Below, one piece after another: positions 1 through 64,000 of a stretch of 64,000 bases of DNA. The notes beneath the pieces are model-generated. The model had not been told where the DNA came from. It worked only from the letters and a program-made list of their open reading frames with translations, and ran no database searches. Source of the DNA: Phycisphaerae bacterium (GTDB lineage Bacteria; Planctomycetota; Phycisphaerae; UBA1845); NCBI GenBank assembly GCA_963666835.2, contig CAXXGO010000001.1, positions 1,024,001 to 1,088,000 on the forward strand, given 5' to 3'. Positions within the stretch are counted from its first letter, which is position 1; each line of letters starts with the position of its first letter. A program made the position numbers and the translations under genes.

Positions 1-2
1 TG

Positions 3-200
3 GTGGGATGCATGGATGAGGCCGCCCTGGCGATCGCCGCCGGCCTGCATTTTGCGCTGTCTCGGCGAAACGTGGCTTACGCCGATCTGGACGGACATCT
101 TGACCTAATAGACGACCCATCTGTAGGAGCAGTAAACCTGCGTCATGGCGTTCTCTATCCGAACAAGGCCCCGGGACTGGGCTTTGACTTGCATCCGTAG
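3..200 (+). CDS. Dipeptide epimerase (L-Ala-D/L-Glu epimerase, enolase superfamily), C-terminal fragment; runs off the window start
   Basis: GCMDE...ADLDG...PGLG motifs typical of the AEE/MLE-family C-terminus. Confidence 0.8.
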
Positions 201-323
201 GACGTGCGGCGCCGTGATCACAGGCCACGATCGCGTCTTGCAGTACTCCGCGTGCTTGCCACTACCCGTCCAACAGACGATGCGTAGCTACCATAGGGAC
301 TGCCTCGGTTTTCTGGGGTCACG

Positions 324-1379
324 GTGTCTGTCATGACGAGCCAAAGACGAAAACGTTCCGATCGCCTGCTGAGTGTTCTTAATGAGCATGACGAGACGAT
401 GGTCATTATGCACAACAACCCGGATCCGGACGCCATCGCCACGGGCTGGGCCATCGTCTTGCTCGTGGAGCGTCGATTGCACAAACCCGTGCGGTTGCTG
501 GGCCGCGGGCCGGTCCTGCGCGCCGAGAACGTTCAGCTCATCAAGTTGCTGCAACCGCCGATCGAGTTCGTCGACGAGATTAATCCGAACACGCGGACGG
601 CCACGGTGTTGGTTGACTGTTCACCCGCCTCGGTGAATCACCTGCTGGGCGGCGACAAGGCGCCGGTTGCGGTTATCGATCATCACGAGTCAAAGGGCGA
701 TGGCTTTCGGATTCCCTTCCGCGACCAGCGGCCGAAGGTCGCGGCTTCGGCGAGCATTGCCGCGCAGTACATGCGGGAACAGCGCCTCGAACCGACTTCC
801 GCTGTCGCCACTGCCCTCCTTTATGCCATTCGTACCGAGATGATCGGAGCACGGAAAGCACTATCCCGCGTGGATCATGCGGCCCTGCGGTGGCTCTCCG
901 GTTGCACAGCGTACGACGCCCTGTTCGAGATCGAAAACCCGCCGCTCCCGCGTTACTACTATGAGGAACTGCTGCTCGGCCTGGATAGCGTGCTTGTGTA
1001 TGCGGAGTCGGCGGTGTGTTTCCTGCCTCGAATCACCGCACCGGAGATTGTCGCGGAAATGGCGGACCTCCTCATCCGGTGTGATGGCCTCAGGTTCGTT
1101 CTTTGTGGGGCCAGGAATGGCGATGACTTCCTTATGTCTGCCAGATCCAAGGGCGAGGGAGACACCGCGCTGGCTTTGCTGAGCCATGTGCTGCAAGGGC
1201 TAGGCCATTTTGGGGGACACTTACATCGTGCCGGGGGGAAGATCTCCGTGCCGGGGTCCGGGATGGATTCTGACGCGCTGGAACAGGAGATTCGCACGCG
1301 ATGGCTGCATGCATGCGGCAGCACGACGCACCGAGGACAGCGGCTTGTGGGGCGCAAGGAGCTCATGAGGCGAGTCTAA
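324..1379 (+). CDS. DHH-family phosphoesterase (DHH/DHHA1, NrnA-like)
   Basis: HNNPDPDA, LVD, VIDHH and C-terminal GGH..RAGG motifs. Confidence 0.9.
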   Translation: MSVMTSQRRKRSDRLLSVLNEHDETMVIMHNNPDPDAIATGWAIVLLVERRLHKPVRLLGRGPVLRAENVQLIKLLQPPIEFVDEINPNTRTATVLVDCSPASVNHLLGGDKAPVAVIDHHESKGDGFRIPFRDQRPKVAASASIAAQYMREQRLEPTSAVATALLYAIRTEMIGARKALSRVDHAALRWLSGCTAYDALFEIENPPLPRYYYEELLLGLDSVLVYAESAVCFLPRITAPEIVAEMADLLIRCDGLRFVLCGARNGDDFLMSARSKGEGDTALALLSHVLQGLGHFGGHLHRAGGKISVPGSGMDSDALEQEIRTRWLHACGSTTHRGQRLVGRKELMRRV

Positions 1380-1510
1380 TCCAAACAGCAAGAACAAACC
1401 GTCAATCTCATTGTTGAGCAAAGTCGTTCGCGCCTCCCGGAACAGCAGAAGCACCGAGCACGAATGGCGGTGTCTTCAGCATTCTCGGAGTCCGCGGTTT
1501 CGAGCCATGC

Positions 1511-1864
1511 TCAATCTGCGGAATGCTGCCTTGCGACCACGAAGATGTAGCGCATCGGCGTGGTGCCCGTATTCCGCACATTGTGCCGCGTGTTCGGTGG
1601 GTTGTATGCCACGTGACCCGCAGCCAGCTGCGAAGTGCCAAGGCCTTCGGCGTCGATTTCACCATCCCCGTCCAAGCAGACGATCAACTCCTCGTGTGAT
1701 CCGGTCGTATGCTCGCCGCACTCATCACCGGGCGCCAGCGTTACCAGACCGGCGTGCATGGCCGGTGAGTTAGCGGGTGGAGCCAGAAGCGGCGCGTACG
1801 AACCGCCCTCGGGCAGCGGCAACACGAATGGCATCGCAGTATTTTCGCCGGTGCCGTCATTCAT
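1511..1864 (-). CDS. Cupin_2 domain protein
   Basis: GEHTTGSHEE...G...YNPPNTRHNVRNTG metal-binding cupin motifs; start overlaps the S-component stop. Confidence 0.88.
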   Translation of the reverse strand: MNDGTGENTAMPFVLPLPEGGSYAPLLAPPANSPAMHAGLVTLAPGDECGEHTTGSHEELIVCLDGDGEIDAEGLGTSQLAAGHVAYNPPNTRHNVRNTGTTPMRYIFVVARQHSAD

Positions 1865-2421
1865 ACGCTACGTCCCCCTGTCTTCGAACCGCGTTCGCGT
1901 GACACCCACCACCGTACGACAGGCGGAAGCAATGCGATCTGAGCGATGGCACAGGGCACACCCGGCCCGTAACTGGCAACGACGTGCGCCATAGAGCCCG
2001 CCATCACGCCACTGATTACAATGGCGACAATACGCCCGCAGACCAACGCCGCCGCCGTCGCGAGCCACACCGACCAGCCTGCCTTGCCGCGCAGCCAGCC
2101 GGCGGCGAGCCCGTAGATCCCGAGTTCAGCCATCATGATGAAGACGTAGGGCGCCGGTGGCATTCCGCTTGTCGCGAGGCTGATCGGTGGCGCGAGCAGA
2201 CCGACTACCAAACCCGCCGACGGGCCATAGGCGAGCCCCGCGAGAATGACCGGCCAGTGCATCGGGAGTAGCCAGTGGACGGGTGCACCAACGGCGTGGA
2301 AAACCGCCGGCAGGATAATGGTGGCCGCAATCAACGCTACCTGCAGCGAAACACCGCGAACGTTCAGCCACGACAGGGTCAACGCCGGCCGAGCCGGCTG
2401 CAGAATCGCTCCGCTTGTCAT
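1861..2421 (-). CDS. ECF transporter S component (solitary)
   Basis: About 6 TM helices; LP..FH...LLPMH.PV.LAG...GP..G...G...P..S....GMPP....M..EL..YG pattern; GGAG RBS before ATG at 2421. Confidence 0.8.
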   Translation of the reverse strand: MTSGAILQPARPALTLSWLNVRGVSLQVALIAATIILPAVFHAVGAPVHWLLPMHWPVILAGLAYGPSAGLVVGLLAPPISLATSGMPPAPYVFIMMAELGIYGLAAGWLRGKAGWSVWLATAAALVCGRIVAIVISGVMAGSMAHVVASYGPGVPCAIAQIALLPPVVRWWVSRERGSKTGGRSV

Positions 2422-2645
2422 TTTACGCACTCCAGCTTTCTGATCCTACGCGCGCCGCGGCACGAGATCGCACCGCGCTTTGTTCTCGTCGTCTTCACTC
2501 GATCGACTCCGTTCATGCCGAATCGCTCCGGCCTCGCATCTTCGATACGCGATAGCGCCACCCGCCGCCGGCGCTGCGTTCGATGACACAGGCCCGCCCG
2601 GCGCGTACAATCCGGCAATCCGGAGTACCAGCCGCCGGTCGGCTG

Positions 2646-2672
2646 GTATCACGAATGTAAATATCGTAACAC
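2646..2672. promoter_or_regulatory. Candidate NikR operator GTATCAC-N13-GTAACAC
   Basis: Imperfect inverted repeat (ggtatcacga...tcgtaacacc) with AT-rich spacer, in the divergent intergenic region upstream of nikR; resembles GTGTTAC-N13-GTAACAC-type NikR boxes. Confidence 0.7.
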
Positions 2673-2790
2673 CGCGAGCCCGGACCGGCAAGCCGGTGCC
2701 GTGCTGGTGCGGATTACCGGCGTTCGTTAGGCTGTGCGTGGTGAGGCGTCGGCCGAAACGGTGGACCGCCACGGAAAAGAGGGACGGACG

Positions 2791-3210
2791 ATGTCAGATC
2801 TGGTGCGTTTTAGCGTTTCGTTGGATGCGGGCCTGGCCAAGGAGCTGGAGCGCCTTGTTCGCGGCAGCCGCTACACGAATCGCTCCGAATTCGTGCGTGA
2901 CCTTATTCGGCAGCGGATCGTCCGGCAGGAGTGGGTCGATGCCCGCCGGCCGGTGGTCGCCACTATCACGCTCGTGTACGACCATCACCAGCGCGAACTG
3001 CTCGATCGCCTGGTCGAGATTCAGCATCACCACGCGGCCGAAGTTATGGCCACGACGCACGTGCATTTGTCGCACAAGATGTGTTCCGAGATGATTATGG
3101 TGCGGGGCAAGCCCGCTCGCGTTCAGCAACTTGCGGACGAACTGGGTAAACAGCGCGGTGTCTTACATGCGTCGCTGAGCATGGCGACGACGGGAGCGAA
3201 ATTGCGCTGA
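2791..3210 (+). CDS. nikR: Nickel-responsive regulator NikR
   Basis: RHH N-terminus (VRFSVSL...YTNRSE.VRDLIR) and Ni-binding domain (YDHH, QH, H.HL..CSE). Confidence 0.95.
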   Translation: MSDLVRFSVSLDAGLAKELERLVRGSRYTNRSEFVRDLIRQRIVRQEWVDARRPVVATITLVYDHHQRELLDRLVEIQHHHAAEVMATTHVHLSHKMCSEMIMVRGKPARVQQLADELGKQRGVLHASLSMATTGAKLR

Positions 3211-3225
3211 GTTGGGAGAAGTCAG

Positions 3226-4002
3226 ATGTCCGGCGGTAGACAGAACATGTATGGTGGCAGTGGTCGCATAAGCAGATTGTCCGGCCTGATTGTGGTTATC
3301 GTGGCTGCCAATTGCCTGACAGGTTGCCGGGCATCGGGGGCGAAACACCATACCCGTTGGCATGAGAGTCACTCAGATGTCACCAATGTGCCGGCTATTG
3401 TGTTCCATTGCGACCACGGCATGCTGGCCGGGAGCTACCCGGACGGCGTGGAGACGGTCGCGGTCGAGTTCGACGATGTCTGCGCCCAGTTGGGGCATGT
3501 GTGCCTGTGTGGCGCCGGAGGATTTCGCATCGCCCGCGAAGTCACGGAGACCCTGCGTTCCGACGGCCCGCTGCTCGAACGCGAGAGTTTCATCCTGATC
3601 AGCGGCCGCGATCACACGGTGAGCGACGTAATTGCGTTCGTTCTCGGCAGCACCCGCCGCGCGAATCCGGAGTACAACCAGTACTTCATTGACGATTCGA
3701 TAGTGGCGCCCCGGCGCGAGTATCATTACTACATCGGTTATCTGCCGGCCCGTACGGCGGTCCACGTTGTGTACCGTAAGCACCGGCTCATCGGCCACGA
3801 CGAAATGGACGAGCTGTGGAAGATCGAATTGGCGTTTGACCAAGACCCGGATTCGGTTCGCGCCGAGGACGTCGATCGCTACCGCAGGGCGATGCGCGGC
3901 ATGGTCAGGGATGTTCTCTTCGATCAGGTTCCCGGGTTGATCCTGGTTGAGCCCGTCAGTTACGATGACTTCCAGCGACGCCTGGATCGGCTGAAGCCAT
4001 AG
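3226..4002 (+). CDS. Exported (lipo)protein, FmdE-like, His/Cys-rich
   Basis: Signal peptide with LTGC lipobox; GHVCLCGAGGFR resembles the FmdE GH.CPG...G.R motif; 15 bp after nikR. Confidence 0.55.
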   Translation: MSGGRQNMYGGSGRISRLSGLIVVIVAANCLTGCRASGAKHHTRWHESHSDVTNVPAIVFHCDHGMLAGSYPDGVETVAVEFDDVCAQLGHVCLCGAGGFRIAREVTETLRSDGPLLERESFILISGRDHTVSDVIAFVLGSTRRANPEYNQYFIDDSIVAPRREYHYYIGYLPARTAVHVVYRKHRLIGHDEMDELWKIELAFDQDPDSVRAEDVDRYRRAMRGMVRDVLFDQVPGLILVEPVSYDDFQRRLDRLKP

Positions 4003-4100
4003 ACCGCCCCGTGCAAATGGTGCCGGGTAATGCCGCCACCGGGTGTCCGCGTGCAGGAGTAACTTCCGTGACACGACGCCGTGCTAGCACCAACTGGTAT

Positions 4101-5078
4101 ATGCTGGCGCACGAGGTCGAAACCGCCCTGCGGACCTGCGGCGGTGGATTCCCCAAGTCTGTGCGGATTGATGGGAAGCTCAATCGGCTCGAGGCCGGCC
4201 TGAGCCATCAAAACTACTGGTTTCGAATCAAAGCCGACAGGCCTTTGCCTGATGCTGAGGACACCGTCTACGTCTTACGCAAGCTTGCAGCGCGGCCCCT
4301 CGTCGTATCCAACGAGAAAGCGATTGCCCGTCTTGAAAGGGAAGCGCTGACTTTGCAGGCGTTGGCCTCGCACACATTCGATTTTTCGGTGCCCAGATTC
4401 GTTTGTTTTGTGCGTGATGCTCAGGAGTCGGTCACGGGATTGATCGAAACGGGGCTTCCGGGGCCCTCGCTCGAGTACCTCAGGAAGAACCGGGACAAGC
4501 ACGCGTTCCTTGTTGAAACCGTGGCCCGGATCGCAAGCGCTGTTCATCGCGTGCCGCCGAACACCCTCGACTTCCTTCCGCGCCGGCATGACAGCCGCGC
4601 TCACGTGCAGGCCAGGCTCGACGGCTTTTCTGCCGAGTTCATTACGCGAGATTCGGACGCCGCCGTGGTTGCCGATTGGGTGTGAGATCACCTGCCCGAG
4701 GATCGGCCGTCCGTGCTGCTTCACGGCGATCTGCTTCCGCAGAACATTCTCTGGGATTGGGAGACGAACGAATTGAGCGTGGTTGACTGGGAATACGCCG
4801 GCGTTGGCGACCCGGCTTACGATCTCGCAATCGTGACGCGCGGCTACGCCAAACCTCTCGGATGCCCGAAGGGGCTTTCGCGACTGGTTAATGCCTACCG
4901 CCAAGCCGGCGGGATGGCGATCGGCGTCGCGGATGTTGTCTGCCATGAGCTGCTCATGGTGCTGGGCTGGCTGGAGGAGTCTGTGCGGGCCGAGCGAGAG
5001 AAACGCCGCGAAGGGCACCCACCTTCCCAACGGAGAAACCAGATTCGAGCGATTCTCCGCCGGGCCAAGTCGTTGTGA
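4101..5078 (+). pseudogene. Aminoglycoside phosphotransferase (APH/choline kinase-like) family gene interrupted by an in-frame TGA at 4683-4685
   Basis: ORFs 4011-4685 and 4713-5078 are in the same frame; N-lobe (VLRK...REA..L...VPR) precedes the stop and HGDLLPQN / VVDWE / GDPAYDL follow it. Confidence 0.75.
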
Positions 5079-5301
5079 GTGCGGTTGGGATTGCCCTGAG
5101 CAGGTTCTGCCCTTGTTTCCAGACTGCATACGCGGGCGTCGCGTTGAACCTGCGATTTCAAGGCTCAATCCATGGGAGTGCGGGTATATCCGCGGCTGCC
5201 TTGCGACAACTCGAAATTTGTGCATTTGTGTTGTAATGCACTGCGAAATCAATTAATCTGGAGCTTGGGTCAGAACTTTGGTCTCTCGGAGGAGAACGAA
5301 G

Positions 5302-8300
5302 ATGTCGCGTCCTGGCACGTCCGCATTGATAATCTCGCTGGCTATCCTGTCTTCGGTAAGCGCCCAGACTGTGATCCATGTTGACATTGATGCTCCACCT
5401 GACGGAGATGGGACGTCCTGGACGACTGCCTACAACTCACTGTCCGCTGCTCTGGCGGCTGCGGAACCAGGCGATCAGATTTGGGTGGCGGCCGGGCGGT
5501 ATGTGGGGAGGATCAGGCTTGCGCTTGAGGTCCAGCTTTATGGCGGTTTCGCGGGCACGGAGACCGAGTTGGATCAGCGCGACTGGACGACCCACAAGAC
5601 CATCATCGATGGCGACAAACGCGGCAGCGTGGTCACCTCGCCCGTTGGCGCGGGCGAAACGACGCGGATCGACGGCTTCACGATCACGGGAGGTGGCGCC
5701 TTCTACGGGGGCGGGCTGCTCCTCGAAAGTTCCTCCCCGACTATCGCGAACAACACGATCACGGGAAACAGTGGCTGGCACGGCGGCGGGCTGTATCTGT
5801 CGAATTCCGATGCAACGATTGCGAACAACACGATCACGGAAAACACGGCTCTTAGAGACTGCTATGGTGGCGGCGGGTTGTACCTGTACGAGTCCTCGCC
5901 GGTGATCGCGAACAACACAATTACGGGCAACAGCGCAGCCGACTCCGGTGGCGGGCTGTTGCTCGAGAGTTCCTCCCCGACGATCGCGAACAACACGATC
6001 ACGGGCAACGGCGCCTGGAGCGGCGGCGGGCTGTATCTGCGGTCTTCCGCCCCGACGATCACGAACACTATCATCGCGTTGAACTCGTCCGGGGTCCACC
6101 TGGAAGACGACGAAAACACGCCGACTCTCCGGTACAACTGCGTCTACGGCAACGCCGCGTACGATTGGTATGGACTCCCGAACCCCACCGGGACCGATGG
6201 GAACATCTCGCAGGACCCGTTGCTTGCCGATGCACGGTATCGCAACGTACACATCCAGCCGGACTCGCCTTGCGTGGATGCCGGAAGCAACCCGGACGCC
6301 TACGGCAACCTCGATCTGGATGGAGAGCCCCGCATCCATCCGGTGGACGGAATCGTGGATATCGGAGCCGACGAGTCGGATGGTACGTTGTGGCCAACAG
6401 GGCCGTATGCCGTTGTGCGAGTGAGCTCCCTGGGGGACGACATCAACGACGGCTCGTCCTGGGCCCAGGCCAAATGCACGGTCCAGGCGGGAGTCGACGC
6501 GGCATCGGTGCTGGGTGGCGAGGTGTGGGTGCAGTCCGGTTCTTACGAGGAGAACATCACCCTACGCCCCTATGCCTACCTCTACGGAGGCTTCGCTGGT
6601 GACGAGGAGGTCCGGGACGAGCGGGATTGGGCTGCTAACGTCACAATACTAGACGGCCGGCAGCAGGATTCGGTCGTGGCCGCAAGAGCGGGCTACAATG
6701 TAAGTGCCATCGAGGGCTTCACGATCACGGGAGGTCGCGCCAATCACGGCGGCGGGCTGCACGTGTACGGTTCCTCCCCGACGATTGCGAACAATACCAT
6801 CGCGGGAAACACGGGCGGCGGGCTGTATCTGTGGTATTCCGATGCAACGATTGCGAACAACACGATCACGGGAAACAGGGGCTCCCATGGCGGCGGGCTG
6901 TATCTGTGGCATTCCGTTGCAACGATCGCGAACAACACGATTAGGGGCAACAGCGCAGCCGACTCCGGTGGCGGGCTGTTGCTCGAGAGTTCCTCCCCGA
7001 CGATCGCGAACAACACGATAACGGGCAACAACGCCTACAGCGGCGGCGGACTGCACCTCGAGGATTCGTTCCCGGCGATCGCGAACACGATCATAGCGTT
7101 CAACTCGTCCGGGGTTTACCTGGACGATACAAGCGCGCCGACCCTCTGGCACAACTGCGTCTACGGCAACCCCGGGTACGATTACGATGGTCTCTCGGAC
7201 CCCACCGGGACCGGCGGCAACATCTCCCAAGACCCGTTGCTTGCCGATGCCCGGTATGGCAACGTACACATCCAGCCGGGCTCGCCTTGCGTGGATGCCG
7301 GAAGCAACCCGGACGCCTACGGTGATTTCGATGTGGATGGCGAGCCCCGCATCCATCCGGTGGACGGAATCGTGGACATCGGGGCCGACGAGTCGGATGG
7401 TACGTTGTGGCCAACGGGGCCGTATACCGTTGTACGGGTGAGCCCCCTGGGAGACGACATCAACGACGGCTCGTCCTGGACCCTGGCCAAATGCACGGTC
7501 CAGGCGGCAGTCGACGCGGCATCGGTACTCGGTGGCGACGTGTGGGTGCAGTCCGGTTCCTACGAGGAGAACATCACCCTGCAACCCTATGCCTACCTCT
7601 ATGGAGGCTTCGCCGGGAACGAAGAGGTTAGGGACGAGCGGGACTGGGTTGCCAACGCTACGATTCTCGACGGCCGGCAGCAAGGTTGGGTCGTGACGGC
7701 AGAAGCGGGCCACCATGTAAGCGCCATCGACGGCTTCACGATTACGGGAGGTGGCGCCATGTACTCGTACGGCGGCGGGCTGCGGCTGGTGTCTTCCTCC
7801 CCGACAATCGCGAACAACACGATAACGGGAAACAGCGCCGTCTTCGGCGGCGGGCTGTACCTGTTGTCTTCCTCCCCAACGATCGCGAACAACACGATTA
7901 CGGGCAACAATTCATCCGACGAGGGCGGCGGGCTGTTCCTCGAGAGTTCCTCCCCGACCATCGCGAACAACACGATCACGGGAAACGCCTCTAGATATAG
8001 ATCTGGCGGCGGGCTGTACCTGTTGTCTTCCTCCCCGACGATCGCGAACAACACGATCACGGGAAACAGTGCCGAACGCGGCGGCGGGCTGTATCTCCGG
8101 GATTCCTTCCCGACGATCGCGAACAACACGATAACGGGAAACCGTTCATCCGGCTGCGGCGGCGGACTGTATCTGTGGTCTTCCTCCCCGACGACTGCGA
8201 ACAACACGATCACGAGCAACAGCGCGGTCAACGGCGGCGGGCTGTACCTTTACAACGGTTCCTCCCCGATGATCGCGAACACGATCATCGCGCTCAACTC

Positions 8301-10206
8301 GTCCGGGGTTTACGTGTACGACAGCGAGCCGACCCTCTGGTACAACTGCGTCTACGGCAACGCCGAGTACGATTACGATGGCCTCTCGGACCCCACTGGG
8401 ACCGATGGCAACATCTCCGAAGACCCGTTGCTTGCCGATGCACAGTATGGCAACGTACATATCCAGCCGGACTCGCCTTGCGTGGATGCCGGAAGCAACA
8501 CGGATGTCTACGGTGATTCCGATCTCGATGGAGAGCCCCGCATCCATCCGGCGGACGGAATCGTGGATATCGGAGCGGACGAGTCGGATGGTAGCTTGTG
8601 GCCAGCGGGGCCATACGCCGTTGTACGGGTGAGTCCCCTGGGGGACGACATCAACGACGGCTCGTCCTGGGCCCTGGCCAAGTATACGGTCCAGGCGGCA
8701 GTCGACGCGGCATCGGTCCTGGGTGGCGAGGTGTGGGTGCGGTCCGGTTCCTACGAAGAGAACATCACCCTACACCCCTATGCCTACCTCTATGGAGGCT
8801 TCGCCGGCGACGAAGACGTTCGGGGCGAGCGGGACTGGGTTGCCAACGTTACGATTCTCGACGGTCGGCAGCAAGGGGCGGTGGTGACTGCGAATGCGGG
8901 CCACCATGCAAGCGCCATCGACGGCTTCACGATCACGGGAGGGAGCGCCAAGTACGGCGGCGGGCTGTCGCTGTTGCATTCCTCCCCCACGATTGCGAAC
9001 AACACGATCACGGTCAACAGTTCATCCGAAGACGGCGGCGGATTGTATCTCCGGTATTCCTTCCCGACGATCGCGAACAACACGATAACGGGCAACAGTG
9101 CCAAACACGACGGCGGTGGACTGTATCTGCAATATTCCTCCCCAACGATAGCAAACAACACAATAACGGGCAACACGACTGACGGAAGCTGCAACGGCGG
9201 CGGCGGACTGTATCTGCATTATTCGTCCCCGACGATCGCGAACAACACGATAACGGGCAACAGTGCCAAATACGACGGCGGCGGGCTGCGTCTGCATTAT
9301 TCTTCCCCGACGATCGCGAACAACACGATAACGGGCAACACGGCCAGTGACGACGGCGGCGGGCTGTTCATGTCGAGATCCTCCCCGACGATCGCGAACA
9401 ACACGATAACGGGCAACAGCGCAGCCGACTTCGGCGGTGGGCTGTATCTGTGGTATTCCGATGCAACGATCGCGAACAACACGATAACGGGCAACAGCGC
9501 AGCCGACTCCGGCGGTGGGCTGTGTCTGTCGTATTCCTCAAACCCGACGATCGCAAACACGATCATCGCATTCAACTCATCCGGAGTTTACCTGGACGAC
9601 GACACAAACGCGCCGACCCTCTGGTACGACTGCGTCCACGGCAACGCCGAATACGACTACGATGGCCTCCCGGACCCCACCGGGACCGACGGCAACATCT
9701 CGCAAGACCCGCTGTTCGTGCGAGATCCCGACGATGGTGGCGACGGCTGGGGTGATGATCCCGACACGCCGGCCATCGACGAAGGCGCCAACGACGACTA
9801 CGGCAACCTCCGCCACTTGCCTGGCTCGCCGTGCATTGACGCCGCTGACAACGATGCCGTCCCCGACGACACGCTCGACCTGGACGGTGATGGCGACGTG
9901 ACCGAATCGATCCCGTTCGACCTCGATGGCTACACCCGCTTCGTGGATGACCCGCGGACGGCGGACGCAGGGAACCCCGGCGGGCACGGACCGCCCGTTG
10001 TCGATATGGGTGCCTACGAGTTCCGCCCGGGGGACTGCGGCCATGACGGTGACGTGGACATGTCCGACTACGCAGAGTGGGAGAGCTGTCTCTCGGGCCC
10101 CGAGTACCAGACCCCGGCCGAGTGCGAGTGCTTCGACGTAAACGGCAACGATCACGTTGACCTCGCTGACTTTGCCGTGCTTCAGGTGAATCTCACGGGG
10201 CCGTGA
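5302..10206 (+). CDS. Giant secreted right-handed beta-helix repeat protein (four modules, choice-of-anchor-Q-like segments) with C-terminal dockerin-like domain
   Basis: GGAGG RBS and signal peptide; about 25 GGGLYL..SSPTIANNTITGN coils; SPCVDAG...VDIGADE motifs; GDC.HDGDVD...VDLADFA tail. Confidence 0.9.
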   Translation: MSRPGTSALIISLAILSSVSAQTVIHVDIDAPPDGDGTSWTTAYNSLSAALAAAEPGDQIWVAAGRYVGRIRLALEVQLYGGFAGTETELDQRDWTTHKTIIDGDKRGSVVTSPVGAGETTRIDGFTITGGGAFYGGGLLLESSSPTIANNTITGNSGWHGGGLYLSNSDATIANNTITENTALRDCYGGGGLYLYESSPVIANNTITGNSAADSGGGLLLESSSPTIANNTITGNGAWSGGGLYLRSSAPTITNTIIALNSSGVHLEDDENTPTLRYNCVYGNAAYDWYGLPNPTGTDGNISQDPLLADARYRNVHIQPDSPCVDAGSNPDAYGNLDLDGEPRIHPVDGIVDIGADESDGTLWPTGPYAVVRVSSLGDDINDGSSWAQAKCTVQAGVDAASVLGGEVWVQSGSYEENITLRPYAYLYGGFAGDEEVRDERDWAANVTILDGRQQDSVVAARAGYNVSAIEGFTITGGRANHGGGLHVYGSSPTIANNTIAGNTGGGLYLWYSDATIANNTITGNRGSHGGGLYLWHSVATIANNTIRGNSAADSGGGLLLESSSPTIANNTITGNNAYSGGGLHLEDSFPAIANTIIAFNSSGVYLDDTSAPTLWHNCVYGNPGYDYDGLSDPTGTGGNISQDPLLADARYGNVHIQPGSPCVDAGSNPDAYGDFDVDGEPRIHPVDGIVDIGADESDGTLWPTGPYTVVRVSPLGDDINDGSSWTLAKCTVQAAVDAASVLGGDVWVQSGSYEENITLQPYAYLYGGFAGNEEVRDERDWVANATILDGRQQGWVVTAEAGHHVSAIDGFTITGGGAMYSYGGGLRLVSSSPTIANNTITGNSAVFGGGLYLLSSSPTIANNTITGNNSSDEGGGLFLESSSPTIANNTITGNASRYRSGGGLYLLSSSPTIANNTITGNSAERGGGLYLRDSFPTIANNTITGNRSSGCGGGLYLWSSSPTTANNTITSNSAVNGGGLYLYNGSSPMIANTIIALNSSGVYVYDSEPTLWYNCVYGNAEYDYDGLSDPTGTDGNISEDPLLADAQYGNVHIQPDSPCVDAGSNTDVYGDSDLDGEPRIHPADGIVDIGADESDGSLWPAGPYAVVRVSPLGDDINDGSSWALAKYTVQAAVDAASVLGGEVWVRSGSYEENITLHPYAYLYGGFAGDEDVRGERDWVANVTILDGRQQGAVVTANAGHHASAIDGFTITGGSAKYGGGLSLLHSSPTIANNTITVNSSSEDGGGLYLRYSFPTIANNTITGNSAKHDGGGLYLQYSSPTIANNTITGNTTDGSCNGGGGLYLHYSSPTIANNTITGNSAKYDGGGLRLHYSSPTIANNTITGNTASDDGGGLFMSRSSPTIANNTITGNSAADFGGGLYLWYSDATIANNTITGNSAADSGGGLCLSYSSNPTIANTIIAFNSSGVYLDDDTNAPTLWYDCVHGNAEYDYDGLPDPTGTDGNISQDPLFVRDPDDGGDGWGDDPDTPAIDEGANDDYGNLRHLPGSPCIDAADNDAVPDDTLDLDGDGDVTESIPFDLDGYTRFVDDPRTADAGNPGGHGPPVVDMGAYEFRPGDCGHDGDVDMSDYAEWESCLSGPEYQTPAECECFDVNGNDHVDLADFAVLQVNLTGP

Positions 10207-10288
10207 AACGTTTGCGGTGTAGGCCGACGTTGAAAACGTCTTAAGTCAACATGCAGCGTGTATGCTGCTTGGACCGAAACAGCAGAAC

Positions 10289-10308
10289 GTAGGTCGGGCT
10301 TTGTCCAA
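10289..10308 (+). repeat. Degenerate GTAG-type REP copy
   Basis: gtaggtcgggctttgtccaa matches the GTAGGTCGGGCT-nn-GCCCGA family seen elsewhere in the window. Confidence 0.55.
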
Positions 10309-10517
10309 TGGTATTAACCTTGGCAGGCCGCCATGCGGGCAGCCGTCCCGAAGGAACGTAGGCATTCAGCCGCGGGTGGAGCGCCTCGTTGTTCTACACA
10401 TCTTTGCTGGGCGAGCGAAGCGTATCCGTCCGACTCCGCGGTGGCCCAATCCTCAGTCTGAGAGGCCGCAAGGCGCGGCTTCCTTTTCAGCGAAAGGCGT
10501 CAAGCCGGCTCGGTGTT

Positions 10518-10815
10518 CAGGCTGAAAGCCTACAAGACAATAGCCGGGGGCAAGGCCGCGCAGCGGCCGCCGCCCCCGGGTGGGGTCCCAGCAATCCCAA
10601 TCACCCTGACAGGGTGAAAGAGACGGCGGCGACGAACCGCGAGTTTGGTTCGGCTGCCCGGCTTCTTTGAGAATGCGTCAAAAGTCAATGGCGAAGCACA
10701 TTTACCGGGGCTGTTTGACCCCTACCAGGGTCAGGTGGGTTTGGGGGACCGGGTCCGGGGGCGGCGGCCGCTGCGCGGCCTTGCCCCCGGCTACTTCATC
10801 TGAGCCCTTCGGGCT
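10518..10815. repeat. Inverted pair of REP-like palindromic elements (REPIN/MITE-like)
   Basis: Perfect 39-bp inverted repeat, 10541-10579 vs 10755-10793, each copy flanked by small hairpins (aggctgaaagcct, caccctgacagggtg, agcccttcgggct). Confidence 0.8.
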
Positions 10816-11023
10816 GGAGGACGCAGCGCCGTTGGCGTACTCGGACGGGACGCAGTCCCGCACATCAGAGAGAACTCTCTTGTGTCTTCTGCCAAGGTTA
10901 GTGCCATTGGGCTGAGCCCAACCTACTTGACTGCAAAGGCGGACGAACCCCGAAACGCGTTGGGCTTGGGTCTCATCTTCGCGCGAGGCGCAAGATGCCG
11001 CAAGGGAGCGGGCGGTTGCCAAG

Positions 11024-14000
11024 TCATGTCTGCACCGTGCCAATACCGTGGCCCGGGCGATTCGCATAGATCAGCCAGTAGGCAATCGGGATAACGAAGA
11101 GCGTAAACACCGTTGATGCGAACAGCCCGAAGATCAGCGACCAGGCCAGCCCGGAGAAAATAGGGTCTATTGCGATCGGCACCGCGGACAGCATCGCCGT
11201 TGCTGCGGTTAGGAGAATAGGGCGAAGCCGTACGACCCGGCTCTCCATGATGGCGTCGAAGAGCGATCTTCCGCGCCTTAGGGACAGATGGATGAAATCC
11301 ACCAGGATGATCGAGTCCCGCGTTACGATTCCGGATAGCGCAATCATGCCGATCATGCCTGTAGCAGTGAAGAAGATCGGATCGGCGTAGGAACCAACCG
11401 TGTCGCCGGCCAGGGCATTCAACAGCCAGAAGCCCGGCATGATCCCCAATATGTTCAACGGAATCGCGAGCATCACCACAATTGGGATCACGAACGACCG
11501 GGTCTGTCCGACCAGGAGAATATAGATTCCCACCAGAGCCGCCGCGAATGCCAAGCCCAGATCTCGAAAGACATCCAGCGTGATCTTCCACTCGCCCTCA
11601 CCGGCGAAGTCGATCTCAATCCCGTCGGGAACATGCCACGCTATGCCGCTCCCGTTACTGAAAAACGTACGGCCGGCCGTCGGCTTTGGGTTATTCGTGC
11701 TGACCCATCCGTTGCCCAGCGCCGACGCGCGAGCCGGCATGCCGGCCGCGTCGACTACGCGATCGGCTTGGACATCGACCACGGCGTCAGCCGGCGGGCG
11801 CCCGGCCGTCTCGGCGAACACGTACGCAACCCGGCGCAGGTTCTTATGGTAGATAGTCTTGTCCAACCGCGCCTCTTCCCATCGTCCGAGCTCTGCCAAA
11901 GGCACGAGGTTACCGCCGCGCCCCTTCACCCGGACCTGGCCGAGATCGGCGACACTGGAGCGAATCGCCCGGGGCAACCGCAACTCGATAAGCAGAGGGT
12001 TCCGCTCAGTCGGCACATGGATGGCTCCGGCTGGCATACCTTCCAAGCAGATCTGAAGCGTGCCGACGATCTCCGCGACGGTGACGCCATTGAGCGCCGC
12101 CTTTTCTTTGTCCGTGCGGAAGATCAGTTTGGTTTCCGCGGTTTCGACAGAGTCATCAACATCCACAACGCCGGGCTCGGCTTCGAGCCGGACGCGCAAC
12201 ACGTTGGCAGCTTCGACAAGCGTATCGTAGGAATGATCCGGCCGGCCGTAGATTTCGCCGACGACGGTCGCAATCACCGGCGGCCCGGGCGGGATCTCCA
12301 CGATTTTGAGGATCGCCCGGTGCCGTTGGGCGATCTGCGTCAGATCGTCGCGGACCCGGAGCCCGATGGCGTGGCTCTGGCTGCTGCGGCTTTTCTTCCC
12401 GACCAAGTTGGCTCGAATTTCCGCGACGTTTTCTCCGCGGCGCAGGTAGTAGTGCCGTACCATACCGTTGAAGTCCATCGGAGAGGAGAGGCCGACGTAA
12501 GACGTGAAGTCGGTGACCTCCAACACGCCGCGTAAGTACTCCTCCATCTCACGAACGCACGCGTCCGTTCGCTCAAGCGTCGTCCCTTCGTCGAGATCGA
12601 GCACGAACAGCAATTCGTTCTTGTTATCGAAAGGCAGCATTTTCAAAGGCACGTGGCGGGTGGCCGCAAGCCCCCCCGCCAGCACGGTCAGACCGCCCAT
12701 GATCCCCAGGAACACCCACGCCTTCACCCGAGAATGCAGGAGGGGGGCCATCAGCGGGTAGAAGAACCGATAGAGCATCGATTCCTTCACTTTGCTGATG
12801 TCATGGGCATCGGTGACCAGGTCGGGAAGGGCCTCGCCGGATGAGTACTTCCGCTTGAGTACGTGATACGTGAGCCAGGGAGAGATCGTAAAGGCCACCA
12901 CCATCGACATGAGCATGGCCACCGGAACATTCAGCGCCATTGGTCGCATATACGGCCCCATCATGCCCGTGATGAAGAACATCGGCAGAAACGACACGAT
13001 AACGGCCAACGTTGCGGTAATCAGTGGCGGGCGGATCTCCGCTACGGCCTCGAGGACGATGTTCCGCGATGCTCGACGGTGCAACCCGAAGTGGCGCGAG
13101 ATATTCTCGACGTCCACGATCGGGTCGTCCACGAGCAGGCCAAGAGACAGAATGAGCGCAAACAACGTCACCCGGTTGATTGTGAAGCCGAAAAGCAGGT
13201 TAACCGTCAGGGTCAAGCCGAATACAACCGGGATGGCCACAACGACAATCAGTGCTTCGCGCCACCCCAGCCCGAATGTGAGCAGGGCAATCACGATGAA
13301 GATGGCCACCCCCAAAGCCTCGACCAGCTCGTTTACCTTGTGGTCGGCCGTGAGCCCGTAGTTGCGGGTGATGACCATTTCGATGTCGTCCGGCACAACC
13401 TCCCGCTGGAGCAACTCCGCCTGCGAGAGAATCTCTTCGGCGACTTTGACGGCGTTTGTGCCCTTCTTCTTGGCGAGCGCGATTGTGACCGCGGGGGCGC
13501 TTGTATCATCGGTTTCAACGGCAGCGTTCTCGCCGTCTACGAGCGTGCCGGTGAAAGACTTGCGATCCTCGAAACCTCGCGCCGGTCCCCAACCGTGCCT
13601 AACGTAGTCCGCTACCTCCTGCGCGCCATCGACAAGGCGAGCTACGTCTTTGAGAAACACGGGTCTATCACCCCGAACGCCGACGACAAGGTCTCGTAGC
13701 TCGTCCGGATGGGCGAACGCCGTGCCACCCTCGACACGTAGCGAGGTGTCTTCGCGGGCAAAGCTACCGACAATGGCCGTTACATTGGCGGCTTCCAGCG
13801 CCTGCTTGACCTCCAGCGGTGAGACGCGATAGCCCTCCATTCGGTGGGGATCAAGGTAGACATGAACCACACGCGGCCGGCCGCCGACAACGTACGCCCG
13901 CGAGAGATTTTCAACAGCGGAAAGACGTTGCACCAGTTCCTCAGCTACCCGGCGCAGAACGTGTCCATTCGATGCGGCACTGCGGAGCGTGAGCGTGACG

Positions 14001-14461
14001 ATCGGTACATCGTCGATCTCCACCGGTTTAATCACCCAGCCGGCCACTCCGGGCGGCACGATGTCGACGTGTTCATCAATGCGCTTGTAGAGCTTCACCA
14101 GGCTGCGTTCGCGATCTTCCCCTACGAAGTAGCGAACCGTGATAATGGCCGACCCTTCGCGCGACATCGAATAGACGTATTCAACGCCGTCGATTTGGTA
14201 GAGCAGCTTCTCCAGCGGAGTGGTGACAAGTTGCTCGACCTGCTCGGCCGAGTGACCGGGGAAGTCCACGTACACGTCGGCCATGGGCACCACGATCTGG
14301 GGATCCTCCTCGCGCGGCGTAACCGCCAGCGCAGTCAATCCCAAGGCCGCACCCAGGAGAATGAGAATAAGCGAGAGGTTGGATTCCAGGAAAGCTCGGA
14401 CGATAGCGTTCGTGAATCCGTGCTTGGAGTCGACAACGGGCGGAGCCGGTTCAGAAGTCAT
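11024..14461 (-). CDS. RND efflux transporter permease (AcrB/CusA family)
   Basis: 1145 aa; PREEDPQI, LGLLVDD.IV.VENI.RH, RLRPILLTA. Confidence 0.95.
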   Translation of the reverse strand: MTSEPAPPVVDSKHGFTNAIVRAFLESNLSLILILLGAALGLTALAVTPREEDPQIVVPMADVYVDFPGHSAEQVEQLVTTPLEKLLYQIDGVEYVYSMSREGSAIITVRYFVGEDRERSLVKLYKRIDEHVDIVPPGVAGWVIKPVEIDDVPIVTLTLRSAASNGHVLRRVAEELVQRLSAVENLSRAYVVGGRPRVVHVYLDPHRMEGYRVSPLEVKQALEAANVTAIVGSFAREDTSLRVEGGTAFAHPDELRDLVVGVRGDRPVFLKDVARLVDGAQEVADYVRHGWGPARGFEDRKSFTGTLVDGENAAVETDDTSAPAVTIALAKKKGTNAVKVAEEILSQAELLQREVVPDDIEMVITRNYGLTADHKVNELVEALGVAIFIVIALLTFGLGWREALIVVVAIPVVFGLTLTVNLLFGFTINRVTLFALILSLGLLVDDPIVDVENISRHFGLHRRASRNIVLEAVAEIRPPLITATLAVIVSFLPMFFITGMMGPYMRPMALNVPVAMLMSMVVAFTISPWLTYHVLKRKYSSGEALPDLVTDAHDISKVKESMLYRFFYPLMAPLLHSRVKAWVFLGIMGGLTVLAGGLAATRHVPLKMLPFDNKNELLFVLDLDEGTTLERTDACVREMEEYLRGVLEVTDFTSYVGLSSPMDFNGMVRHYYLRRGENVAEIRANLVGKKSRSSQSHAIGLRVRDDLTQIAQRHRAILKIVEIPPGPPVIATVVGEIYGRPDHSYDTLVEAANVLRVRLEAEPGVVDVDDSVETAETKLIFRTDKEKAALNGVTVAEIVGTLQICLEGMPAGAIHVPTERNPLLIELRLPRAIRSSVADLGQVRVKGRGGNLVPLAELGRWEEARLDKTIYHKNLRRVAYVFAETAGRPPADAVVDVQADRVVDAAGMPARASALGNGWVSTNNPKPTAGRTFFSNGSGIAWHVPDGIEIDFAGEGEWKITLDVFRDLGLAFAAALVGIYILLVGQTRSFVIPIVVMLAIPLNILGIMPGFWLLNALAGDTVGSYADPIFFTATGMIGMIALSGIVTRDSIILVDFIHLSLRRGRSLFDAIMESRVVRLRPILLTAATAMLSAVPIAIDPIFSGLAWSLIFGLFASTVFTLFVIPIAYWLIYANRPGHGIGTVQT

Positions 14462-15582
14462 TACTTGGGTCCCTCCTCCGTCTGCCGCAAGACGACCTGC
14501 TCGCCCTCACGCAGGCCTGACAGGACCTCCACGTCTTCGCCAAAGGACCGACCGAGCTTGACCGCACGGCGCCGCAGCCGATCGGCTTCCACGACCTTAA
14601 CGAGCTCGAGCTGCCCGACCTGCTCTACGGCCGACCCTGGGATCACGAGAACGGACTCGTCATCGAGGGGTATCAGCAATCTTCCAAACATGCCCGTATA
14701 AACGCCCGGAGGGCACGGGCCGGTTACCTTTACGAGGAAGGTCCTGCTGGCCGCTTCGGCTTCAGGAACGATCTCGCTTACGAGCCCCTCGCACGTGTGT
14801 TCGATCGTTTCGATCCTGGCGCCGATCATCTGCCCGACCTGCAACCTTCGTGTGAGCGACTCGCGAACGCTTGCGACGAGCTGCATGCGTGTCGGGTCGT
14901 ATAGCGTCAACAGGATCTGACCGGGGGTCGCGGTATCGCCGACCTCAACGCGTTTGTCTATAACCACACCATCGATGGGAGCCTTAATCGTCGCGTAGCC
15001 CAGTACGGTCTCGGCCTCCTTGACCGCTTGCTCGGCACGTTGCAGTTCAGCCTCGGCGGTCTTGAGCGCACTTTGCACCCGATCCCATTCGATCTTCGAG
15101 GCCGCCGACTGCTCCATGAGTTGCTTGATACGGTCGTGCTCGATCTTGGCCTGATCGCGGGCGGAGCGGGCGGCGCCGGCGCTGGATTCGGCCTGCCGGA
15201 CCCGAGCGCCGAGATCTTCGTCGTCCAACCGGATTAGGACGTCCCCCTTGTGGACTTGCTGGCCTGCCGTGATGTTGACCTCCACGATCTTCGCGAGCAA
15301 CTTCGCCGCGACCGCAGCCTCATGGACGGCCCGGACGGTCCCTACCGCCTGTTCGACCCGGGGAACCCGGATCAAACGGGCCTGAGTCGTCTCCACCCCG
15401 GCAGCCGAATCAGGCGGAGGGCCAGACGTTGCCTGGTAGTCAGAAGGCGATCGGTCGATCTTGCGGTGGAAGCCGCCGGCCAGCCAGACCATCAGCAGCA
15501 CGACCACCACCAAGAAGGCCAGTGCCGTGAGTACGCTGCGAACCGCCTTGATCGATACGAATGCACGTGTTCTGCGCGCCAT
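14461..15582 (-). CDS. RND periplasmic adaptor (MFP)
   Basis: N-terminal TM, lipoyl halves (G..V.KGD.L / I.APIDGVV), coiled hairpin, GMFGR, VEVLSGL..GE. Confidence 0.95.
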   Translation of the reverse strand: MARRTRAFVSIKAVRSVLTALAFLVVVVLLMVWLAGGFHRKIDRSPSDYQATSGPPPDSAAGVETTQARLIRVPRVEQAVGTVRAVHEAAVAAKLLAKIVEVNITAGQQVHKGDVLIRLDDEDLGARVRQAESSAGAARSARDQAKIEHDRIKQLMEQSAASKIEWDRVQSALKTAEAELQRAEQAVKEAETVLGYATIKAPIDGVVIDKRVEVGDTATPGQILLTLYDPTRMQLVASVRESLTRRLQVGQMIGARIETIEHTCEGLVSEIVPEAEAASRTFLVKVTGPCPPGVYTGMFGRLLIPLDDESVLVIPGSAVEQVGQLELVKVVEADRLRRRAVKLGRSFGEDVEVLSGLREGEQVVLRQTEEGPK

Positions 15583-16211
15583 CAGATCTACTCCTCCAGA
15601 GCACCAGGACAGAGAATCGACTTCGGAGGCGGATCCTCCCCGGCAAGACCTCGCCTGCGTCCTGGCCCATTATCCGCCTGTAGGTCGTTGCGCCGACCCC
15701 TTGGCAGTTTTTGCCTCGATGCGGCGGATTAATCCGAGATTCCGCCGGATTCGCGAGAGGGTTGCCAAGAAGATGCGATCCCGGTTCCGCAAACGGCGGG
15801 CGTTTGGACTCTCGTTGCAGGGCCGCGAGCGTCTCCGGCGAAGGGCGAGATTGTCCAAGGTGGGCTCCGTTCGGTTTCGAACAAGCGTGCGGACAAGCTG
15901 TGCCGGAACGCGAGACTGGTGCATCTTACATCACTGTAAGAATGACGATGGTAGCCATGAGATTCGCCGGAGCTTAGAATGCGTCAAGTTGTAAGTTCTT
16001 TGTTGATAAAGAGTACGGAAGTGGGTTCGTGCGTTTGAGGCGCTCGACCGCCTCGGGCCGCACCGAGTCGGAGGGAGGCGTAATCTGCCTCCGCCGCGAG
16101 CAGCTTCCTTCGGATATCGTCGCCGCGATTCCGGTGGGGCTGTTGCGAGATGGGGCCGTCGAAGCACGTGTTCTTCTGCGGGCGGGCTGGGCGGTTTCGG
16201 AGTTATCTGTC

Positions 16212-16661
16212 TTGAATTCAAAACCGATCGTCGGTCGGCGCGAGTATGTGGCGTTCCCGGAGTGGGGTATTAAGGGTGTCGAGGCGAAGATCGACACGGG
16301 AGCTCGCACGAGCGCAATTCACGTGGACAACGTCAAGCGACTTCCGAAGGATCGCGTTCAGTTTGATGTAGTCCTGAGCCGCCGGAAGCCGGACAGGCGC
16401 GTTCACGTAGAGGCTGACTTAGTCCGTTTCACGCGCGTGCGATCCAGTACGGGGCACCGGCAGGAGCGATTCGTGGTGGCGACAAAGATACGAATCGGAG
16501 ATATCAAACGCAGAATCGAGCTGAGCCTCGTATCCAGGAAGCAGATGCTCTGCAGGATGTTGCTGGGCAGGACGGCCGTAACCGGCCTTCTGATCGATGT
16601 CGACGTAAAACACCTCCATGGTGTGCCGAAGCGTCAGGGCCCGAAAGGACGTGCCAAATGA
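16212..16661 (+). CDS. RimK-associated retropepsin-like protease (Zn_protease / Pseudomonas RimB-like)
   Basis: VGRRE.V.FPE.G...AKIDTGARTSA.H...R.M...MLLGR; TTG start after GGAG; stop overlaps the rimK start. Confidence 0.88.
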   Translation: MNSKPIVGRREYVAFPEWGIKGVEAKIDTGARTSAIHVDNVKRLPKDRVQFDVVLSRRKPDRRVHVEADLVRFTRVRSSTGHRQERFVVATKIRIGDIKRRIELSLVSRKQMLCRMLLGRTAVTGLLIDVDVKHLHGVPKRQGPKGRAK

Positions 16662-17866
16662 AGATCGCCATTCTGTCAAGAGCTCCCAACTGCTACAGCA
16701 CGAAGCGCCTTTGGCAGGCCGCGGAACTGCGCGGCCATCAGGTTTCCGTTCTCAACACCGGGCATTTTGCCATCTCGCTCGAGGAGCAATACCCCGACCT
16801 TTACTACGATGGCAAGCCCGTTGCGCCCTTCGATGCCGTTATTCCGCGGATTGGTTCGCCAATGACGTATTTCGGTACGGCAGTGGTCAGGCAATTCGAG
16901 GAAATGGGCGTCTTCTCGGCGAACTCGGCGATTGGGATCATTCACTCGCGTGACAAGCTCCGTTGCCTGCAAATCCTGAGCAGGCATGACGTCGGCATCC
17001 CTCAGACCGCATTCGTCCGCGACCGCAAGGACGTACTCCCGGCGATCAAACGCGTCGGGGGCGCGCCCATCATTATCAAGCTCCTGGAAGGCACTCAAGG
17101 TGTCGGGGTGATATTGGCTGACACGATCAAAGTGGCGGAAGCGATTGTCGAAACCCTGCAGAGTGCCAAGCAGAACGTACTTATACAGAAGTTTGTCTCT
17201 GAGAGTAAGGGCAAGGATGTGCGCGCCTTCGTCGTTGGAGAGCGCGTGGTCGCCGCGATGCGACGGGTCGCTCAGGGACAGGAGTTCCGGAGTAATGTGC
17301 ATCGCGGCGGCATGGCCGAAGCGATCACGCTCGATCCTGAATACGAGCAGACCGCCATTCGGGCAGCGCAGTTGGTGGGGCTGCGTGTGGCCGGCGTCGA
17401 CATGCTCGAGGGCACGGACGGCCCCCAGATCATGGAAGTCAACTCGTCGCCGGGGCTCGAGGGTATTGAAAGCGCAACACAAATCGACGTTGCCGGGGCA
17501 ATCGTTGAATACCTGGAAGATCGAGTGAATCTGCCGGATATGGACCTGCGCCAGCGACTTACCGTAACACGAGGGTACGGCGTTGGAGAAATCCCCGTTC
17601 CGAAGAGTTCGGCCCTGGTCGGCACGTCGATCGTAGACACGAATCTGCGGGCACTCGACATCGTGGTGTTGACGCTTCACCGCGGGAAGAAAGTCATTGC
17701 CAACCCGAAGGAGACCCGCAAGCTTCGTGCGGGCGATCGCCTGCTGTGTTTCGGAAAACTCGACGAGATGAAGGCGCTCATTCCACGACGCAAGAAACGC
17801 CGGGTCAAGAAGCTGGCGAAGAAGGTCGTGGAAGAGGCGATGGCATCCGCACCAGAGCAAGGATAG
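16658..17866 (+). CDS. rimK: RimK alpha-L-glutamate ligase (ATP-grasp) with C-terminal TrkA-C/RCK_C domain
   Basis: MKIAILSR, DAVIPRIG, SRDKLR, KLLEGTQG.GV, FRSNVHRGG, MEVNSSPGLEGIE; extra C-terminus S.LVG....LR...V...RG...I.NP....L.AGD.L..FG. Confidence 0.92.
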   Translation: MKIAILSRAPNCYSTKRLWQAAELRGHQVSVLNTGHFAISLEEQYPDLYYDGKPVAPFDAVIPRIGSPMTYFGTAVVRQFEEMGVFSANSAIGIIHSRDKLRCLQILSRHDVGIPQTAFVRDRKDVLPAIKRVGGAPIIIKLLEGTQGVGVILADTIKVAEAIVETLQSAKQNVLIQKFVSESKGKDVRAFVVGERVVAAMRRVAQGQEFRSNVHRGGMAEAITLDPEYEQTAIRAAQLVGLRVAGVDMLEGTDGPQIMEVNSSPGLEGIESATQIDVAGAIVEYLEDRVNLPDMDLRQRLTVTRGYGVGEIPVPKSSALVGTSIVDTNLRALDIVVLTLHRGKKVIANPKETRKLRAGDRLLCFGKLDEMKALIPRRKKRRVKKLAKKVVEEAMASAPEQG

Positions 17867-17870
17867 GCCC

Positions 17871-18944
17871 ATGCCTCGAAAGGACCTTCTTACGTTCGGC
17901 GACGAGAGTGTAGCGCTTGGCCAACGGAGGAATCTCGCCCTCACGGTTTCCCAAAGCTACAGCGGCGCGCCCGTTACCCTTCCGATCACAGTTTGGCGCG
18001 CCGTGAAGCCGGGTCCTGCGGTCTTTGTCACCGCTGCGGTTCACGGCGACGAGCTAAACGGCACGGGAATCGTCCGGGAGATCATCCTCCATGCGCCGTT
18101 TGAACTCATCGCCGGGTCGCTAGTGCTTGTGCCGGTCGTGAATCTGCTCGGTTTTGAACGCCACACCCGCTATCTGCCGGACCGGCGGGACATGAATCGT
18201 TGCTTTCCCGGATCCGCGGACGGCAGCCTGGCGAGCCGCATGGCCCACGTTATCTTCTCCAGCGTTATCAGCCAATGTGACTACGGAATCGATCTTCACA
18301 CGGCCGCGGTACGCCGTACGAATTTCCCGAGCGTGCGAGCGGACCGCAAGAACCCGGAGGCCGCCCGGATTGCCCGAGCATTCGGCTGCGAAGTGATCGT
18401 CAACCGAAAGGGGCCCAAGGCGTCCCTGCGGCGCGAGGCGTGCGACGCCGGGTGCGCAACGGTCATCCTTGAGGCTGGGGAAGTGTGGAAGATCGAGCCC
18501 AACGTGGTGCAGTACGGCATTCGAGGTATTCGAAACGTGCTGATCGAGCTGGGAATGGTAGAAGGGACTCGGGAGGAGCCAGTGTATCAAGTCTGGACTC
18601 GGAAGACCATTTGGGTCCGGGCAAGCTTCGGAGGTATGCTGGCCTTTCACGTGGCTCCAGGCGATATCGTCGAAAAGGACGAGCCCCTGGCGACAAGCAC
18701 GAATCTTCTGGGGGAGGAGCAGGATCTCCTTCGTTCACCCAGTGACGGGATTATACTTGGTATCACAACGCTACCCACCGTTACCCCGGGCAGTCCCGTG
18801 TGCCACATCGCGGTCCCGCGTGGTGGACTCGGGCCGATTCGCCGGGCACTCGAGAAGGAGTCCACCGAGAGTCTGCATGAGCGCCTCAGGGATGACCTTG
18901 CCGCTAGTGTGACTATCTCAGAGCGGGCGGATCCGGCGGGCTGA
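17871..18944 (+). CDS. Succinylglutamate desuccinylase/aspartoacylase (AstE/AspA, M14-like) family protein
   Basis: AAVHGDELNG, RDMNRCFPG, GIDLHT, LEAGE, C-terminal barrel-sandwich domain. Confidence 0.92.
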   Translation: MPRKDLLTFGDESVALGQRRNLALTVSQSYSGAPVTLPITVWRAVKPGPAVFVTAAVHGDELNGTGIVREIILHAPFELIAGSLVLVPVVNLLGFERHTRYLPDRRDMNRCFPGSADGSLASRMAHVIFSSVISQCDYGIDLHTAAVRRTNFPSVRADRKNPEAARIARAFGCEVIVNRKGPKASLRREACDAGCATVILEAGEVWKIEPNVVQYGIRGIRNVLIELGMVEGTREEPVYQVWTRKTIWVRASFGGMLAFHVAPGDIVEKDEPLATSTNLLGEEQDLLRSPSDGIILGITTLPTVTPGSPVCHIAVPRGGLGPIRRALEKESTESLHERLRDDLAASVTISERADPAG

Positions 18945-19020
18945 TTCACTAATGAGGGGACGGCATCTTAGGGCAAAGCAGGGATCATTCTGGAGCCGAC
19001 GTTCCGGATTGGCTCAATTG

Positions 19021-21501
19021 CTACGGATTTCTCTGGTGGTTTGCCCAATCTCGGTATTTCTGCGCCTCTTCGGGTCTCTGGGTGTTCTCGTACAACGCAG
19101 CCAGACAGTTCGCGATTGCCTGAACTCTGCCGTCTTTCGCCCCTACCGAGTCGGTAAGCTCGGTGATCGCTTCCACGAGAGGGGTTTCCGCATCCTCGTA
19201 ACGCTGCAATGCCGAAAAGCAGTAACCGGTCAACGCCTTATGCATGGCCCGGTGCGGATGCCCGGGTGAAAGCGCGTCGCGACTGATTGCTACGGCGCGC
19301 TGCGCCAGTGGCAGAGCCCGTTCCGGGTCACCGCCCATAAGAAAGAAGTCGGCAACGGTGGCGAGCAGGTCGGCCTTAGAACTGCTGTTATCGTCAAGTT
19401 GCCGATCGGCAATGGCAACCGCCTGAAGATATAGCTCTTCAGCCTCCCGCCTCTTGCCCTGATCCGCAAGTATGTTTGCGAGGTTCTGCGTCTTGTAGGC
19501 ATGCTCGGCAGTTTCGTATGAGTATGTTTGATTCAGGATGAGAATCGCTTCGCGCATTGCCTTCTCGGCTTCGTCGTATTCCTCCAGCTTCCGGAGGAGA
19601 ATCCCGAGGTTCTCCAGGTCGCGGCTAACTCGTGCGTGCCTGGCTCCGAAACGTTCCCGATCACGCTCCAAGGCCCGCCTGAGGAATGGCTCGGCTTCGG
19701 CGAGGCGTCCCTGCGCCTGGAGCATGGTGGACACCAAGTTGGCAGCCGTTGCGATGTCGCCATCGAGGTCATCGGGGATGTCCTCTGCGATTTCGAGATA
19801 CTCCCGCGCCGCCTCCTCCCCCTCCTGCAGGTGTTGCTGGAACATCAACACAACAGAGAGTCGGCCTAAGCTGCGACCTAATTCGCTGCGGTGTTCCTTC
19901 CCGTACTTTCTCAAGATCGGAATAGCTGCGCGCAGCCCTTCTTCGGCGCCGGTCAGATCGCCGGTGGTGTACTGCCACACGGCATACCGCGACCGGCTCT
20001 CCGCGGTCTCGGCATGGTCCTCGCCGAAGAGCGCACGGTGCGTTTCCAGGGCGGCGCGCATGTATCTTCCGCCTTCCTCGTACCGCCCCAAATTCATGTA
20101 AGCCACGCCGATCGTTCGCTGCACGATGGCGCGCGCTGTTTCGTCTTGCACGAATCCTTCATTCAGTTGAGCCGCGGTCTTATCCAGCAGCGCGAGAAGG
20201 GCGTCGCCACTCTCGCCCGCGGCGGGATCGGCTTGTACTAACACGCGGTTCAACACGCTGAGTACTTGTTGAGACGTTTCGAACTGCGTCTGTGAGCGGC
20301 GGTAGAGCACAAACACCGACAGGGCGAACACGGTCACCAACACGGTGAATGTGGCGATGGCCCCGACTGCGATGCGATGACGCCGTAAGGTCTTGCAGAA
20401 TACATACCAACGGCGGTCGCGCTTGGCTTCAATAGGCTCGCGGTCCAGGTAATGCTGAATGTCGCTGGTTAACTCGGACACTGACTGATAACGCCGATCG
20501 CGGTCTTTTTCGAGCGTTTTCAGCACGATGGTCTCGATGTCTCCGCGCAGCACTCGGTTAACCGCCGACATGCGACGCGGCTCCTGCTCGCGAATGACGC
20601 GCGGGACGTCGAAGGGGGAGGCGGTGCTGAAGTCGTATGGCAGCTCACCGGTGAGCAACTCGAAGAGCACCACGCCCAGAGCATACACATCCGAGCGCGT
20701 ATCCAACTCGGTCGCATCTCCCTCGCATTGTTCCGGGCTCATATAGCGCAGCGTTCCGACGAGCTTGCCCACGTCCGTCTGCAGGGTGGCGATCGTCAGA
20801 TCGGCATCCGTCGCGCGGGCTACGCCGAAGTCGATTAGCTTGGGCCGACCTCGCTCGTCAACGAGAATGTTGGCTGGCTTCAGGTCGCGATGAATGACCC
20901 CGCGCTGATGCCCGGCCTGCACAGCGTCACAAACCTTCATGAACAGCTTGAGACGATCTCGCGTCGACAGCCGGTTCTCTTCGGCATAGTGCGTGATGGG
21001 CCGTGCCCCGGGGATGAACTCCATCGCAAAAAACGGCGCGCCGTGGTCGCCGCCGTGAGTACCGGCTTCGTAGATCTGGGCGATACCCGGATGTCGCAAT
21101 CGGCCCAGGATCTCGGATTCGTGTTTGAAGCGATGCAGTGCGGAGCGCGAAGCCAAACCGGGCCGGATGACCTTCAAGGCAACGGTCCGGTGCGGCTCCT
21201 CTTGCAGGGCCTCGTATACCGTGCCCATCCCCCCGGCGGCGATCACACGCTGAATATGGTAGCGCCCGATCTTCGTACCAACCAGCGGATCATATTCCGG
21301 AGATGATGGCTTCATCACCTGTTTTGGCGGCTCCAGAAACCCGCGAGCTTGCTCGTCTGCCTTCAGAAGCGATTCGACCTCCGCACGCAGTTCCGGGTCT
21401 CCACGGCAGGCTTCATCGAGGTACGCGATTCGATCCGGCGGCGCACGCTCCAAGACGGCCTCGAACACTTCGATAGTACGTTGACTGTCCGATGTGATCA
21501 T
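19021..21501 (-). CDS. Membrane Hanks-type Ser/Thr kinase with extracytoplasmic TPRs
   Basis: GGMG.VY, VALK, IHRDLKPAN, DFG, GT..YMSPEQ, SDVYALG; one TM; kinesin-light-chain-like TPRs. Confidence 0.95.
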   Translation of the reverse strand: MITSDSQRTIEVFEAVLERAPPDRIAYLDEACRGDPELRAEVESLLKADEQARGFLEPPKQVMKPSSPEYDPLVGTKIGRYHIQRVIAAGGMGTVYEALQEEPHRTVALKVIRPGLASRSALHRFKHESEILGRLRHPGIAQIYEAGTHGGDHGAPFFAMEFIPGARPITHYAEENRLSTRDRLKLFMKVCDAVQAGHQRGVIHRDLKPANILVDERGRPKLIDFGVARATDADLTIATLQTDVGKLVGTLRYMSPEQCEGDATELDTRSDVYALGVVLFELLTGELPYDFSTASPFDVPRVIREQEPRRMSAVNRVLRGDIETIVLKTLEKDRDRRYQSVSELTSDIQHYLDREPIEAKRDRRWYVFCKTLRRHRIAVGAIATFTVLVTVFALSVFVLYRRSQTQFETSQQVLSVLNRVLVQADPAAGESGDALLALLDKTAAQLNEGFVQDETARAIVQRTIGVAYMNLGRYEEGGRYMRAALETHRALFGEDHAETAESRSRYAVWQYTTGDLTGAEEGLRAAIPILRKYGKEHRSELGRSLGRLSVVLMFQQHLQEGEEAAREYLEIAEDIPDDLDGDIATAANLVSTMLQAQGRLAEAEPFLRRALERDRERFGARHARVSRDLENLGILLRKLEEYDEAEKAMREAILILNQTYSYETAEHAYKTQNLANILADQGKRREAEELYLQAVAIADRQLDDNSSSKADLLATVADFFLMGGDPERALPLAQRAVAISRDALSPGHPHRAMHKALTGYCFSALQRYEDAETPLVEAITELTDSVGAKDGRVQAIANCLAALYENTQRPEEAQKYRDWANHQRNP

Positions 21502-21521
21502 AACACCGCCACGATGGCAAG

Positions 21522-22097
21522 CTAAGGACGGCTATCAGCCAGTTCGCGATAGAGCCACGCGCGGGCATATTGCCATTGCCGCTCCACAGTACGTGTCGAG
21601 ACTTCCAATACGGCGGCCACTTCGTCGATCGTCAGCCCGCCGAAGAAACGCAGTTCGACAACGCGGGCTCGCTGCGCGTCCTGCTCGGCCAAACGGCAAA
21701 GCGCGTCGTCAAGCGAGAGCAGATCGATCGTCTTTTCGTACTCCGCAATCAAGCCCTCGTCGAGCTGGACCTTGTGCCACTTCCCGCTACGTTTGACCCG
21801 GGCATGACTGCGGGCATGATCGACCAGGATGCGGCGCAGGGCTTGAGCGGCGACGGAGAAGAAATGAGCTCGGTCTTCCCATCGCGCCCGCCTCTGATCG
21901 ACGAGTTTGAGGTAGGCCTCGTGGACGACGGCCGTGGGCTGCAATGTGTGGTCGACGCGTTCCGACCGCATGAGGTCCCCCGCAAGGGCTCGCAGACGGT
22001 CGTAAACCAAGGGGAGGAGTTCATCCGCGGCCCGCGAGTCACCCTCACTTGCCCGGACCAGCAATGCGGTCATATCCTCCAGCTCGGTCATCTCCAC
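21522..22097 (-). CDS. ECF sigma factor, STK-associated (TIGR02999-type)
   Basis: LLPLVY..LR.LA, HTLQPTA.VHEAY.KL, RRILVDHAR, VVELRFFGGLT..E, W.YARAWL. Confidence 0.93.
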   Translation of the reverse strand: MEMTELEDMTALLVRASEGDSRAADELLPLVYDRLRALAGDLMRSERVDHTLQPTAVVHEAYLKLVDQRRARWEDRAHFFSVAAQALRRILVDHARSHARVKRSGKWHKVQLDEGLIAEYEKTIDLLSLDDALCRLAEQDAQRARVVELRFFGGLTIDEVAAVLEVSTRTVERQWQYARAWLYRELADSRP

Positions 22098-22225
22098 AAA
22101 CCCCAGCGAGCATTAAGGTTAGCGAGACCCTGTCGGGATTCTCCTCTGATTATCGCGAATAGGAGTATGGGAAGCAACCACAAGTTTGTGCCCACGTTCC
22201 GCGCGACAGTATCGGAGACCTAATC

Positions 22226-24484
22226 ATGACACGTATTGTAGCAATTGTGACATTTGCTCTTGCCTTCATGGCGGCAGGAACGGCATTGGCTCTGGAGCCG
22301 GTCGGCACCGCGTTTACCTACCAGGGGCAGCTCAAGCAGAACGGCGCGCCCGTAACCGGTGACGCCGAGTTCATCTTCAAGCTCTGGGACGCCCCAACCG
22401 GGGGAAACCAAGTTGGCGAGACCGTGCAGACTACCGCTACGCATCCGGTTGTTGACGGCCTGTTCACGATCCAACTGGACTTCAACCCTCTTACCGGGTG
22501 GATCTTCGACGGCACGGCCTTCTGGTTGGAGGTGCAAGTGGAGTATCCCGCCGGTTCGGGATCGTGGGAGACGCTGACGCCGCGACAGCGATTAACGGCT
22601 GCGCCTTTCGCCTCGTTCTCCACGCTGGCCACAGCCGTGCCTTGGGCGGGGATTCTCGACCTGCCGGCGAGGTTTGCGGACGGGGTGGATGACGTCGGCG
22701 AAGAACTATTCTGGTCGCTTGTCGGTAACGCGGGCACCACGTCCGGCACCGATTTCATTGGCACGACCGACGACACGCCACTCGAGCTGCGCGTCAACGG
22801 CATGCGTGCTCTTCGGCTCGAGCCGACTGTGAGCTATCCGAACGTCATTGCAGGCCACTCCACGAACCACGCCGATCCTGGCGTTATCGCCGCGGCGATT
22901 TCCGGGGGCGCGTTCAATTCGGTGCACGCATGGCACGCTACCGTCGGCGGTGGGATCGGCAATGAAGCTCACGGCGTCAACTCGACCATAGCCGGCGGCG
23001 ACTACAACATGATTGGCGACGTTGCCGGCTGGGCAACCATTGCCGGTGGGCGAGACAACGAGGCTACTCAGGAATACGCCATGATTCCGGGTGGCCTGGA
23101 GAACTTCGCCGGCGGCGAGTACAGCTTCGCCGCCGGCCGTCGGGCCAAGGTCCGCGGGCCCGGCGAAGTCGGCGGCGAAGACACTAACGGCGACGAGGGC
23201 ACCTTCGTCTGGGCCGACTCGAAGGAAAGCGAGTTCTGGTCCACCGGGCCCAACCAGTTTCTGATTCGCGCCAATGGTGGCGTAGGGATCAACACCAACG
23301 CCCCCGAGGCGACTCTCCATCTTGTTTCGCCCCGCGTTGGCGAACAGATCGACTTGTATTCGCCATTCGGCGGTACGGGCATCGCCGTTGAGGCTACATA
23401 CCCGACCGAATTCGGTTTTCCTATCTACGGAGGCGATTTCCGTGTCACCGGCGCCACTTCCTACGGAGTCTATGCTCAGGCCACCAATTCGCTGCCCGGT
23501 ATTCTCGGCAGCAGCACGTACGGCGTGTACGGTAAGGCCACGAGCGTCGCAGGCGCCGGGGCGAGTGCCTACGGCGGCTATTTCGTGGCCGCGGGCGCTA
23601 CCCCCGGTGCGGGTGTCTACGGACAAGGTGCCACTGGGGTATACGGCACGACCAGTGTTACTGGCGCAGGTGGCGGATACGGCGTACGGGGCGTAGTCGC
23701 GTGTTCCAAGGGAAAAGCCGTGTCCGGCCAGGCAACTGACACCGGATATGGCCCCTCCTACGGCGGATACTTTTCCTCCGGCGGAACCGACGGCATCGGC
23801 GTCTACGGCTATGCTACGGGCAGCGCCGGACGCGGCGTCATCGGCGACGCAACCGGGACGTACGGTATCGGCGTCTACGGCGCGGGCGATACGGGTGTCA
23901 AAGCCGAGGGCACGGGCGAAGCGGGCTATGCCCTCTGGGCCGAGGTGACGGCCGGTAACGGCACCGCCGTCTACGCGAGAAGCGGCGCGTCCGGAGGCTA
24001 TGCCGGTCATTTCGTCGGCAACGTGAAGATCTGCAGCCGCGAGAGCGGGGCCACGGTGATCGAGTTGGGCACCGGTCTGGACTACGCGGAAGGTTTCGAT
24101 GTCACCGACGCGCCCGCCGTTGCGCCCGGTATGGTGCTCGTGATCGACCCGCGGCATCCTGGGCAGCTCGCTTTGAGCACGACGGCCTACGATCGCAAGG
24201 TTGCCGGAATCGTGGCCGGTGCCAACGGGCTGGGCTCCGCGGTCAAGTTGGGTTGCGGACAATTCGACCATGACGTTGCCCTGGCCGGGCGCGTGTACTG
24301 CTTCGCCGTAGCCGGAGACGAGCCCATTGAGCCGGGTGATCTGCTCACGTCCTCCGATGTACCGGGGCACGCGATGAAGGTCCAGGATCATAGTCGAGCA
24401 CAGGGGGCGATTCTCGGCAAAGCAATGGAGCGGCTCGAAGCAGGTAAGCATGGGCAGATCCTCGTGTTGGTAACGCTGCAGTAG
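22226..24484 (+). CDS. Secreted fibre-like protein: FTYQGQL N-domain, Gly-rich beta repeats, C-terminal peptidase-G2-like (DYAE) chaperone
   Basis: Signal peptide; ATIAGG.N.A and YGVYG.A repeats; GVGINT; DYAEGF...VALAGRV...PGDLL...GAILGKAM. Confidence 0.75.
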   Translation: MTRIVAIVTFALAFMAAGTALALEPVGTAFTYQGQLKQNGAPVTGDAEFIFKLWDAPTGGNQVGETVQTTATHPVVDGLFTIQLDFNPLTGWIFDGTAFWLEVQVEYPAGSGSWETLTPRQRLTAAPFASFSTLATAVPWAGILDLPARFADGVDDVGEELFWSLVGNAGTTSGTDFIGTTDDTPLELRVNGMRALRLEPTVSYPNVIAGHSTNHADPGVIAAAISGGAFNSVHAWHATVGGGIGNEAHGVNSTIAGGDYNMIGDVAGWATIAGGRDNEATQEYAMIPGGLENFAGGEYSFAAGRRAKVRGPGEVGGEDTNGDEGTFVWADSKESEFWSTGPNQFLIRANGGVGINTNAPEATLHLVSPRVGEQIDLYSPFGGTGIAVEATYPTEFGFPIYGGDFRVTGATSYGVYAQATNSLPGILGSSTYGVYGKATSVAGAGASAYGGYFVAAGATPGAGVYGQGATGVYGTTSVTGAGGGYGVRGVVACSKGKAVSGQATDTGYGPSYGGYFSSGGTDGIGVYGYATGSAGRGVIGDATGTYGIGVYGAGDTGVKAEGTGEAGYALWAEVTAGNGTAVYARSGASGGYAGHFVGNVKICSRESGATVIELGTGLDYAEGFDVTDAPAVAPGMVLVIDPRHPGQLALSTTAYDRKVAGIVAGANGLGSAVKLGCGQFDHDVALAGRVYCFAVAGDEPIEPGDLLTSSDVPGHAMKVQDHSRAQGAILGKAMERLEAGKHGQILVLVTLQ

Positions 24485-24501
24485 AAGGGAGACGCGGATC
24501 A

Positions 24502-26079
24502 ATGAGAGGCATAACGTTCATAACATCGCTCGCGTTGACGTTGCCCTGGCTGTCGCCGGTTCTCGCGCCCGCGCAAACGGTGACCGAGCAGGAGGCACAC
24601 ATCGTCGCGCAGAACTGGATGGCGTTCATCTGTCAGCGGGACGGTGCATGGTTCGAAGAGAATAATCCGGAGATCGTGAAACTCGAACCGTTGCGGATTG
24701 ACGGCCAACTTGCCGGTTACGTCGCCCACGTTCAACCGCAAGGCTACGTTGTGGTTTCGGCGCACACGGATTTTCCGCCAATCAAGATGTACTCAACAAG
24801 CAGTTCTCTTGACATAACAAGCTCTCACGGGTTTGCGGCGGTGGCGAAGCGCACGCTCGGCCAACGCGTCCGATTCCTCGTAGCGGAGTTCGGCGGGCTC
24901 GATGACGCTCAACTGTCCGGCCTGCGCCACCATACGCCCGACGAGAATCGGGAACTGTGGACTCTGCTGAAAGGAAGGGGACAGGATTGGGTTACGACGT
25001 TGGGTTCGGTGCAAACGGATGGTCGAGGGATTGTCGGTCCGCTGCTGGAAACGAGCTGGCACCAGAGGGTCCCGTACAACGACCTATGCCCGAGTATGGG
25101 TTGTACCACCGGGTGCGGCGGGTTTAACGATCGGGCGGTTGTAGGCTGTTGCCCGTTGGCGATGGCGCAGGTGATGCGTTACTTCGCCTGGCCGCCGTAC
25201 ATCTACGACGACTGGGATGCCCCCTATGACTGGACAGTGATGCACAAACGGTACGAGTGCGACGGAAACGGCTGGTTCAACGACGAAAGCGGCGAGTCCG
25301 TGACCTCATTCTCAATATACGAGACTGCACGCATTTGCGCGGACGCAGGCTGGACGCTGGAGGACTCGTGGCCGTGTAATGGCATCGTCTATGGCTGCGG
25401 TTCGACCAGTGCCTCGGGCTGTCATTGGGCATGCAACGATGCGCGCGACGGGCTTGAGGACTATCTCAAATACGACCAGTCCGGAAAAGAACCCGATTGC
25501 GAGGATCGCACCGAGCACTCTGCTGCGGGTTGGTTCGATGTGATAGCTGACGAGCTCGACGTCAATCGGCCCATGATCTACCGTATTAGCGACGGGGACG
25601 ACTATGGCCACTATGTCGTGGTGGACGGATACGACGATACCGGCGGGCAGGACTTCGTTCACGCTAACTACGGGCACGACCAAGGAAACACTACCTGGTA
25701 CGCGATTGACAATTTCGACTGCGGCGGCGGTGACTGCAACTACGAGGAGGAGTATCTCATCCGCCGGATCATCCCACGTTATGGTTTCTGTGGCAGCATC
25801 TCCGGCACACTGCCGGCCCGAGATGATCCGTCCCACGTGCATCGCTACGTTTACTGCGACTGTGCCTCGACCAATCTGACCGTGCTGGGCGGAGCGTGGT
25901 TGCAGTTCCTTCCCGGCACCAGCTTGAAGTGCGCCGCCAACTCGATCGACGTGCCGGGCCGCAACGCGGTCGAAGGAGCGACGAAGTTCTTCACCCTTAC
26001 GGGGGAAGAGGGAGCGATGGTGGTCGAGGAGTACGGTCATGTTCGGCTACTACCCGGCGGCGGTCTGCGTCTTCATTAG
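24502..26079 (+). CDS. Secreted C10 (streptopain-family) cysteine protease with Spi-like propeptide
   Basis: GYVVVSA propeptide; PLL...WHQ..PYN..CP; VGCCPLAMAQVMRY; GHYVVVDGY; HANYG. Confidence 0.88.
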   Translation: MRGITFITSLALTLPWLSPVLAPAQTVTEQEAHIVAQNWMAFICQRDGAWFEENNPEIVKLEPLRIDGQLAGYVAHVQPQGYVVVSAHTDFPPIKMYSTSSSLDITSSHGFAAVAKRTLGQRVRFLVAEFGGLDDAQLSGLRHHTPDENRELWTLLKGRGQDWVTTLGSVQTDGRGIVGPLLETSWHQRVPYNDLCPSMGCTTGCGGFNDRAVVGCCPLAMAQVMRYFAWPPYIYDDWDAPYDWTVMHKRYECDGNGWFNDESGESVTSFSIYETARICADAGWTLEDSWPCNGIVYGCGSTSASGCHWACNDARDGLEDYLKYDQSGKEPDCEDRTEHSAAGWFDVIADELDVNRPMIYRISDGDDYGHYVVVDGYDDTGGQDFVHANYGHDQGNTTWYAIDNFDCGGGDCNYEEEYLIRRIIPRYGFCGSISGTLPARDDPSHVHRYVYCDCASTNLTVLGGAWLQFLPGTSLKCAANSIDVPGRNAVEGATKFFTLTGEEGAMVVEEYGHVRLLPGGGLRLH

Positions 26080-26164
26080 ACGCGAGAGGCGTCTGTGGCC
26101 GGATACGACTGGCGTTGCCCGACTGTCAGGAAACTAGCCTGCGATACTCGCAGAGGATTCAATC

Positions 26165-26671
26165 ATGAAGCACGATAACACGCTCAAACACGTGTCCCTG
26201 ATCCTGCTCAGTTTGTCCGTAGTCCTTGCTGCCGGTTTCGAGCAGTTCCGGAGTATTGCCCTGGACTGGTACACCGTCGACGGTGGCGGGGACATGCGGT
26301 TGACCGGCGGTAGTCTTGAACTCTCCGGCACTATCGGCCAACCCGATACGGACAGTTCGCTGACCATGAATGGCCCGACACTGTCACTCACCGGGGGGTT
26401 CTGGGCCGGCGTACCGGAAACCGTCTCCGTCCCGGGCGACTGTACCGGCGATCGGGTGGTTGACTTGGACGATTTCGAGCTCATCGCGCCGTGCCTGACC
26501 GGTCCTGGGATCATTATCACAGTTGATTGCGATTGTGCCGATCTGGACGGTGATGATGATAGCGACTTGGCGGACTTCGCCGTGTTTCAACGGACGCTTG
26601 ACTCACAGGAGGACCGCCGCGGTGTTTACAGGGCTGACGTCCCGTTACCGACCGAATTTATCGCCACTTGA
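26165..26671 (+). CDS. Small secreted protein (WYTVDGGG...SGTIGQPD...LTGGFW) with dockerin-like tail
   Basis: Signal-like N-terminus, compact beta-rich motif, GDC.GD..VDL.DF...ADLDGD.D.DLADFA.FQ. Confidence 0.75.
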   Translation: MKHDNTLKHVSLILLSLSVVLAAGFEQFRSIALDWYTVDGGGDMRLTGGSLELSGTIGQPDTDSSLTMNGPTLSLTGGFWAGVPETVSVPGDCTGDRVVDLDDFELIAPCLTGPGIIITVDCDCADLDGDDDSDLADFAVFQRTLDSQEDRRGVYRADVPLPTEFIAT

Positions 26672-26816
26672 TGTAACCTCTTATCCAAACGTAAGATAAT
26701 CTATGTTCGGGGTTGGCGTTGATTGAAACGGATCGGACGCCGAGTACTCCATTCTTGTACGTCAACTGGGCAACGAGCCGCGCGAGGTCTCGGGTGCCCT
26801 TCGGGGGAAGAACATA

Positions 26817-27461
26817 ATGGCAATGCGCAAACTCTCTGTCTGGGTGGGGCTGCTTCTCATCGCTGGTGCCGGGATAGCTGAGGCGTCTCCGGTCGAGTTG
26901 TCAATCGCACCCGTTTTCGGGTCGACCGAAAACACCGGGTCGACCGCTACGATCACGCTTGCCTTCAGTGAGCAAGGGCTCGATGACCTCATGGAAGTCA
27001 CGCTGGCGAACACGACCGACCCGGTTCTCGGCTCGAAGCTCACGGCCGCCGGCATCGAGCTGCCCGACGTGCTTTCGTCGAGCATTACACTGGCGACGGC
27101 CAGTTCGTATTTCGACCAGCTTACCTTTGACGTTAACGTCTCGCCGGGTTGGATCGACGCTCCCGGCGGCTATGACCTGATTCTCTCGAGCGACGGCAAT
27201 TTCCAGGGCGGTAATCCAAACGGCAGTCCGGAGGCCGGGCAGTCACAGTCCGTGCTACTGAACCTCGGGGATACCGGACTCAGCCCCGCCGAGCTGGAAA
27301 CCGCGTTTGAGAGCTTCTACGCCGACTTCGACGGCAATCACGCCATATGCCGCTTTCAGTCCGTAGGTCCAAACGGCCAACTGTCCGATATGGTGGTCCC
27401 GGAACCGGCCACGCTCGTCTTGCTGGCTCTCGGTGGTTGGGCGGTTCGGCGCAGATTCTAA
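26817..27461 (+). CDS. PEP-CTERM sorting-domain protein
   Basis: Signal peptide; C-terminal VPEPATLVLLALGGWAVRRRF. Confidence 0.9.
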   Translation: MAMRKLSVWVGLLLIAGAGIAEASPVELSIAPVFGSTENTGSTATITLAFSEQGLDDLMEVTLANTTDPVLGSKLTAAGIELPDVLSSSITLATASSYFDQLTFDVNVSPGWIDAPGGYDLILSSDGNFQGGNPNGSPEAGQSQSVLLNLGDTGLSPAELETAFESFYADFDGNHAICRFQSVGPNGQLSDMVVPEPATLVLLALGGWAVRRRF

Positions 27462-27486
27462 CTCAAGCTGCGGTTACGGGTGACGC

Positions 27487-27690
27487 TTACCTGTCACCGT
27501 CGTGCGTGTCGATGTCCAGCGGGGCGTGGTGATGCTCTTGGGCTTGCGGATCGCGCATGATACGGTGCATGCAGAAGCCCAGCAGGGCGAGCACCATTCC
27601 GACGCTCAGGGCCATGATGACCGCACCCCCGACGGTGAGGGTTACCGGAGGCTCCGCCACTTGAGCAATCAAAGGCTGTATCCCGATCAT
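27487..27690 (-). CDS. Small single-TM protein coupled to the NSS gene (MetS-like accessory subunit?)
   Basis: ATGA overlap with the NSS stop; one TM helix; His-rich tail. Confidence 0.55.
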   Translation of the reverse strand: MIGIQPLIAQVAEPPVTLTVGGAVIMALSVGMVLALLGFCMHRIMRDPQAQEHHHAPLDIDTHDGDR

Positions 27691-29522
27691 GAGCCGGACT
27701 CCATTGCGCGCCCGCCCGCCTTATACTGTTCAATAACCCGGCCGATGCGTCCGCGGCAGGCGATGTCACCCAACACTATCAAAAGGACCAGGAGCACCAG
27801 GATCCCGATAAGGACCCCGCGGGCCACATTGGCGTCTCTGGGTCCTGCAGCCTTGGCCAGCTCGGCCTCTTCCCGCGATGCCAGAAGCCAGTCGGGTAGC
27901 GCTTCGATGTCGATAGCTTGCCCCTGCGCCCCGAGAATGTCAGCCACCTGCGCCGCGACCACATCTTCGGAAAGGCCTTCTTCTAACAAGTGAGCTTTCG
28001 CGGCGGATTCGTACACCGCACGTTCGTACGACAGGGCGCGAACACGGGGGTTCATTCCGTCCAGGTATCCGCCGGCGTTCGACGCCGTCCACGCCAGCAG
28101 GATGATGATCAGGAAAGCGGGCGTTACGTAGCGGATCATGATCGCCATCCAGTCGGGCACCCGGAAGTCGGCCCCGCGGTTCATCTCCTTCACCCCGCGC
28201 TCTGCTCCGATGATCCACCCGAACATCAACACCATGCACGTCGCCGCGATAATCATGCACAGGTTGCACCAGAAGTCCGTGTAGTCGAGTGCCAGATACC
28301 CCTTGGTAAAGTACATGATCGGAGCAGCGCCGACGGCCGTTACCACTCCCAAGATGGTCACGCTTGCCCGACGCCGGAGTCCGAATCCGTCTTCCAGGAA
28401 GGCGATCGCCGGCTGAAGCATGCTGAGCGAGCTGGTCACGGCCGCTACGAACAACAGCCCGAACCACATCGCCCCGAAGAAGCTGCCCCAGAACTGCCCA
28501 CCCGGCATGAAATTCATAATCGCGGGGATTGTGATGAACCCCAGCCCGAACGTGCCGCCCTTGGCATTCTCCGCCCCGAGGAACAGAAACGCCGTGGGGA
28601 CCACGATCAGACCACCGAGGATCACTTCGCAGAACTCGTTGGTGCTCGAAGCGCTCAAGCCGGTCAACACCACGTCGTCTTCGCTGCGCAGATAGCTGGA
28701 GTAGCAGAGAATGAGTCCGAACCCGACGCTCAGGCTGAAGAAAATCTGTCCCGAGGCGGCCAGCCACACTTGCGGGTCCCACAACGCATCCCATTGGGGG
28801 TTCCACATGAACCCAAGCCCGCTGGAGATACCTCTGAGCGTGAGGACCCGCGCCAGGATGATCAACGCGCAGATGATCAACGCCGGCATGGCGTATTTGC
28901 AGAACTTCTCGATCCCACGGGTGACGCCCTGATAGATGATGACGAAGTTCACGAAGAAACAGATCAGCACCAGCCACAGCATCCGGTTGCCTTCGAACAC
29001 TGCGCCGTGGGCGCCCAAGCCGCAAGCGGTCTGGTGATAGCCTTCCGCAACCCCAACAACCGCCGGGACGGCCGCGCCTTGCTCCGTCACTCCGGTCGTG
29101 GCCTTAGCAAATGCCGCCGCGAACCCCCCCGAGGCAAACTCGATGCAATAGTCCAGGCACCACGCCTCGAGCAGTACGTAGTACATGTAGATGACCACCG
29201 GGATGAGCAGGGCCATCGCGCCCATGGCTTTCGCCGGGGCTTTCGGCCACAACGCGTACATAATCCCCGGGGCGCTGTTTTGCCCGTAACGCCCGCCGAA
29301 ACGGCCCATCGTCCACTCGCACCAGGCGATTGGAACGCCCAGGACGAGGAAGCTGATGATGTACGGGATCATAAAGGCCCCGCCGCCGTTGTTGACGGCT
29401 TGGCCGGGGAACCGCAGGAAGTTGCCCAGGCCCACCGCCGAACCGGCCACCGCCAGAACGACCCCGAGCCTGGAGCCCCAGTTTTCTTTCTTGGGCAGGA
29501 GCTGTTTGGGTGCTGTGCTCAT
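27687..29522 (-). CDS. Sodium-dependent transporter, NSS/SLC6 (LeuT-like)
   Basis: W.SRLG..LA.AGSAVGLGNFLRFP, NGGGAF.IPY, QIFFSLSVGFG, NEFCEV. Confidence 0.95.
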   Translation of the reverse strand: MSTAPKQLLPKKENWGSRLGVVLAVAGSAVGLGNFLRFPGQAVNNGGGAFMIPYIISFLVLGVPIAWCEWTMGRFGGRYGQNSAPGIMYALWPKAPAKAMGAMALLIPVVIYMYYVLLEAWCLDYCIEFASGGFAAAFAKATTGVTEQGAAVPAVVGVAEGYHQTACGLGAHGAVFEGNRMLWLVLICFFVNFVIIYQGVTRGIEKFCKYAMPALIICALIILARVLTLRGISSGLGFMWNPQWDALWDPQVWLAASGQIFFSLSVGFGLILCYSSYLRSEDDVVLTGLSASSTNEFCEVILGGLIVVPTAFLFLGAENAKGGTFGLGFITIPAIMNFMPGGQFWGSFFGAMWFGLLFVAAVTSSLSMLQPAIAFLEDGFGLRRRASVTILGVVTAVGAAPIMYFTKGYLALDYTDFWCNLCMIIAATCMVLMFGWIIGAERGVKEMNRGADFRVPDWMAIMIRYVTPAFLIIILLAWTASNAGGYLDGMNPRVRALSYERAVYESAAKAHLLEEGLSEDVVAAQVADILGAQGQAIDIEALPDWLLASREEAELAKAAGPRDANVARGVLIGILVLLVLLIVLGDIACRGRIGRVIEQYKAGGRAMESGS

Positions 29523-29684
29523 CGATGTCCGACGCGGGGGCTTTACGGGCCTGCAGAATCGAGTGATCGCCGCGCCGACCTCCTCGCCGGAGATTCTACA
29601 CTAACGAACGTCGCGTCGCCAACGGTTGCCTGATCTGCATCGATCCGCTATTTTCGACCGGGCATCTTACAAACGGAGCTACAC

Positions 29685-31496
29685 ATGTTCGACCTGGGGC
29701 AATTCGCGGCGGATATGGTTGACTGGGTGTGGTCTGTTTACCTCTTTCTGTTGTTGCTGGGCTGCGGCCTGGCGTTCTCGATTATCAGCAAGTTCGTGCA
29801 GTGGCGGATTATGACGCACGGCTACTCGTGCATACGGGGCCACTACGACAGGCCGGGAGATACCGGGCACATCAATCACTTTCAGGCCCTGTGCGCGGCG
29901 CTTTCCGCCACGATCGGGCTCGGAAACATCGCAGGGGTGGCCGTCGCGGTTTCGTTGGGCGGTCCCGGCGCGGTGTTCTGGATGTGGGTGGTCGGCGTCT
30001 TCGGCATGGCCTTGAAGTTCATGGAATGCACCTTGGCCGTGATGTTCAGAGACGTTCGTGATATTCCCGATCCCAGCGCTCCGGCACTGACCGCGGCGGA
30101 TGCCGAGCAGCGGACTTTGGAATACGACGGTGAAGAACCGCCGGCTCCCGGAGCCGAGACCCGCGCCCGCGGTGAGGTCCGCGGGGGACCGATGTGGTAC
30201 ATGCAGAAGGCCCTGGTAGAGCCGCTGCGCGAGCGGGGAAACGGGCTTTGGGTGGTCTTCAAGGTCCTGGCCGTGCTTTTTGCCGTCTCGACGGTGCTGA
30301 ACTCGTTCGGCGGCGGCAACATGTTCCAGGGCTGGAATGTGTCTGACCAGCTGGAAAGGCATTTCGCTATCCGTAGGGAACTCGGGGCGGTTCTGTTTTC
30401 ATGCCTCGTGGCGATTGTGATCATCGGAGGGATCAGGCGTATTGGCGAGGTGGCGTCTAAGCTAGTTCCGTTCATGTGCGTGGTGTACGTGCTGGGGGCT
30501 TTATATGTCATCGTCGCTCACGCGGGCGAGGTTCCGAAGTACATCTCGATGATCGTCACGTCGGCCTTCACCCCAACCGCTGAGACGGGGGCATGCGGCG
30601 GAGTGATTGTGTGGATTGCCTTCAAGCAAGGTCTTCGACGAGCCTGCTTCTCCAACGAGGCGGGCGAGGGGTCGGCCGCCATGGCCCACGCCGCGGCCAA
30701 GACCGATGAGCCTGTCCGGGAAGGTGTTGTCGCGGGGATCGGCCCGTTTGTCGACACGATTCTTATCTGCACGATGACCGCGCTGGTGCTGCTTACGAGC
30801 GGGGCGTGGGATCGCCCGGCCGTCGGGCTAATCGCGAGCATTGACGGGGACACCGCTCTGGTCCAACGCGGCGCGGCGATTCCGGAGAACATGGAGGCCC
30901 TGTACCTGGAGCGCGTACGAGTCGACGCCGGCAAGAGCCTCGGCGTTCAGGTCGTCCGCGAGATGGGCAAGCAGCTCGAGACCGTGGCCGCACCTATCTC
31001 CGAGATAGAACGGGGGGAAGGCGAGGGTTGGGCTGCGCTGCAAACGGTCTCTCTCGATCTGTCTAAGCTCAAAGAGGGAGATCGTGAAAAGGTGGCCGTG
31101 GGGCAGCACGTTCATCTGGACATGGACGGTGCCGAGATGACCGGTTTTGCCTTCGACATCACCCTTCGTGGATTCGGGAAGTACATGGTGACCATTGCCG
31201 TGTGCCTCTTCGGCTTCAGCACGATGATCAGTTGGAGCTATTACGGTGAGAAGGGGGCCGAGTATCTGATGGGGCCTCGGGCCATCTTGCCGTACAAGTT
31301 CCTGTTTGTGATCTTCGTTTTCCTGGGCATGGTCTTGCCCAAGTTCCAGACGGTATACGACTTCTCCGACGCGACCACCGGGTTGATGGTGCTATGGAAC
31401 CTGCCGGCGGTGTTGATCCTCTCTCCGGTTGTGATCCGCGCCGCCAAGAGCTATTTCAACCGCCTCGACCGCGGCGAAATGCCTCGCTACAAGTAG
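29685..31496 (+). CDS. Alanine/glycine:cation symporter (AGCS)
   Basis: FQAL..ALSATIGLGNIAGVA..GGPGAVFWMW, RGGPM.Y, FSNEAG.GS, F.DTI.ICTMT, FSTMISWSYYGE. Confidence 0.95.
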   Translation: MFDLGQFAADMVDWVWSVYLFLLLLGCGLAFSIISKFVQWRIMTHGYSCIRGHYDRPGDTGHINHFQALCAALSATIGLGNIAGVAVAVSLGGPGAVFWMWVVGVFGMALKFMECTLAVMFRDVRDIPDPSAPALTAADAEQRTLEYDGEEPPAPGAETRARGEVRGGPMWYMQKALVEPLRERGNGLWVVFKVLAVLFAVSTVLNSFGGGNMFQGWNVSDQLERHFAIRRELGAVLFSCLVAIVIIGGIRRIGEVASKLVPFMCVVYVLGALYVIVAHAGEVPKYISMIVTSAFTPTAETGACGGVIVWIAFKQGLRRACFSNEAGEGSAAMAHAAAKTDEPVREGVVAGIGPFVDTILICTMTALVLLTSGAWDRPAVGLIASIDGDTALVQRGAAIPENMEALYLERVRVDAGKSLGVQVVREMGKQLETVAAPISEIERGEGEGWAALQTVSLDLSKLKEGDREKVAVGQHVHLDMDGAEMTGFAFDITLRGFGKYMVTIAVCLFGFSTMISWSYYGEKGAEYLMGPRAILPYKFLFVIFVFLGMVLPKFQTVYDFSDATTGLMVLWNLPAVLILSPVVIRAAKSYFNRLDRGEMPRYK

Positions 31497-31668
31497 TCTG
31501 CCGGCCTTTCGGTTCTATCCACGTGTGTGCCACTGTTCTTGAGCAGTGCATTGACGGGACGCGGTCCGGCTGGTGACCATGGTACCCTGCGTCCGGCAGG
31601 CCGATGGTTCCGGAACGGGGTGTCGAAGGATGAGCCGCGTCCGGCCGGTTACTTGCGTTGCCAGAATG

Positions 31669-32883
31669 CTACGGCAGAAGCGTAACTACCTCGATCTCGT
31701 GCTCCCGGGCTTCGGTTGAGCCGGCCGGGATGGTGCGGATGCGAACCGAGTCACCCTTGAGGATTCGCTCCCAAGCCTGAAACCCGTAGACCTCTTCGGT
31801 CGGTCGCCCGTCGATTGACACGACGGTGTCGCCGATGGTCAGTCCGGCTTGCTGAGCCGGTGATCCGTCCCGTACGCGCGAGATCGTGAATCCCGTTTCA
31901 CCCTTGGTCAGTCCGAACCCGGCGGCGCGGTAGGGGGGTAGGGTGATAGGGGATTTGTCCGCGCGCTCCAACCGAACTCGCTGGTTCACCTGGTCGAGGG
32001 AGAACACGAAGCTTGCGAGGGCTTGGTTTCCGATTAACGCTCGGTTCATGCCCTCGTTGATGGTCCCGTACGGCTCGTTGAAGGCGTATTCGCCGACGGT
32101 GAGCCGCCCGCGGAGCCGCCCGATCTTCGTGTCGAACTTCCGGTCGACGGTTTGGGCTCCCGGCCCTTCGACCGGTTCGGAGGCATAGGGACAGCTTTTT
32201 GTCACTGCTTCCGAGAACACGAACCACGCGGACGCCCCCGTGTCGATGACGAATTGGTGCGGTGTCTCGTTTACATTGACCGCAACCACCGGGGCACTGA
32301 AGGGGTTGCGGTAGGTGAAATCAAAGACATCCCGGCCGTTGGCGGGCGGCAGCGAGGTTTTCGTAAGACGGATCTTCCCTGCCGGATAGTCAAACACGAG
32401 CAGGCAATCCCGCAACATGCCGATCCCGATTGCGCCGTCGAACCGGCGGCCGATAGGCGAATCCAGGGCGAGAGTCTCAACCGCGCGAAACTCCGCATCA
32501 CCCAGCTTCAGGGACCTTACCTCATGGAAGGTCGCGGGGAGCCCATTCCCGTTGGGTCCGGCCACTTTGATCTCGAACCCGCTTCCGAACTTCGCGGGTG
32601 GGGGAAGCTCCAATGCCGTGGCGATGTTCTTATTGACGATAAGCCCCGGCGCGCCGGTGTCGACGACGAGTCGGTAGGGGCCTTGCCCGTTGATGTGGGC
32701 CTCGACTATCGGGAGATTGTGGAGCCGCTGCATGGGAATCTCTACCGCGCCGTTCGGGATGATTGTCTCTTTCGGTACGGGGTTCGGACCCATGGCGATC
32801 TGCCCACAGGCTGTGGCCGTGACGATCCCCACCGCGAGCAAGCCGGCAACACTCGAAGAGCAACATAGTTGATTGCGACCCAC
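31669..32883 (-). CDS. Exported double retropepsin-like aspartyl protease with PDZ domain
   Basis: Two DTGA motifs (VVDTGA, VIDTGA); C-terminal GFGL...V..GSPA..AGL..GD....IDG; GTG start after AAGGAG. Confidence 0.88.
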   Translation of the reverse strand: MGRNQLCCSSSVAGLLAVGIVTATACGQIAMGPNPVPKETIIPNGAVEIPMQRLHNLPIVEAHINGQGPYRLVVDTGAPGLIVNKNIATALELPPPAKFGSGFEIKVAGPNGNGLPATFHEVRSLKLGDAEFRAVETLALDSPIGRRFDGAIGIGMLRDCLLVFDYPAGKIRLTKTSLPPANGRDVFDFTYRNPFSAPVVAVNVNETPHQFVIDTGASAWFVFSEAVTKSCPYASEPVEGPGAQTVDRKFDTKIGRLRGRLTVGEYAFNEPYGTINEGMNRALIGNQALASFVFSLDQVNQRVRLERADKSPITLPPYRAAGFGLTKGETGFTISRVRDGSPAQQAGLTIGDTVVSIDGRPTEEVYGFQAWERILKGDSVRIRTIPAGSTEAREHEIEVVTLLP

Positions 32884-33127
32884 AGGTTCGACTCCTTTAA
32901 TAGCCGCGAGCACCGAGCCGTATCGCCCGGGTCTCACCGGACCGCAGGTTCTCTAACAGCCAAGACGGACCCGAACGCCGGCTCCGGTCAGAAACCCGGA
33001 GAAGAGCTGCTGCCGACGTGCCGATGGAGCCCGGCCGAATCGCGTGGCAGATTCGCTCGACCTTCGCATCATTCGATAATCGGACCTGGCGAAGCTGGCC
33101 GGTCCGTTCGGCACGACCAACTCGCTC

Positions 33128-33976
33128 TCATTCCGGTTGCCCGTCGATCTCTCCCGTTGTGCAGAAACCACGAAAACCCCGCTCAAATTCCTCCTCCGTC
33201 ATCGCGGACGCCTCCAGCAGCCAACGGTACACGCCCTCCCGGGTGCGCACGTTGTCGGCCCGCAGACTGGCCGGGAGCTTCCGAAGAACGGGTTGTGCCC
33301 TCGACAGTCTTGCGAGGTATGCGTTCAACCAGAATGACAGGAAGGTCATTCGCGGCAATTGCTCCGATCCACAGGTCCAATAGCCCCGTGGATCCAGCAA
33401 CAACTCCTTGGCGGACATGCAGTAGTCGCCATCAAGATAACGCTCAGATCGCACAGCAGATACCTCGTCGCCGGACTGTGCGTCTTCGCGTGGATTACCC
33501 GCGCAGACGATGTTCTGCATCGCGCATGCCACGCCCTCCTGGATAGCCATTGGGTACGGGAACCCATCCGTCATAACGTCCAACAACCCGTGCGCCAGCT
33601 CGTGCGTCACTATTTGGCGGATCGACAGAGAGTCGCTGAACAGGGCGATCGCCGCGCGCAGCTCACGGATCCAGACTCCGGACGCACGATTCCGATCAAC
33701 GTGTCGCGCGGCATACGACGGCACCGCGTTGAGACCTACGGAACGTCCAAAGCACAACACTCGCAGGGGCCGTATGTTGCCGGCCGCATCGGTGTACGCT
33801 TTGATCCGCGCTATTAGACGATGTACGTCGCTTTGGACTACTGTGCGAATCTGATCAGATTCCTCAGGCGAACAGCCAACCGCATAAACCGCGACCGGGC
33901 TGCAGCGGAACCGTCTGACCCTGTTCCGGATTCGTATTCGCGGCACGAGGCAAACGCGTTGCAGCCATGATTTCAT
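33128..33976 (-). CDS. Hypothetical gluzincin-like metallopeptidase
   Basis: VTHELAH followed by QEGVA. Confidence 0.6.
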   Translation of the reverse strand: MKSWLQRVCLVPRIRIRNRVRRFRCSPVAVYAVGCSPEESDQIRTVVQSDVHRLIARIKAYTDAAGNIRPLRVLCFGRSVGLNAVPSYAARHVDRNRASGVWIRELRAAIALFSDSLSIRQIVTHELAHGLLDVMTDGFPYPMAIQEGVACAMQNIVCAGNPREDAQSGDEVSAVRSERYLDGDYCMSAKELLLDPRGYWTCGSEQLPRMTFLSFWLNAYLARLSRAQPVLRKLPASLRADNVRTREGVYRWLLEASAMTEEEFERGFRGFCTTGEIDGQPE

Positions 33977-34014
33977 CGTGCGGTTCCTCTTCCAACAGAA
34001 CCTCGCTCAGCACG

Positions 34015-34059
34015 ATAGGTCGGGCTAAGCCCGACGATAAACGTCGGAGCCAGACCTAT
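34015..34059. repeat. Inverted doublet of GTAG-type REP elements
   Basis: ataggtcgggctaagcccgac ... gtcggagccagacctat. Confidence 0.7.
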
Positions 34060-34064
34060 TCAGC

Positions 34065-34514
34065 TTAACCACCCTGCTGCTCGCTCCAGGTCTGCATGTA
34101 TTCGCAGATGTCTTCCTTCAGGGAACCCGTTTGACCTACCAGCCACGCCGTGAGGTTGACACGACGTCCGGGACCATGTATCCAGAGGTTAAAGCCCTTG
34201 TGTGGAACCGTAATGCGGGAAACGTCCGTCCATGCAATCTGCCCTGACCTCACAAACCCGCGATAGTAGATGCCACGATCGGTCAGGCGCACTCGAATCC
34301 GAAGGCTGCCTATTGCTGCCAGGCAAGGGACCACCACTACCACGAAGAAAGCCTGAGTCCCCAATGCCTGGAAATCAAATGTCCTGACTCCCGGAAACAA
34401 CACGAAGGACACGAACCCAAAGTCGTATAGAAGAACGTAAATCCAGACCGATGCACCAAACGCGCCCAACAGTGGTACGAATGCCGTTATTCTATAAGTG
34501 CGATCACCCATCAT
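34065..34514 (-). CDS. Small membrane protein with bacterial PH-like domain
   Basis: Two TMs, then RVRLTDRGIYYRG...IAW.DV; paralogous to the C-terminal half of 39982-40971. Confidence 0.7.
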   Translation of the reverse strand: MMGDRTYRITAFVPLLGAFGASVWIYVLLYDFGFVSFVLFPGVRTFDFQALGTQAFFVVVVVPCLAAIGSLRIRVRLTDRGIYYRGFVRSGQIAWTDVSRITVPHKGFNLWIHGPGRRVNLTAWLVGQTGSLKEDICEYMQTWSEQQGG

Positions 34515-34778
34515 CTGATTAGCTACGCCTCACTACTCTACCTCAACCGTCACGTCAAACATACTGCGCACGCTGTTGACACAAGCTCACTGCGACACGC
34601 CGTAACCCGGGTGCGTTCGCCCGCCGGCGAGAACTCCTGGAAGCACCAGGTACGCACCAAGCATCACTAGAAACCAGCCCGCCGAGAACGAGCGAGATTA
34701 TCGCCAGTGTGCGCCAAACGACGGTCAAACCCCGCGTCGAGGGTTCTGGCAACTCTGATTTGGATCTCGAGCGGTGTC

Positions 34779-35147
34779 TCACTCCACCTTCCGCGAACTT
34801 CCGATTGCCCCCTCTCGCTCACTGTCCGTGTCGGTTCTACAGTTGCGGTTGCAGTCGTCATCAAGCCGAAGCAGAATCTCATGCGCCAGTTGACACAGGG
34901 TGGTGTTCACGAAAAGTAGGACGCCAACAGCAATCGCAGCACATCCAAACATCGCCACACTCAGATCCTGGGTCGAAGGAGCACCCTCCTGGCCGACAAA
35001 TGGCGACAATATCATCACGCACCCCGCGCCGAGCAGACACAGACTTGTCATCAGCGCCGCTACAAACAGTGACGAGCGTCGCTGTCTCGCCAACATACGC
35101 AGCAGGCTTGTGTTGGCCCACCTCTCTGGTTTTCTCATTGTGGTCAC
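34779..35147 (-). CDS. Small two-TM hypothetical protein
   Basis: Two hydrophobic segments; same strand as neighbouring genes. Confidence 0.5.
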   Translation of the reverse strand: MTTMRKPERWANTSLLRMLARQRRSSLFVAALMTSLCLLGAGCVMILSPFVGQEGAPSTQDLSVAMFGCAAIAVGVLLFVNTTLCQLAHEILLRLDDDCNRNCRTDTDSEREGAIGSSRKVE

Positions 35148-35261
35148 CTGCCGAAGACCCTTCCAAACCTATCGCGCCTTTCACCGTATAAAGCAGTATC
35201 GTCTTCGAATACACACGCCATTGCCATGCTTCCTGCGGAACGACAGCTCCGCCGCCTGAGC

Positions 35262-35340
35262 CCGGGCTTTGCCCGACGGTGAAAGTCTGCCGGTAAAGGC
35301 AAGCAGCTCTGGGAGACGCGTCGAGCTGAGCCCGACCTAC
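35262..35340. repeat. REP doublet with conserved spacer
   Basis: cgggctttgcccgac ... aaaggcaagcagctctgggagacgcg ... tcgagctgagcccgacctac. Confidence 0.7.
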
Positions 35341-35498
35341 TTGGCTGGCCGAATGTTATTCCACCGTTGAGTACTCCCGCGTTGATCCTGAGGATTACGC
35401 AATCCGTGGTGAGTCGGGAATGGCCACCACGCCCTTTCTGATCTCCACCGACGCCACCGAACGCTGAGCCGACCGCTGCTGCCTCCGGACGAAAGCAA

Positions 35499-35828
35499 TC
35501 ACCGTAAGTCATCCGCCCGTTGTCCAGGTGGGCGGAACAGGGCTTTTGCTCTTTCCATTTCCTCCACGAGCACCCGGGCGACGCAGAGCAATACTGTTAA
35601 GAGAGTGAAGAACCCGCCGCCGTACAATGCCGCGAATACCACGACTAATCGTTCGCAGTATTCCACTGTATTTTCACGGGCCGGCAACGTGATGGCGGCG
35701 CCTATTCCAATTACCAGCAACAGGGCTCCGGGCACCAACATCACGGGCGCGTAGCCGCCGTGAACGACGAGCGATCGCAACCGGTCATACTGCGTGCGAT
35801 TACGAACACTTCCTTGGTCTCCTGCCAT
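35499..35828 (-). CDS. Small two-TM hypothetical protein
   Basis: AAGGAGG RBS before ATG 35828; two TMs. Confidence 0.6.
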   Translation of the reverse strand: MAGDQGSVRNRTQYDRLRSLVVHGGYAPVMLVPGALLLVIGIGAAITLPARENTVEYCERLVVVFAALYGGGFFTLLTVLLCVARVLVEEMERAKALFRPPGQRADDLR

Positions 35829-36182
35829 GCAGTAGTCCTCCTTCCTTACCATTCCGTTCCGGACCGTGATCCTGCGCCGCCGGTCCCCCAAGTCATTGTA
35901 CCATCGCTCCCACCCCGTATCGCGACGCAGGCGCCCCCGTAAATGTGGCCACCCGCGGTACCGAGCGGAGTAACCGCCCAGTGCCGCGTGGTGGCACTTA
36001 TTCGATCACTGTGATCGGCCGTCAAAACGACTCCCGACTCCGTTTCCGACCCAAGATCTACAGCCTTGCCGTTTGCTCCTGGCACGGGCAAGCGTTCCTC
36101 GTCCTGGGGCTGGCCAGTCCGCCTGTTGCTTGACGCTGGACGAATACGAAACCTGCGCGGACGCGGCCAATGGGTGACAGAG

Positions 36183-39100
36183 CTATGGCACGTCAAAGCT
36201 GACTTCGTCAATACCCGCGTATTCGCCGTCCCAGGTCCGGTACTCGCCGGAGATCAGGACCTGATCCAACGCCGCTAGCGTCTCGCGAATCTCCGCTTCC
36301 GTCGCAAGCTCGTCCGTCACTGCATTGCGCCAGCCTGCTAGATCGTGGACCGGAACCTGGAACGCCGTCCAGCCGCTCGTCGGAAGGTGTGGAAGAGCGT
36401 AGCTCAGGATCGAGCCGCCGCCTCGTAGGACGACGGCGCCCCCGGCTTGGTGGTCGACCTGTGACTCGAACAGGTGAAACTCGATGTTGCCATTGTACAA
36501 CGCGCTCCAGTCGCCCCGAAACTCCACCGGCGCGTCCCAGACAAAACGCTCGCCCGAAACGTCCTTAGCCCAGGCGTAGCCACCCTCGTAACCGCCAGAT
36601 GCCTCCCAGGTCGGAGTGCTCGTGCCGATGCTGTTGTTATTAATCACTCTCCAGCCGTGGTCTGAACTATCTAGGTGACTAGCCGTATCGATTGTGTGAA
36701 CGAGCGGTGACGACCCCGCCATGTGAATAACCACGTTGTCCAGCCCGCCGGACTCCGCTTCCCAGTTACGCCACTCGCCGCGGATCAGAACCTGTCGCAA
36801 GTAGCCCAAAGCGGCCAGAATCTCGTCGACCTCGGCCGGCTCGTCACGCGCGGGGTTCCACCACCCGCCTGTCTCGTCGAGCCTCACACGGTAGCTCGTC
36901 AGGCCTTGAAGCGGCTTATCCGGCGCGGACCACCGCAGCTCGAGACCACCGCCGCGCAGGTAGACATCGGCGGCGCTGGCTTGGTGATTTCGCTCTGACT
37001 GACTAACGTCGAAGGTCAACCATCCGCCGTAGGCGTTGGACAGATCGCCGAGGAATGCCAACGGCGCATCCCACAGGAAGAACTCACTGAACTCGTCGGT
37101 CACGCCTACAAATCCGCCCGGTCTGCCACCGGCGTCCAACCAAGTCGGGCGCGATGCGCCAAGCTGACCGTTGTTGATCACCTGCCAGCCGTGATCCTCA
37201 GAGTCGAATGTCGACACGATGTTCTCAGTTTTGAGCATGAGCGGGTCCGAGCCGAGATCCAGCACGACGTTGTCCAGCCCTCCGGATTCGCCGTCCCAGG
37301 TCCTCCATTCACCGCGGATTAGTATCTGACCCATCGACCTGAGAACGGTTCGGAATTCCTCTTCGGTGACCAGTTCATCAGTATCGGCGTTGCGCCATTC
37401 GGCATCCTCGTGCAGGGGTATCTGGAAGCTGGTCCAGCCGGCCCGCGGGTTGCTCCAGGCGCTGAAGTACATCCGCAGGCCCCCACCGCTTAGCAGAACG
37501 TCCGCGCTGAAGTTCTGATGCTCGACTGAGGACTGGCAAACGTCGTAAGTCAGCCAATGTCCGTAGGCGGCCTCGATGTCCCCCAGGAACCTAGCCGGGG
37601 CATCCCACCAGAAGATGTTGTCCGACGAGTCCCGCACATGCACAAACCCGCCGGGGCGGCCGCCAGTGGGCTCCAAGTTCGGCCGACTGCCACCCAGGTT
37701 GCCGTTGGCGATCACACGCCAGCCGTGCTCTTCGTTGTCGAACGCCTCGGCGACGTTTTCTGTCTTCGGAGGCTCCTCTTCGTAGCCAAGATCCAAGACG
37801 ACGTTGTCAAGGCCGCCCGACTCTCCTTCCCAGCCTCGAAACTCGCCGCGGATCAGCAACTCGCTCAGGGATGCGAGGACTGCGCGCAGCTCGGATTCTG
37901 TGGCGAGCTCACCTGTTTCGTCGTTCCGCCAGAGGTTGCCGGCAACTAGAGGAACCTGGTAGTTGGTCCAGCCTGCCAAGGGATTGTACCGAGCCTCGTA
38001 GTACAAAGAGATGCCGGCGCCCCGCAGAATCACATCGTGCGCATCGAATTGATGGTCGGTCACGGACTGCGACAGGTCGAACGAGAGAAGTCGCCCGTAA
38101 GCGCGCGACCGGTCCCCGAGGAACTTCCCAGGTGCCGACCAGTACCATGTCTCATTGCTGGTATCCTGAATACGAATGTACCCACCCGGGCGACCGTCGT
38201 GGATTTCGTGCGTCGGCCGCGCGAGACCGTTGCCTACGGCGAGCCAACCGTCAGCGTCCTCCTCGAAATCTGAGAGTATTCTGATACCAGGCTCCGGCTC
38301 GCTGACCTGAACATGGACGATCATGCGCTCGCTGGAGTACCCATCGCTGATCACAAGAGCGAAGTACAGCATGCCAGGCTCGGTGGCTACGAACGAAGCG
38401 ATGTCGGTGTCAGCTCCCTCCAATGTGACCGTCGCCCCGATTTCCAGACCGTCCGCATCTGTCTGCGCCCAGGAGAAAGTGAGCTCATCACCGTCAGGAT
38501 CGTACGACGTACTGGCATCCAGGATAACAACTGCGTTGATCTCCGCCTCAAGTTCGTGCCCCGTGACAATGACCGGCGATTCACGCTCGGTGTCGTCGAG
38601 AACCTCGACGCCAGCGATCGCGATCACAGCAAACTCGCCGTCAGAAACGGTGACGGCTAGAATGTACAGGCCCGGCTCTTCGGCGCGGAAGGACGGTCTG
38701 TCGGTTTCGGTGCCAGTGATTGAAGTACCCGTGTCGGACTGCGGGTAGATGAGCTCCCAGGAAAAGGTCAGCCCGTCACCGTTTGCGTCCGACGAGGCGC
38801 TAGCGTTCAGCTCTACCCACTCATTTGGCTTCGTTGTCTGAAAGGACCCCGCGTCAGGAACCGGCGGCACGTTGGCGCCCAGCGGCTTGTCCGGGTCTTG
38901 TGGGTCCGATTCACTCGGCTCGCCGACAACCACGCTTACCTCGAACGAAACCTCCGTTCCATCGACCGTGAGCGCGACCTTGAATAACAGTTCCGTACCC
39001 GGACTGACCTCGTCGGGCAGTTCGAAGCTGGGCTCAGCCGATGTTTTGTCGCTCAGAGAGATCAGCGAGGCTGCTCGCCCGATCGGTTCCCATTCGTACG

Positions 39101-39344
39101 CAATGTCCTGTCCGTTGGCGTCGACCATCGGTGCTGACAGCGTGACAATACGCTCGTCCCGAATCGGGTCCTCCGCCTCTATGTCTTCGGTTACCGAGTG
39201 GTCTTCTCCGGGGTCTGTCCCATCCGGATCTGTTCCTTCTGGTGTTTGTGCAACATTCGTTCCGCAGCCGCTGAGGACTACGACCAGCCCCAAGGCTACG
39301 ATGTACACCAAACGACGGATGCTCGATCGGAATCTACTTTCCAT
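36183..39344 (-). CDS. Lipoprotein with three Ig/PKD-like domains and four tandem laminin-B (laminin IV type A)-like domains
   Basis: LSGC lipobox; LDAS.S.D.DGD.LTFSW repeats; 4x W.AP..F.GD...YG..L.FD...V.L.G...L..L....IRGE. Confidence 0.8.
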   Translation of the reverse strand: MESRFRSSIRRLVYIVALGLVVVLSGCGTNVAQTPEGTDPDGTDPGEDHSVTEDIEAEDPIRDERIVTLSAPMVDANGQDIAYEWEPIGRAASLISLSDKTSAEPSFELPDEVSPGTELLFKVALTVDGTEVSFEVSVVVGEPSESDPQDPDKPLGANVPPVPDAGSFQTTKPNEWVELNASASSDANGDGLTFSWELIYPQSDTGTSITGTETDRPSFRAEEPGLYILAVTVSDGEFAVIAIAGVEVLDDTERESPVIVTGHELEAEINAVVILDASTSYDPDGDELTFSWAQTDADGLEIGATVTLEGADTDIASFVATEPGMLYFALVISDGYSSERMIVHVQVSEPEPGIRILSDFEEDADGWLAVGNGLARPTHEIHDGRPGGYIRIQDTSNETWYWSAPGKFLGDRSRAYGRLLSFDLSQSVTDHQFDAHDVILRGAGISLYYEARYNPLAGWTNYQVPLVAGNLWRNDETGELATESELRAVLASLSELLIRGEFRGWEGESGGLDNVVLDLGYEEEPPKTENVAEAFDNEEHGWRVIANGNLGGSRPNLEPTGGRPGGFVHVRDSSDNIFWWDAPARFLGDIEAAYGHWLTYDVCQSSVEHQNFSADVLLSGGGLRMYFSAWSNPRAGWTSFQIPLHEDAEWRNADTDELVTEEEFRTVLRSMGQILIRGEWRTWDGESGGLDNVVLDLGSDPLMLKTENIVSTFDSEDHGWQVINNGQLGASRPTWLDAGGRPGGFVGVTDEFSEFFLWDAPLAFLGDLSNAYGGWLTFDVSQSERNHQASAADVYLRGGGLELRWSAPDKPLQGLTSYRVRLDETGGWWNPARDEPAEVDEILAALGYLRQVLIRGEWRNWEAESGGLDNVVIHMAGSSPLVHTIDTASHLDSSDHGWRVINNNSIGTSTPTWEASGGYEGGYAWAKDVSGERFVWDAPVEFRGDWSALYNGNIEFHLFESQVDHQAGGAVVLRGGGSILSYALPHLPTSGWTAFQVPVHDLAGWRNAVTDELATEAEIRETLAALDQVLISGEYRTWDGEYAGIDEVSFDVP

Positions 39345-39846
39345 GTTCGTGTTCCTCCACCATGAGTCCCTACTTGCCCGCGAAATGCGGGCTATTCGGA
39401 TGCGTGCAACCGGATAATGAACTGTTCTTCTGAAGGCCGAGCGTTACCGCCTGACCACACCGGCACCCGTGTAGACAACCGAAGTCGAGAGAGGATAGAC
39501 TCCTGATTTGACTTCCCGGCCGCGCCGCCAGTCCCCACCAAGGTTTGTGCAGGCCACCGCCACCTTGGCGTCGCTCGGCGCCGGGTGTTGCGTGCCAAAC
39601 CCGCGCGCGAACGGGAATTCGAACCTCGACCTGGTTAGACGTGGGCACGTTTGGCGGCAGGGTATCGAGCGATCGTTCTCCAGAATCTCCGGGGCGCAGT
39701 CGCGACGAGGCGCGCTGGTCCGGGCCCTTCACCTCGCGTCACTGGCGGAACCGGACGCATGTGGTCTGCTCCGGACAGATTCTCTCACTCTTCAAGAGCG
39801 CGTCCAGGCTACGGGCCCTCTAATGTCCCATATCGACATCATCCCG

Positions 39847-39929
39847 GTAGGTTGGGTTCCTTCTGAAACACGCCTTCAAAGGCAAGCAACTCCGGGAGGC
39901 GTGCGGGCATCGAGTTGAGCCCGACCTAC
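39847..39929. repeat. REP doublet with conserved spacer (homologue of 35262-35340)
   Basis: gtaggttgggt ... aaaggcaagcaactccgggaggcgtg ... tcgagttgagcccgacctac. Confidence 0.7.
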
Positions 39930-39981
39930 GCACTCAACGTAGTGCCGCATGGTGTATTACGTTGGCCGTGATAGCGGGCTC

Positions 39982-40971
39982 TCAGGACGACTCCCGACCA
40001 TGTTTCTCATCCGTTTCCTCTATAACCGCGTTGGGCGCCTTGGCACGCACCTCTCTCAGGATCGCCGCCTTGGACTTGCGAGAGAAGCCCTCGGGGATAC
40101 ATACCCGTGCCCGGCTCGTCCGCACGCTAAGCCGCTGTAACCTACGCGAATATCGTACGCGCTCGAGCTCGGGCCATTTCATTCGCACCGTTCGAACGAG
40201 CCCACGATAGGTGAGGCCGTCTTCGCTTAACTTCAGTCGCAACCGAGCCGTCGCAACGAGAACGCCGCTAAACCCGAAGGCCAACCACAAAAACGCACGC
40301 ATGCCGGTCTTCTCGAGACTGAATTCTCCTACTTTGGGAAACAACGCCCCATCGACCCATCCCGCATTATAGCACAATACGTAAAGCCAGAACAGCGCGC
40401 CGAGTATCCCGAGCACCGCGGGCATGGCGGAGAAACCGTACGTTTCAGTTTGGCCGTCGGTTATGGCGGCGCTTGCATCGTCAAAACCGTTTACGGTGAT
40501 TTCCGGGCAATAATGGGCGAGGACGCCTTCAAGATCTGCCGGAAGGGGCGCTCCATTGGAACGCCGCGATTGCCAAACCAAGCGGTAACGGCGCTCTCCG
40601 GTGCCAATCACGATCGGTCCTCTCGGATAGTGCGCTTCTACTGAGACAATGTCCTCCCAATGAACTCGGCGACTGACAAAGGGTCCGCGGTACAGGATGC
40701 CGTCTCTGTCAATCGCGGCTCGCATTCTGTACAGAAACAACCCCATCACCGCGATGCCAAAACAAAACACGATAGGCGACAAGGGCGGCCGCGGATTGGT
40801 CACCGACCAGGGCAGAATCGGTGCGAGGAGACCCAATTGAAACGACACCATGTACAAAGATGTACCCAGTGCCAGAAGTGGAATGACCAAGAACAGTTTC
40901 GGCGCCTTGTATACGAAGCGCGCACCGGCTTCAATGTCAACGATCGACGGTTGTTCGCGGCTCATGGCCAT
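39982..40971 (-). CDS. Membrane protein with two tandem (2TM + PH-like) modules
   Basis: IDRDGILYRG...VHWEDI and LSEDGLTYRG...MKWPEL, each preceded by two TMs. Confidence 0.7.
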   Translation of the reverse strand: MAMSREQPSIVDIEAGARFVYKAPKLFLVIPLLALGTSLYMVSFQLGLLAPILPWSVTNPRPPLSPIVFCFGIAVMGLFLYRMRAAIDRDGILYRGPFVSRRVHWEDIVSVEAHYPRGPIVIGTGERRYRLVWQSRRSNGAPLPADLEGVLAHYCPEITVNGFDDASAAITDGQTETYGFSAMPAVLGILGALFWLYVLCYNAGWVDGALFPKVGEFSLEKTGMRAFLWLAFGFSGVLVATARLRLKLSEDGLTYRGLVRTVRMKWPELERVRYSRRLQRLSVRTSRARVCIPEGFSRKSKAAILREVRAKAPNAVIEETDEKHGRESS

Positions 40972-41203
40972 GTTCGTATACTCCGCTCAAGCGGGACCAT
41001 CAAACCCGCCACCGCACGACCGTCTGCTCCCGCTCGCCGGCCTTCGCTACGTCAGCGGTGCCGGTGCCCCGCGCATTCGGCAGAACCTCCACCGCTGTCG
41101 CGAGTGGAGCGAGTGATCTCGAATCCTGACGCACGGGGTGCCGGAAGCGGCGTGAGGCTCGCGAGCAGGCCAACGATGGCTGAAGATACTATCATCGTGT
41201 GCT

Positions 41204-43579
41204 TCACGGAGTGTCCTCGGTTTGTGAGATCAACATGCTCTCCAGCCGCGTGAGACGCCCCTGCATTTGTGTGAGCTGACGCTCGAGCTGTTCTATCTGC
41301 AACTCCTTCTCTCGCAGTTGTCGGTCCTTTTCTTCACGAAGTTCGCGCAGGGCATCTACCGCAAGCGCCTCGAAGCCGCGGAAGGTGAGGATCTTGTATC
41401 CGCGGCCTCCCACGTCGACCCAATCTGGAAAGACCTCCTCGACTTCCTGCGCGATCATGCCGATCCGTTCGCCCGGCAGTTCGTTGATGGCCTCGGGGTC
41501 CTTGTACTCGAAGACGACGCTACGGAGTCGAAGCAGTCGATCAAGAGACCCTTTCAGATCGCGGATGTTCTTCTTCAGTCGTCGATCCGACGAACTGGAC
41601 CAGGATCCGCCGCCCGGCTTGCCGGCCGTGCCTTCTCCGGAGACTTCCAGTTGAAAGGCGGGCAGGGCGTTGGAGCCGACGTTGGTCCGGCCATTCCGTT
41701 TGACGGAGAACATCGTGGTGCCGTCAACTCGGACGCGCAGGGGATCAACATCGGCGGTTCCCTCGACCTGGAGCCGCGCCGCCGGCGATTCTATACCGAT
41801 GCCGACATTGCCTTCGAAGTAGTTCCGTCCGCCGCTGAAGTAACCCGCAAAGCCGTCGGGGCTGGAGGTAGTAGCCTTCAGGGCGAAGTTGGTCCCGCTG
41901 GTATTACTGGCCCAGCAGTACACGCCTCGTCCGTAGATGCCGCCGGCCTTGAAGTAACCGCCGTAGTTCTGCGAGGTCGTGCCGGTGGCCTCGGCATACA
42001 CGCCGTAGCCGGTCGACGCAGTACTTCTACCATAAATCGCGCGGCTGCCGCTGGTCTCCACATGGAGCGGATAGTCAGGCGACTCCGTTCCGATCCCCAC
42101 ATTGCCTTCGAAATAGCTGCGACCGCCCTCGAAGTACCCGGCGTAGCCGTCGGGACTGGCGGTCTTGCCTTTCACGCCAATGCCCGGGCCGGAGTTGATT
42201 CCATGATATCCAACTACGCCGTGACCGTTAGTGCTGTTGGAGTGACCGTAGACTCCGTAGTTGACCCCGCCCGTGGGACCGACGAACCCGTATACGCCGC
42301 GCCCTGTCGGACTGTTTGAGTAACCATACACCCCAGGGGAATCACCCGTTTCCGCGCTAGCCTTACCGTAGACGCCGTACCCTTCATCACTCATGCTCTC
42401 GCCGTAGACGCCGCAGTTCTCGCCGGTGCTCGAGCCGGCGATTCCCTTAACGCCGTAGCCCCAACTGAGCGTATTGTTGGCGTAGATTGCGCTCAAGTCG
42501 TCGGACTCCACGTGCAGTGCACCGCCCGGCGATTCCGTTCCGATGCCGACACGACCTTCGAAGTAGTTCCGTCCGCCGGTGAAGTAGCCTGCAAAACCGT
42601 CGGGGCTTGAAGTATGCCCGTGTACTCCGATGTTGGTGCCGTTGAGGCCGGCAAAGCCGTACACGCCCGTGCCGTTCTCGCTTCTGGTCCCACCCTTCAC
42701 GCCGATGGGCTCGCCGGTTGTGGACCAGGCCCAGCCCCACACGCCGACACCGTCTTCGCTATCGGCTCTGCCGTACACGCCGTTGGTATTGCCGCTATGA
42801 GAACCCGCGTAACCGTATACGCCGGTGCCGCTATCGCTATTGCTTGTGCCGTGGACGCCGAAGGTCGAACCGGTCGACGAAAACGCGTTCCCGGATATGC
42901 CGGTACCCTCATTGCTCCAGCTCAGGCCGTAGACGCCGGAGGTGAAGCCGGTCGACGAACTTGCCCAGCCAAAAACGCCATCGCCCTGATCGCTCGCGGT
43001 TTGCCCACAAACGCCCGCGTTATCTCCGGTTTGGGTCTGGGCGAATCCGTAGACGGCTTTGCCTTCAGCGTTCTCGGTGACCGCGAAGATAGCCCGGTCC
43101 CCACTGGTGCTTGCGTGCAGTGGGAATTCCGGCCAGTTTGTTCCGATGCCGATGTCACCGTCGTCATCCACGAACAGGCCGCGCGTTTGAAGCGCATACG
43201 GTGTCATTGTCACCGCCTGACGCGGCGAGAGGGTTACAAACGGTTCCGTATCCGTCGGGTCATGGGGATAACGCACGGCTACTTCGACCCACAAGGCCCT
43301 GCCGTCGAACACGCTACTCCCGAAGTCCAGATCAACGGCGAACAGACCGCTGGCGACCGAGACGTCGGCACGGGTGAGTTCGCCGAGAGGCACACCTGCC
43401 GATTCAGCGTCATGGAGCGAGAACAACAGGTCCACATCGCCGTCAAGCGGGATCCCTTGTGACTTGAGCTGTCCTTGATAGGTGAAGCACGTTCCCATCG
43501 GCTCGGCTTGAATGTCGGACACCGTTGCCAGCCACAAGCCCGCGGCCAGGCACAGCAGTCTCGTTGTTACTGATCTCAT
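41204..43579 (-). CDS. Secreted fibre-like protein: FTYQGQL N-domain, GVYG repeats, C-terminal peptidase S74 intramolecular chaperone and coiled coil
   Basis: Signal peptide; NYFEGNVGIGT.SP repeats; SSDRRLKKNI...G.IAQEVEEVFP..V. Confidence 0.88.
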   Translation of the reverse strand: MRSVTTRLLCLAAGLWLATVSDIQAEPMGTCFTYQGQLKSQGIPLDGDVDLLFSLHDAESAGVPLGELTRADVSVASGLFAVDLDFGSSVFDGRALWVEVAVRYPHDPTDTEPFVTLSPRQAVTMTPYALQTRGLFVDDDGDIGIGTNWPEFPLHASTSGDRAIFAVTENAEGKAVYGFAQTQTGDNAGVCGQTASDQGDGVFGWASSSTGFTSGVYGLSWSNEGTGISGNAFSSTGSTFGVHGTSNSDSGTGVYGYAGSHSGNTNGVYGRADSEDGVGVWGWAWSTTGEPIGVKGGTRSENGTGVYGFAGLNGTNIGVHGHTSSPDGFAGYFTGGRNYFEGRVGIGTESPGGALHVESDDLSAIYANNTLSWGYGVKGIAGSSTGENCGVYGESMSDEGYGVYGKASAETGDSPGVYGYSNSPTGRGVYGFVGPTGGVNYGVYGHSNSTNGHGVVGYHGINSGPGIGVKGKTASPDGYAGYFEGGRSYFEGNVGIGTESPDYPLHVETSGSRAIYGRSTASTGYGVYAEATGTTSQNYGGYFKAGGIYGRGVYCWASNTSGTNFALKATTSSPDGFAGYFSGGRNYFEGNVGIGIESPAARLQVEGTADVDPLRVRVDGTTMFSVKRNGRTNVGSNALPAFQLEVSGEGTAGKPGGGSWSSSSDRRLKKNIRDLKGSLDRLLRLRSVVFEYKDPEAINELPGERIGMIAQEVEEVFPDWVDVGGRGYKILTFRGFEALAVDALRELREEKDRQLREKELQIEQLERQLTQMQGRLTRLESMLISQTEDTP

Positions 43580-43873
43580 TTAATCGTTCTCCGAAAGAGC
43601 GCTACGCTCCCGTATATCTTTCCCGGCGCGGGCCAATCACGCAGACAAGGGCAAGACAAGAAAACCACCGAAAAGGTGCGATGGCCGCTTACCCCCGGCC
43701 TGCTTTCGCCGTCGAGGACATCCCTCGACTTGTCTGGTCATTGTATCAAACCGCGTTGCCGAAATTCGGCGATCTTAGAGATCTTCCTTGGCAAGGGTGT
43801 GTCCGCTCATCGTCATGTCTGCCTGACTTGGTAACGAGCAACAAGCCTCCGTGGCCCTGAAAGGCGAAGAGCG

Positions 43874-43893
43874 GTGGGTCGGGCTCTGCCCGA
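43874..43893 (+). repeat. Single GTAG-type REP copy
   Basis: gtgggtcgggctctgcccga, followed by aacacgcct as in the 39847 element. Confidence 0.55.
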
Positions 43894-44142
43894 AACACGC
43901 CTATCCACGTGCGCGCTACGAGTTGAGACATTAGGATTCACCATCCGGCGGACGATGATTGCGGGGAATCCGGGGTCTGATTGCGAGTTTTGCTTGCATT
44001 TGTGTGCCGGGTTCGGTTACAGTAGGGGGCGCAGTAGGCAAGTGTCGGGTTGCGTGGCCGCGTAGTTGCAGGCCATATCCCCACCACAGAACGAGTGGGC
44101 TCCTCGCGTGGGGGCTTCACGGAAAGGGAAGGGGTCGCAGAT

Positions 44143-47100
44143 ATGAGGTTACTTCCGGTTCGGACGCTGTTGGCTGGCGGCGTGGTATTAGGGGCGTTTT
44201 CTGCGGGCTTGGCCGGGCGAGCTACAGGGGTGGAAACGGGGGCAACCGGCGACGACGGCTGCCCTTGTGTTTCGACCACCGGGGTTGAGGCGGGGACTGT
44301 TGCCTCGGGGCAGGTGGTCCGGCTTCCGGAGACCGCGAGGGTGACGCGGCATTACCCCGACGGCACGACGGAGCGGGTCGACGACGCGGTTCCGGCAAGC
44401 ACTGATCGGCAGGAGAAGCTGATCTACAGCAACACGCTCGGCGATTTTCTCTACTCGCCTGGGGCGGGCATTCCGATAGCGGACGATTTGGTCACCGAGG
44501 CTGTGACGGACTGTGCAATTCACCGGATTACGTTTCGCGTCAACGGCGGCGTCGAGGAGGGGGACGAGGAGTTCTCCGTTTCGGTCGGCGTGTGGGATAA
44601 GTGTCCGGCATTGAGGGATGCTGAGAATCTCCTGGGCGATGAGATCACGTTTGACCAGCTTGCAGACAACGACGAAGAAACGCACGAGCTGGTGATAGAC
44701 TTCCGCGACATGGGTATCTGTGACAACGGGGATGCGTGCAGCGTACTGCACCAAGATTGCCCGGACGCATCACCATGCGTGCAGAACCTGCCCGAGTTGC
44801 CTCCGACCGTCTGGCTGAGCTATCGTTTCAGCACCAACACTGCCGGAGTGATCGCGGGCAGTCCGGCGCAAATCGGGTTCTCAGCGGATTACTATCATGA
44901 CGTCTACTGCCCCTGCACATCGTGGCTGGGCGGCTACCCCCGATTCCCCCACTCCAGCTTCTGGGCGCAGGTCTATGCCGACGGCACCACCGACGAAGCG
45001 GATCCGGACTTCTGCCCGACAGGCTTTTTTGCCTATGCGGCAGTAAGCAGGTCCTTTTCCGATGTAACGGACTACGTGCCGCCGAGTGGCGTGACGACGA
45101 GAGTGGCGGACGCCATCGTCCTTACCGGAGGACAAGGCGGTGAGCCCATTGCCTGTGAGCTGAGCGCTGTCGAGATAGGTTTCATTGGTGAACATGGCCC
45201 GTTCGAAATGGACGTGGACCTTCGCTGGCCGGGCCTCGATGACGTGATTGAAGGCACGCAAAGGACCTTCACCGGTACCGGCGAGGGGGAGCTCGAGGTG
45301 GCGAGGTTTCTATTCGAACCCGGAGTGTTCATCGAGCCTACCGATCAACCGATCTACATCACCTGGCAGACCGGCACCGGTGGAGCCTGGGCACGCCACA
45401 GCAGCATCGACCTTGGCTTGAGCTGGCGCAGTTTCTGGACGCAGCACATTATGCCGGGTATCTCGGGTGAGTGGCTAATGCGCGAGCTGTCGAGTCTCAC
45501 TCCCGTTTCGTTTTATGCAGTCGTTCAATGCCGCGGGGAGCCTCCGACAGGGGCATGTTGCCGGTTTCCAGGTGAATTGGAGGAGGTGGAGTGCTCCGAT
45601 GGTGTCACTCACGCCATGTGTCTGGGCGGGCGGTGGGTTCGCGACCGCACTTGTGCCGAAGACCCCTTCGACCCACCCTGCGGAATGGCAAGGTGCTGCC
45701 TGCCCGATGCCACCTGCGAGAATCTCACGCGGGATGAGTGCGAGCAGGCCGACGGATACTGGCGGGAACGGGCGTTTTGCGGAGACTACGGTCAACGGTG
45801 CTATTGGCGTGCTTGCGGGTATGACGCCCCACGTGATTGCAGCTACCCCGCTCTCCTACCCGGTTGCCACGATCTCTCCTGTTGCACCCAAGTATGTATG
45901 GCTGACCCCTGGTGCTGTGAGAATAACTGGGACGAGCAGTGTGTTGAGGAGGCGTTTCTGCTCTGCGACCACGAGCCGTACAATGATTACTGCTGTAATT
46001 CGAGGCCTCTCTCTCTGCAAGGGCAGCTAACGTCCAACAATGCCCGGGCCTACGGGCCATACGACGATCCGGGGTTCCATTGCCATCCGGATGGGGCCGG
46101 CACGCTTGGCTACGGGCCAATCTGGTTCAAGTTCGAGGCCACCGAGACGTCCGCCCGGTTCCATACCTGCGCTTCCGACGACACGGCCGGCGATTCGCTT
46201 CTGCAGGTCTATGCCATCGAACCGGACGACGAGTCTTGTGAGAATCTCATACCCCTGGCCTGTTCCGACGATGCCCCGGGTTGCGGGGCAGACGGTCTGC
46301 AAAGTGACGTGTGCGTGACGGGACTCGAACCGGGCGCGTCCTACCGGGTGCAGTTGGCGTCCAAGAACGCGGAGGGGCGGGGCTGGTATCGCTTGGTGGC
46401 GGAGTCCCCATGCCCGCAAGCTGCCGGTTCGAACGCCGGTGATTCAGACTTTGCGAGCATTATCCTGGAACCTGAGCCGGGGGATTCATCCCCCGCGCCG
46501 CCAGGTGCCTCGCACACGGCACGCGCGGACGACGAGCCTCGCTCACCGGCCTTGATGGACCCGGCCGAGCTTCACAACGAAATCCCGGACGACGCGCCGG
46601 TGGCCGTGCGGAAGCAGGAGCGGTCCGAGGCCTTCTGCGATGCGGGTTCGTGGGAACGCGGCATGTTCTCGACCGTACAGGTCAACGTCGACGAGCATGG
46701 CCACAATATCGTCGGAGACGCTGCCAACGAGCCGTCCATTGCCATCTCCGCGGTCGATCCGGACGTGATCGTGATCGGGTGGCGGCAGTTTGACACAATA
46801 GAATCCAACTTCCGCCAAGCGGGCTGGGCCTACAGCCACGATGCGGGGGCTACCTGGACATTCCCGGGGGTCCTGGAGCCGGGTGTATTCCGTAGCGATC
46901 CGGTCCTTGCTGCCGATGCGGACGGGAACATCCACTATTACAGCCTTACGCTTCGCGATCCAGGCTACGTCTGTGACATGTTCACGTCCTATGACGATGG
47001 CGTGTCATGGGGACGCAAGGTCTACGCCCGCGGCGGGGACAAGCCTTGGATAGCGATTGACCAAACATCCGGCCCCGGCCGTAATCACATCTATGCGCTC

Positions 47101-48324
47101 TGGTCGAGTAGTCTCAGTTGCTGCTCGGGGCATTTTACGCGCTCGATTGACGGCGGGCAGACTTACAGTACTCCGATTGACATCCCACTGGATCCCCATT
47201 GGGGAACGGTTGCCGTGGGGCTTGACGGCGCGATTTACGCCACCGGTCGGATCGGGTCTAATGCCAGCGTAGTCCGATCGACAAACGCTAGTGATCCGGC
47301 CCACGCTCCGGTGTTTGACCAGCCCGTCATGGCAGATGTTGGAGGCCTCGGCGCGTCCTGGACCGGACCCAACCCCGGTGGACTGCTGGGGCAGGGATGG
47401 GTGGCGACCGATCATTCCTATGGCGCCGGACGAGGGAACGTCTACATTCTTACCTCGGCGACGTTGGACCGCGACGACCCGCTTGATCTGATGTTCGCGC
47501 GCAGCACCGACAGCGGTTTGACCTGGAGCGAACCCGTCCGGATCAACGACGACCCGGTCGACAGCGAGGCCTGGCAGTGGTTCGGAACGATGTCGGTGGC
47601 TCCGAACGGGCGGATCGACGTCGTGTGGAACGACACGCGCAATACCGGGGTGGACAACCTGTCCGGGTTGTTTTACAGCTTCTCGATCGATGGTGGGGTA
47701 ACCTGGACGGAGAACGTCCCGATCAGCCCGGTATTCGATAGCCACGCCGGCTGGCCGCAACAGAACAAGCTCGGCGATTACTACGACATGATCTCCGACA
47801 ATGTCGGGGCCAATCTGGCGTACGCGGCCACGTTCAATGGTGAGCAGGATATATACTTCGCGCGGATCGAGCCGGACGTCGACTGCAACGACAATGGCAT
47901 TCCCGATATCACGGAAATCGCCGGCGGAAGCGTTGCCGATTGCGATGGCGACTTGGTGCCCGATGAATGCTCGCCGGACTTCGACGGTGACGGGTACATC
48001 AACGGGTGCGACTTCGATATAGACAACGACGGCGTTTCCAACGACTTCGATGTCTGCAACTTCACTCCGTTGGGGGCGATCGTTACCGGCGACGGGAGTC
48101 AACGCGGCGACTTCATGAGCGATTGCGATATAGACCTGCGCGATTTCCGTTCGTATCGGGCGTGCCTTTTGACCGGCGGCCCGGCTGAGGGCGATCCGTC
48201 CACTGACTGCCTCGCGGCCTTTGACTTCGACGGTGACGCCGACATCGACTTAGCCGACGGCCGGCTACTGTTGAACGACTTCACCGGCCTGATCCGCCGG
48301 GCTCCGGATACGTTGGTTGAGTGA
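44143..48324 (+). CDS. Large secreted modular protein: Cys-rich modules, BNR/Asp-box (sialidase-like) propeller, dockerin-like tail
   Basis: Signal peptide; GACC/CC repeats; five S.D.G.[TS][WY] Asp boxes; DCN.NGIPD; FDFDGD.DIDLAD. Confidence 0.82.
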   Translation: MRLLPVRTLLAGGVVLGAFSAGLAGRATGVETGATGDDGCPCVSTTGVEAGTVASGQVVRLPETARVTRHYPDGTTERVDDAVPASTDRQEKLIYSNTLGDFLYSPGAGIPIADDLVTEAVTDCAIHRITFRVNGGVEEGDEEFSVSVGVWDKCPALRDAENLLGDEITFDQLADNDEETHELVIDFRDMGICDNGDACSVLHQDCPDASPCVQNLPELPPTVWLSYRFSTNTAGVIAGSPAQIGFSADYYHDVYCPCTSWLGGYPRFPHSSFWAQVYADGTTDEADPDFCPTGFFAYAAVSRSFSDVTDYVPPSGVTTRVADAIVLTGGQGGEPIACELSAVEIGFIGEHGPFEMDVDLRWPGLDDVIEGTQRTFTGTGEGELEVARFLFEPGVFIEPTDQPIYITWQTGTGGAWARHSSIDLGLSWRSFWTQHIMPGISGEWLMRELSSLTPVSFYAVVQCRGEPPTGACCRFPGELEEVECSDGVTHAMCLGGRWVRDRTCAEDPFDPPCGMARCCLPDATCENLTRDECEQADGYWRERAFCGDYGQRCYWRACGYDAPRDCSYPALLPGCHDLSCCTQVCMADPWCCENNWDEQCVEEAFLLCDHEPYNDYCCNSRPLSLQGQLTSNNARAYGPYDDPGFHCHPDGAGTLGYGPIWFKFEATETSARFHTCASDDTAGDSLLQVYAIEPDDESCENLIPLACSDDAPGCGADGLQSDVCVTGLEPGASYRVQLASKNAEGRGWYRLVAESPCPQAAGSNAGDSDFASIILEPEPGDSSPAPPGASHTARADDEPRSPALMDPAELHNEIPDDAPVAVRKQERSEAFCDAGSWERGMFSTVQVNVDEHGHNIVGDAANEPSIAISAVDPDVIVIGWRQFDTIESNFRQAGWAYSHDAGATWTFPGVLEPGVFRSDPVLAADADGNIHYYSLTLRDPGYVCDMFTSYDDGVSWGRKVYARGGDKPWIAIDQTSGPGRNHIYALWSSSLSCCSGHFTRSIDGGQTYSTPIDIPLDPHWGTVAVGLDGAIYATGRIGSNASVVRSTNASDPAHAPVFDQPVMADVGGLGASWTGPNPGGLLGQGWVATDHSYGAGRGNVYILTSATLDRDDPLDLMFARSTDSGLTWSEPVRINDDPVDSEAWQWFGTMSVAPNGRIDVVWNDTRNTGVDNLSGLFYSFSIDGGVTWTENVPISPVFDSHAGWPQQNKLGDYYDMISDNVGANLAYAATFNGEQDIYFARIEPDVDCNDNGIPDITEIAGGSVADCDGDLVPDECSPDFDGDGYINGCDFDIDNDGVSNDFDVCNFTPLGAIVTGDGSQRGDFMSDCDIDLRDFRSYRACLLTGGPAEGDPSTDCLAAFDFDGDADIDLADGRLLLNDFTGLIRRAPDTLVE

Positions 48325-48464
48325 GTTCAGTAGGTGTTTTCACTGCGCCTCATAGTAGGTCGCTCGGTTTCTTCTTCACGGCCATTTCCCCGGACGACGA
48401 ATAACCGGTAGACTGGTCACGTCGACGTCCGTCGTCGGGGGGCGAATCGAGCGAAATCGGCGTC

Positions 48465-49595
48465 ATGGTCGTCGCGAACTTCTTCGATGGGGGTGGCATG
48501 TACAATACGCCGAGGTTGCGTCCGTGCGGGGGATCAACGACGCCGCAGGCTCGTAGTGCCAGGCGTCCGGGTTCTCTGCGGGTACCCGGTGTGGACATCG
48601 GCCGTAGGGGGCCATGGTGGGGCGGTCGATTGGGTACGGGGCTGGCGGTTCTTCTTCTGTTCTTTCCGATGAGCTGCGCGGCGACTCGACCATCGCCGGA
48701 ACACGTGGCCGGTGATCCGCCTGGCCCCCAAACGCGAAACGCTCAACGCGCGCCGCGTGAGATTCGACGCACAATGCCGAAGCCGGCTGCTCAGGCTGAG
48801 ACCACCGTTCTGACGGCGCGGGACGAGCCTCATTTCGTGGACATTCCGGTGCGGGAACCGTCAGGAATCGCCTATCATCCCCAACGCAATACGCTGTTGG
48901 CTGTGAGTGACCAAGGCAGCCTTGTGGAGATGGACCTTGCGCTTGAAGTTCGTCAACGTATTCGCCTGCGCGGCGACCTGGAGGGCGTGGCGGTTCACCC
49001 GACGGGAGAGGCCGTCTACATCGCATCGGAGAGTGCCGGGGCGGTATACGAATATTGCCTGAGCGAGCGACGGGTCTTGCGGACCTTCAAGATCGATTTT
49101 GCGTCCCATGCGGATTTCTCAGCCGGGGTAGGACGAAATCGGGGTGTCGAAGGAGTGACCGTCGCCGAGACGGCCGAAGGCGGCTACCGGCTCTATGTGG
49201 TGGTCGAATCCCATCCGGCTCGTTTAGTCGTGCTTTCAGCCGATGTATCCCACGGGGCGATTATGCGAGCCAGACGCCGGGTGGTGAATGACCCGATCGC
49301 CGAGCCCCCCATGACGACCGTAGAAGTCGCCGCGTCATACGATCTTGGATTGCGGCGGATGTCCGGCGCGACGTTTGATCCAAAATCGCGCATGATTGTG
49401 GTCGTCTCCGCCTCTGAGGGGCTGGCCGTGTCGTGCAGTTTGACCGGACTCGTCCACAAGAAACTCAGCATTCCTCCGTGGAAGTCGGAGGGCGTGTGCT
49501 TCCTGCCCGGGGGCGGCGCACTGTTGGTTCAGGACACCGGCGGCGGGTGGTTCTGCCCGAATCTTCTGGCGGACTTAACGGGCACAGACCGTTGA
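48465..49595 (+). CDS. SdiA-regulated (YjiK-like) beta-propeller protein; true start probably downstream
   Basis: REPSGIAY...LLAVSD.G, GDLEGVA, NRGVEGVT, MSG..FD, KSEGVCF. Confidence 0.75.
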   Translation: MVVANFFDGGGMYNTPRLRPCGGSTTPQARSARRPGSLRVPGVDIGRRGPWWGGRLGTGLAVLLLFFPMSCAATRPSPEHVAGDPPGPQTRNAQRAPREIRRTMPKPAAQAETTVLTARDEPHFVDIPVREPSGIAYHPQRNTLLAVSDQGSLVEMDLALEVRQRIRLRGDLEGVAVHPTGEAVYIASESAGAVYEYCLSERRVLRTFKIDFASHADFSAGVGRNRGVEGVTVAETAEGGYRLYVVVESHPARLVVLSADVSHGAIMRARRRVVNDPIAEPPMTTVEVAASYDLGLRRMSGATFDPKSRMIVVVSASEGLAVSCSLTGLVHKKLSIPPWKSEGVCFLPGGGALLVQDTGGGWFCPNLLADLTGTDR

Positions 49596-49651
49596 ACGGC
49601 TTCTTGGTTCACGCGGCTCAATGACAGGATCCACGAGCCCGAGAGACCAGC

Positions 49652-50278
49652 TCACTTGGGTATCCTGTTCCGTGACCGTGGCGATGCCGTCGGAAACGGC
49701 CAAATCGAACACATCGGTTGACCGGGGAAGATCCCCCGCGATGTCGGCCCCGCTCGTTCGTCCGTAGCGCTAACTGTTGCAAGAGCTCGGTAGTCCGCCA
49801 GGTTATCCGGGTTCGGGGGGCTTACGCGCCAAATGAAATAGGGACCGTCGATTGTGAAGCCGACCAACCGGACATCTTCCAGGTCGGCGGTTCTACCGGG
49901 GCGACGACCTTGCACCCCAACGACGAACACGAACCATCGATAGTCGCCGACCTTTGCCAGGCCGGCTAAGACGCCGTTTACGTCTCGCGACGCCCCGGAG
50001 CACGGGGAGCCCGGTCCGGGGATCTTCGTCTTCCCGAAGACGACTCGAGCCGGGCGCAGGGCGCGGCGCGACCGGAGGTCCCCCGACTCACGCAGGATGT
50101 TCGGGTCACTGTCGCCCTCGTGGACTATGTACGTGGCCAGGCTCTTCTTCCAGGCGTTGATCGGATCCGGCGCCGTGCAGCCTGCGGATCCGGCGATTAT
50201 TGCAGCGACGCCCCATAGCATCGCCCACCGGGCGGGGTAATTCACGGTTGTTGGCTCGTAGCGTTTCATAGTCGTCAT
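49652..50278 (-). CDS. Hypothetical lipoprotein (possible frameshift near the 3' end)
   Basis: GAGGGG RBS; hydrophobic stretch plus SAGC lipobox; directly downstream of the ankyrin gene. Confidence 0.6.
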   Translation of the reverse strand: MTTMKRYEPTTVNYPARWAMLWGVAAIIAGSAGCTAPDPINAWKKSLATYIVHEGDSDPNILRESGDLRSRRALRPARVVFGKTKIPGPGSPCSGASRDVNGVLAGLAKVGDYRWFVFVVGVQGRRPGRTADLEDVRLVGFTIDGPYFIWRVSPPNPDNLADYRALATVSATDERAGPTSRGIFPGQPMCSIWPFPTASPRSRNRIPK

Positions 50279-50288
50279 CAGATCCCCC

Positions 50289-52139
50289 TCAGTGTTGGTT
50301 TGACGGCTCGTTTGCGACCGGAATGTCAGCGTCCGTGTGTTCCCCTTGGTTGCCGGGGATGTTTGTGCCCGGCGAGAAACCGGTTCCGGCCGGCTCACGC
50401 TTGTGATCCGCGAATCGGGCAAGGATGGCCGTGTGACCGTTGCTGCGCGCCACATCAGGTGCGGTACATCCCAGGGCGTTAGCCAGCGTCGCATCCGCGT
50501 TGTGCAGAAGAAGATATGACACAAGATTGTCATATTCGCATCTTGCGGCGCTATGGAGCGGCGTTGTGCCGAAGTTGTCCTGGATGTCGACGTCGGCCCC
50601 GGCATCCAGCAACATGGCCGCCAGACGGAGATCACCGCGTTTCGCGACATCGTGGAGCGGGACACAGCCGAACGTATCCCGTCGGTTTACGTCGGCGCCG
50701 TGTTCGATTATCGTCTTTGCGGTTTCGCTGCGCAGTTCTCGCACAGCCAGGTGCAGGGGGGTTGTGCCGTACCGCGTTTGGGCATTCGGGTCGGCTCCCT
50801 TGCTGAGCAGCAGGTCGGCGATCTCAGTATGTCCCCATCTTGCGGCACAGTGCAGAGGGGTCTCACCGTCGAGGTCCGCCGCATCGACGTGCGCACCCCG
50901 GGCGAGCAACCGGCGCAGATGCTCCAGTTCACCACGGGCCGCCGCCCACCACACGGCGTCGCGTCCCAGTCGGTCCGTTTCGTTCAGGTCTTCCCGCGAA
51001 ACCCCTTCATCCGAGTTGCCGGCCGACGCGGTCGGTGTCGGATTGGAGGTTGCCTCCCTCTCGGCGTCGAAACAACTGTTTGCGATGTTGACCGTTTCGG
51101 CGGGTGTGCCGAGGTGTCCGTAATCTTCGCCGAAGTAGGTGTCAAGCTCCTCGGCGATCCGGACGAACTGCTCTCGGGTCCGGCGTTTGCCTTGCTCGTC
51201 GTAGTACCACGCGAGCAGATCATCGCACCGCTTGCGCAACTGCTGGCGAACGCAGAACCCGATTCCCGGCCCGTAGGTGCATACGTTCAGGGCTTCGTCC
51301 CAATGGTCCGTAACGAAGACCGAAAAGAAGTCCGAGGTGGGGCGTACATGGATGTTGAGCTTCCAGAGAGGGCCGTCCCTTACGAGCATTGGGGGGTGAA
51401 GCGTGCCCCGGATAGACACTTCTTCCGTTAGATTCCTGAAGAACTTCAGCCCGGCGTAGTTTGCGGCCAGGTCGGCGTTCGAGCGCACTCCGGTCGTCAG
51501 CATTCCGAGCAAGGTGTTCTCTGACAACAGCAGATTACCACCCGTACCCAGGGCGACCGCCCGGCGCGTGGCCTCTTGGTCGCTTAGCTCTTGGCTCTTT
51601 GCCCTGCGGTATTCCGCGAAGTAGAGGTAGCCCATGTGGACGAAATGCACGATTTTGTCCGTGCCGAGGTATGTCCCGTCGATCATAATCGTGGACGTTC
51701 GCGCCAGCCGGACGGGCTTGGTGAAGTCCAACAATAGCGCCCAATGGTGATAGATCCAGAAGAACGGTTGGTGGGCGACTACGAGCCCCGGATACCGGTT
51801 ACGCAGCTCGGGAGTCCGCAGTCGAAACTCCAGGGTCTCGACGTAGTTCATAACCGGCGGGCACTCCAGTAGAAGAGCCCAGGCAATTGTGTCGGGCGAT
51901 TGGAGCTGCGCCGTTGCCTCGGGGCTGTCACCGTGGCGAAGCGAGTGCTCGATCCGGGCGTTGGTCTTCTCCACCGCCGAGACGATCCGGTCGTGAAAGA
52001 CCTCCGAGAAGTAGAGTCGAAGATCGGCGAACTCTCGACCCAGCGGAACGCTGTACTGGTCAGTCTCGTGGGCCGACGCGGCCGACTCCGCCAGGATTGC
52101 GATTACTAGAAACACTCCGAGCTTCGTGTGAACGCACAT
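50289..52139 (-). CDS. Secreted protein: uncharacterised N-terminal domain plus about 6 ankyrin repeats
   Basis: Signal peptide; G.TPLH.AA..G...LL..GAD.N repeats. Confidence 0.88.
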   Translation of the reverse strand: MCVHTKLGVFLVIAILAESAASAHETDQYSVPLGREFADLRLYFSEVFHDRIVSAVEKTNARIEHSLRHGDSPEATAQLQSPDTIAWALLLECPPVMNYVETLEFRLRTPELRNRYPGLVVAHQPFFWIYHHWALLLDFTKPVRLARTSTIMIDGTYLGTDKIVHFVHMGYLYFAEYRRAKSQELSDQEATRRAVALGTGGNLLLSENTLLGMLTTGVRSNADLAANYAGLKFFRNLTEEVSIRGTLHPPMLVRDGPLWKLNIHVRPTSDFFSVFVTDHWDEALNVCTYGPGIGFCVRQQLRKRCDDLLAWYYDEQGKRRTREQFVRIAEELDTYFGEDYGHLGTPAETVNIANSCFDAEREATSNPTPTASAGNSDEGVSREDLNETDRLGRDAVWWAAARGELEHLRRLLARGAHVDAADLDGETPLHCAARWGHTEIADLLLSKGADPNAQTRYGTTPLHLAVRELRSETAKTIIEHGADVNRRDTFGCVPLHDVAKRGDLRLAAMLLDAGADVDIQDNFGTTPLHSAARCEYDNLVSYLLLHNADATLANALGCTAPDVARSNGHTAILARFADHKREPAGTGFSPGTNIPGNQGEHTDADIPVANEPSNQH

Positions 52140-52731
52140 GGTTCTCAACCCCGTACTGCACGGATGCGATGCAGTCAGTTATAAACGCATTCAAAGACGG
52201 CGCAGGCACCTCGCCCAAGGCGTCTTGCGATACCAAAGCAAGAATCGGCTTGGAGCCGGCCCCCTGTCACAACGGGCTCCCCAAGGGGAACCCGATCCTA
52301 GCGGCTCAATGCCTCCGTCGGCGCTGGGCTGAGACCGCGAAACGTTGTTGGTCGGTTGTTAACCGCCCGGTCGTCCTATCGGCATCGACCGCACGAGTAC
52401 TTCATTTGATGTGTCATTATCGATCAGGCACGCGGGGGTGCGTGCTCTGAGTTTATTTTCTTAATCGAGCGGTGAGCCCCGGCGTTTTGCTCGCGTTGGC
52501 TCGGCCGGATTGCGGGTTAGCTTACGTTTTGGCTCACGGACCATGCGCGGGGATATCCGAAGCGGTGTGTCGTAGCGGCGGGTGGATCCGCGGATCCGGC
52601 TATCGACCTGAACCGGGATTGCGGCTCCTTCTTGAATCGGGCCAATGCGATGGGGTATGCTGAAGCCGAGCGAGCCCATCTGCCCGGGTCCGAGGGACGC
52701 AACGGATGGCATTCAAATCAGGAGAGCGACA

Positions 52732-55700
52732 ATGTGGGCACGAATACTCCCCGCCGTGTTGGTCAGTGGACTCTTGCCGATCACCGTCCTGGCCGCCGAT
52801 CCGATCTGGCATCCCGGTAGCGTTGGCGACCCGATGACGGAGCACGTCCACAATACCGGTGGCGGTCGGAGCATTACGTGGGCGGAGCACGCCGGTTTCG
52901 AGATGGCGGTCGACGGTGCGGATGTCTACGACAACTGGACGGGCGTGGATGATGCCCCGAAGGTCCGGATGACGACGGCTGACACTCTGCTCGGTGTTCG
53001 GGAGATGAACTTCACGATCACCGCGAAGCTCGAGTTGACCCCGGGTTATGGGTCCAGATTCCACGCCGGGCTGTGTGTGGTGTTCGGCAGTACCGACGTG
53101 CTGATCTGGGGGCCGCACGGGGCGACGGATCTTGCTCTGCGCCGACCGGGCAGTAGTAGCACGTGGCAGACCTACGCCCACGAGGTCGTATGGCTCAAGC
53201 TCCAACGCGAGGGCAACATCTACTGGGCCTGGTATAGCGCGGACGGCAAGTTCTGGAACCGGGCCGGTTCGATCACGACCCTGGCTACCGACATTCCGTT
53301 CTATGTGGGGACAATGCTCAAGACCTGGAGCAGCCCGCACGCCGAAACGGTCAAGTTTCGCCACCTGGAGGTCACTCATGTCGAGAATGACTCGATGATG
53401 TACGTCCACAACGTGCCTTATGGGACGATAGACTCAACTGCCCCGAGGTTCGTCTACGGCCTGTCCGGCAACGAGATCCTGTTCAGGCTGTACATCCACG
53501 ACATCGGGGCGGCGGGAGGGAATCCTTATGACACCAAGCTATATCTGATCCACGGGTCGGGTCGGCACGACACCACCGGCGACGGAGTGGATGACACGTA
53601 CGATGCCCATCTGACCTTCGACCGCATTACCGGTGACGTGAGCAACCCGGCCAACACCCAGACGTTTACGGACCGCAACGCCGTAATTGTTGCCCCGCGG
53701 TTCCTCTGGGGCGAGCATCCCTACCACGATTACGACGATCGTCCGAACTTTGGCTATCAGTTTCTGCGGGGCGAAGAGGATCGGATCCTGATGGACCTGC
53801 ACGAAGATGTCATCCGTTTCAGATTCCCCGCCGACAGCATGAGCACCGACGACCGTTTCTATACCCTCGGGCACTCCGGAGGCGGGCAGTACGTCTCACG
53901 TTTCGTGCTGGCTCATGCTGACAAACTGTACCGCGCGGCGGCTTCGAGCCCGGCAACCTGTGCGTTTCCGACGTATGAGTACGATTGGCCGCGGGGGATC
54001 AGCATGCCCCCGGAGTACCTGGACGGCAATCCGGAGCTGGCCATCGACTTGCCGACCGCGTACGCGCTTCCGCTGGCCGTAGTCACCGGGGAGAACGACA
54101 ATATTGTCGGGCGCGGCGAAGAGGCCGACCACTATGAGGCGTGGGTCCTGGCCTACTCGCGCCACGACGAAGCCCGCAAGTGGGTCAGGCAGATGTATCA
54201 GCGCAGTGGGCATACCGCCGACACCAAGCTCTATTTAGTGCCGGAAGGCAGTCACTGGTTTAATGAGGACAAGCGGCTCACGGCCCTGGCGCACCTTTTC
54301 GGGAACGCGTCGGAGCGAGATGATATAGCGAAGTTGAGTTATCATTTCACCCCGGACCATCAAGATGGCGAGAACTTCGTCACGGCGGCTGAGGTGCCCG
54401 AGGAGTTGCTCTATTACTACAAATTCACGCGCTACGGACGACCGCCGCTCACTTCCACGCATCGGTATGAGTTTCGCCCCGGCTCCATTTGGGCTCTCGG
54501 TACCGACGAGGACGGGCAGCCGCAGAACGGGGCCTACTTCTCGCTGACGCACGACGATACGACGCTCAGCGTTTCGTTCGACGGCGAAGTGTATACCTAC
54601 CCGAGCTTCATCTACGGCCGCCTCCGGCTCTACAGCGAAAGCGGAGACTACATGCTCGAGCAATCGCCGGTGGTTACGCCGTATTTCATAGATGAAGAAG
54701 TTGTCGGCCGGACTCTGAACCTGTATGTGTGCGATGGGCGCAACGAGAACGGCCCTACGGCCGGACCGCTGCCCACCGAGTCGATCCGGTTCAACGCTGA
54801 TGGGACCGTTACCGCTACCGATTTGACGACCGGCCTGCCGGTAGTCATTCCGAACATGGAGCGATGGTACCACGACAACGAGATGCACTTGCTGTATTTT
54901 ACCAACGCCGGCGGGACCGTTCACCATGACATTCGCATTGGTGAGTGGCGCTGGGGCCGGGATGCTCTGGACCAGCCCTTCCTGGCCGGCTGGCACACGA
55001 AGGACGAATCGGGGATCCCGCGCGTCGAGTTTCAGACTAATGAGGTCTACAACCCGCGTTACTTCGAAGAATGGGACGTGGCGAATCTGGACTTTGACGA
55101 GGACGGACATACCGACATTCTCGACAACTGCCCGGTCACGCCGAATGCCGGCCAGGCCGACTACGATGCTGACGGTGTCGGCAACGAGTGTGATCCGACC
55201 CCGCTCTCGGCCCCGCCGAACGTAGTTGCGGGGGACGGTACGTCCATCGGATCCGTGTTGATTACTTGGGGCGCCGTGGCACATGCTTCACACTATCGGG
55301 TGTGGCGCGTTGACCCGGCCAATCCGACGGCTTGGATCGCTGTCAGTAGTTGGCAGACCACGCGCAGCTTCCGCGACTACCCACCGTTGCCGGGGCACAC
55401 CTACCTGTACACCGTTAGTGCCGCGGTGGACGCTGCCGGAACGTGGGAGGGCCTGCGAAGCCAGAGCGACGAGGGCTGGGCAGCCTTGGCGCGGCCTACG
55501 AATGTGGCTGCTAGTGACAACACGATTACCACGCACGTTGCCGTAACTTGGAGCAGCGTCTCCGGGGCAAGCCACTACCGGGTCTATCGCGACAACGCCG
55601 GTAACCCGGTCAGCGGGTGGATAACCCAGACGGCTTTCAGCGACACCGGAGCCGAGCCGGGCGTTACGTACGTGTACGGGGTCTCGGCGGCGGTAAGCAG

Positions 55701-57261
55701 CAGCGGGGCGCGCGAAAGTGTCATCAGTGTGCCGGATAGCGGGATGCGGGCGCTGGACTGCAACGAGAACGGTGTGCCCGATTGGCAGGACGTCGAATCA
55801 GGCGGCAGCGCTGACTGCACCGGAAACGGCATTCCGGACGAGTGTGATATCGAGGCCGGAACGAGTGAAGACTGCAATCTCAACGGCGTGCCCGATGAGT
55901 GCGACGTTTCCGTACAGGAGGTCGGCTTCGGTCCGTATCGAACGTACGCCGTATCCCAGGGGCCATACAAACTGCGGCTTGCACCGATGGACCGGAGCAA
56001 GGGGATCGATCTGGTCGTTGCCAACTACGAATCGAAGGAGCTGTGGGTGATGTTGTCGGGACTCGGCGGATTCATATTGGACGAGGTTTATCCGCTCGGC
56101 AACTCGCCGTGCGCGATAGCCTTGGGTGATTTCAATGGCGATCGGGATACCGACGTCGCAGTAGCCACGTGCGAAGATGCCGTTTTGACGATTCTGATCA
56201 ACGACGGTGACGGAGCCCTGTCAGCAGGACCGAGCTATACCGTGCCGGACGGGCCGCTGGACATGGTCGCGGCCGATATGGACGGCGACCGCGATCTCGA
56301 CCTGGTGGTGGTGTGCTACCTGGCCGAGCAGTTCCAGATTCTGGAAAACATCGGCTCGCACGCGTTCACCGCCATGCTCACTAAGGGGGTCGGAACCGAG
56401 CCGGTGGCCGTGGCCGTGGCGGACTTCAACTCCGACGGAGACAACGACTTCGTTATCGCCAACAACGGCGACGACAATGTGACGATGTGGCACGGAAAGG
56501 GGGGTGGCGTCTTCGTCCACGCAGGAGAACTCAGTTCCGGACCCGCGCCGGGGGCATTAGTGCCGGTGGATGTGGACGGCGACCGGGATGTCGACCTGGC
56601 CGTGGTCAACGTCGACGACTCTACGGTTACTGTGTTGGAGAACGCGGTCCATTGGGCGACGTTGGGGACGTTCGAGGTCGGCGACTTGCCCTTGGACTTG
56701 TTGGCGTGCGATGCCGACGCTGACGGAGATCCGGATTTGGTCTCCGCCGACCGGGACAGCGATACGATTTCGCTCCTGCTCAACAACGGTGACGGCACGT
56801 TCGCTGATGCCCTCGGTTTCGCGACGGGTGAGGGGCCTGCCTCGATCGGCACCGCCGAGCTTACGGGCGATACCGTTCCGGAGATCGTGGTCGCCAACAT
56901 TTACGATGACACCGTTTCGGTTCTGTCGAATACCACGATTCTGCCGTTTAGCGCGGACTGTAATGACAACGATACGCCTGATGAATGCGACATCGCCGAT
57001 GGAACCGAGCTCGACTGTAACTCGACGGGAGTACCGGATGTTTGTGAGACGATTGCCGACTCCGATTTCGATGCCGACGGCGATGTGGATCTCAGGGACT
57101 ATGCGGGGTTCCACGCCTGCTTTGCCGGCCCGGATTGTCTGCCCGCCTTGCCGATTGCCGGTTGCACCGAGACCTGCCTGGCCGCGTTCGACGCCGATGC
57201 CGATTCGGACGTCGATCTCGCCGACCTGGCGATGTTCAGCCGGCTGTTCGACAAACCATAG
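52732..57261 (+). CDS. Large secreted modular protein: ConA-like, alpha/beta hydrolase, TSP3-like, 2x FN3-like, FG-GAP/VCBS propeller, dockerin-like tail
   Basis: AGGAG RBS and signal peptide; WLKLQREG...WYSADG; GHSGGG / TGEND / GSH triad; DNCP..PN..Q.D.D.DG.G; D.DGD.D.DL.V.N repeats. Confidence 0.85.
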
Positions 57262-57334
57262 AGCAGAAAAGGACCAAGATGATCTTGGGGATGGCCGGAG
57301 AACCACCCTGATCCCCTCCCTGGGGCGTCCCCCG

Positions 57335-58042
57335 TCAATGCGCCGCCAGGCGCTGCCGCAGCCAGTCCACGGTTACACCCTTCTCGGCGAGCAGGTCGGC
57401 CACGCGGCCGGTCGGATCGCGCATCAGCCCCAGCAAGAGGTGTTGCGGCTCTATCTCCCCGGCTCCCAGGCGGTTCGCCGAGTCCACGGCCAGTATCAGC
57501 GTGTGCCAGAAGGTGGGTGAGCGGAAGGCCTTGGCTAACTCCTGCTGATGGACCCATTCGAAGTCGCCGTGCCGGGAGTGGGCCACATCGTGCGACGGCT
57601 CCGTAGCTGAGCGGAGCAAGGCCAGCGTCTTCTCCCGCAGTTGACCGAAATCAACATTCTGGTCGCGCAGTACCTTAGCGGCGATGCTCTCCCCCTGAGC
57701 GAGAATGCCGAGGATCAGGTGTTCTGTTCCGACGTAGCGGTGGTTGAACTTGCGGGCCTCTTCGATCGCCAGGCTGATGACCGCCCGAAGTTCCTCGGTG
57801 TGGGCGCGGCGCCCCAACACACTTGCGGCTTCGCCTTTCTCCATGCGCTCACAGATCTCCGCCCGGACCTTGTCCAAGTCCACGTCGAGCACCCGGAGGG
57901 TCTCGGTGGCCACGCACTCGCCCTCGGCGATGAGCCCCAGCATGAGATGAGCGGGGCTAAGACCGGTGTGGTTCAGCTTACCGGCCTCGAGGTTCGCCAA
58001 CGCCATCGCGTGTCGAGCCCGATCGGAGAATCTCTCATGCAT
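57335..58042 (-). CDS. Stand-alone Clp N-terminal repeat protein (no AAA+ domain)
   Basis: M.ERFSDRAR, H..LGL, EEAR..NH.YVGTEHL.LG, IEP.HLLLGL. Confidence 0.88.
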   Translation of the reverse strand: MHERFSDRARHAMALANLEAGKLNHTGLSPAHLMLGLIAEGECVATETLRVLDVDLDKVRAEICERMEKGEAASVLGRRAHTEELRAVISLAIEEARKFNHRYVGTEHLILGILAQGESIAAKVLRDQNVDFGQLREKTLALLRSATEPSHDVAHSRHGDFEWVHQQELAKAFRSPTFWHTLILAVDSANRLGAGEIEPQHLLLGLMRDPTGRVADLLAEKGVTVDWLRQRLAAH

Positions 58043-58609
58043 GACCGTTTGTCTCCAGAGTATTAAGCGTGTATCGGAACGCTGCGCACACCCTACGAGG
58101 CCGCCACTTCGGCCGTCCTACGGCGAGCAGGGGCGTCGGATGGAACCCGCCATTGCCGGCGCCATTCTATCGCCCGGTTACGGACAAGGCCATGGGTGAA
58201 CCACAACCGAACACAAGAGCGGCCCATTCCAGCGTCCTTGAGAGACTCGATGGTAAGCGGGACACGGGGGCCGATACGTCGACCACGTCAGATCCTAACT
58301 CGTTTGTTAACAAGGTGTACTGTTGTTTGCGAGTGACCGGTGTTGACGCGCGAGCGCCGGTGTTGTCTTCAGGCTAGGACATGAAATCGGGCAAAGGCAG
58401 CGGTATAATGGCGGCTGCGGAGCATGGCTGGTGCACGTAAGAGGCCCTATCTCGCTATCGTTTTCGGTGGCAGCTCGTGGTGGACGGGCTGCTTCTGAAG
58501 CGGATGCTCTATGAAGTAATCGCCTTGCGAGGTTTGACATGTGCGCCGGCCCCTGGCTGCGGAGGCGGCGGATGAGGAGAATCGAGAATTCCAGATGGAG
58601 GAGATGAGC

Positions 58610-61336
58610 ATGTCACGAGGCATCATCAGTATCACCGTCATGTTGTTCGTCAGCACTGCAGTGCTGAGTGTCGAGACCCGAGCCCGAGTCATTAATGAAG
58701 CGGCGACGATCGAGTGCGTGGCGTACGCGGATGGAAACATCCGTGACCGTGATAGCGCGTACGCGTGTCTGCTGAACCGCAAGATCCTCGAGGCCGTATC
58801 GGAGGATGGTCACGGCGTATCCGGCGTTGACTGCGGCAGCGCGATTGTCCTGCCACCCGGTGTCTCGGGAGTGGCAGCGGTCAAGGCGATCGCTTCCGGA
58901 AGCAGGGACAAATCGGAGAGTTGCGCCGTGATGGCAGGATCTGATGCCGGAGCCGATGTGATTCTCGCTGACCTGCAGAGCGTCGTGCGTTACGGCGACG
59001 AAGGGGGTGTCACGGCATTGTCAATCGGCACGACCAACTGCAACGTCGGCACGGAACGAGTTGATTGCCAGTACCGGACGAATAAGCATCCGGTGGAAGG
59101 GCTGGGACTTTATCGACTTAACGGCGACCGGTTTGAACAGATTGGAGCCAGTTGGGTCTTCCACTGGTTCTATGCTCTCTCGGAGAGTTTCTGCGGTCCG
59201 TGCAATGATGTGACGAACGGGTCTCAACTGGGGGTGGGCTGTTCCGACTCTAACTCCGCTTCCCTTCACGCCTGTCAAACGAATCTGAGCCCCAGGTCCA
59301 CAATCAACGCCTACACCGGGTATTTCGCCCATCCATGGGAAGGTTGGGATGATCCGCCGCCAACGTCGATTATCGAGCGTCGTCTTCAAGTTCGGACTGA
59401 CGATCTTGACCCGGTCCGCAACGCAGACGCTCGGTACTTCATCGAGGCTCATCTCATCGGACCGGATGATGCGGCGGCAGGTACGGCCGACAACAACGCA
59501 TCTTATCGAGAGGTTCTTCTAGTCGAGGAACCTCCGGGAATCTACAACCTCGCGGTCGTCGGAGACTGGCGGACTCAGCGCGAGCAGCCGGCGGTCCGGG
59601 CCTGGCAGGATTGCGATTCTTCGGTTGTCGAGACGGATATCCGCGTTCCGGGCGAGGGATTGTTCATTTTGGCGGCCAAGGCCGCTGAGACCCCGACGGG
59701 GACCTGGCGTTACGGGTATGCGCTTCAGAACGTCAATTCGGATCGGAGCGGACAGTCGTTCCGTCTGTCTATCCCCCAAGACGGTATCATAACCAACATT
59801 GCATTTGCTGATGTCGATTATCACAGCGGCGAGATCTATGACGACGCCGACTGGCTGTATACTATCGAGGATGACGCCCTGACCTGGTCGACAGATACCT
59901 TCACCACCAACGAAGACGCAAACGCGTTGCGCTGGGGGACGATGTACACTTTCTCCTTTGAGACCACTTCACCGCCGGTTGCGACGACCGCCACGCTCGG
60001 TCTCTTCAAGCCCGGTGTCCCCGACGATGTTCTCGTCGATACCATAGGCCCGACCCTTGCGATGGTCGACTGCAATGGGAATGGCAATGACGATCGGTGT
60101 GACGTCGACTGCGGACATCCCGGTTGTGACGAACCCTGCGGCGGTAGCATCGATTGCGATGCCAACGGCGTTCCCGACGAGTGCGAGCAAGACTGCAACG
60201 CCAACGGTATAGCCGACCAGTGTGACCTGGACGGCTGTCTGCCCGGTGAGCTCTGGTGTGCCGACTGCAATGGCAACTCGGTGCCGGATGGGTGTGACCC
60301 GGATTGCGACGGCGACGGCATTCCGGACGATTGTGACGTCATGGATGACGCGGATGGCGACGGGGTCCCCGACTGCTTCGACCTTTGTTCTTGCACTCCG
60401 GGGCTCTGCGTTTGCCCGGAGGTGGATCGGTGCTGCTGGCCGTTCGGCCTGTGCCTCGAGGGCATTTCTCGGGATGTGTGCCTCGAAAGCGCTGGGACCC
60501 CGGATTGCGTGGAGTGGCCTTGTGAGGACGGTTGCATCACCGCCGAGTTTGACTGTAATAACAACGGCATTGCGGATATTCGTGACGTCAGGTGCGGTCC
60601 GGGCGATGGTTGCGAACCGCCGTGTGGAACCAGTGCGGACTGCAATGACAACGGTATTCCTGACCGTTGCGACCTTGCCGAAGGAACGAGCGAGGACTGT
60701 CAGCCGGACGGTGTTCCCGATGAGTGCCAACTAGTCGGCAACGACTGCGATGGCAATGAAGTGCCGGACAGGTGTCAGCCAGATGTCGACCGGGACGGCT
60801 ATATCGACGCTTGCGACAACTGTCCAAACGACTATAACCCGGTCCAGGCGGATCGGGACGGAAACGGGTTGGGCGATGTTTGCGATGCGCACCTTGACAT
60901 CCTTCCCGATCAGTGCCCCAATCGGGTCGGGGCGGACAAGGTGCTGCGGGTTGTCGTCGTGGGGGCTTCGGCGTTTCATGTCCGGCAGATCGATGTGGGC
61001 TCGATGTTCCTGGCGCGGATGGACGGCGACGGCGGCGTGGTCGCGGCAATGGGGCCGCACGATCTGTACCCCCCGGTAATGCGCGACATTGCGTCGCCAA
61101 CGCCCGCGTGTGAGTGTTTGCCGGCGGCGGCCGATGGTCAAACGGACCTGGAGCTGTATTTCTACACCCGCGACGTTGTTCGGCTGCTCAAGCTCGGGAC
61201 CGAATCGGCGGCGTCTGCAGGACCGCTGGTTCTCCGAGGTAGACTTCACGACGGAAGTGAATTCGAGGCCGTCGATTGCCTTTCGTCGGAGCATCCTTCG
61301 CCCGGGGCGATTAAGAGACCGAGGGTGGGCCGATAA
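58610..61336 (+). CDS. Large secreted protein: possible lysyl-oxidase-like domain, beta-sandwich, many DCNxNGxPDxC/TSP3-like Ca-binding repeats
   Basis: GGAGG RBS and signal peptide; repeated DC..NG.PD.C; DNCP..YNP.Q.D.DG.G.GD.CD. Confidence 0.8.
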   Translation: MSRGIISITVMLFVSTAVLSVETRARVINEAATIECVAYADGNIRDRDSAYACLLNRKILEAVSEDGHGVSGVDCGSAIVLPPGVSGVAAVKAIASGSRDKSESCAVMAGSDAGADVILADLQSVVRYGDEGGVTALSIGTTNCNVGTERVDCQYRTNKHPVEGLGLYRLNGDRFEQIGASWVFHWFYALSESFCGPCNDVTNGSQLGVGCSDSNSASLHACQTNLSPRSTINAYTGYFAHPWEGWDDPPPTSIIERRLQVRTDDLDPVRNADARYFIEAHLIGPDDAAAGTADNNASYREVLLVEEPPGIYNLAVVGDWRTQREQPAVRAWQDCDSSVVETDIRVPGEGLFILAAKAAETPTGTWRYGYALQNVNSDRSGQSFRLSIPQDGIITNIAFADVDYHSGEIYDDADWLYTIEDDALTWSTDTFTTNEDANALRWGTMYTFSFETTSPPVATTATLGLFKPGVPDDVLVDTIGPTLAMVDCNGNGNDDRCDVDCGHPGCDEPCGGSIDCDANGVPDECEQDCNANGIADQCDLDGCLPGELWCADCNGNSVPDGCDPDCDGDGIPDDCDVMDDADGDGVPDCFDLCSCTPGLCVCPEVDRCCWPFGLCLEGISRDVCLESAGTPDCVEWPCEDGCITAEFDCNNNGIADIRDVRCGPGDGCEPPCGTSADCNDNGIPDRCDLAEGTSEDCQPDGVPDECQLVGNDCDGNEVPDRCQPDVDRDGYIDACDNCPNDYNPVQADRDGNGLGDVCDAHLDILPDQCPNRVGADKVLRVVVVGASAFHVRQIDVGSMFLARMDGDGGVVAAMGPHDLYPPVMRDIASPTPACECLPAAADGQTDLELYFYTRDVVRLLKLGTESAASAGPLVLRGRLHDGSEFEAVDCLSSEHPSPGAIKRPRVGR

Positions 61337-61568
61337 GAGAATCCACGGTCGCTCGGCGGATATGGCGGGCGGCGAGCAGCGCGCCCTCGTGCGAACCGGT
61401 AAGCCGTTGTTGGTTGCCCTTGGCTGGGAACGGGGATGGAATGTGCGGCGGGCACGCATGTGGGATCGCAGAGGCGACAACGGGTTTAGGGGTTACGCGT
61501 CAGTGGCGGGTTGGGTATGGATGTTTCCATGCCTGCGACCGGAGGATTCGCCAAGCCGGTCTTCTTAT

Positions 61569-62186
61569 TCAGACTGCCACTTCGATCTTGCCCTTTGCAC
61601 TTACGGAGCAAAACCCGGGAACCGAACCCGACGCAATGCCAATGGTAAGATCGGCGCGCGCTGCAAAAGCGATGGGAAACACGCCGGGTTGGCTTCTGCC
61701 GATGGCGGCATAGAAACGGGAGACTTCCTTCGGCGGCAGCGCGCGCATCCCGGACCAGAACCCGACTACAGTGCCATCAGGCAAGAACATGTGCGGTTGG
61801 ATAGACGCAAGATCAGGCTTCTCGCCAGACTTGGCGGCAGTCTGGGGCGCGATGAAGCCGAGCATCTCGGTGCCGTCCGCCAGAGTCAGGGGCGCCTGCA
61901 CAAGGAAGATCGTCTCTGCCGGATCGACGGGGAGGTCCTTGTCCCACGGTCGGAAGGTCTCCTCGTCCGTGTCGTCGTGCCAGGGCTCGTCATAGTCGAT
62001 GACGTGGCAACTGACCCAGACGGGATAGTTCTGGAAGTCTGAAGCGCGAAGATCGCCGAACTGGCGAAGCAAAGGTATGGAGGAGCCCGTCCCCAAACTG
62101 CAACATCCGGATAGTCCGCAACCGCGAACACGGCGGATCAGTATTATGATAGCAACGACGACGCCGGCGGCTATCAGGTACTTCAT
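61569..62186 (-). CDS. Hypothetical membrane-anchored protein
   Basis: N-terminal TM followed by a globular region; lies in the co-directional run after the DinB-family gene. Confidence 0.6.
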   Translation of the reverse strand: MKYLIAAGVVVAIIILIRRVRGCGLSGCCSLGTGSSIPLLRQFGDLRASDFQNYPVWVSCHVIDYDEPWHDDTDEETFRPWDKDLPVDPAETIFLVQAPLTLADGTEMLGFIAPQTAAKSGEKPDLASIQPHMFLPDGTVVGFWSGMRALPPKEVSRFYAAIGRSQPGVFPIAFAARADLTIGIASGSVPGFCSVSAKGKIEVAV

Positions 62187-62235
62187 GTTGCATGTTCCGG
62201 AACTCACGGCAGGCCGTGCGAACTCAACGGTCCTG

Positions 62236-62772
62236 TCACGTCGGCCATCCGGACCTTACCCACGGGACGTCCGGAACGGCGATCAACCGCAATCGCAGAA
62301 GAAGCTGCGCGGCGTGATGCTGAATGTGCCGGATGTTGTAAACATGCAGCTCAGCTCGGGAGAAGGGCAGCCAGTCGAATCCGCAGCGGGCGCTAAGCGT
62401 ATCGGCGGTCTCCGCGGCGATCACTTCCAATGCCTTACCCCGACAGAATGCCATATAGGTGAAGATGGCTTCCTTGTCGTAGAGCAGTTGCGGTTTGCGG
62501 TCTTCCATTTCTTCGTAATCGCGGAAGAAGCCGGGATTGTCGCGATGAAAGGCCTGCCGCTTAAGAGACTCGGTGTCTTGCCCGAGATAACAATCTGCGT
62601 AGAACAATGCGTGGAACACGGCCTGGCAAAACGCGAGGCTCGCCACCGGTGCGTCCCACGCGGAAGCGGGGCATTGTTCGATGCACTTATTCAACGTGCC
62701 AAGCGCCGCCTCGAACTGCCGTGACAGCAACTCCTTCAACGTCTCGACCATTAGCGGGTCTCCTTCAGCCAA
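62236..62772 (-). CDS. DinB/YfiT-family protein
   Basis: L...I..CP...W, FH.LFY.D.YL, YNIRHIQHH.AQL. Confidence 0.85.
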   Translation of the reverse strand: MAEGDPLMVETLKELLSRQFEAALGTLNKCIEQCPASAWDAPVASLAFCQAVFHALFYADCYLGQDTESLKRQAFHRDNPGFFRDYEEMEDRKPQLLYDKEAIFTYMAFCRGKALEVIAAETADTLSARCGFDWLPFSRAELHVYNIRHIQHHAAQLLLRLRLIAVPDVPWVRSGWPT

Positions 62773-62822
62773 AACCTGACGAGCAACTTGCCGGCCCGCA
62801 AGGAAACTCCGGCGACAGCGGC

Positions 62823-63998
62823 TTAACGCAGCCCATAATCACGGAGTTTGCGGTACAAAGTGCGGGCACCGATGCCCAGCGCCTTGGCGGTCTTCTCGCG
62901 GTTGCCGCCGAACATACGCAGGGTGTTCATGATGTGCAGCTTCTCCACGTCAGCCATGGACATACCCGCCAGATTCGGCGGGCCCGCGGGGACGATGTCG
63001 GTCGAAGCCTGCAGAGAGTCCGGCAGGTCGGCCACCTTCAACTGATCGCCATCACCCTCCAGGCACATGCGCTGCACTACGTTGCGCAGCTCCCGAACGT
63101 TGCCCGGCCAGTTATAGTTCACCAGTTTGCGCATCGCGTCGGGGACGATACCGGTAAACGCCGTTTCGTTCTCCCGGTTGGCCTGCTCGATGAAGCGCTG
63201 CACGAGCACCGGGATGTCCTCGCGCCGTTCACGTAGCGGCGGCAGGCGAAGCGCGCCCTGGGCGTGCAGGCGATAGAACAGATCGGCGCGGAACGTCCCC
63301 TCGCGAACCAGTTCCGACAGGTCCCGGTTGGTCGCGGCCACATAGCGGACGTCGAAGTACAACGTATCGTTCGTACCGACCCGGATGACCTCGCCCGTTT
63401 CGAGGGTCCGCAGGAGCTTTGCCTGCATTGCCATAGGCATGTCACCGATCTCGTCAAGGAACAGCGTACCCGCGTCTGCGGCCTGGATCAACCCCTTCCG
63501 ATCAGTCACCGCCCCGGTGAACGCACCTTTGATGTGTCCGAACAACTCGCTTTCCAGCAGGGTCTCGCTCACGGCGGCGCAGTTCAGCACCTTGAAGGGC
63601 TTGCCCGCCCGCGGCGAGTTCTGATGGATGGCCTGGGCGAACAGCTCTTTTCCGGTTCCGGTCTCGCCCACGATAAGAACGGTGCTCTTGCTCCGGGCGA
63701 TCTTCTTGAGGCGTTTGATTTCGCGGAGAATGGCGTCGGACGAACCGATGATCCCGGAGAACTCAAACGCCTGGTCGACCTGCTTACGCAGCAGGCTGGT
63801 TTCGCGCGCGGCGATGGCCTGGCGCGCCGCCCGTTGGACCTTATCGCGCAGAAGGTCGATGTCGATCGGCTTGATGAGGTAGTCGTACGCGCGATACTCG
63901 CTGTCCTGGCTCAGGACTTCGCGGGCGAGCTCTTCACTGCCGTAAGCGGTGATCAAAATCACTTCGGTATCGGGGTTCTGCTGCTTGGCTTTGCGCAA
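62823..63998 (-). CDS. Sigma-54-dependent response regulator (NtrC family), 5'-truncated by the window edge
   Basis: Receiver remnant (ITAYG, YDYLIKP); [37 protein letters not shown]; Fis-type HTH. Confidence 0.95.
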
Positions 63999-64000
63999 AA

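Follow-up and report, generated by a model that had tools for sequence, protein, structure and literature searches.

A three-gene kit that suggests a way of mounting a secreted fibre and loading it with an enzyme

Genes at the locus and parts of the fibre

The stretch of DNA analysed here (the window, 64,000 nt) was found contiguous and gap-free in two studies, whose contigs differ from it by 0 and 11 letters, and one of these contigs may be its source. Three genes follow each other on one strand (plus, as for all features within them), separated by 17 and 85 bp: a secreted, MAT-like and putatively trimeric fibre of 752 aa (22226..24484), a secreted C10 cysteine protease of 525 aa with a Spi-like prodomain (24502..26079) and a secreted small protein of 168 aa, the adaptor candidate (26165..26671). 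Signal peptides were assigned by eye, and all three proteins would be exported by the Sec route. The earlier note on this DNA had described a fibre with FTYQGQL and DYAE motifs, a C10 protease and a small protein with the motif WYTVDGGG, and all were found where it had placed them, with FTYQGQL at residue 30 of the fibre (DNA 22313) and DYAE at residue 619 (DNA 24080). It had overlooked the C-terminal tail of the protease (residues 426-525) as well as two probable regulators on the minus strand, a divergent ECF sigma factor (21522..22097; TIGR02999 above cut-off) and the Ser/Thr kinase with a TPR region that is paired with it (19021..21501). The arrangement is not a product of chance, since the same genome, of 6.0 Mb, has the N-domain in 14 genes, the small motif in 10 and this type of C-domain in 7, in the same pairings. 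An ECF/kinase pair precedes four of seven such operons, the background being 2%, which makes shared regulation plausible; promoter and terminator scans gave results at chance level.

At full length the fibre matched no family in Pfam, NCBIfam or PHROGs. Its signal peptide is directly followed by a conserved beta-rich N-domain of the FTYQG type (residues ~23-128; 22292..22609), the proposed adaptor-binding base. Excised from the window fibre, this domain scored 15.5 bits (E 0.011) against NF053851 (Bdello_MAT_N), missing the curated cut-off of 60 bits, and the full-length fibre gave no match to that profile. The same profile matched 8 of 12 N-domain paralogues (best E 6.9e-6), and all five of its matches in the genome, none of them above cut-off, lay inside these N-domains. 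Judged by sequence, the N-domain is a distant relative, below the cut-off, of the Bdellovibrio MAT N-domain. The earlier note knew of no characterised system of this kind, a statement that goes too far for the fibre, which resembles the MAT fibres, but that holds for the adaptor and the tagged enzymes, of which our open-access literature searches (mostly listings and the starts of abstracts) yielded no description. A search of the PDB with an N-domain profile returned nothing and the ESM Atlas only unnamed clusters. The single-sequence model of the whole fibre was poor (pLDDT 39.7), and the generic Ig-like matches that a structure search gave for it over residues 3-107 (Z up to 6.4) are only a hint of an Ig-like sandwich.

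The shaft carries Gly-rich repeats like those of UspA1 (residues 206-329; 22841..23212; PDB 3PR7, E 1.3e-13) and, in its distal part, GVYG/GGYF beta repeats whose limits were set by eye (residues ~405-600; 23438..24025). The fibre may be a homotrimer, to judge from its likeness to trimeric proteins. Tips vary among the 14 N-domain paralogues of the genome, seven being G2-like, two S74, one tail-collar-like and four of other kinds.

In the window fibre the tip is a G2-like C-domain of the gp12 D4 / beta-tulip kind (residues 619-752; 24080..24481), belonging to what we call the alpha clade. Its model was confident (pLDDT 92.7) and had as top structural match the C-terminal fragment of phi29 gp12 (Z 13.2, rmsd 2.3, 109 residues aligned), which supports a predicted fold like that of the gp12 chaperone. 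The proposal that the C-domain is G2-like thus stood as regards the fold, but the Pfam G2 profile PF11962 found nothing in the genome at E<=1, its control being positive in Bacillus subtilis. A seven-sequence C-domain profile gave chance matches only against the PDB, and PF23982 was weak in two of the seven. Asp619, at model position 47, aligns with residue 692, the first of the gp12 fragment, and both Asp619 and Glu622 are invariant in 79 of 79 aligned relatives. Glu695 of gp12 is the residue that we take to be catalytic there. Self-cleavage before Asp619 by means of Glu622 is predicted, at odds that we put somewhat better than even, and residues specific to the clade cluster round the predicted cut (615-623), with further clade-specific positions at 664-673 and 744-745.

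The gp12 match is tied by the beta-tulip decoration protein 8QSY (Z 12.6, within 1 Z), and the fold is common to trimeric capsid decoration proteins and the base of the phi29 head fibre, which are docking modules. That such a fold is known in phage spikes and capsids might suggest the remnant of a prophage or of an injection-system tail, an origin that we rejected and now regard as extremely improbable: the proteins have signal peptides, the paralogues are 14 in number and scattered, no PHROG family was found for fibre, protease or small protein, tblastn with the N- and C-domain gave no match in 50,697 phage records, and a scan of IMG/VR with two patterns gave no confirmed N-domain.

The small partner protein

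The small protein has WYTVDGGG at residue 35, TIGQ at residue 56 and a dockerin-like end. We delimited a DGGG/TIGQ/GGFW motif of ~55 aa (26255-26410) and a tail in which two EF-hand-like repeats can be seen by eye (26432-26599); the dockerin type I profile PF00404 reached 17.3 bits (E 0.0054) on the protein, below its cut-off of 22.9. A similar tail is present on about 37 proteins of the genome and could serve this lineage as a general envelope or export tag, a role suggested by context. The cohesin profile PF00963 gave five weak matches in the genome, one of which passed the cut-off only together with its neighbours.

The earlier note had expected N-domain and small-protein genes to occur together, and they do so in this genome, in metagenomes and across phyla. 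Each of the 10 small-motif genes of the genome has an N-domain gene on its own strand no more than 1.8 kb away, and 10 of the 14 N-domain genes have an adjoining small-motif gene, the four that do not including both S74 fibres. Metagenome loci chosen on the N-domain have the small motif in 52 of 78 cases, and in 27 of 32 where the locus is at least 6 kb long, while none of 10 complete fibres without the N-domain has a small-motif gene. Across phyla the end that comes after the motif differs, at least four unrelated kinds being typical of their lineages; they were labelled by eye as dockerin-like, T9SS/FlgD-like, Anaerolineae LPL-type and Verrucomicrobia-type. From this gene context we consider it quite likely that the small-motif protein is an adaptor whose ~55-aa motif binds the N-domain; with the dockerin-like tail as its envelope tag, it would then hold the base of the fibre on the cell.

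The protease tail and the clades of the C-domain

PF01640 places the protease in Peptidase C10 (E 1.4e-25, above cut-off), and Gln188, Cys216, His370 and Asn389 occupy the positions of the catalytic motif, presumably as in the SpeB-type triad. Its last ~100 residues (426-525; 25777..26076) are a beta-rich C-terminal tag, here called tail B, for which the PDB, Pfam and a comparison with the tail A described below gave nothing (hhalign probability 0.8%), and the ESM Atlas nothing at 0.8 or above. The genome has a single copy of tail B, even with closer C10 paralogues present, and elsewhere it was found only downstream of alpha-clade fibres. Among 23 scanned carriers 18 are C10 proteases; with one enzyme family so predominant, tail B could be a domain of a subfamily.

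We chose 80 loci on the C-domain alone and looked at what lies next to their 82 C-domain genes: tail B in 27 cases, tail A in 40 and neither in five, with too little sequence in the remaining 10. In the clade of the window fibre tail B was present in 27 of 27 evaluable cases, and all tail-B cases fell in that clade (SH-aLRT 99), most other C-domains of the set being paired with the unrelated tail A. The trees were a quick one from IQ-TREE and one from FastTree on a subset of 60 hand-chosen rows (43-44 of the 82 locus rows, 11 from metagenomes, 5 from plasmids, and the window), and the switch from A to B is a single event in them, so that the clade match amounts to one contrast, whatever the number of phyla. 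Tail A consists of the N-cap and first coil of a right-handed beta-helix (E 8e-6; DUF1565 in 8 of 47) and is carried by about ten hydrolase families; its carriers include C10, C11, S1, S8, S53, M4, M6-like, M12A, M12B and M43 peptidases and, further, beta-lactamase-like, EEP, Vps10 and Kelch proteins. When genomes were sampled evenly across the class, 7 of 61 had the C-domain, and the loci retrieved had a tail-A gene downstream in nine cases out of nine and a small gene in seven. Of the best 19 tail-A matches, 17 lay inside C-domain loci. Two further C-domain clades are without a tagged partner, one with six Anaerolineae-type loci where the small gene is directly next, the other with four plasmid loci whose downstream genes are readable. 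One alpha-clade locus (L026) has a separate tail-A-like ORF after the tail-B protease. Behind fibres with other C-domains such tails were found in 0 of 28 evaluable cases.

The protease had been treated as a bystander in the earlier note, a view that no longer fits, since the clade-matched tails link it to the C-domain as a third component. From the gene context it is likely, to a degree slightly above that of self-cleavage, that the tail binds the C-domain or the adjacent junction. A two-part scheme in the sense of the earlier note would have the small protein hold an adhesin of the MAT kind and a protease that is only co-regulated, its tail binding the substrate or the cell surface by itself. 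Pairs of fibre and small gene without a tagged enzyme are indeed common, tail A is derived from carbohydrate-active beta-helices, and the excess of ECF/kinase pairs before such operons makes shared regulation plausible; yet the tails follow one C-domain clade, differ in type between its subclades and were seen behind none of the 28 other fibres, and the genome has its single tail B in spite of the closer C10 paralogues, for which reasons we find this scheme rather improbable. We think it very unlikely that the protease matures the fibre or the adaptor, with the tail targeting its substrate. Most tagged partners are proteases and the clade-specific residues gather at the predicted cut, as such an enzyme would have it, but tagged partners that are not proteases exist (GH99-like, EEP, Vps10, Kelch), all catalytic classes of protease are interchangeable, with several per operon, and the self-cleavage motif shows no variation in its Asp and Glu.

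Another explanation, unlikely in our view though more serious than the last two, is that pairing of the small protein and the tails with the fibre is confined to export or folding, after which fibre and enzyme part: a tagged partner could pull an untagged fibre out, or the released C-domain could chaperone the enzyme or carry it off as a soluble complex. In Runella rosea (L093) and in L062 the fibre has neither tag nor N-domain and the enzyme has both tail A and a T9SS tag, so that in these two the fibre could be held or exported by the enzyme instead of carrying it. In the cultured Runella rosea HYN0085 the two proteins are WP_114070692.1 and WP_114070691.1. The small protein has export-type tags in several phyla, and gp12-type domains are lost from mature spikes according to PMC13317679. 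Apart from tail B, however, the enzyme in the window is untagged and cannot escort the fibre, and a single tail on unrelated enzyme folds is likelier to be a docking tag than the mark of a folding client.

The reading that we prefer, in which an adaptor anchors a trimeric fibre and a hydrolase docks on the fibre's tip, relies on gene context for its binding steps and seems to us about evenly balanced. Trimerisation would be helped by the gp12-type C-domain, and tail B would dock the protease on the distal end of the fibre, likeliest on a C-domain trimer retained after cleavage. The hydrolase could thereby be presented off the cell surface against protein particles, biofilm matrix or the coats of other cells. 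That the enzyme stays on the anchored fibre falls just short of even, and the loss of the domain from the mature spike in gp12 and Dpo31 (PMC13317679) is a poor fit with a permanent docking site.

Meaning and comparison with known systems

The three-gene kit is repeated in many bacterial groups and suggests that fibres can be mounted, and loaded with enzymes, in a way not yet described. More tentatively, and with less than even confidence, we propose a general system of enzyme-tipped fibres in more than 12 phyla, in which a phage spike chaperone has become a docking cap that is retained, differs by clade and receives tagged hydrolases. Tag and cap would follow two or more unrelated codes (A and B), and fibres of the MAT superfamily would be mounted on diderm and Anaerolineae envelopes alike by a universal small adaptor whose sorting tail is exchanged between lineages. 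If true, it would account for many secreted proteins that lack annotation in Planctomycetota, Verrucomicrobiota, Chloroflexota, Bacteroidota and candidate phyla, and would bear on how these degrade protein particles or attack other cells.

The closest known fibres are the MAT fibres of Bdellovibrio bacteriovorus (Caulton et al. 2024, PMC10769870; NCBIfam NF053851), homologues of which are listed for PVC, FCB, OP3 and Myxococcales in Table S3 of that paper. They share with ours a signal peptide, a conserved beta-rich N-domain of ~110-130 aa, a mosaic shaft, swappable tips including S74 (here in 2 of 14 paralogues) and many paralogues per genome. Our fibre differs in its gp12/G2-type chaperone tip, which is not among the MAT tips that we noted in PMC10769870, in the tag-bearing small partner and tagged hydrolases that come with the genes, and in an N-domain that stays far under the cut-off score of the family. 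According to that paper, the surface element to which the MAT N-domain binds is unidentified; the general system, if it exists, would supply this missing anchor, and the small protein is a concrete candidate for it in this branch of the superfamily.

With D4 of phi29 gp12 (peptidase G2; PDB 3GQH, 3SUC) and D4 of Dpo31 (PDB 28NB; PMC13317679) the C-domain shares the predicted fold, the DxAE motif and, for gp12, an alignment that begins at the motif's Asp. It is shorter (134 against 163 residues), is missed by PF11962, and sits on an exported cellular protein, with one clade tied to tagged enzymes. Beta-tulip decoration proteins and phi29 gp8.5 (PDB 8QSY, 6QYY, 5WK1) have the tied structural match and a trimeric protein-docking fold, but they are viral capsid parts, with no known role there for a DxAE motif. 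The trimeric autotransporter adhesin UspA1 (PDB 3PR7) has similar Gly-rich head repeats, whereas our fibre has no C-terminal membrane barrel. Its anchoring must therefore come in trans.

In the cellulosome, hydrolases of many kinds have one short tag in common, by which they dock on an anchored scaffold through cohesin and dockerin. The likeness is one of logic only, that of diverse tagged hydrolases and an anchored scaffold: the docking pair is not homologous, the scaffold would here be a trimeric phage-like fibre, and the dockerin-like unit is on the adaptor and not on the enzyme. If the tails do dock on the tip, the kit would represent a second modular scheme of enzyme display beside the cellulosome, built from phage parts and with orthogonal pairs of tag and cap.

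The three-gene operon and its neighbours

The gene positions claimed in the earlier note were borne out: a fibre gene (22226-24484, 752 aa), a C10 protease gene (24502-26079, 525 aa) and a gene for a small protein (26165-26671, 168 aa) follow one another on the forward strand, with 17 bp and then 85 bp between them, and contigs from two studies contain the whole window unbroken. Named relatives point to a Phycisphaerae planctomycete as the probable host. FTYQGQL and DYAE were likewise found where expected, at fibre residues 30 and 619, in the FTYQG-type N-domain (residues ~23-128) and at the start of the G2-like C-domain (619-752). No family in Pfam, NCBIfam or PHROG covers the whole fibre, and residues 206-329 resemble the head repeats of UspA1 (E 1.3e-13).

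Genes for an ECF sigma factor (TIGR02999) and a Ser/Thr kinase lie upstream in divergent orientation. The operon is probably inducible, since an ECF or kinase gene occurs within 2.5 kb upstream of 4/7 fibres of this C-domain type and 5/14 of all N-domain fibres, compared with 2% of random places. Directly 3′ of the operon is a Cistern-like PEP-CTERM protein (26817-27461, forward; NF033947, 37.9 bits, below the cut-off of 60). Also in the window are an ordinary RimK-type ligase cluster (putative protease, RimK and deacylase, assigned by eye; 16029-18944, forward) and a 1642-aa protein (5278-10206, forward) whose N-terminus is a normal beta-helix cap and whose tail is dockerin-like. A second N-domain fibre (41204-43579, reverse, 791 aa) has an S74 chaperone end (PF13884, E 2.8e-16), with neither an adjoining small gene nor a tagged enzyme. 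Elsewhere in the same genome, a CRISPR-like repeat array, its repeats seen in translation, follows a paralogous operon (contig C1, ~2167300-2168166).

The N-domain and its proposed small partner

The small protein carries a ~55-aa DGGG/TIGQ/GGFW motif, and the predicted co-occurrence with the N-domain held in the window's own genome: all 10 small-motif genes lie within 1.8 kb of one of the 14 N-domain genes, on either side, four of which, including both S74 fibres, have no small gene beside them. Among 78 metagenome loci chosen by N-domain, many of them close Anaerolineae-type relatives and so not independent, the motif was present in 52, and in 27 of the 32 of at least 6 kb. Among 80 genome loci chosen by C-domain, the profile found it in 30 of the 60 having an N-domain; a divergent form was seen by eye in five more, and three others have it beside a fibre whose start is cut off, as against 0/10 complete fibres lacking the N-domain. 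The part downstream of the motif varies by lineage (dockerin-like, T9SS/FlgD-like, short LPL-type or a Verrucomicrobia-type domain, labels assigned by eye and recall); in the small protein itself the dockerin assignment is below cut-off, and cohesins were seen weakly. A constant module with swapped lineage tags, always adjoining an untagged fibre, looks as an adaptor should, and we infer that the small protein binds the fibre N-domain.

The end of the small protein (26600-26671) runs ~20 residues beyond the end point of seven stand-alone paralogues, and no indel was seen in matching contigs. At L012:747-7342, on contig C1 of the same genome, a short fibre with a tail-collar-like domain precedes an 1850-aa PA14/dockerin protein that starts with the small motif, an adaptor fused to a large protein; loci L026 and L168 have similar fusions. 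On contig C6 (1815324-1817235), a 207-aa N-domain protein with collagen-like repeats, which seems to carry on in another frame, precedes a small-motif gene.

The C-domain and the tagged hydrolases

The last 180 fibre residues were modelled confidently from 79 sequences (pLDDT 92.7), and the top structural match among 48,161 chains was the phi29 gp12 C-terminal fragment (Z 13.2, rmsd 2.3, 109 aligned), tied with a viral capsid decoration protein (Z 12.6). The alignment with gp12 begins at Asp619 against residue 692, and all 79 aligned rows keep Asp619 and Glu622, the latter presumably catalytic. The sole PDB sequence match was the Dpo31 D4 chaperone (E 0.81), and no match to PF11962 was found. 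By fold and motif, the C-domain appears to work like a G2 chaperone, and it may well cleave itself. Neither the N-domain nor the C-domain matched anything in 50,697 phage records; the fibre system is real, widespread and not viral.

Elsewhere in the genome, six more operons with a C-domain of this type encode eight secreted hydrolases (two C10, clostripain, two trypsin-like, M6-like, astacin and GH99-like) that share a ~74-aa end, tail A, a right-handed beta-helix cap with its first coil, found in C-terminal form on only those eight. The window protease ends instead in tail B (~100 aa), which occurs once in the genome and shows no relationship to tail A by profile comparison. For 82 C-domain genes at 80 loci, the first tagged downstream gene carried tail B in 27 cases and tail A in 40, two of them N-terminal (L052:3568-4812 and L068:8494-10362); of the remainder, 10 had less than 2 kb left and five neither tail. 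All tail-B cases and the window fibre fall in one clade (alpha; SH-aLRT 99, quick tree), nested among tail-A rows. A family scan of 62 of the 77 listed tagged proteins assigned C10 to 18/23 tail-B proteins (no family in five) and about ten hydrolase families to the 39 with tail A (no family in 11). In an evenly drawn class sample the C-domain was found in 7/61 genomes, with tail A downstream in 9/9 fetched loci. Conversely, 17 of the best 19 tail-A matches lie within such loci (11/13 without the genome itself), and fibres with other ends were followed by C-terminal tails in 0/28 evaluable cases, 25 further cases being too short.

In the likeliest reading, to which we give about even chances, the parts would be exported by Sec, the C-domain would start trimer folding, the fibre would cut itself before Asp619, the small protein would bind the fibre base and hold it by its tail, and tail B would dock the protease at the fibre tip. 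Release of the gp12 domain is reportedly ATP-driven; with ATP scarce beyond the cytoplasm, the domain might stay in place as a cap after the cut. PMC13317679 mentions an ATP site in 3SUC/3GQK, and also that gp12-type spikes lose the domain on maturation, which weighs against docking at the tip unless such a cap is kept. Clade-specific residues (615-623, 664-673, 681-694 and 744-745) gather near the cleavage site and within the domain, a pattern that fits a cap kept in place as well as an end freshly exposed by the cut. An escort model, in which the parts pair during export or folding and then separate, we consider clearly less likely than docking at the tip.

Further results speak against tip docking. 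The switch from tail A to tail B is one event, and locus L026 has an alpha fibre, yet a tail-A-like ORF behind it. Because two outer C-domain clades have no tagged partner (six Anaerolineae-type loci; four plasmid loci, in Bacillus, Paraburkholderia, Acaryochloris and Hymenobacter), tip docking, if it does occur, arose later, and assistance in folding was the earlier role. A cytoplasmic-looking C-domain clade (L094-L098) with an ADCAE motif, no evident signal peptide and small unknown neighbours is plasmid-borne in Bacillus, Streptomyces, Paraburkholderia, Acaryochloris and Hymenobacter. In Runella rosea and at locus L062 it may be the enzyme that carries the fibre, since the tagged enzyme bears a T9SS tag while an N-domain is missing from the fibre; the Runella rosea plasmid (L093:5143-8231) provides a cultured example, a short fibre with a tail-A protein. 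A general multi-phylum system of enzyme-tipped fibres, with a retained clade-specific docking cap and a universal small adaptor, is a reading we hold only tentatively, as somewhat less probable than the tip-docked protease in the window.

Relation to known systems

Our searches, which covered open-access literature, turned up no account of either the adaptor or the tagged enzymes. The nearest known system to the window fibre is the MAT family. N-domains match NF053851 (Bdello_MAT_N) weakly in 8/12 paralogues (best E 6.9e-6), that of the window at E 0.011, short of the cut-off. According to the MAT paper (PMC10769870), the MAT N-domain lacks homologues in the PDB and the surface element to which it binds is still to be identified; Table S3 of that paper lists homologues in PVC, FCB and other groups. 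Together the three genes probably encode a MAT-like fibre with its partners, a three-part arrangement not described in the literature searched.
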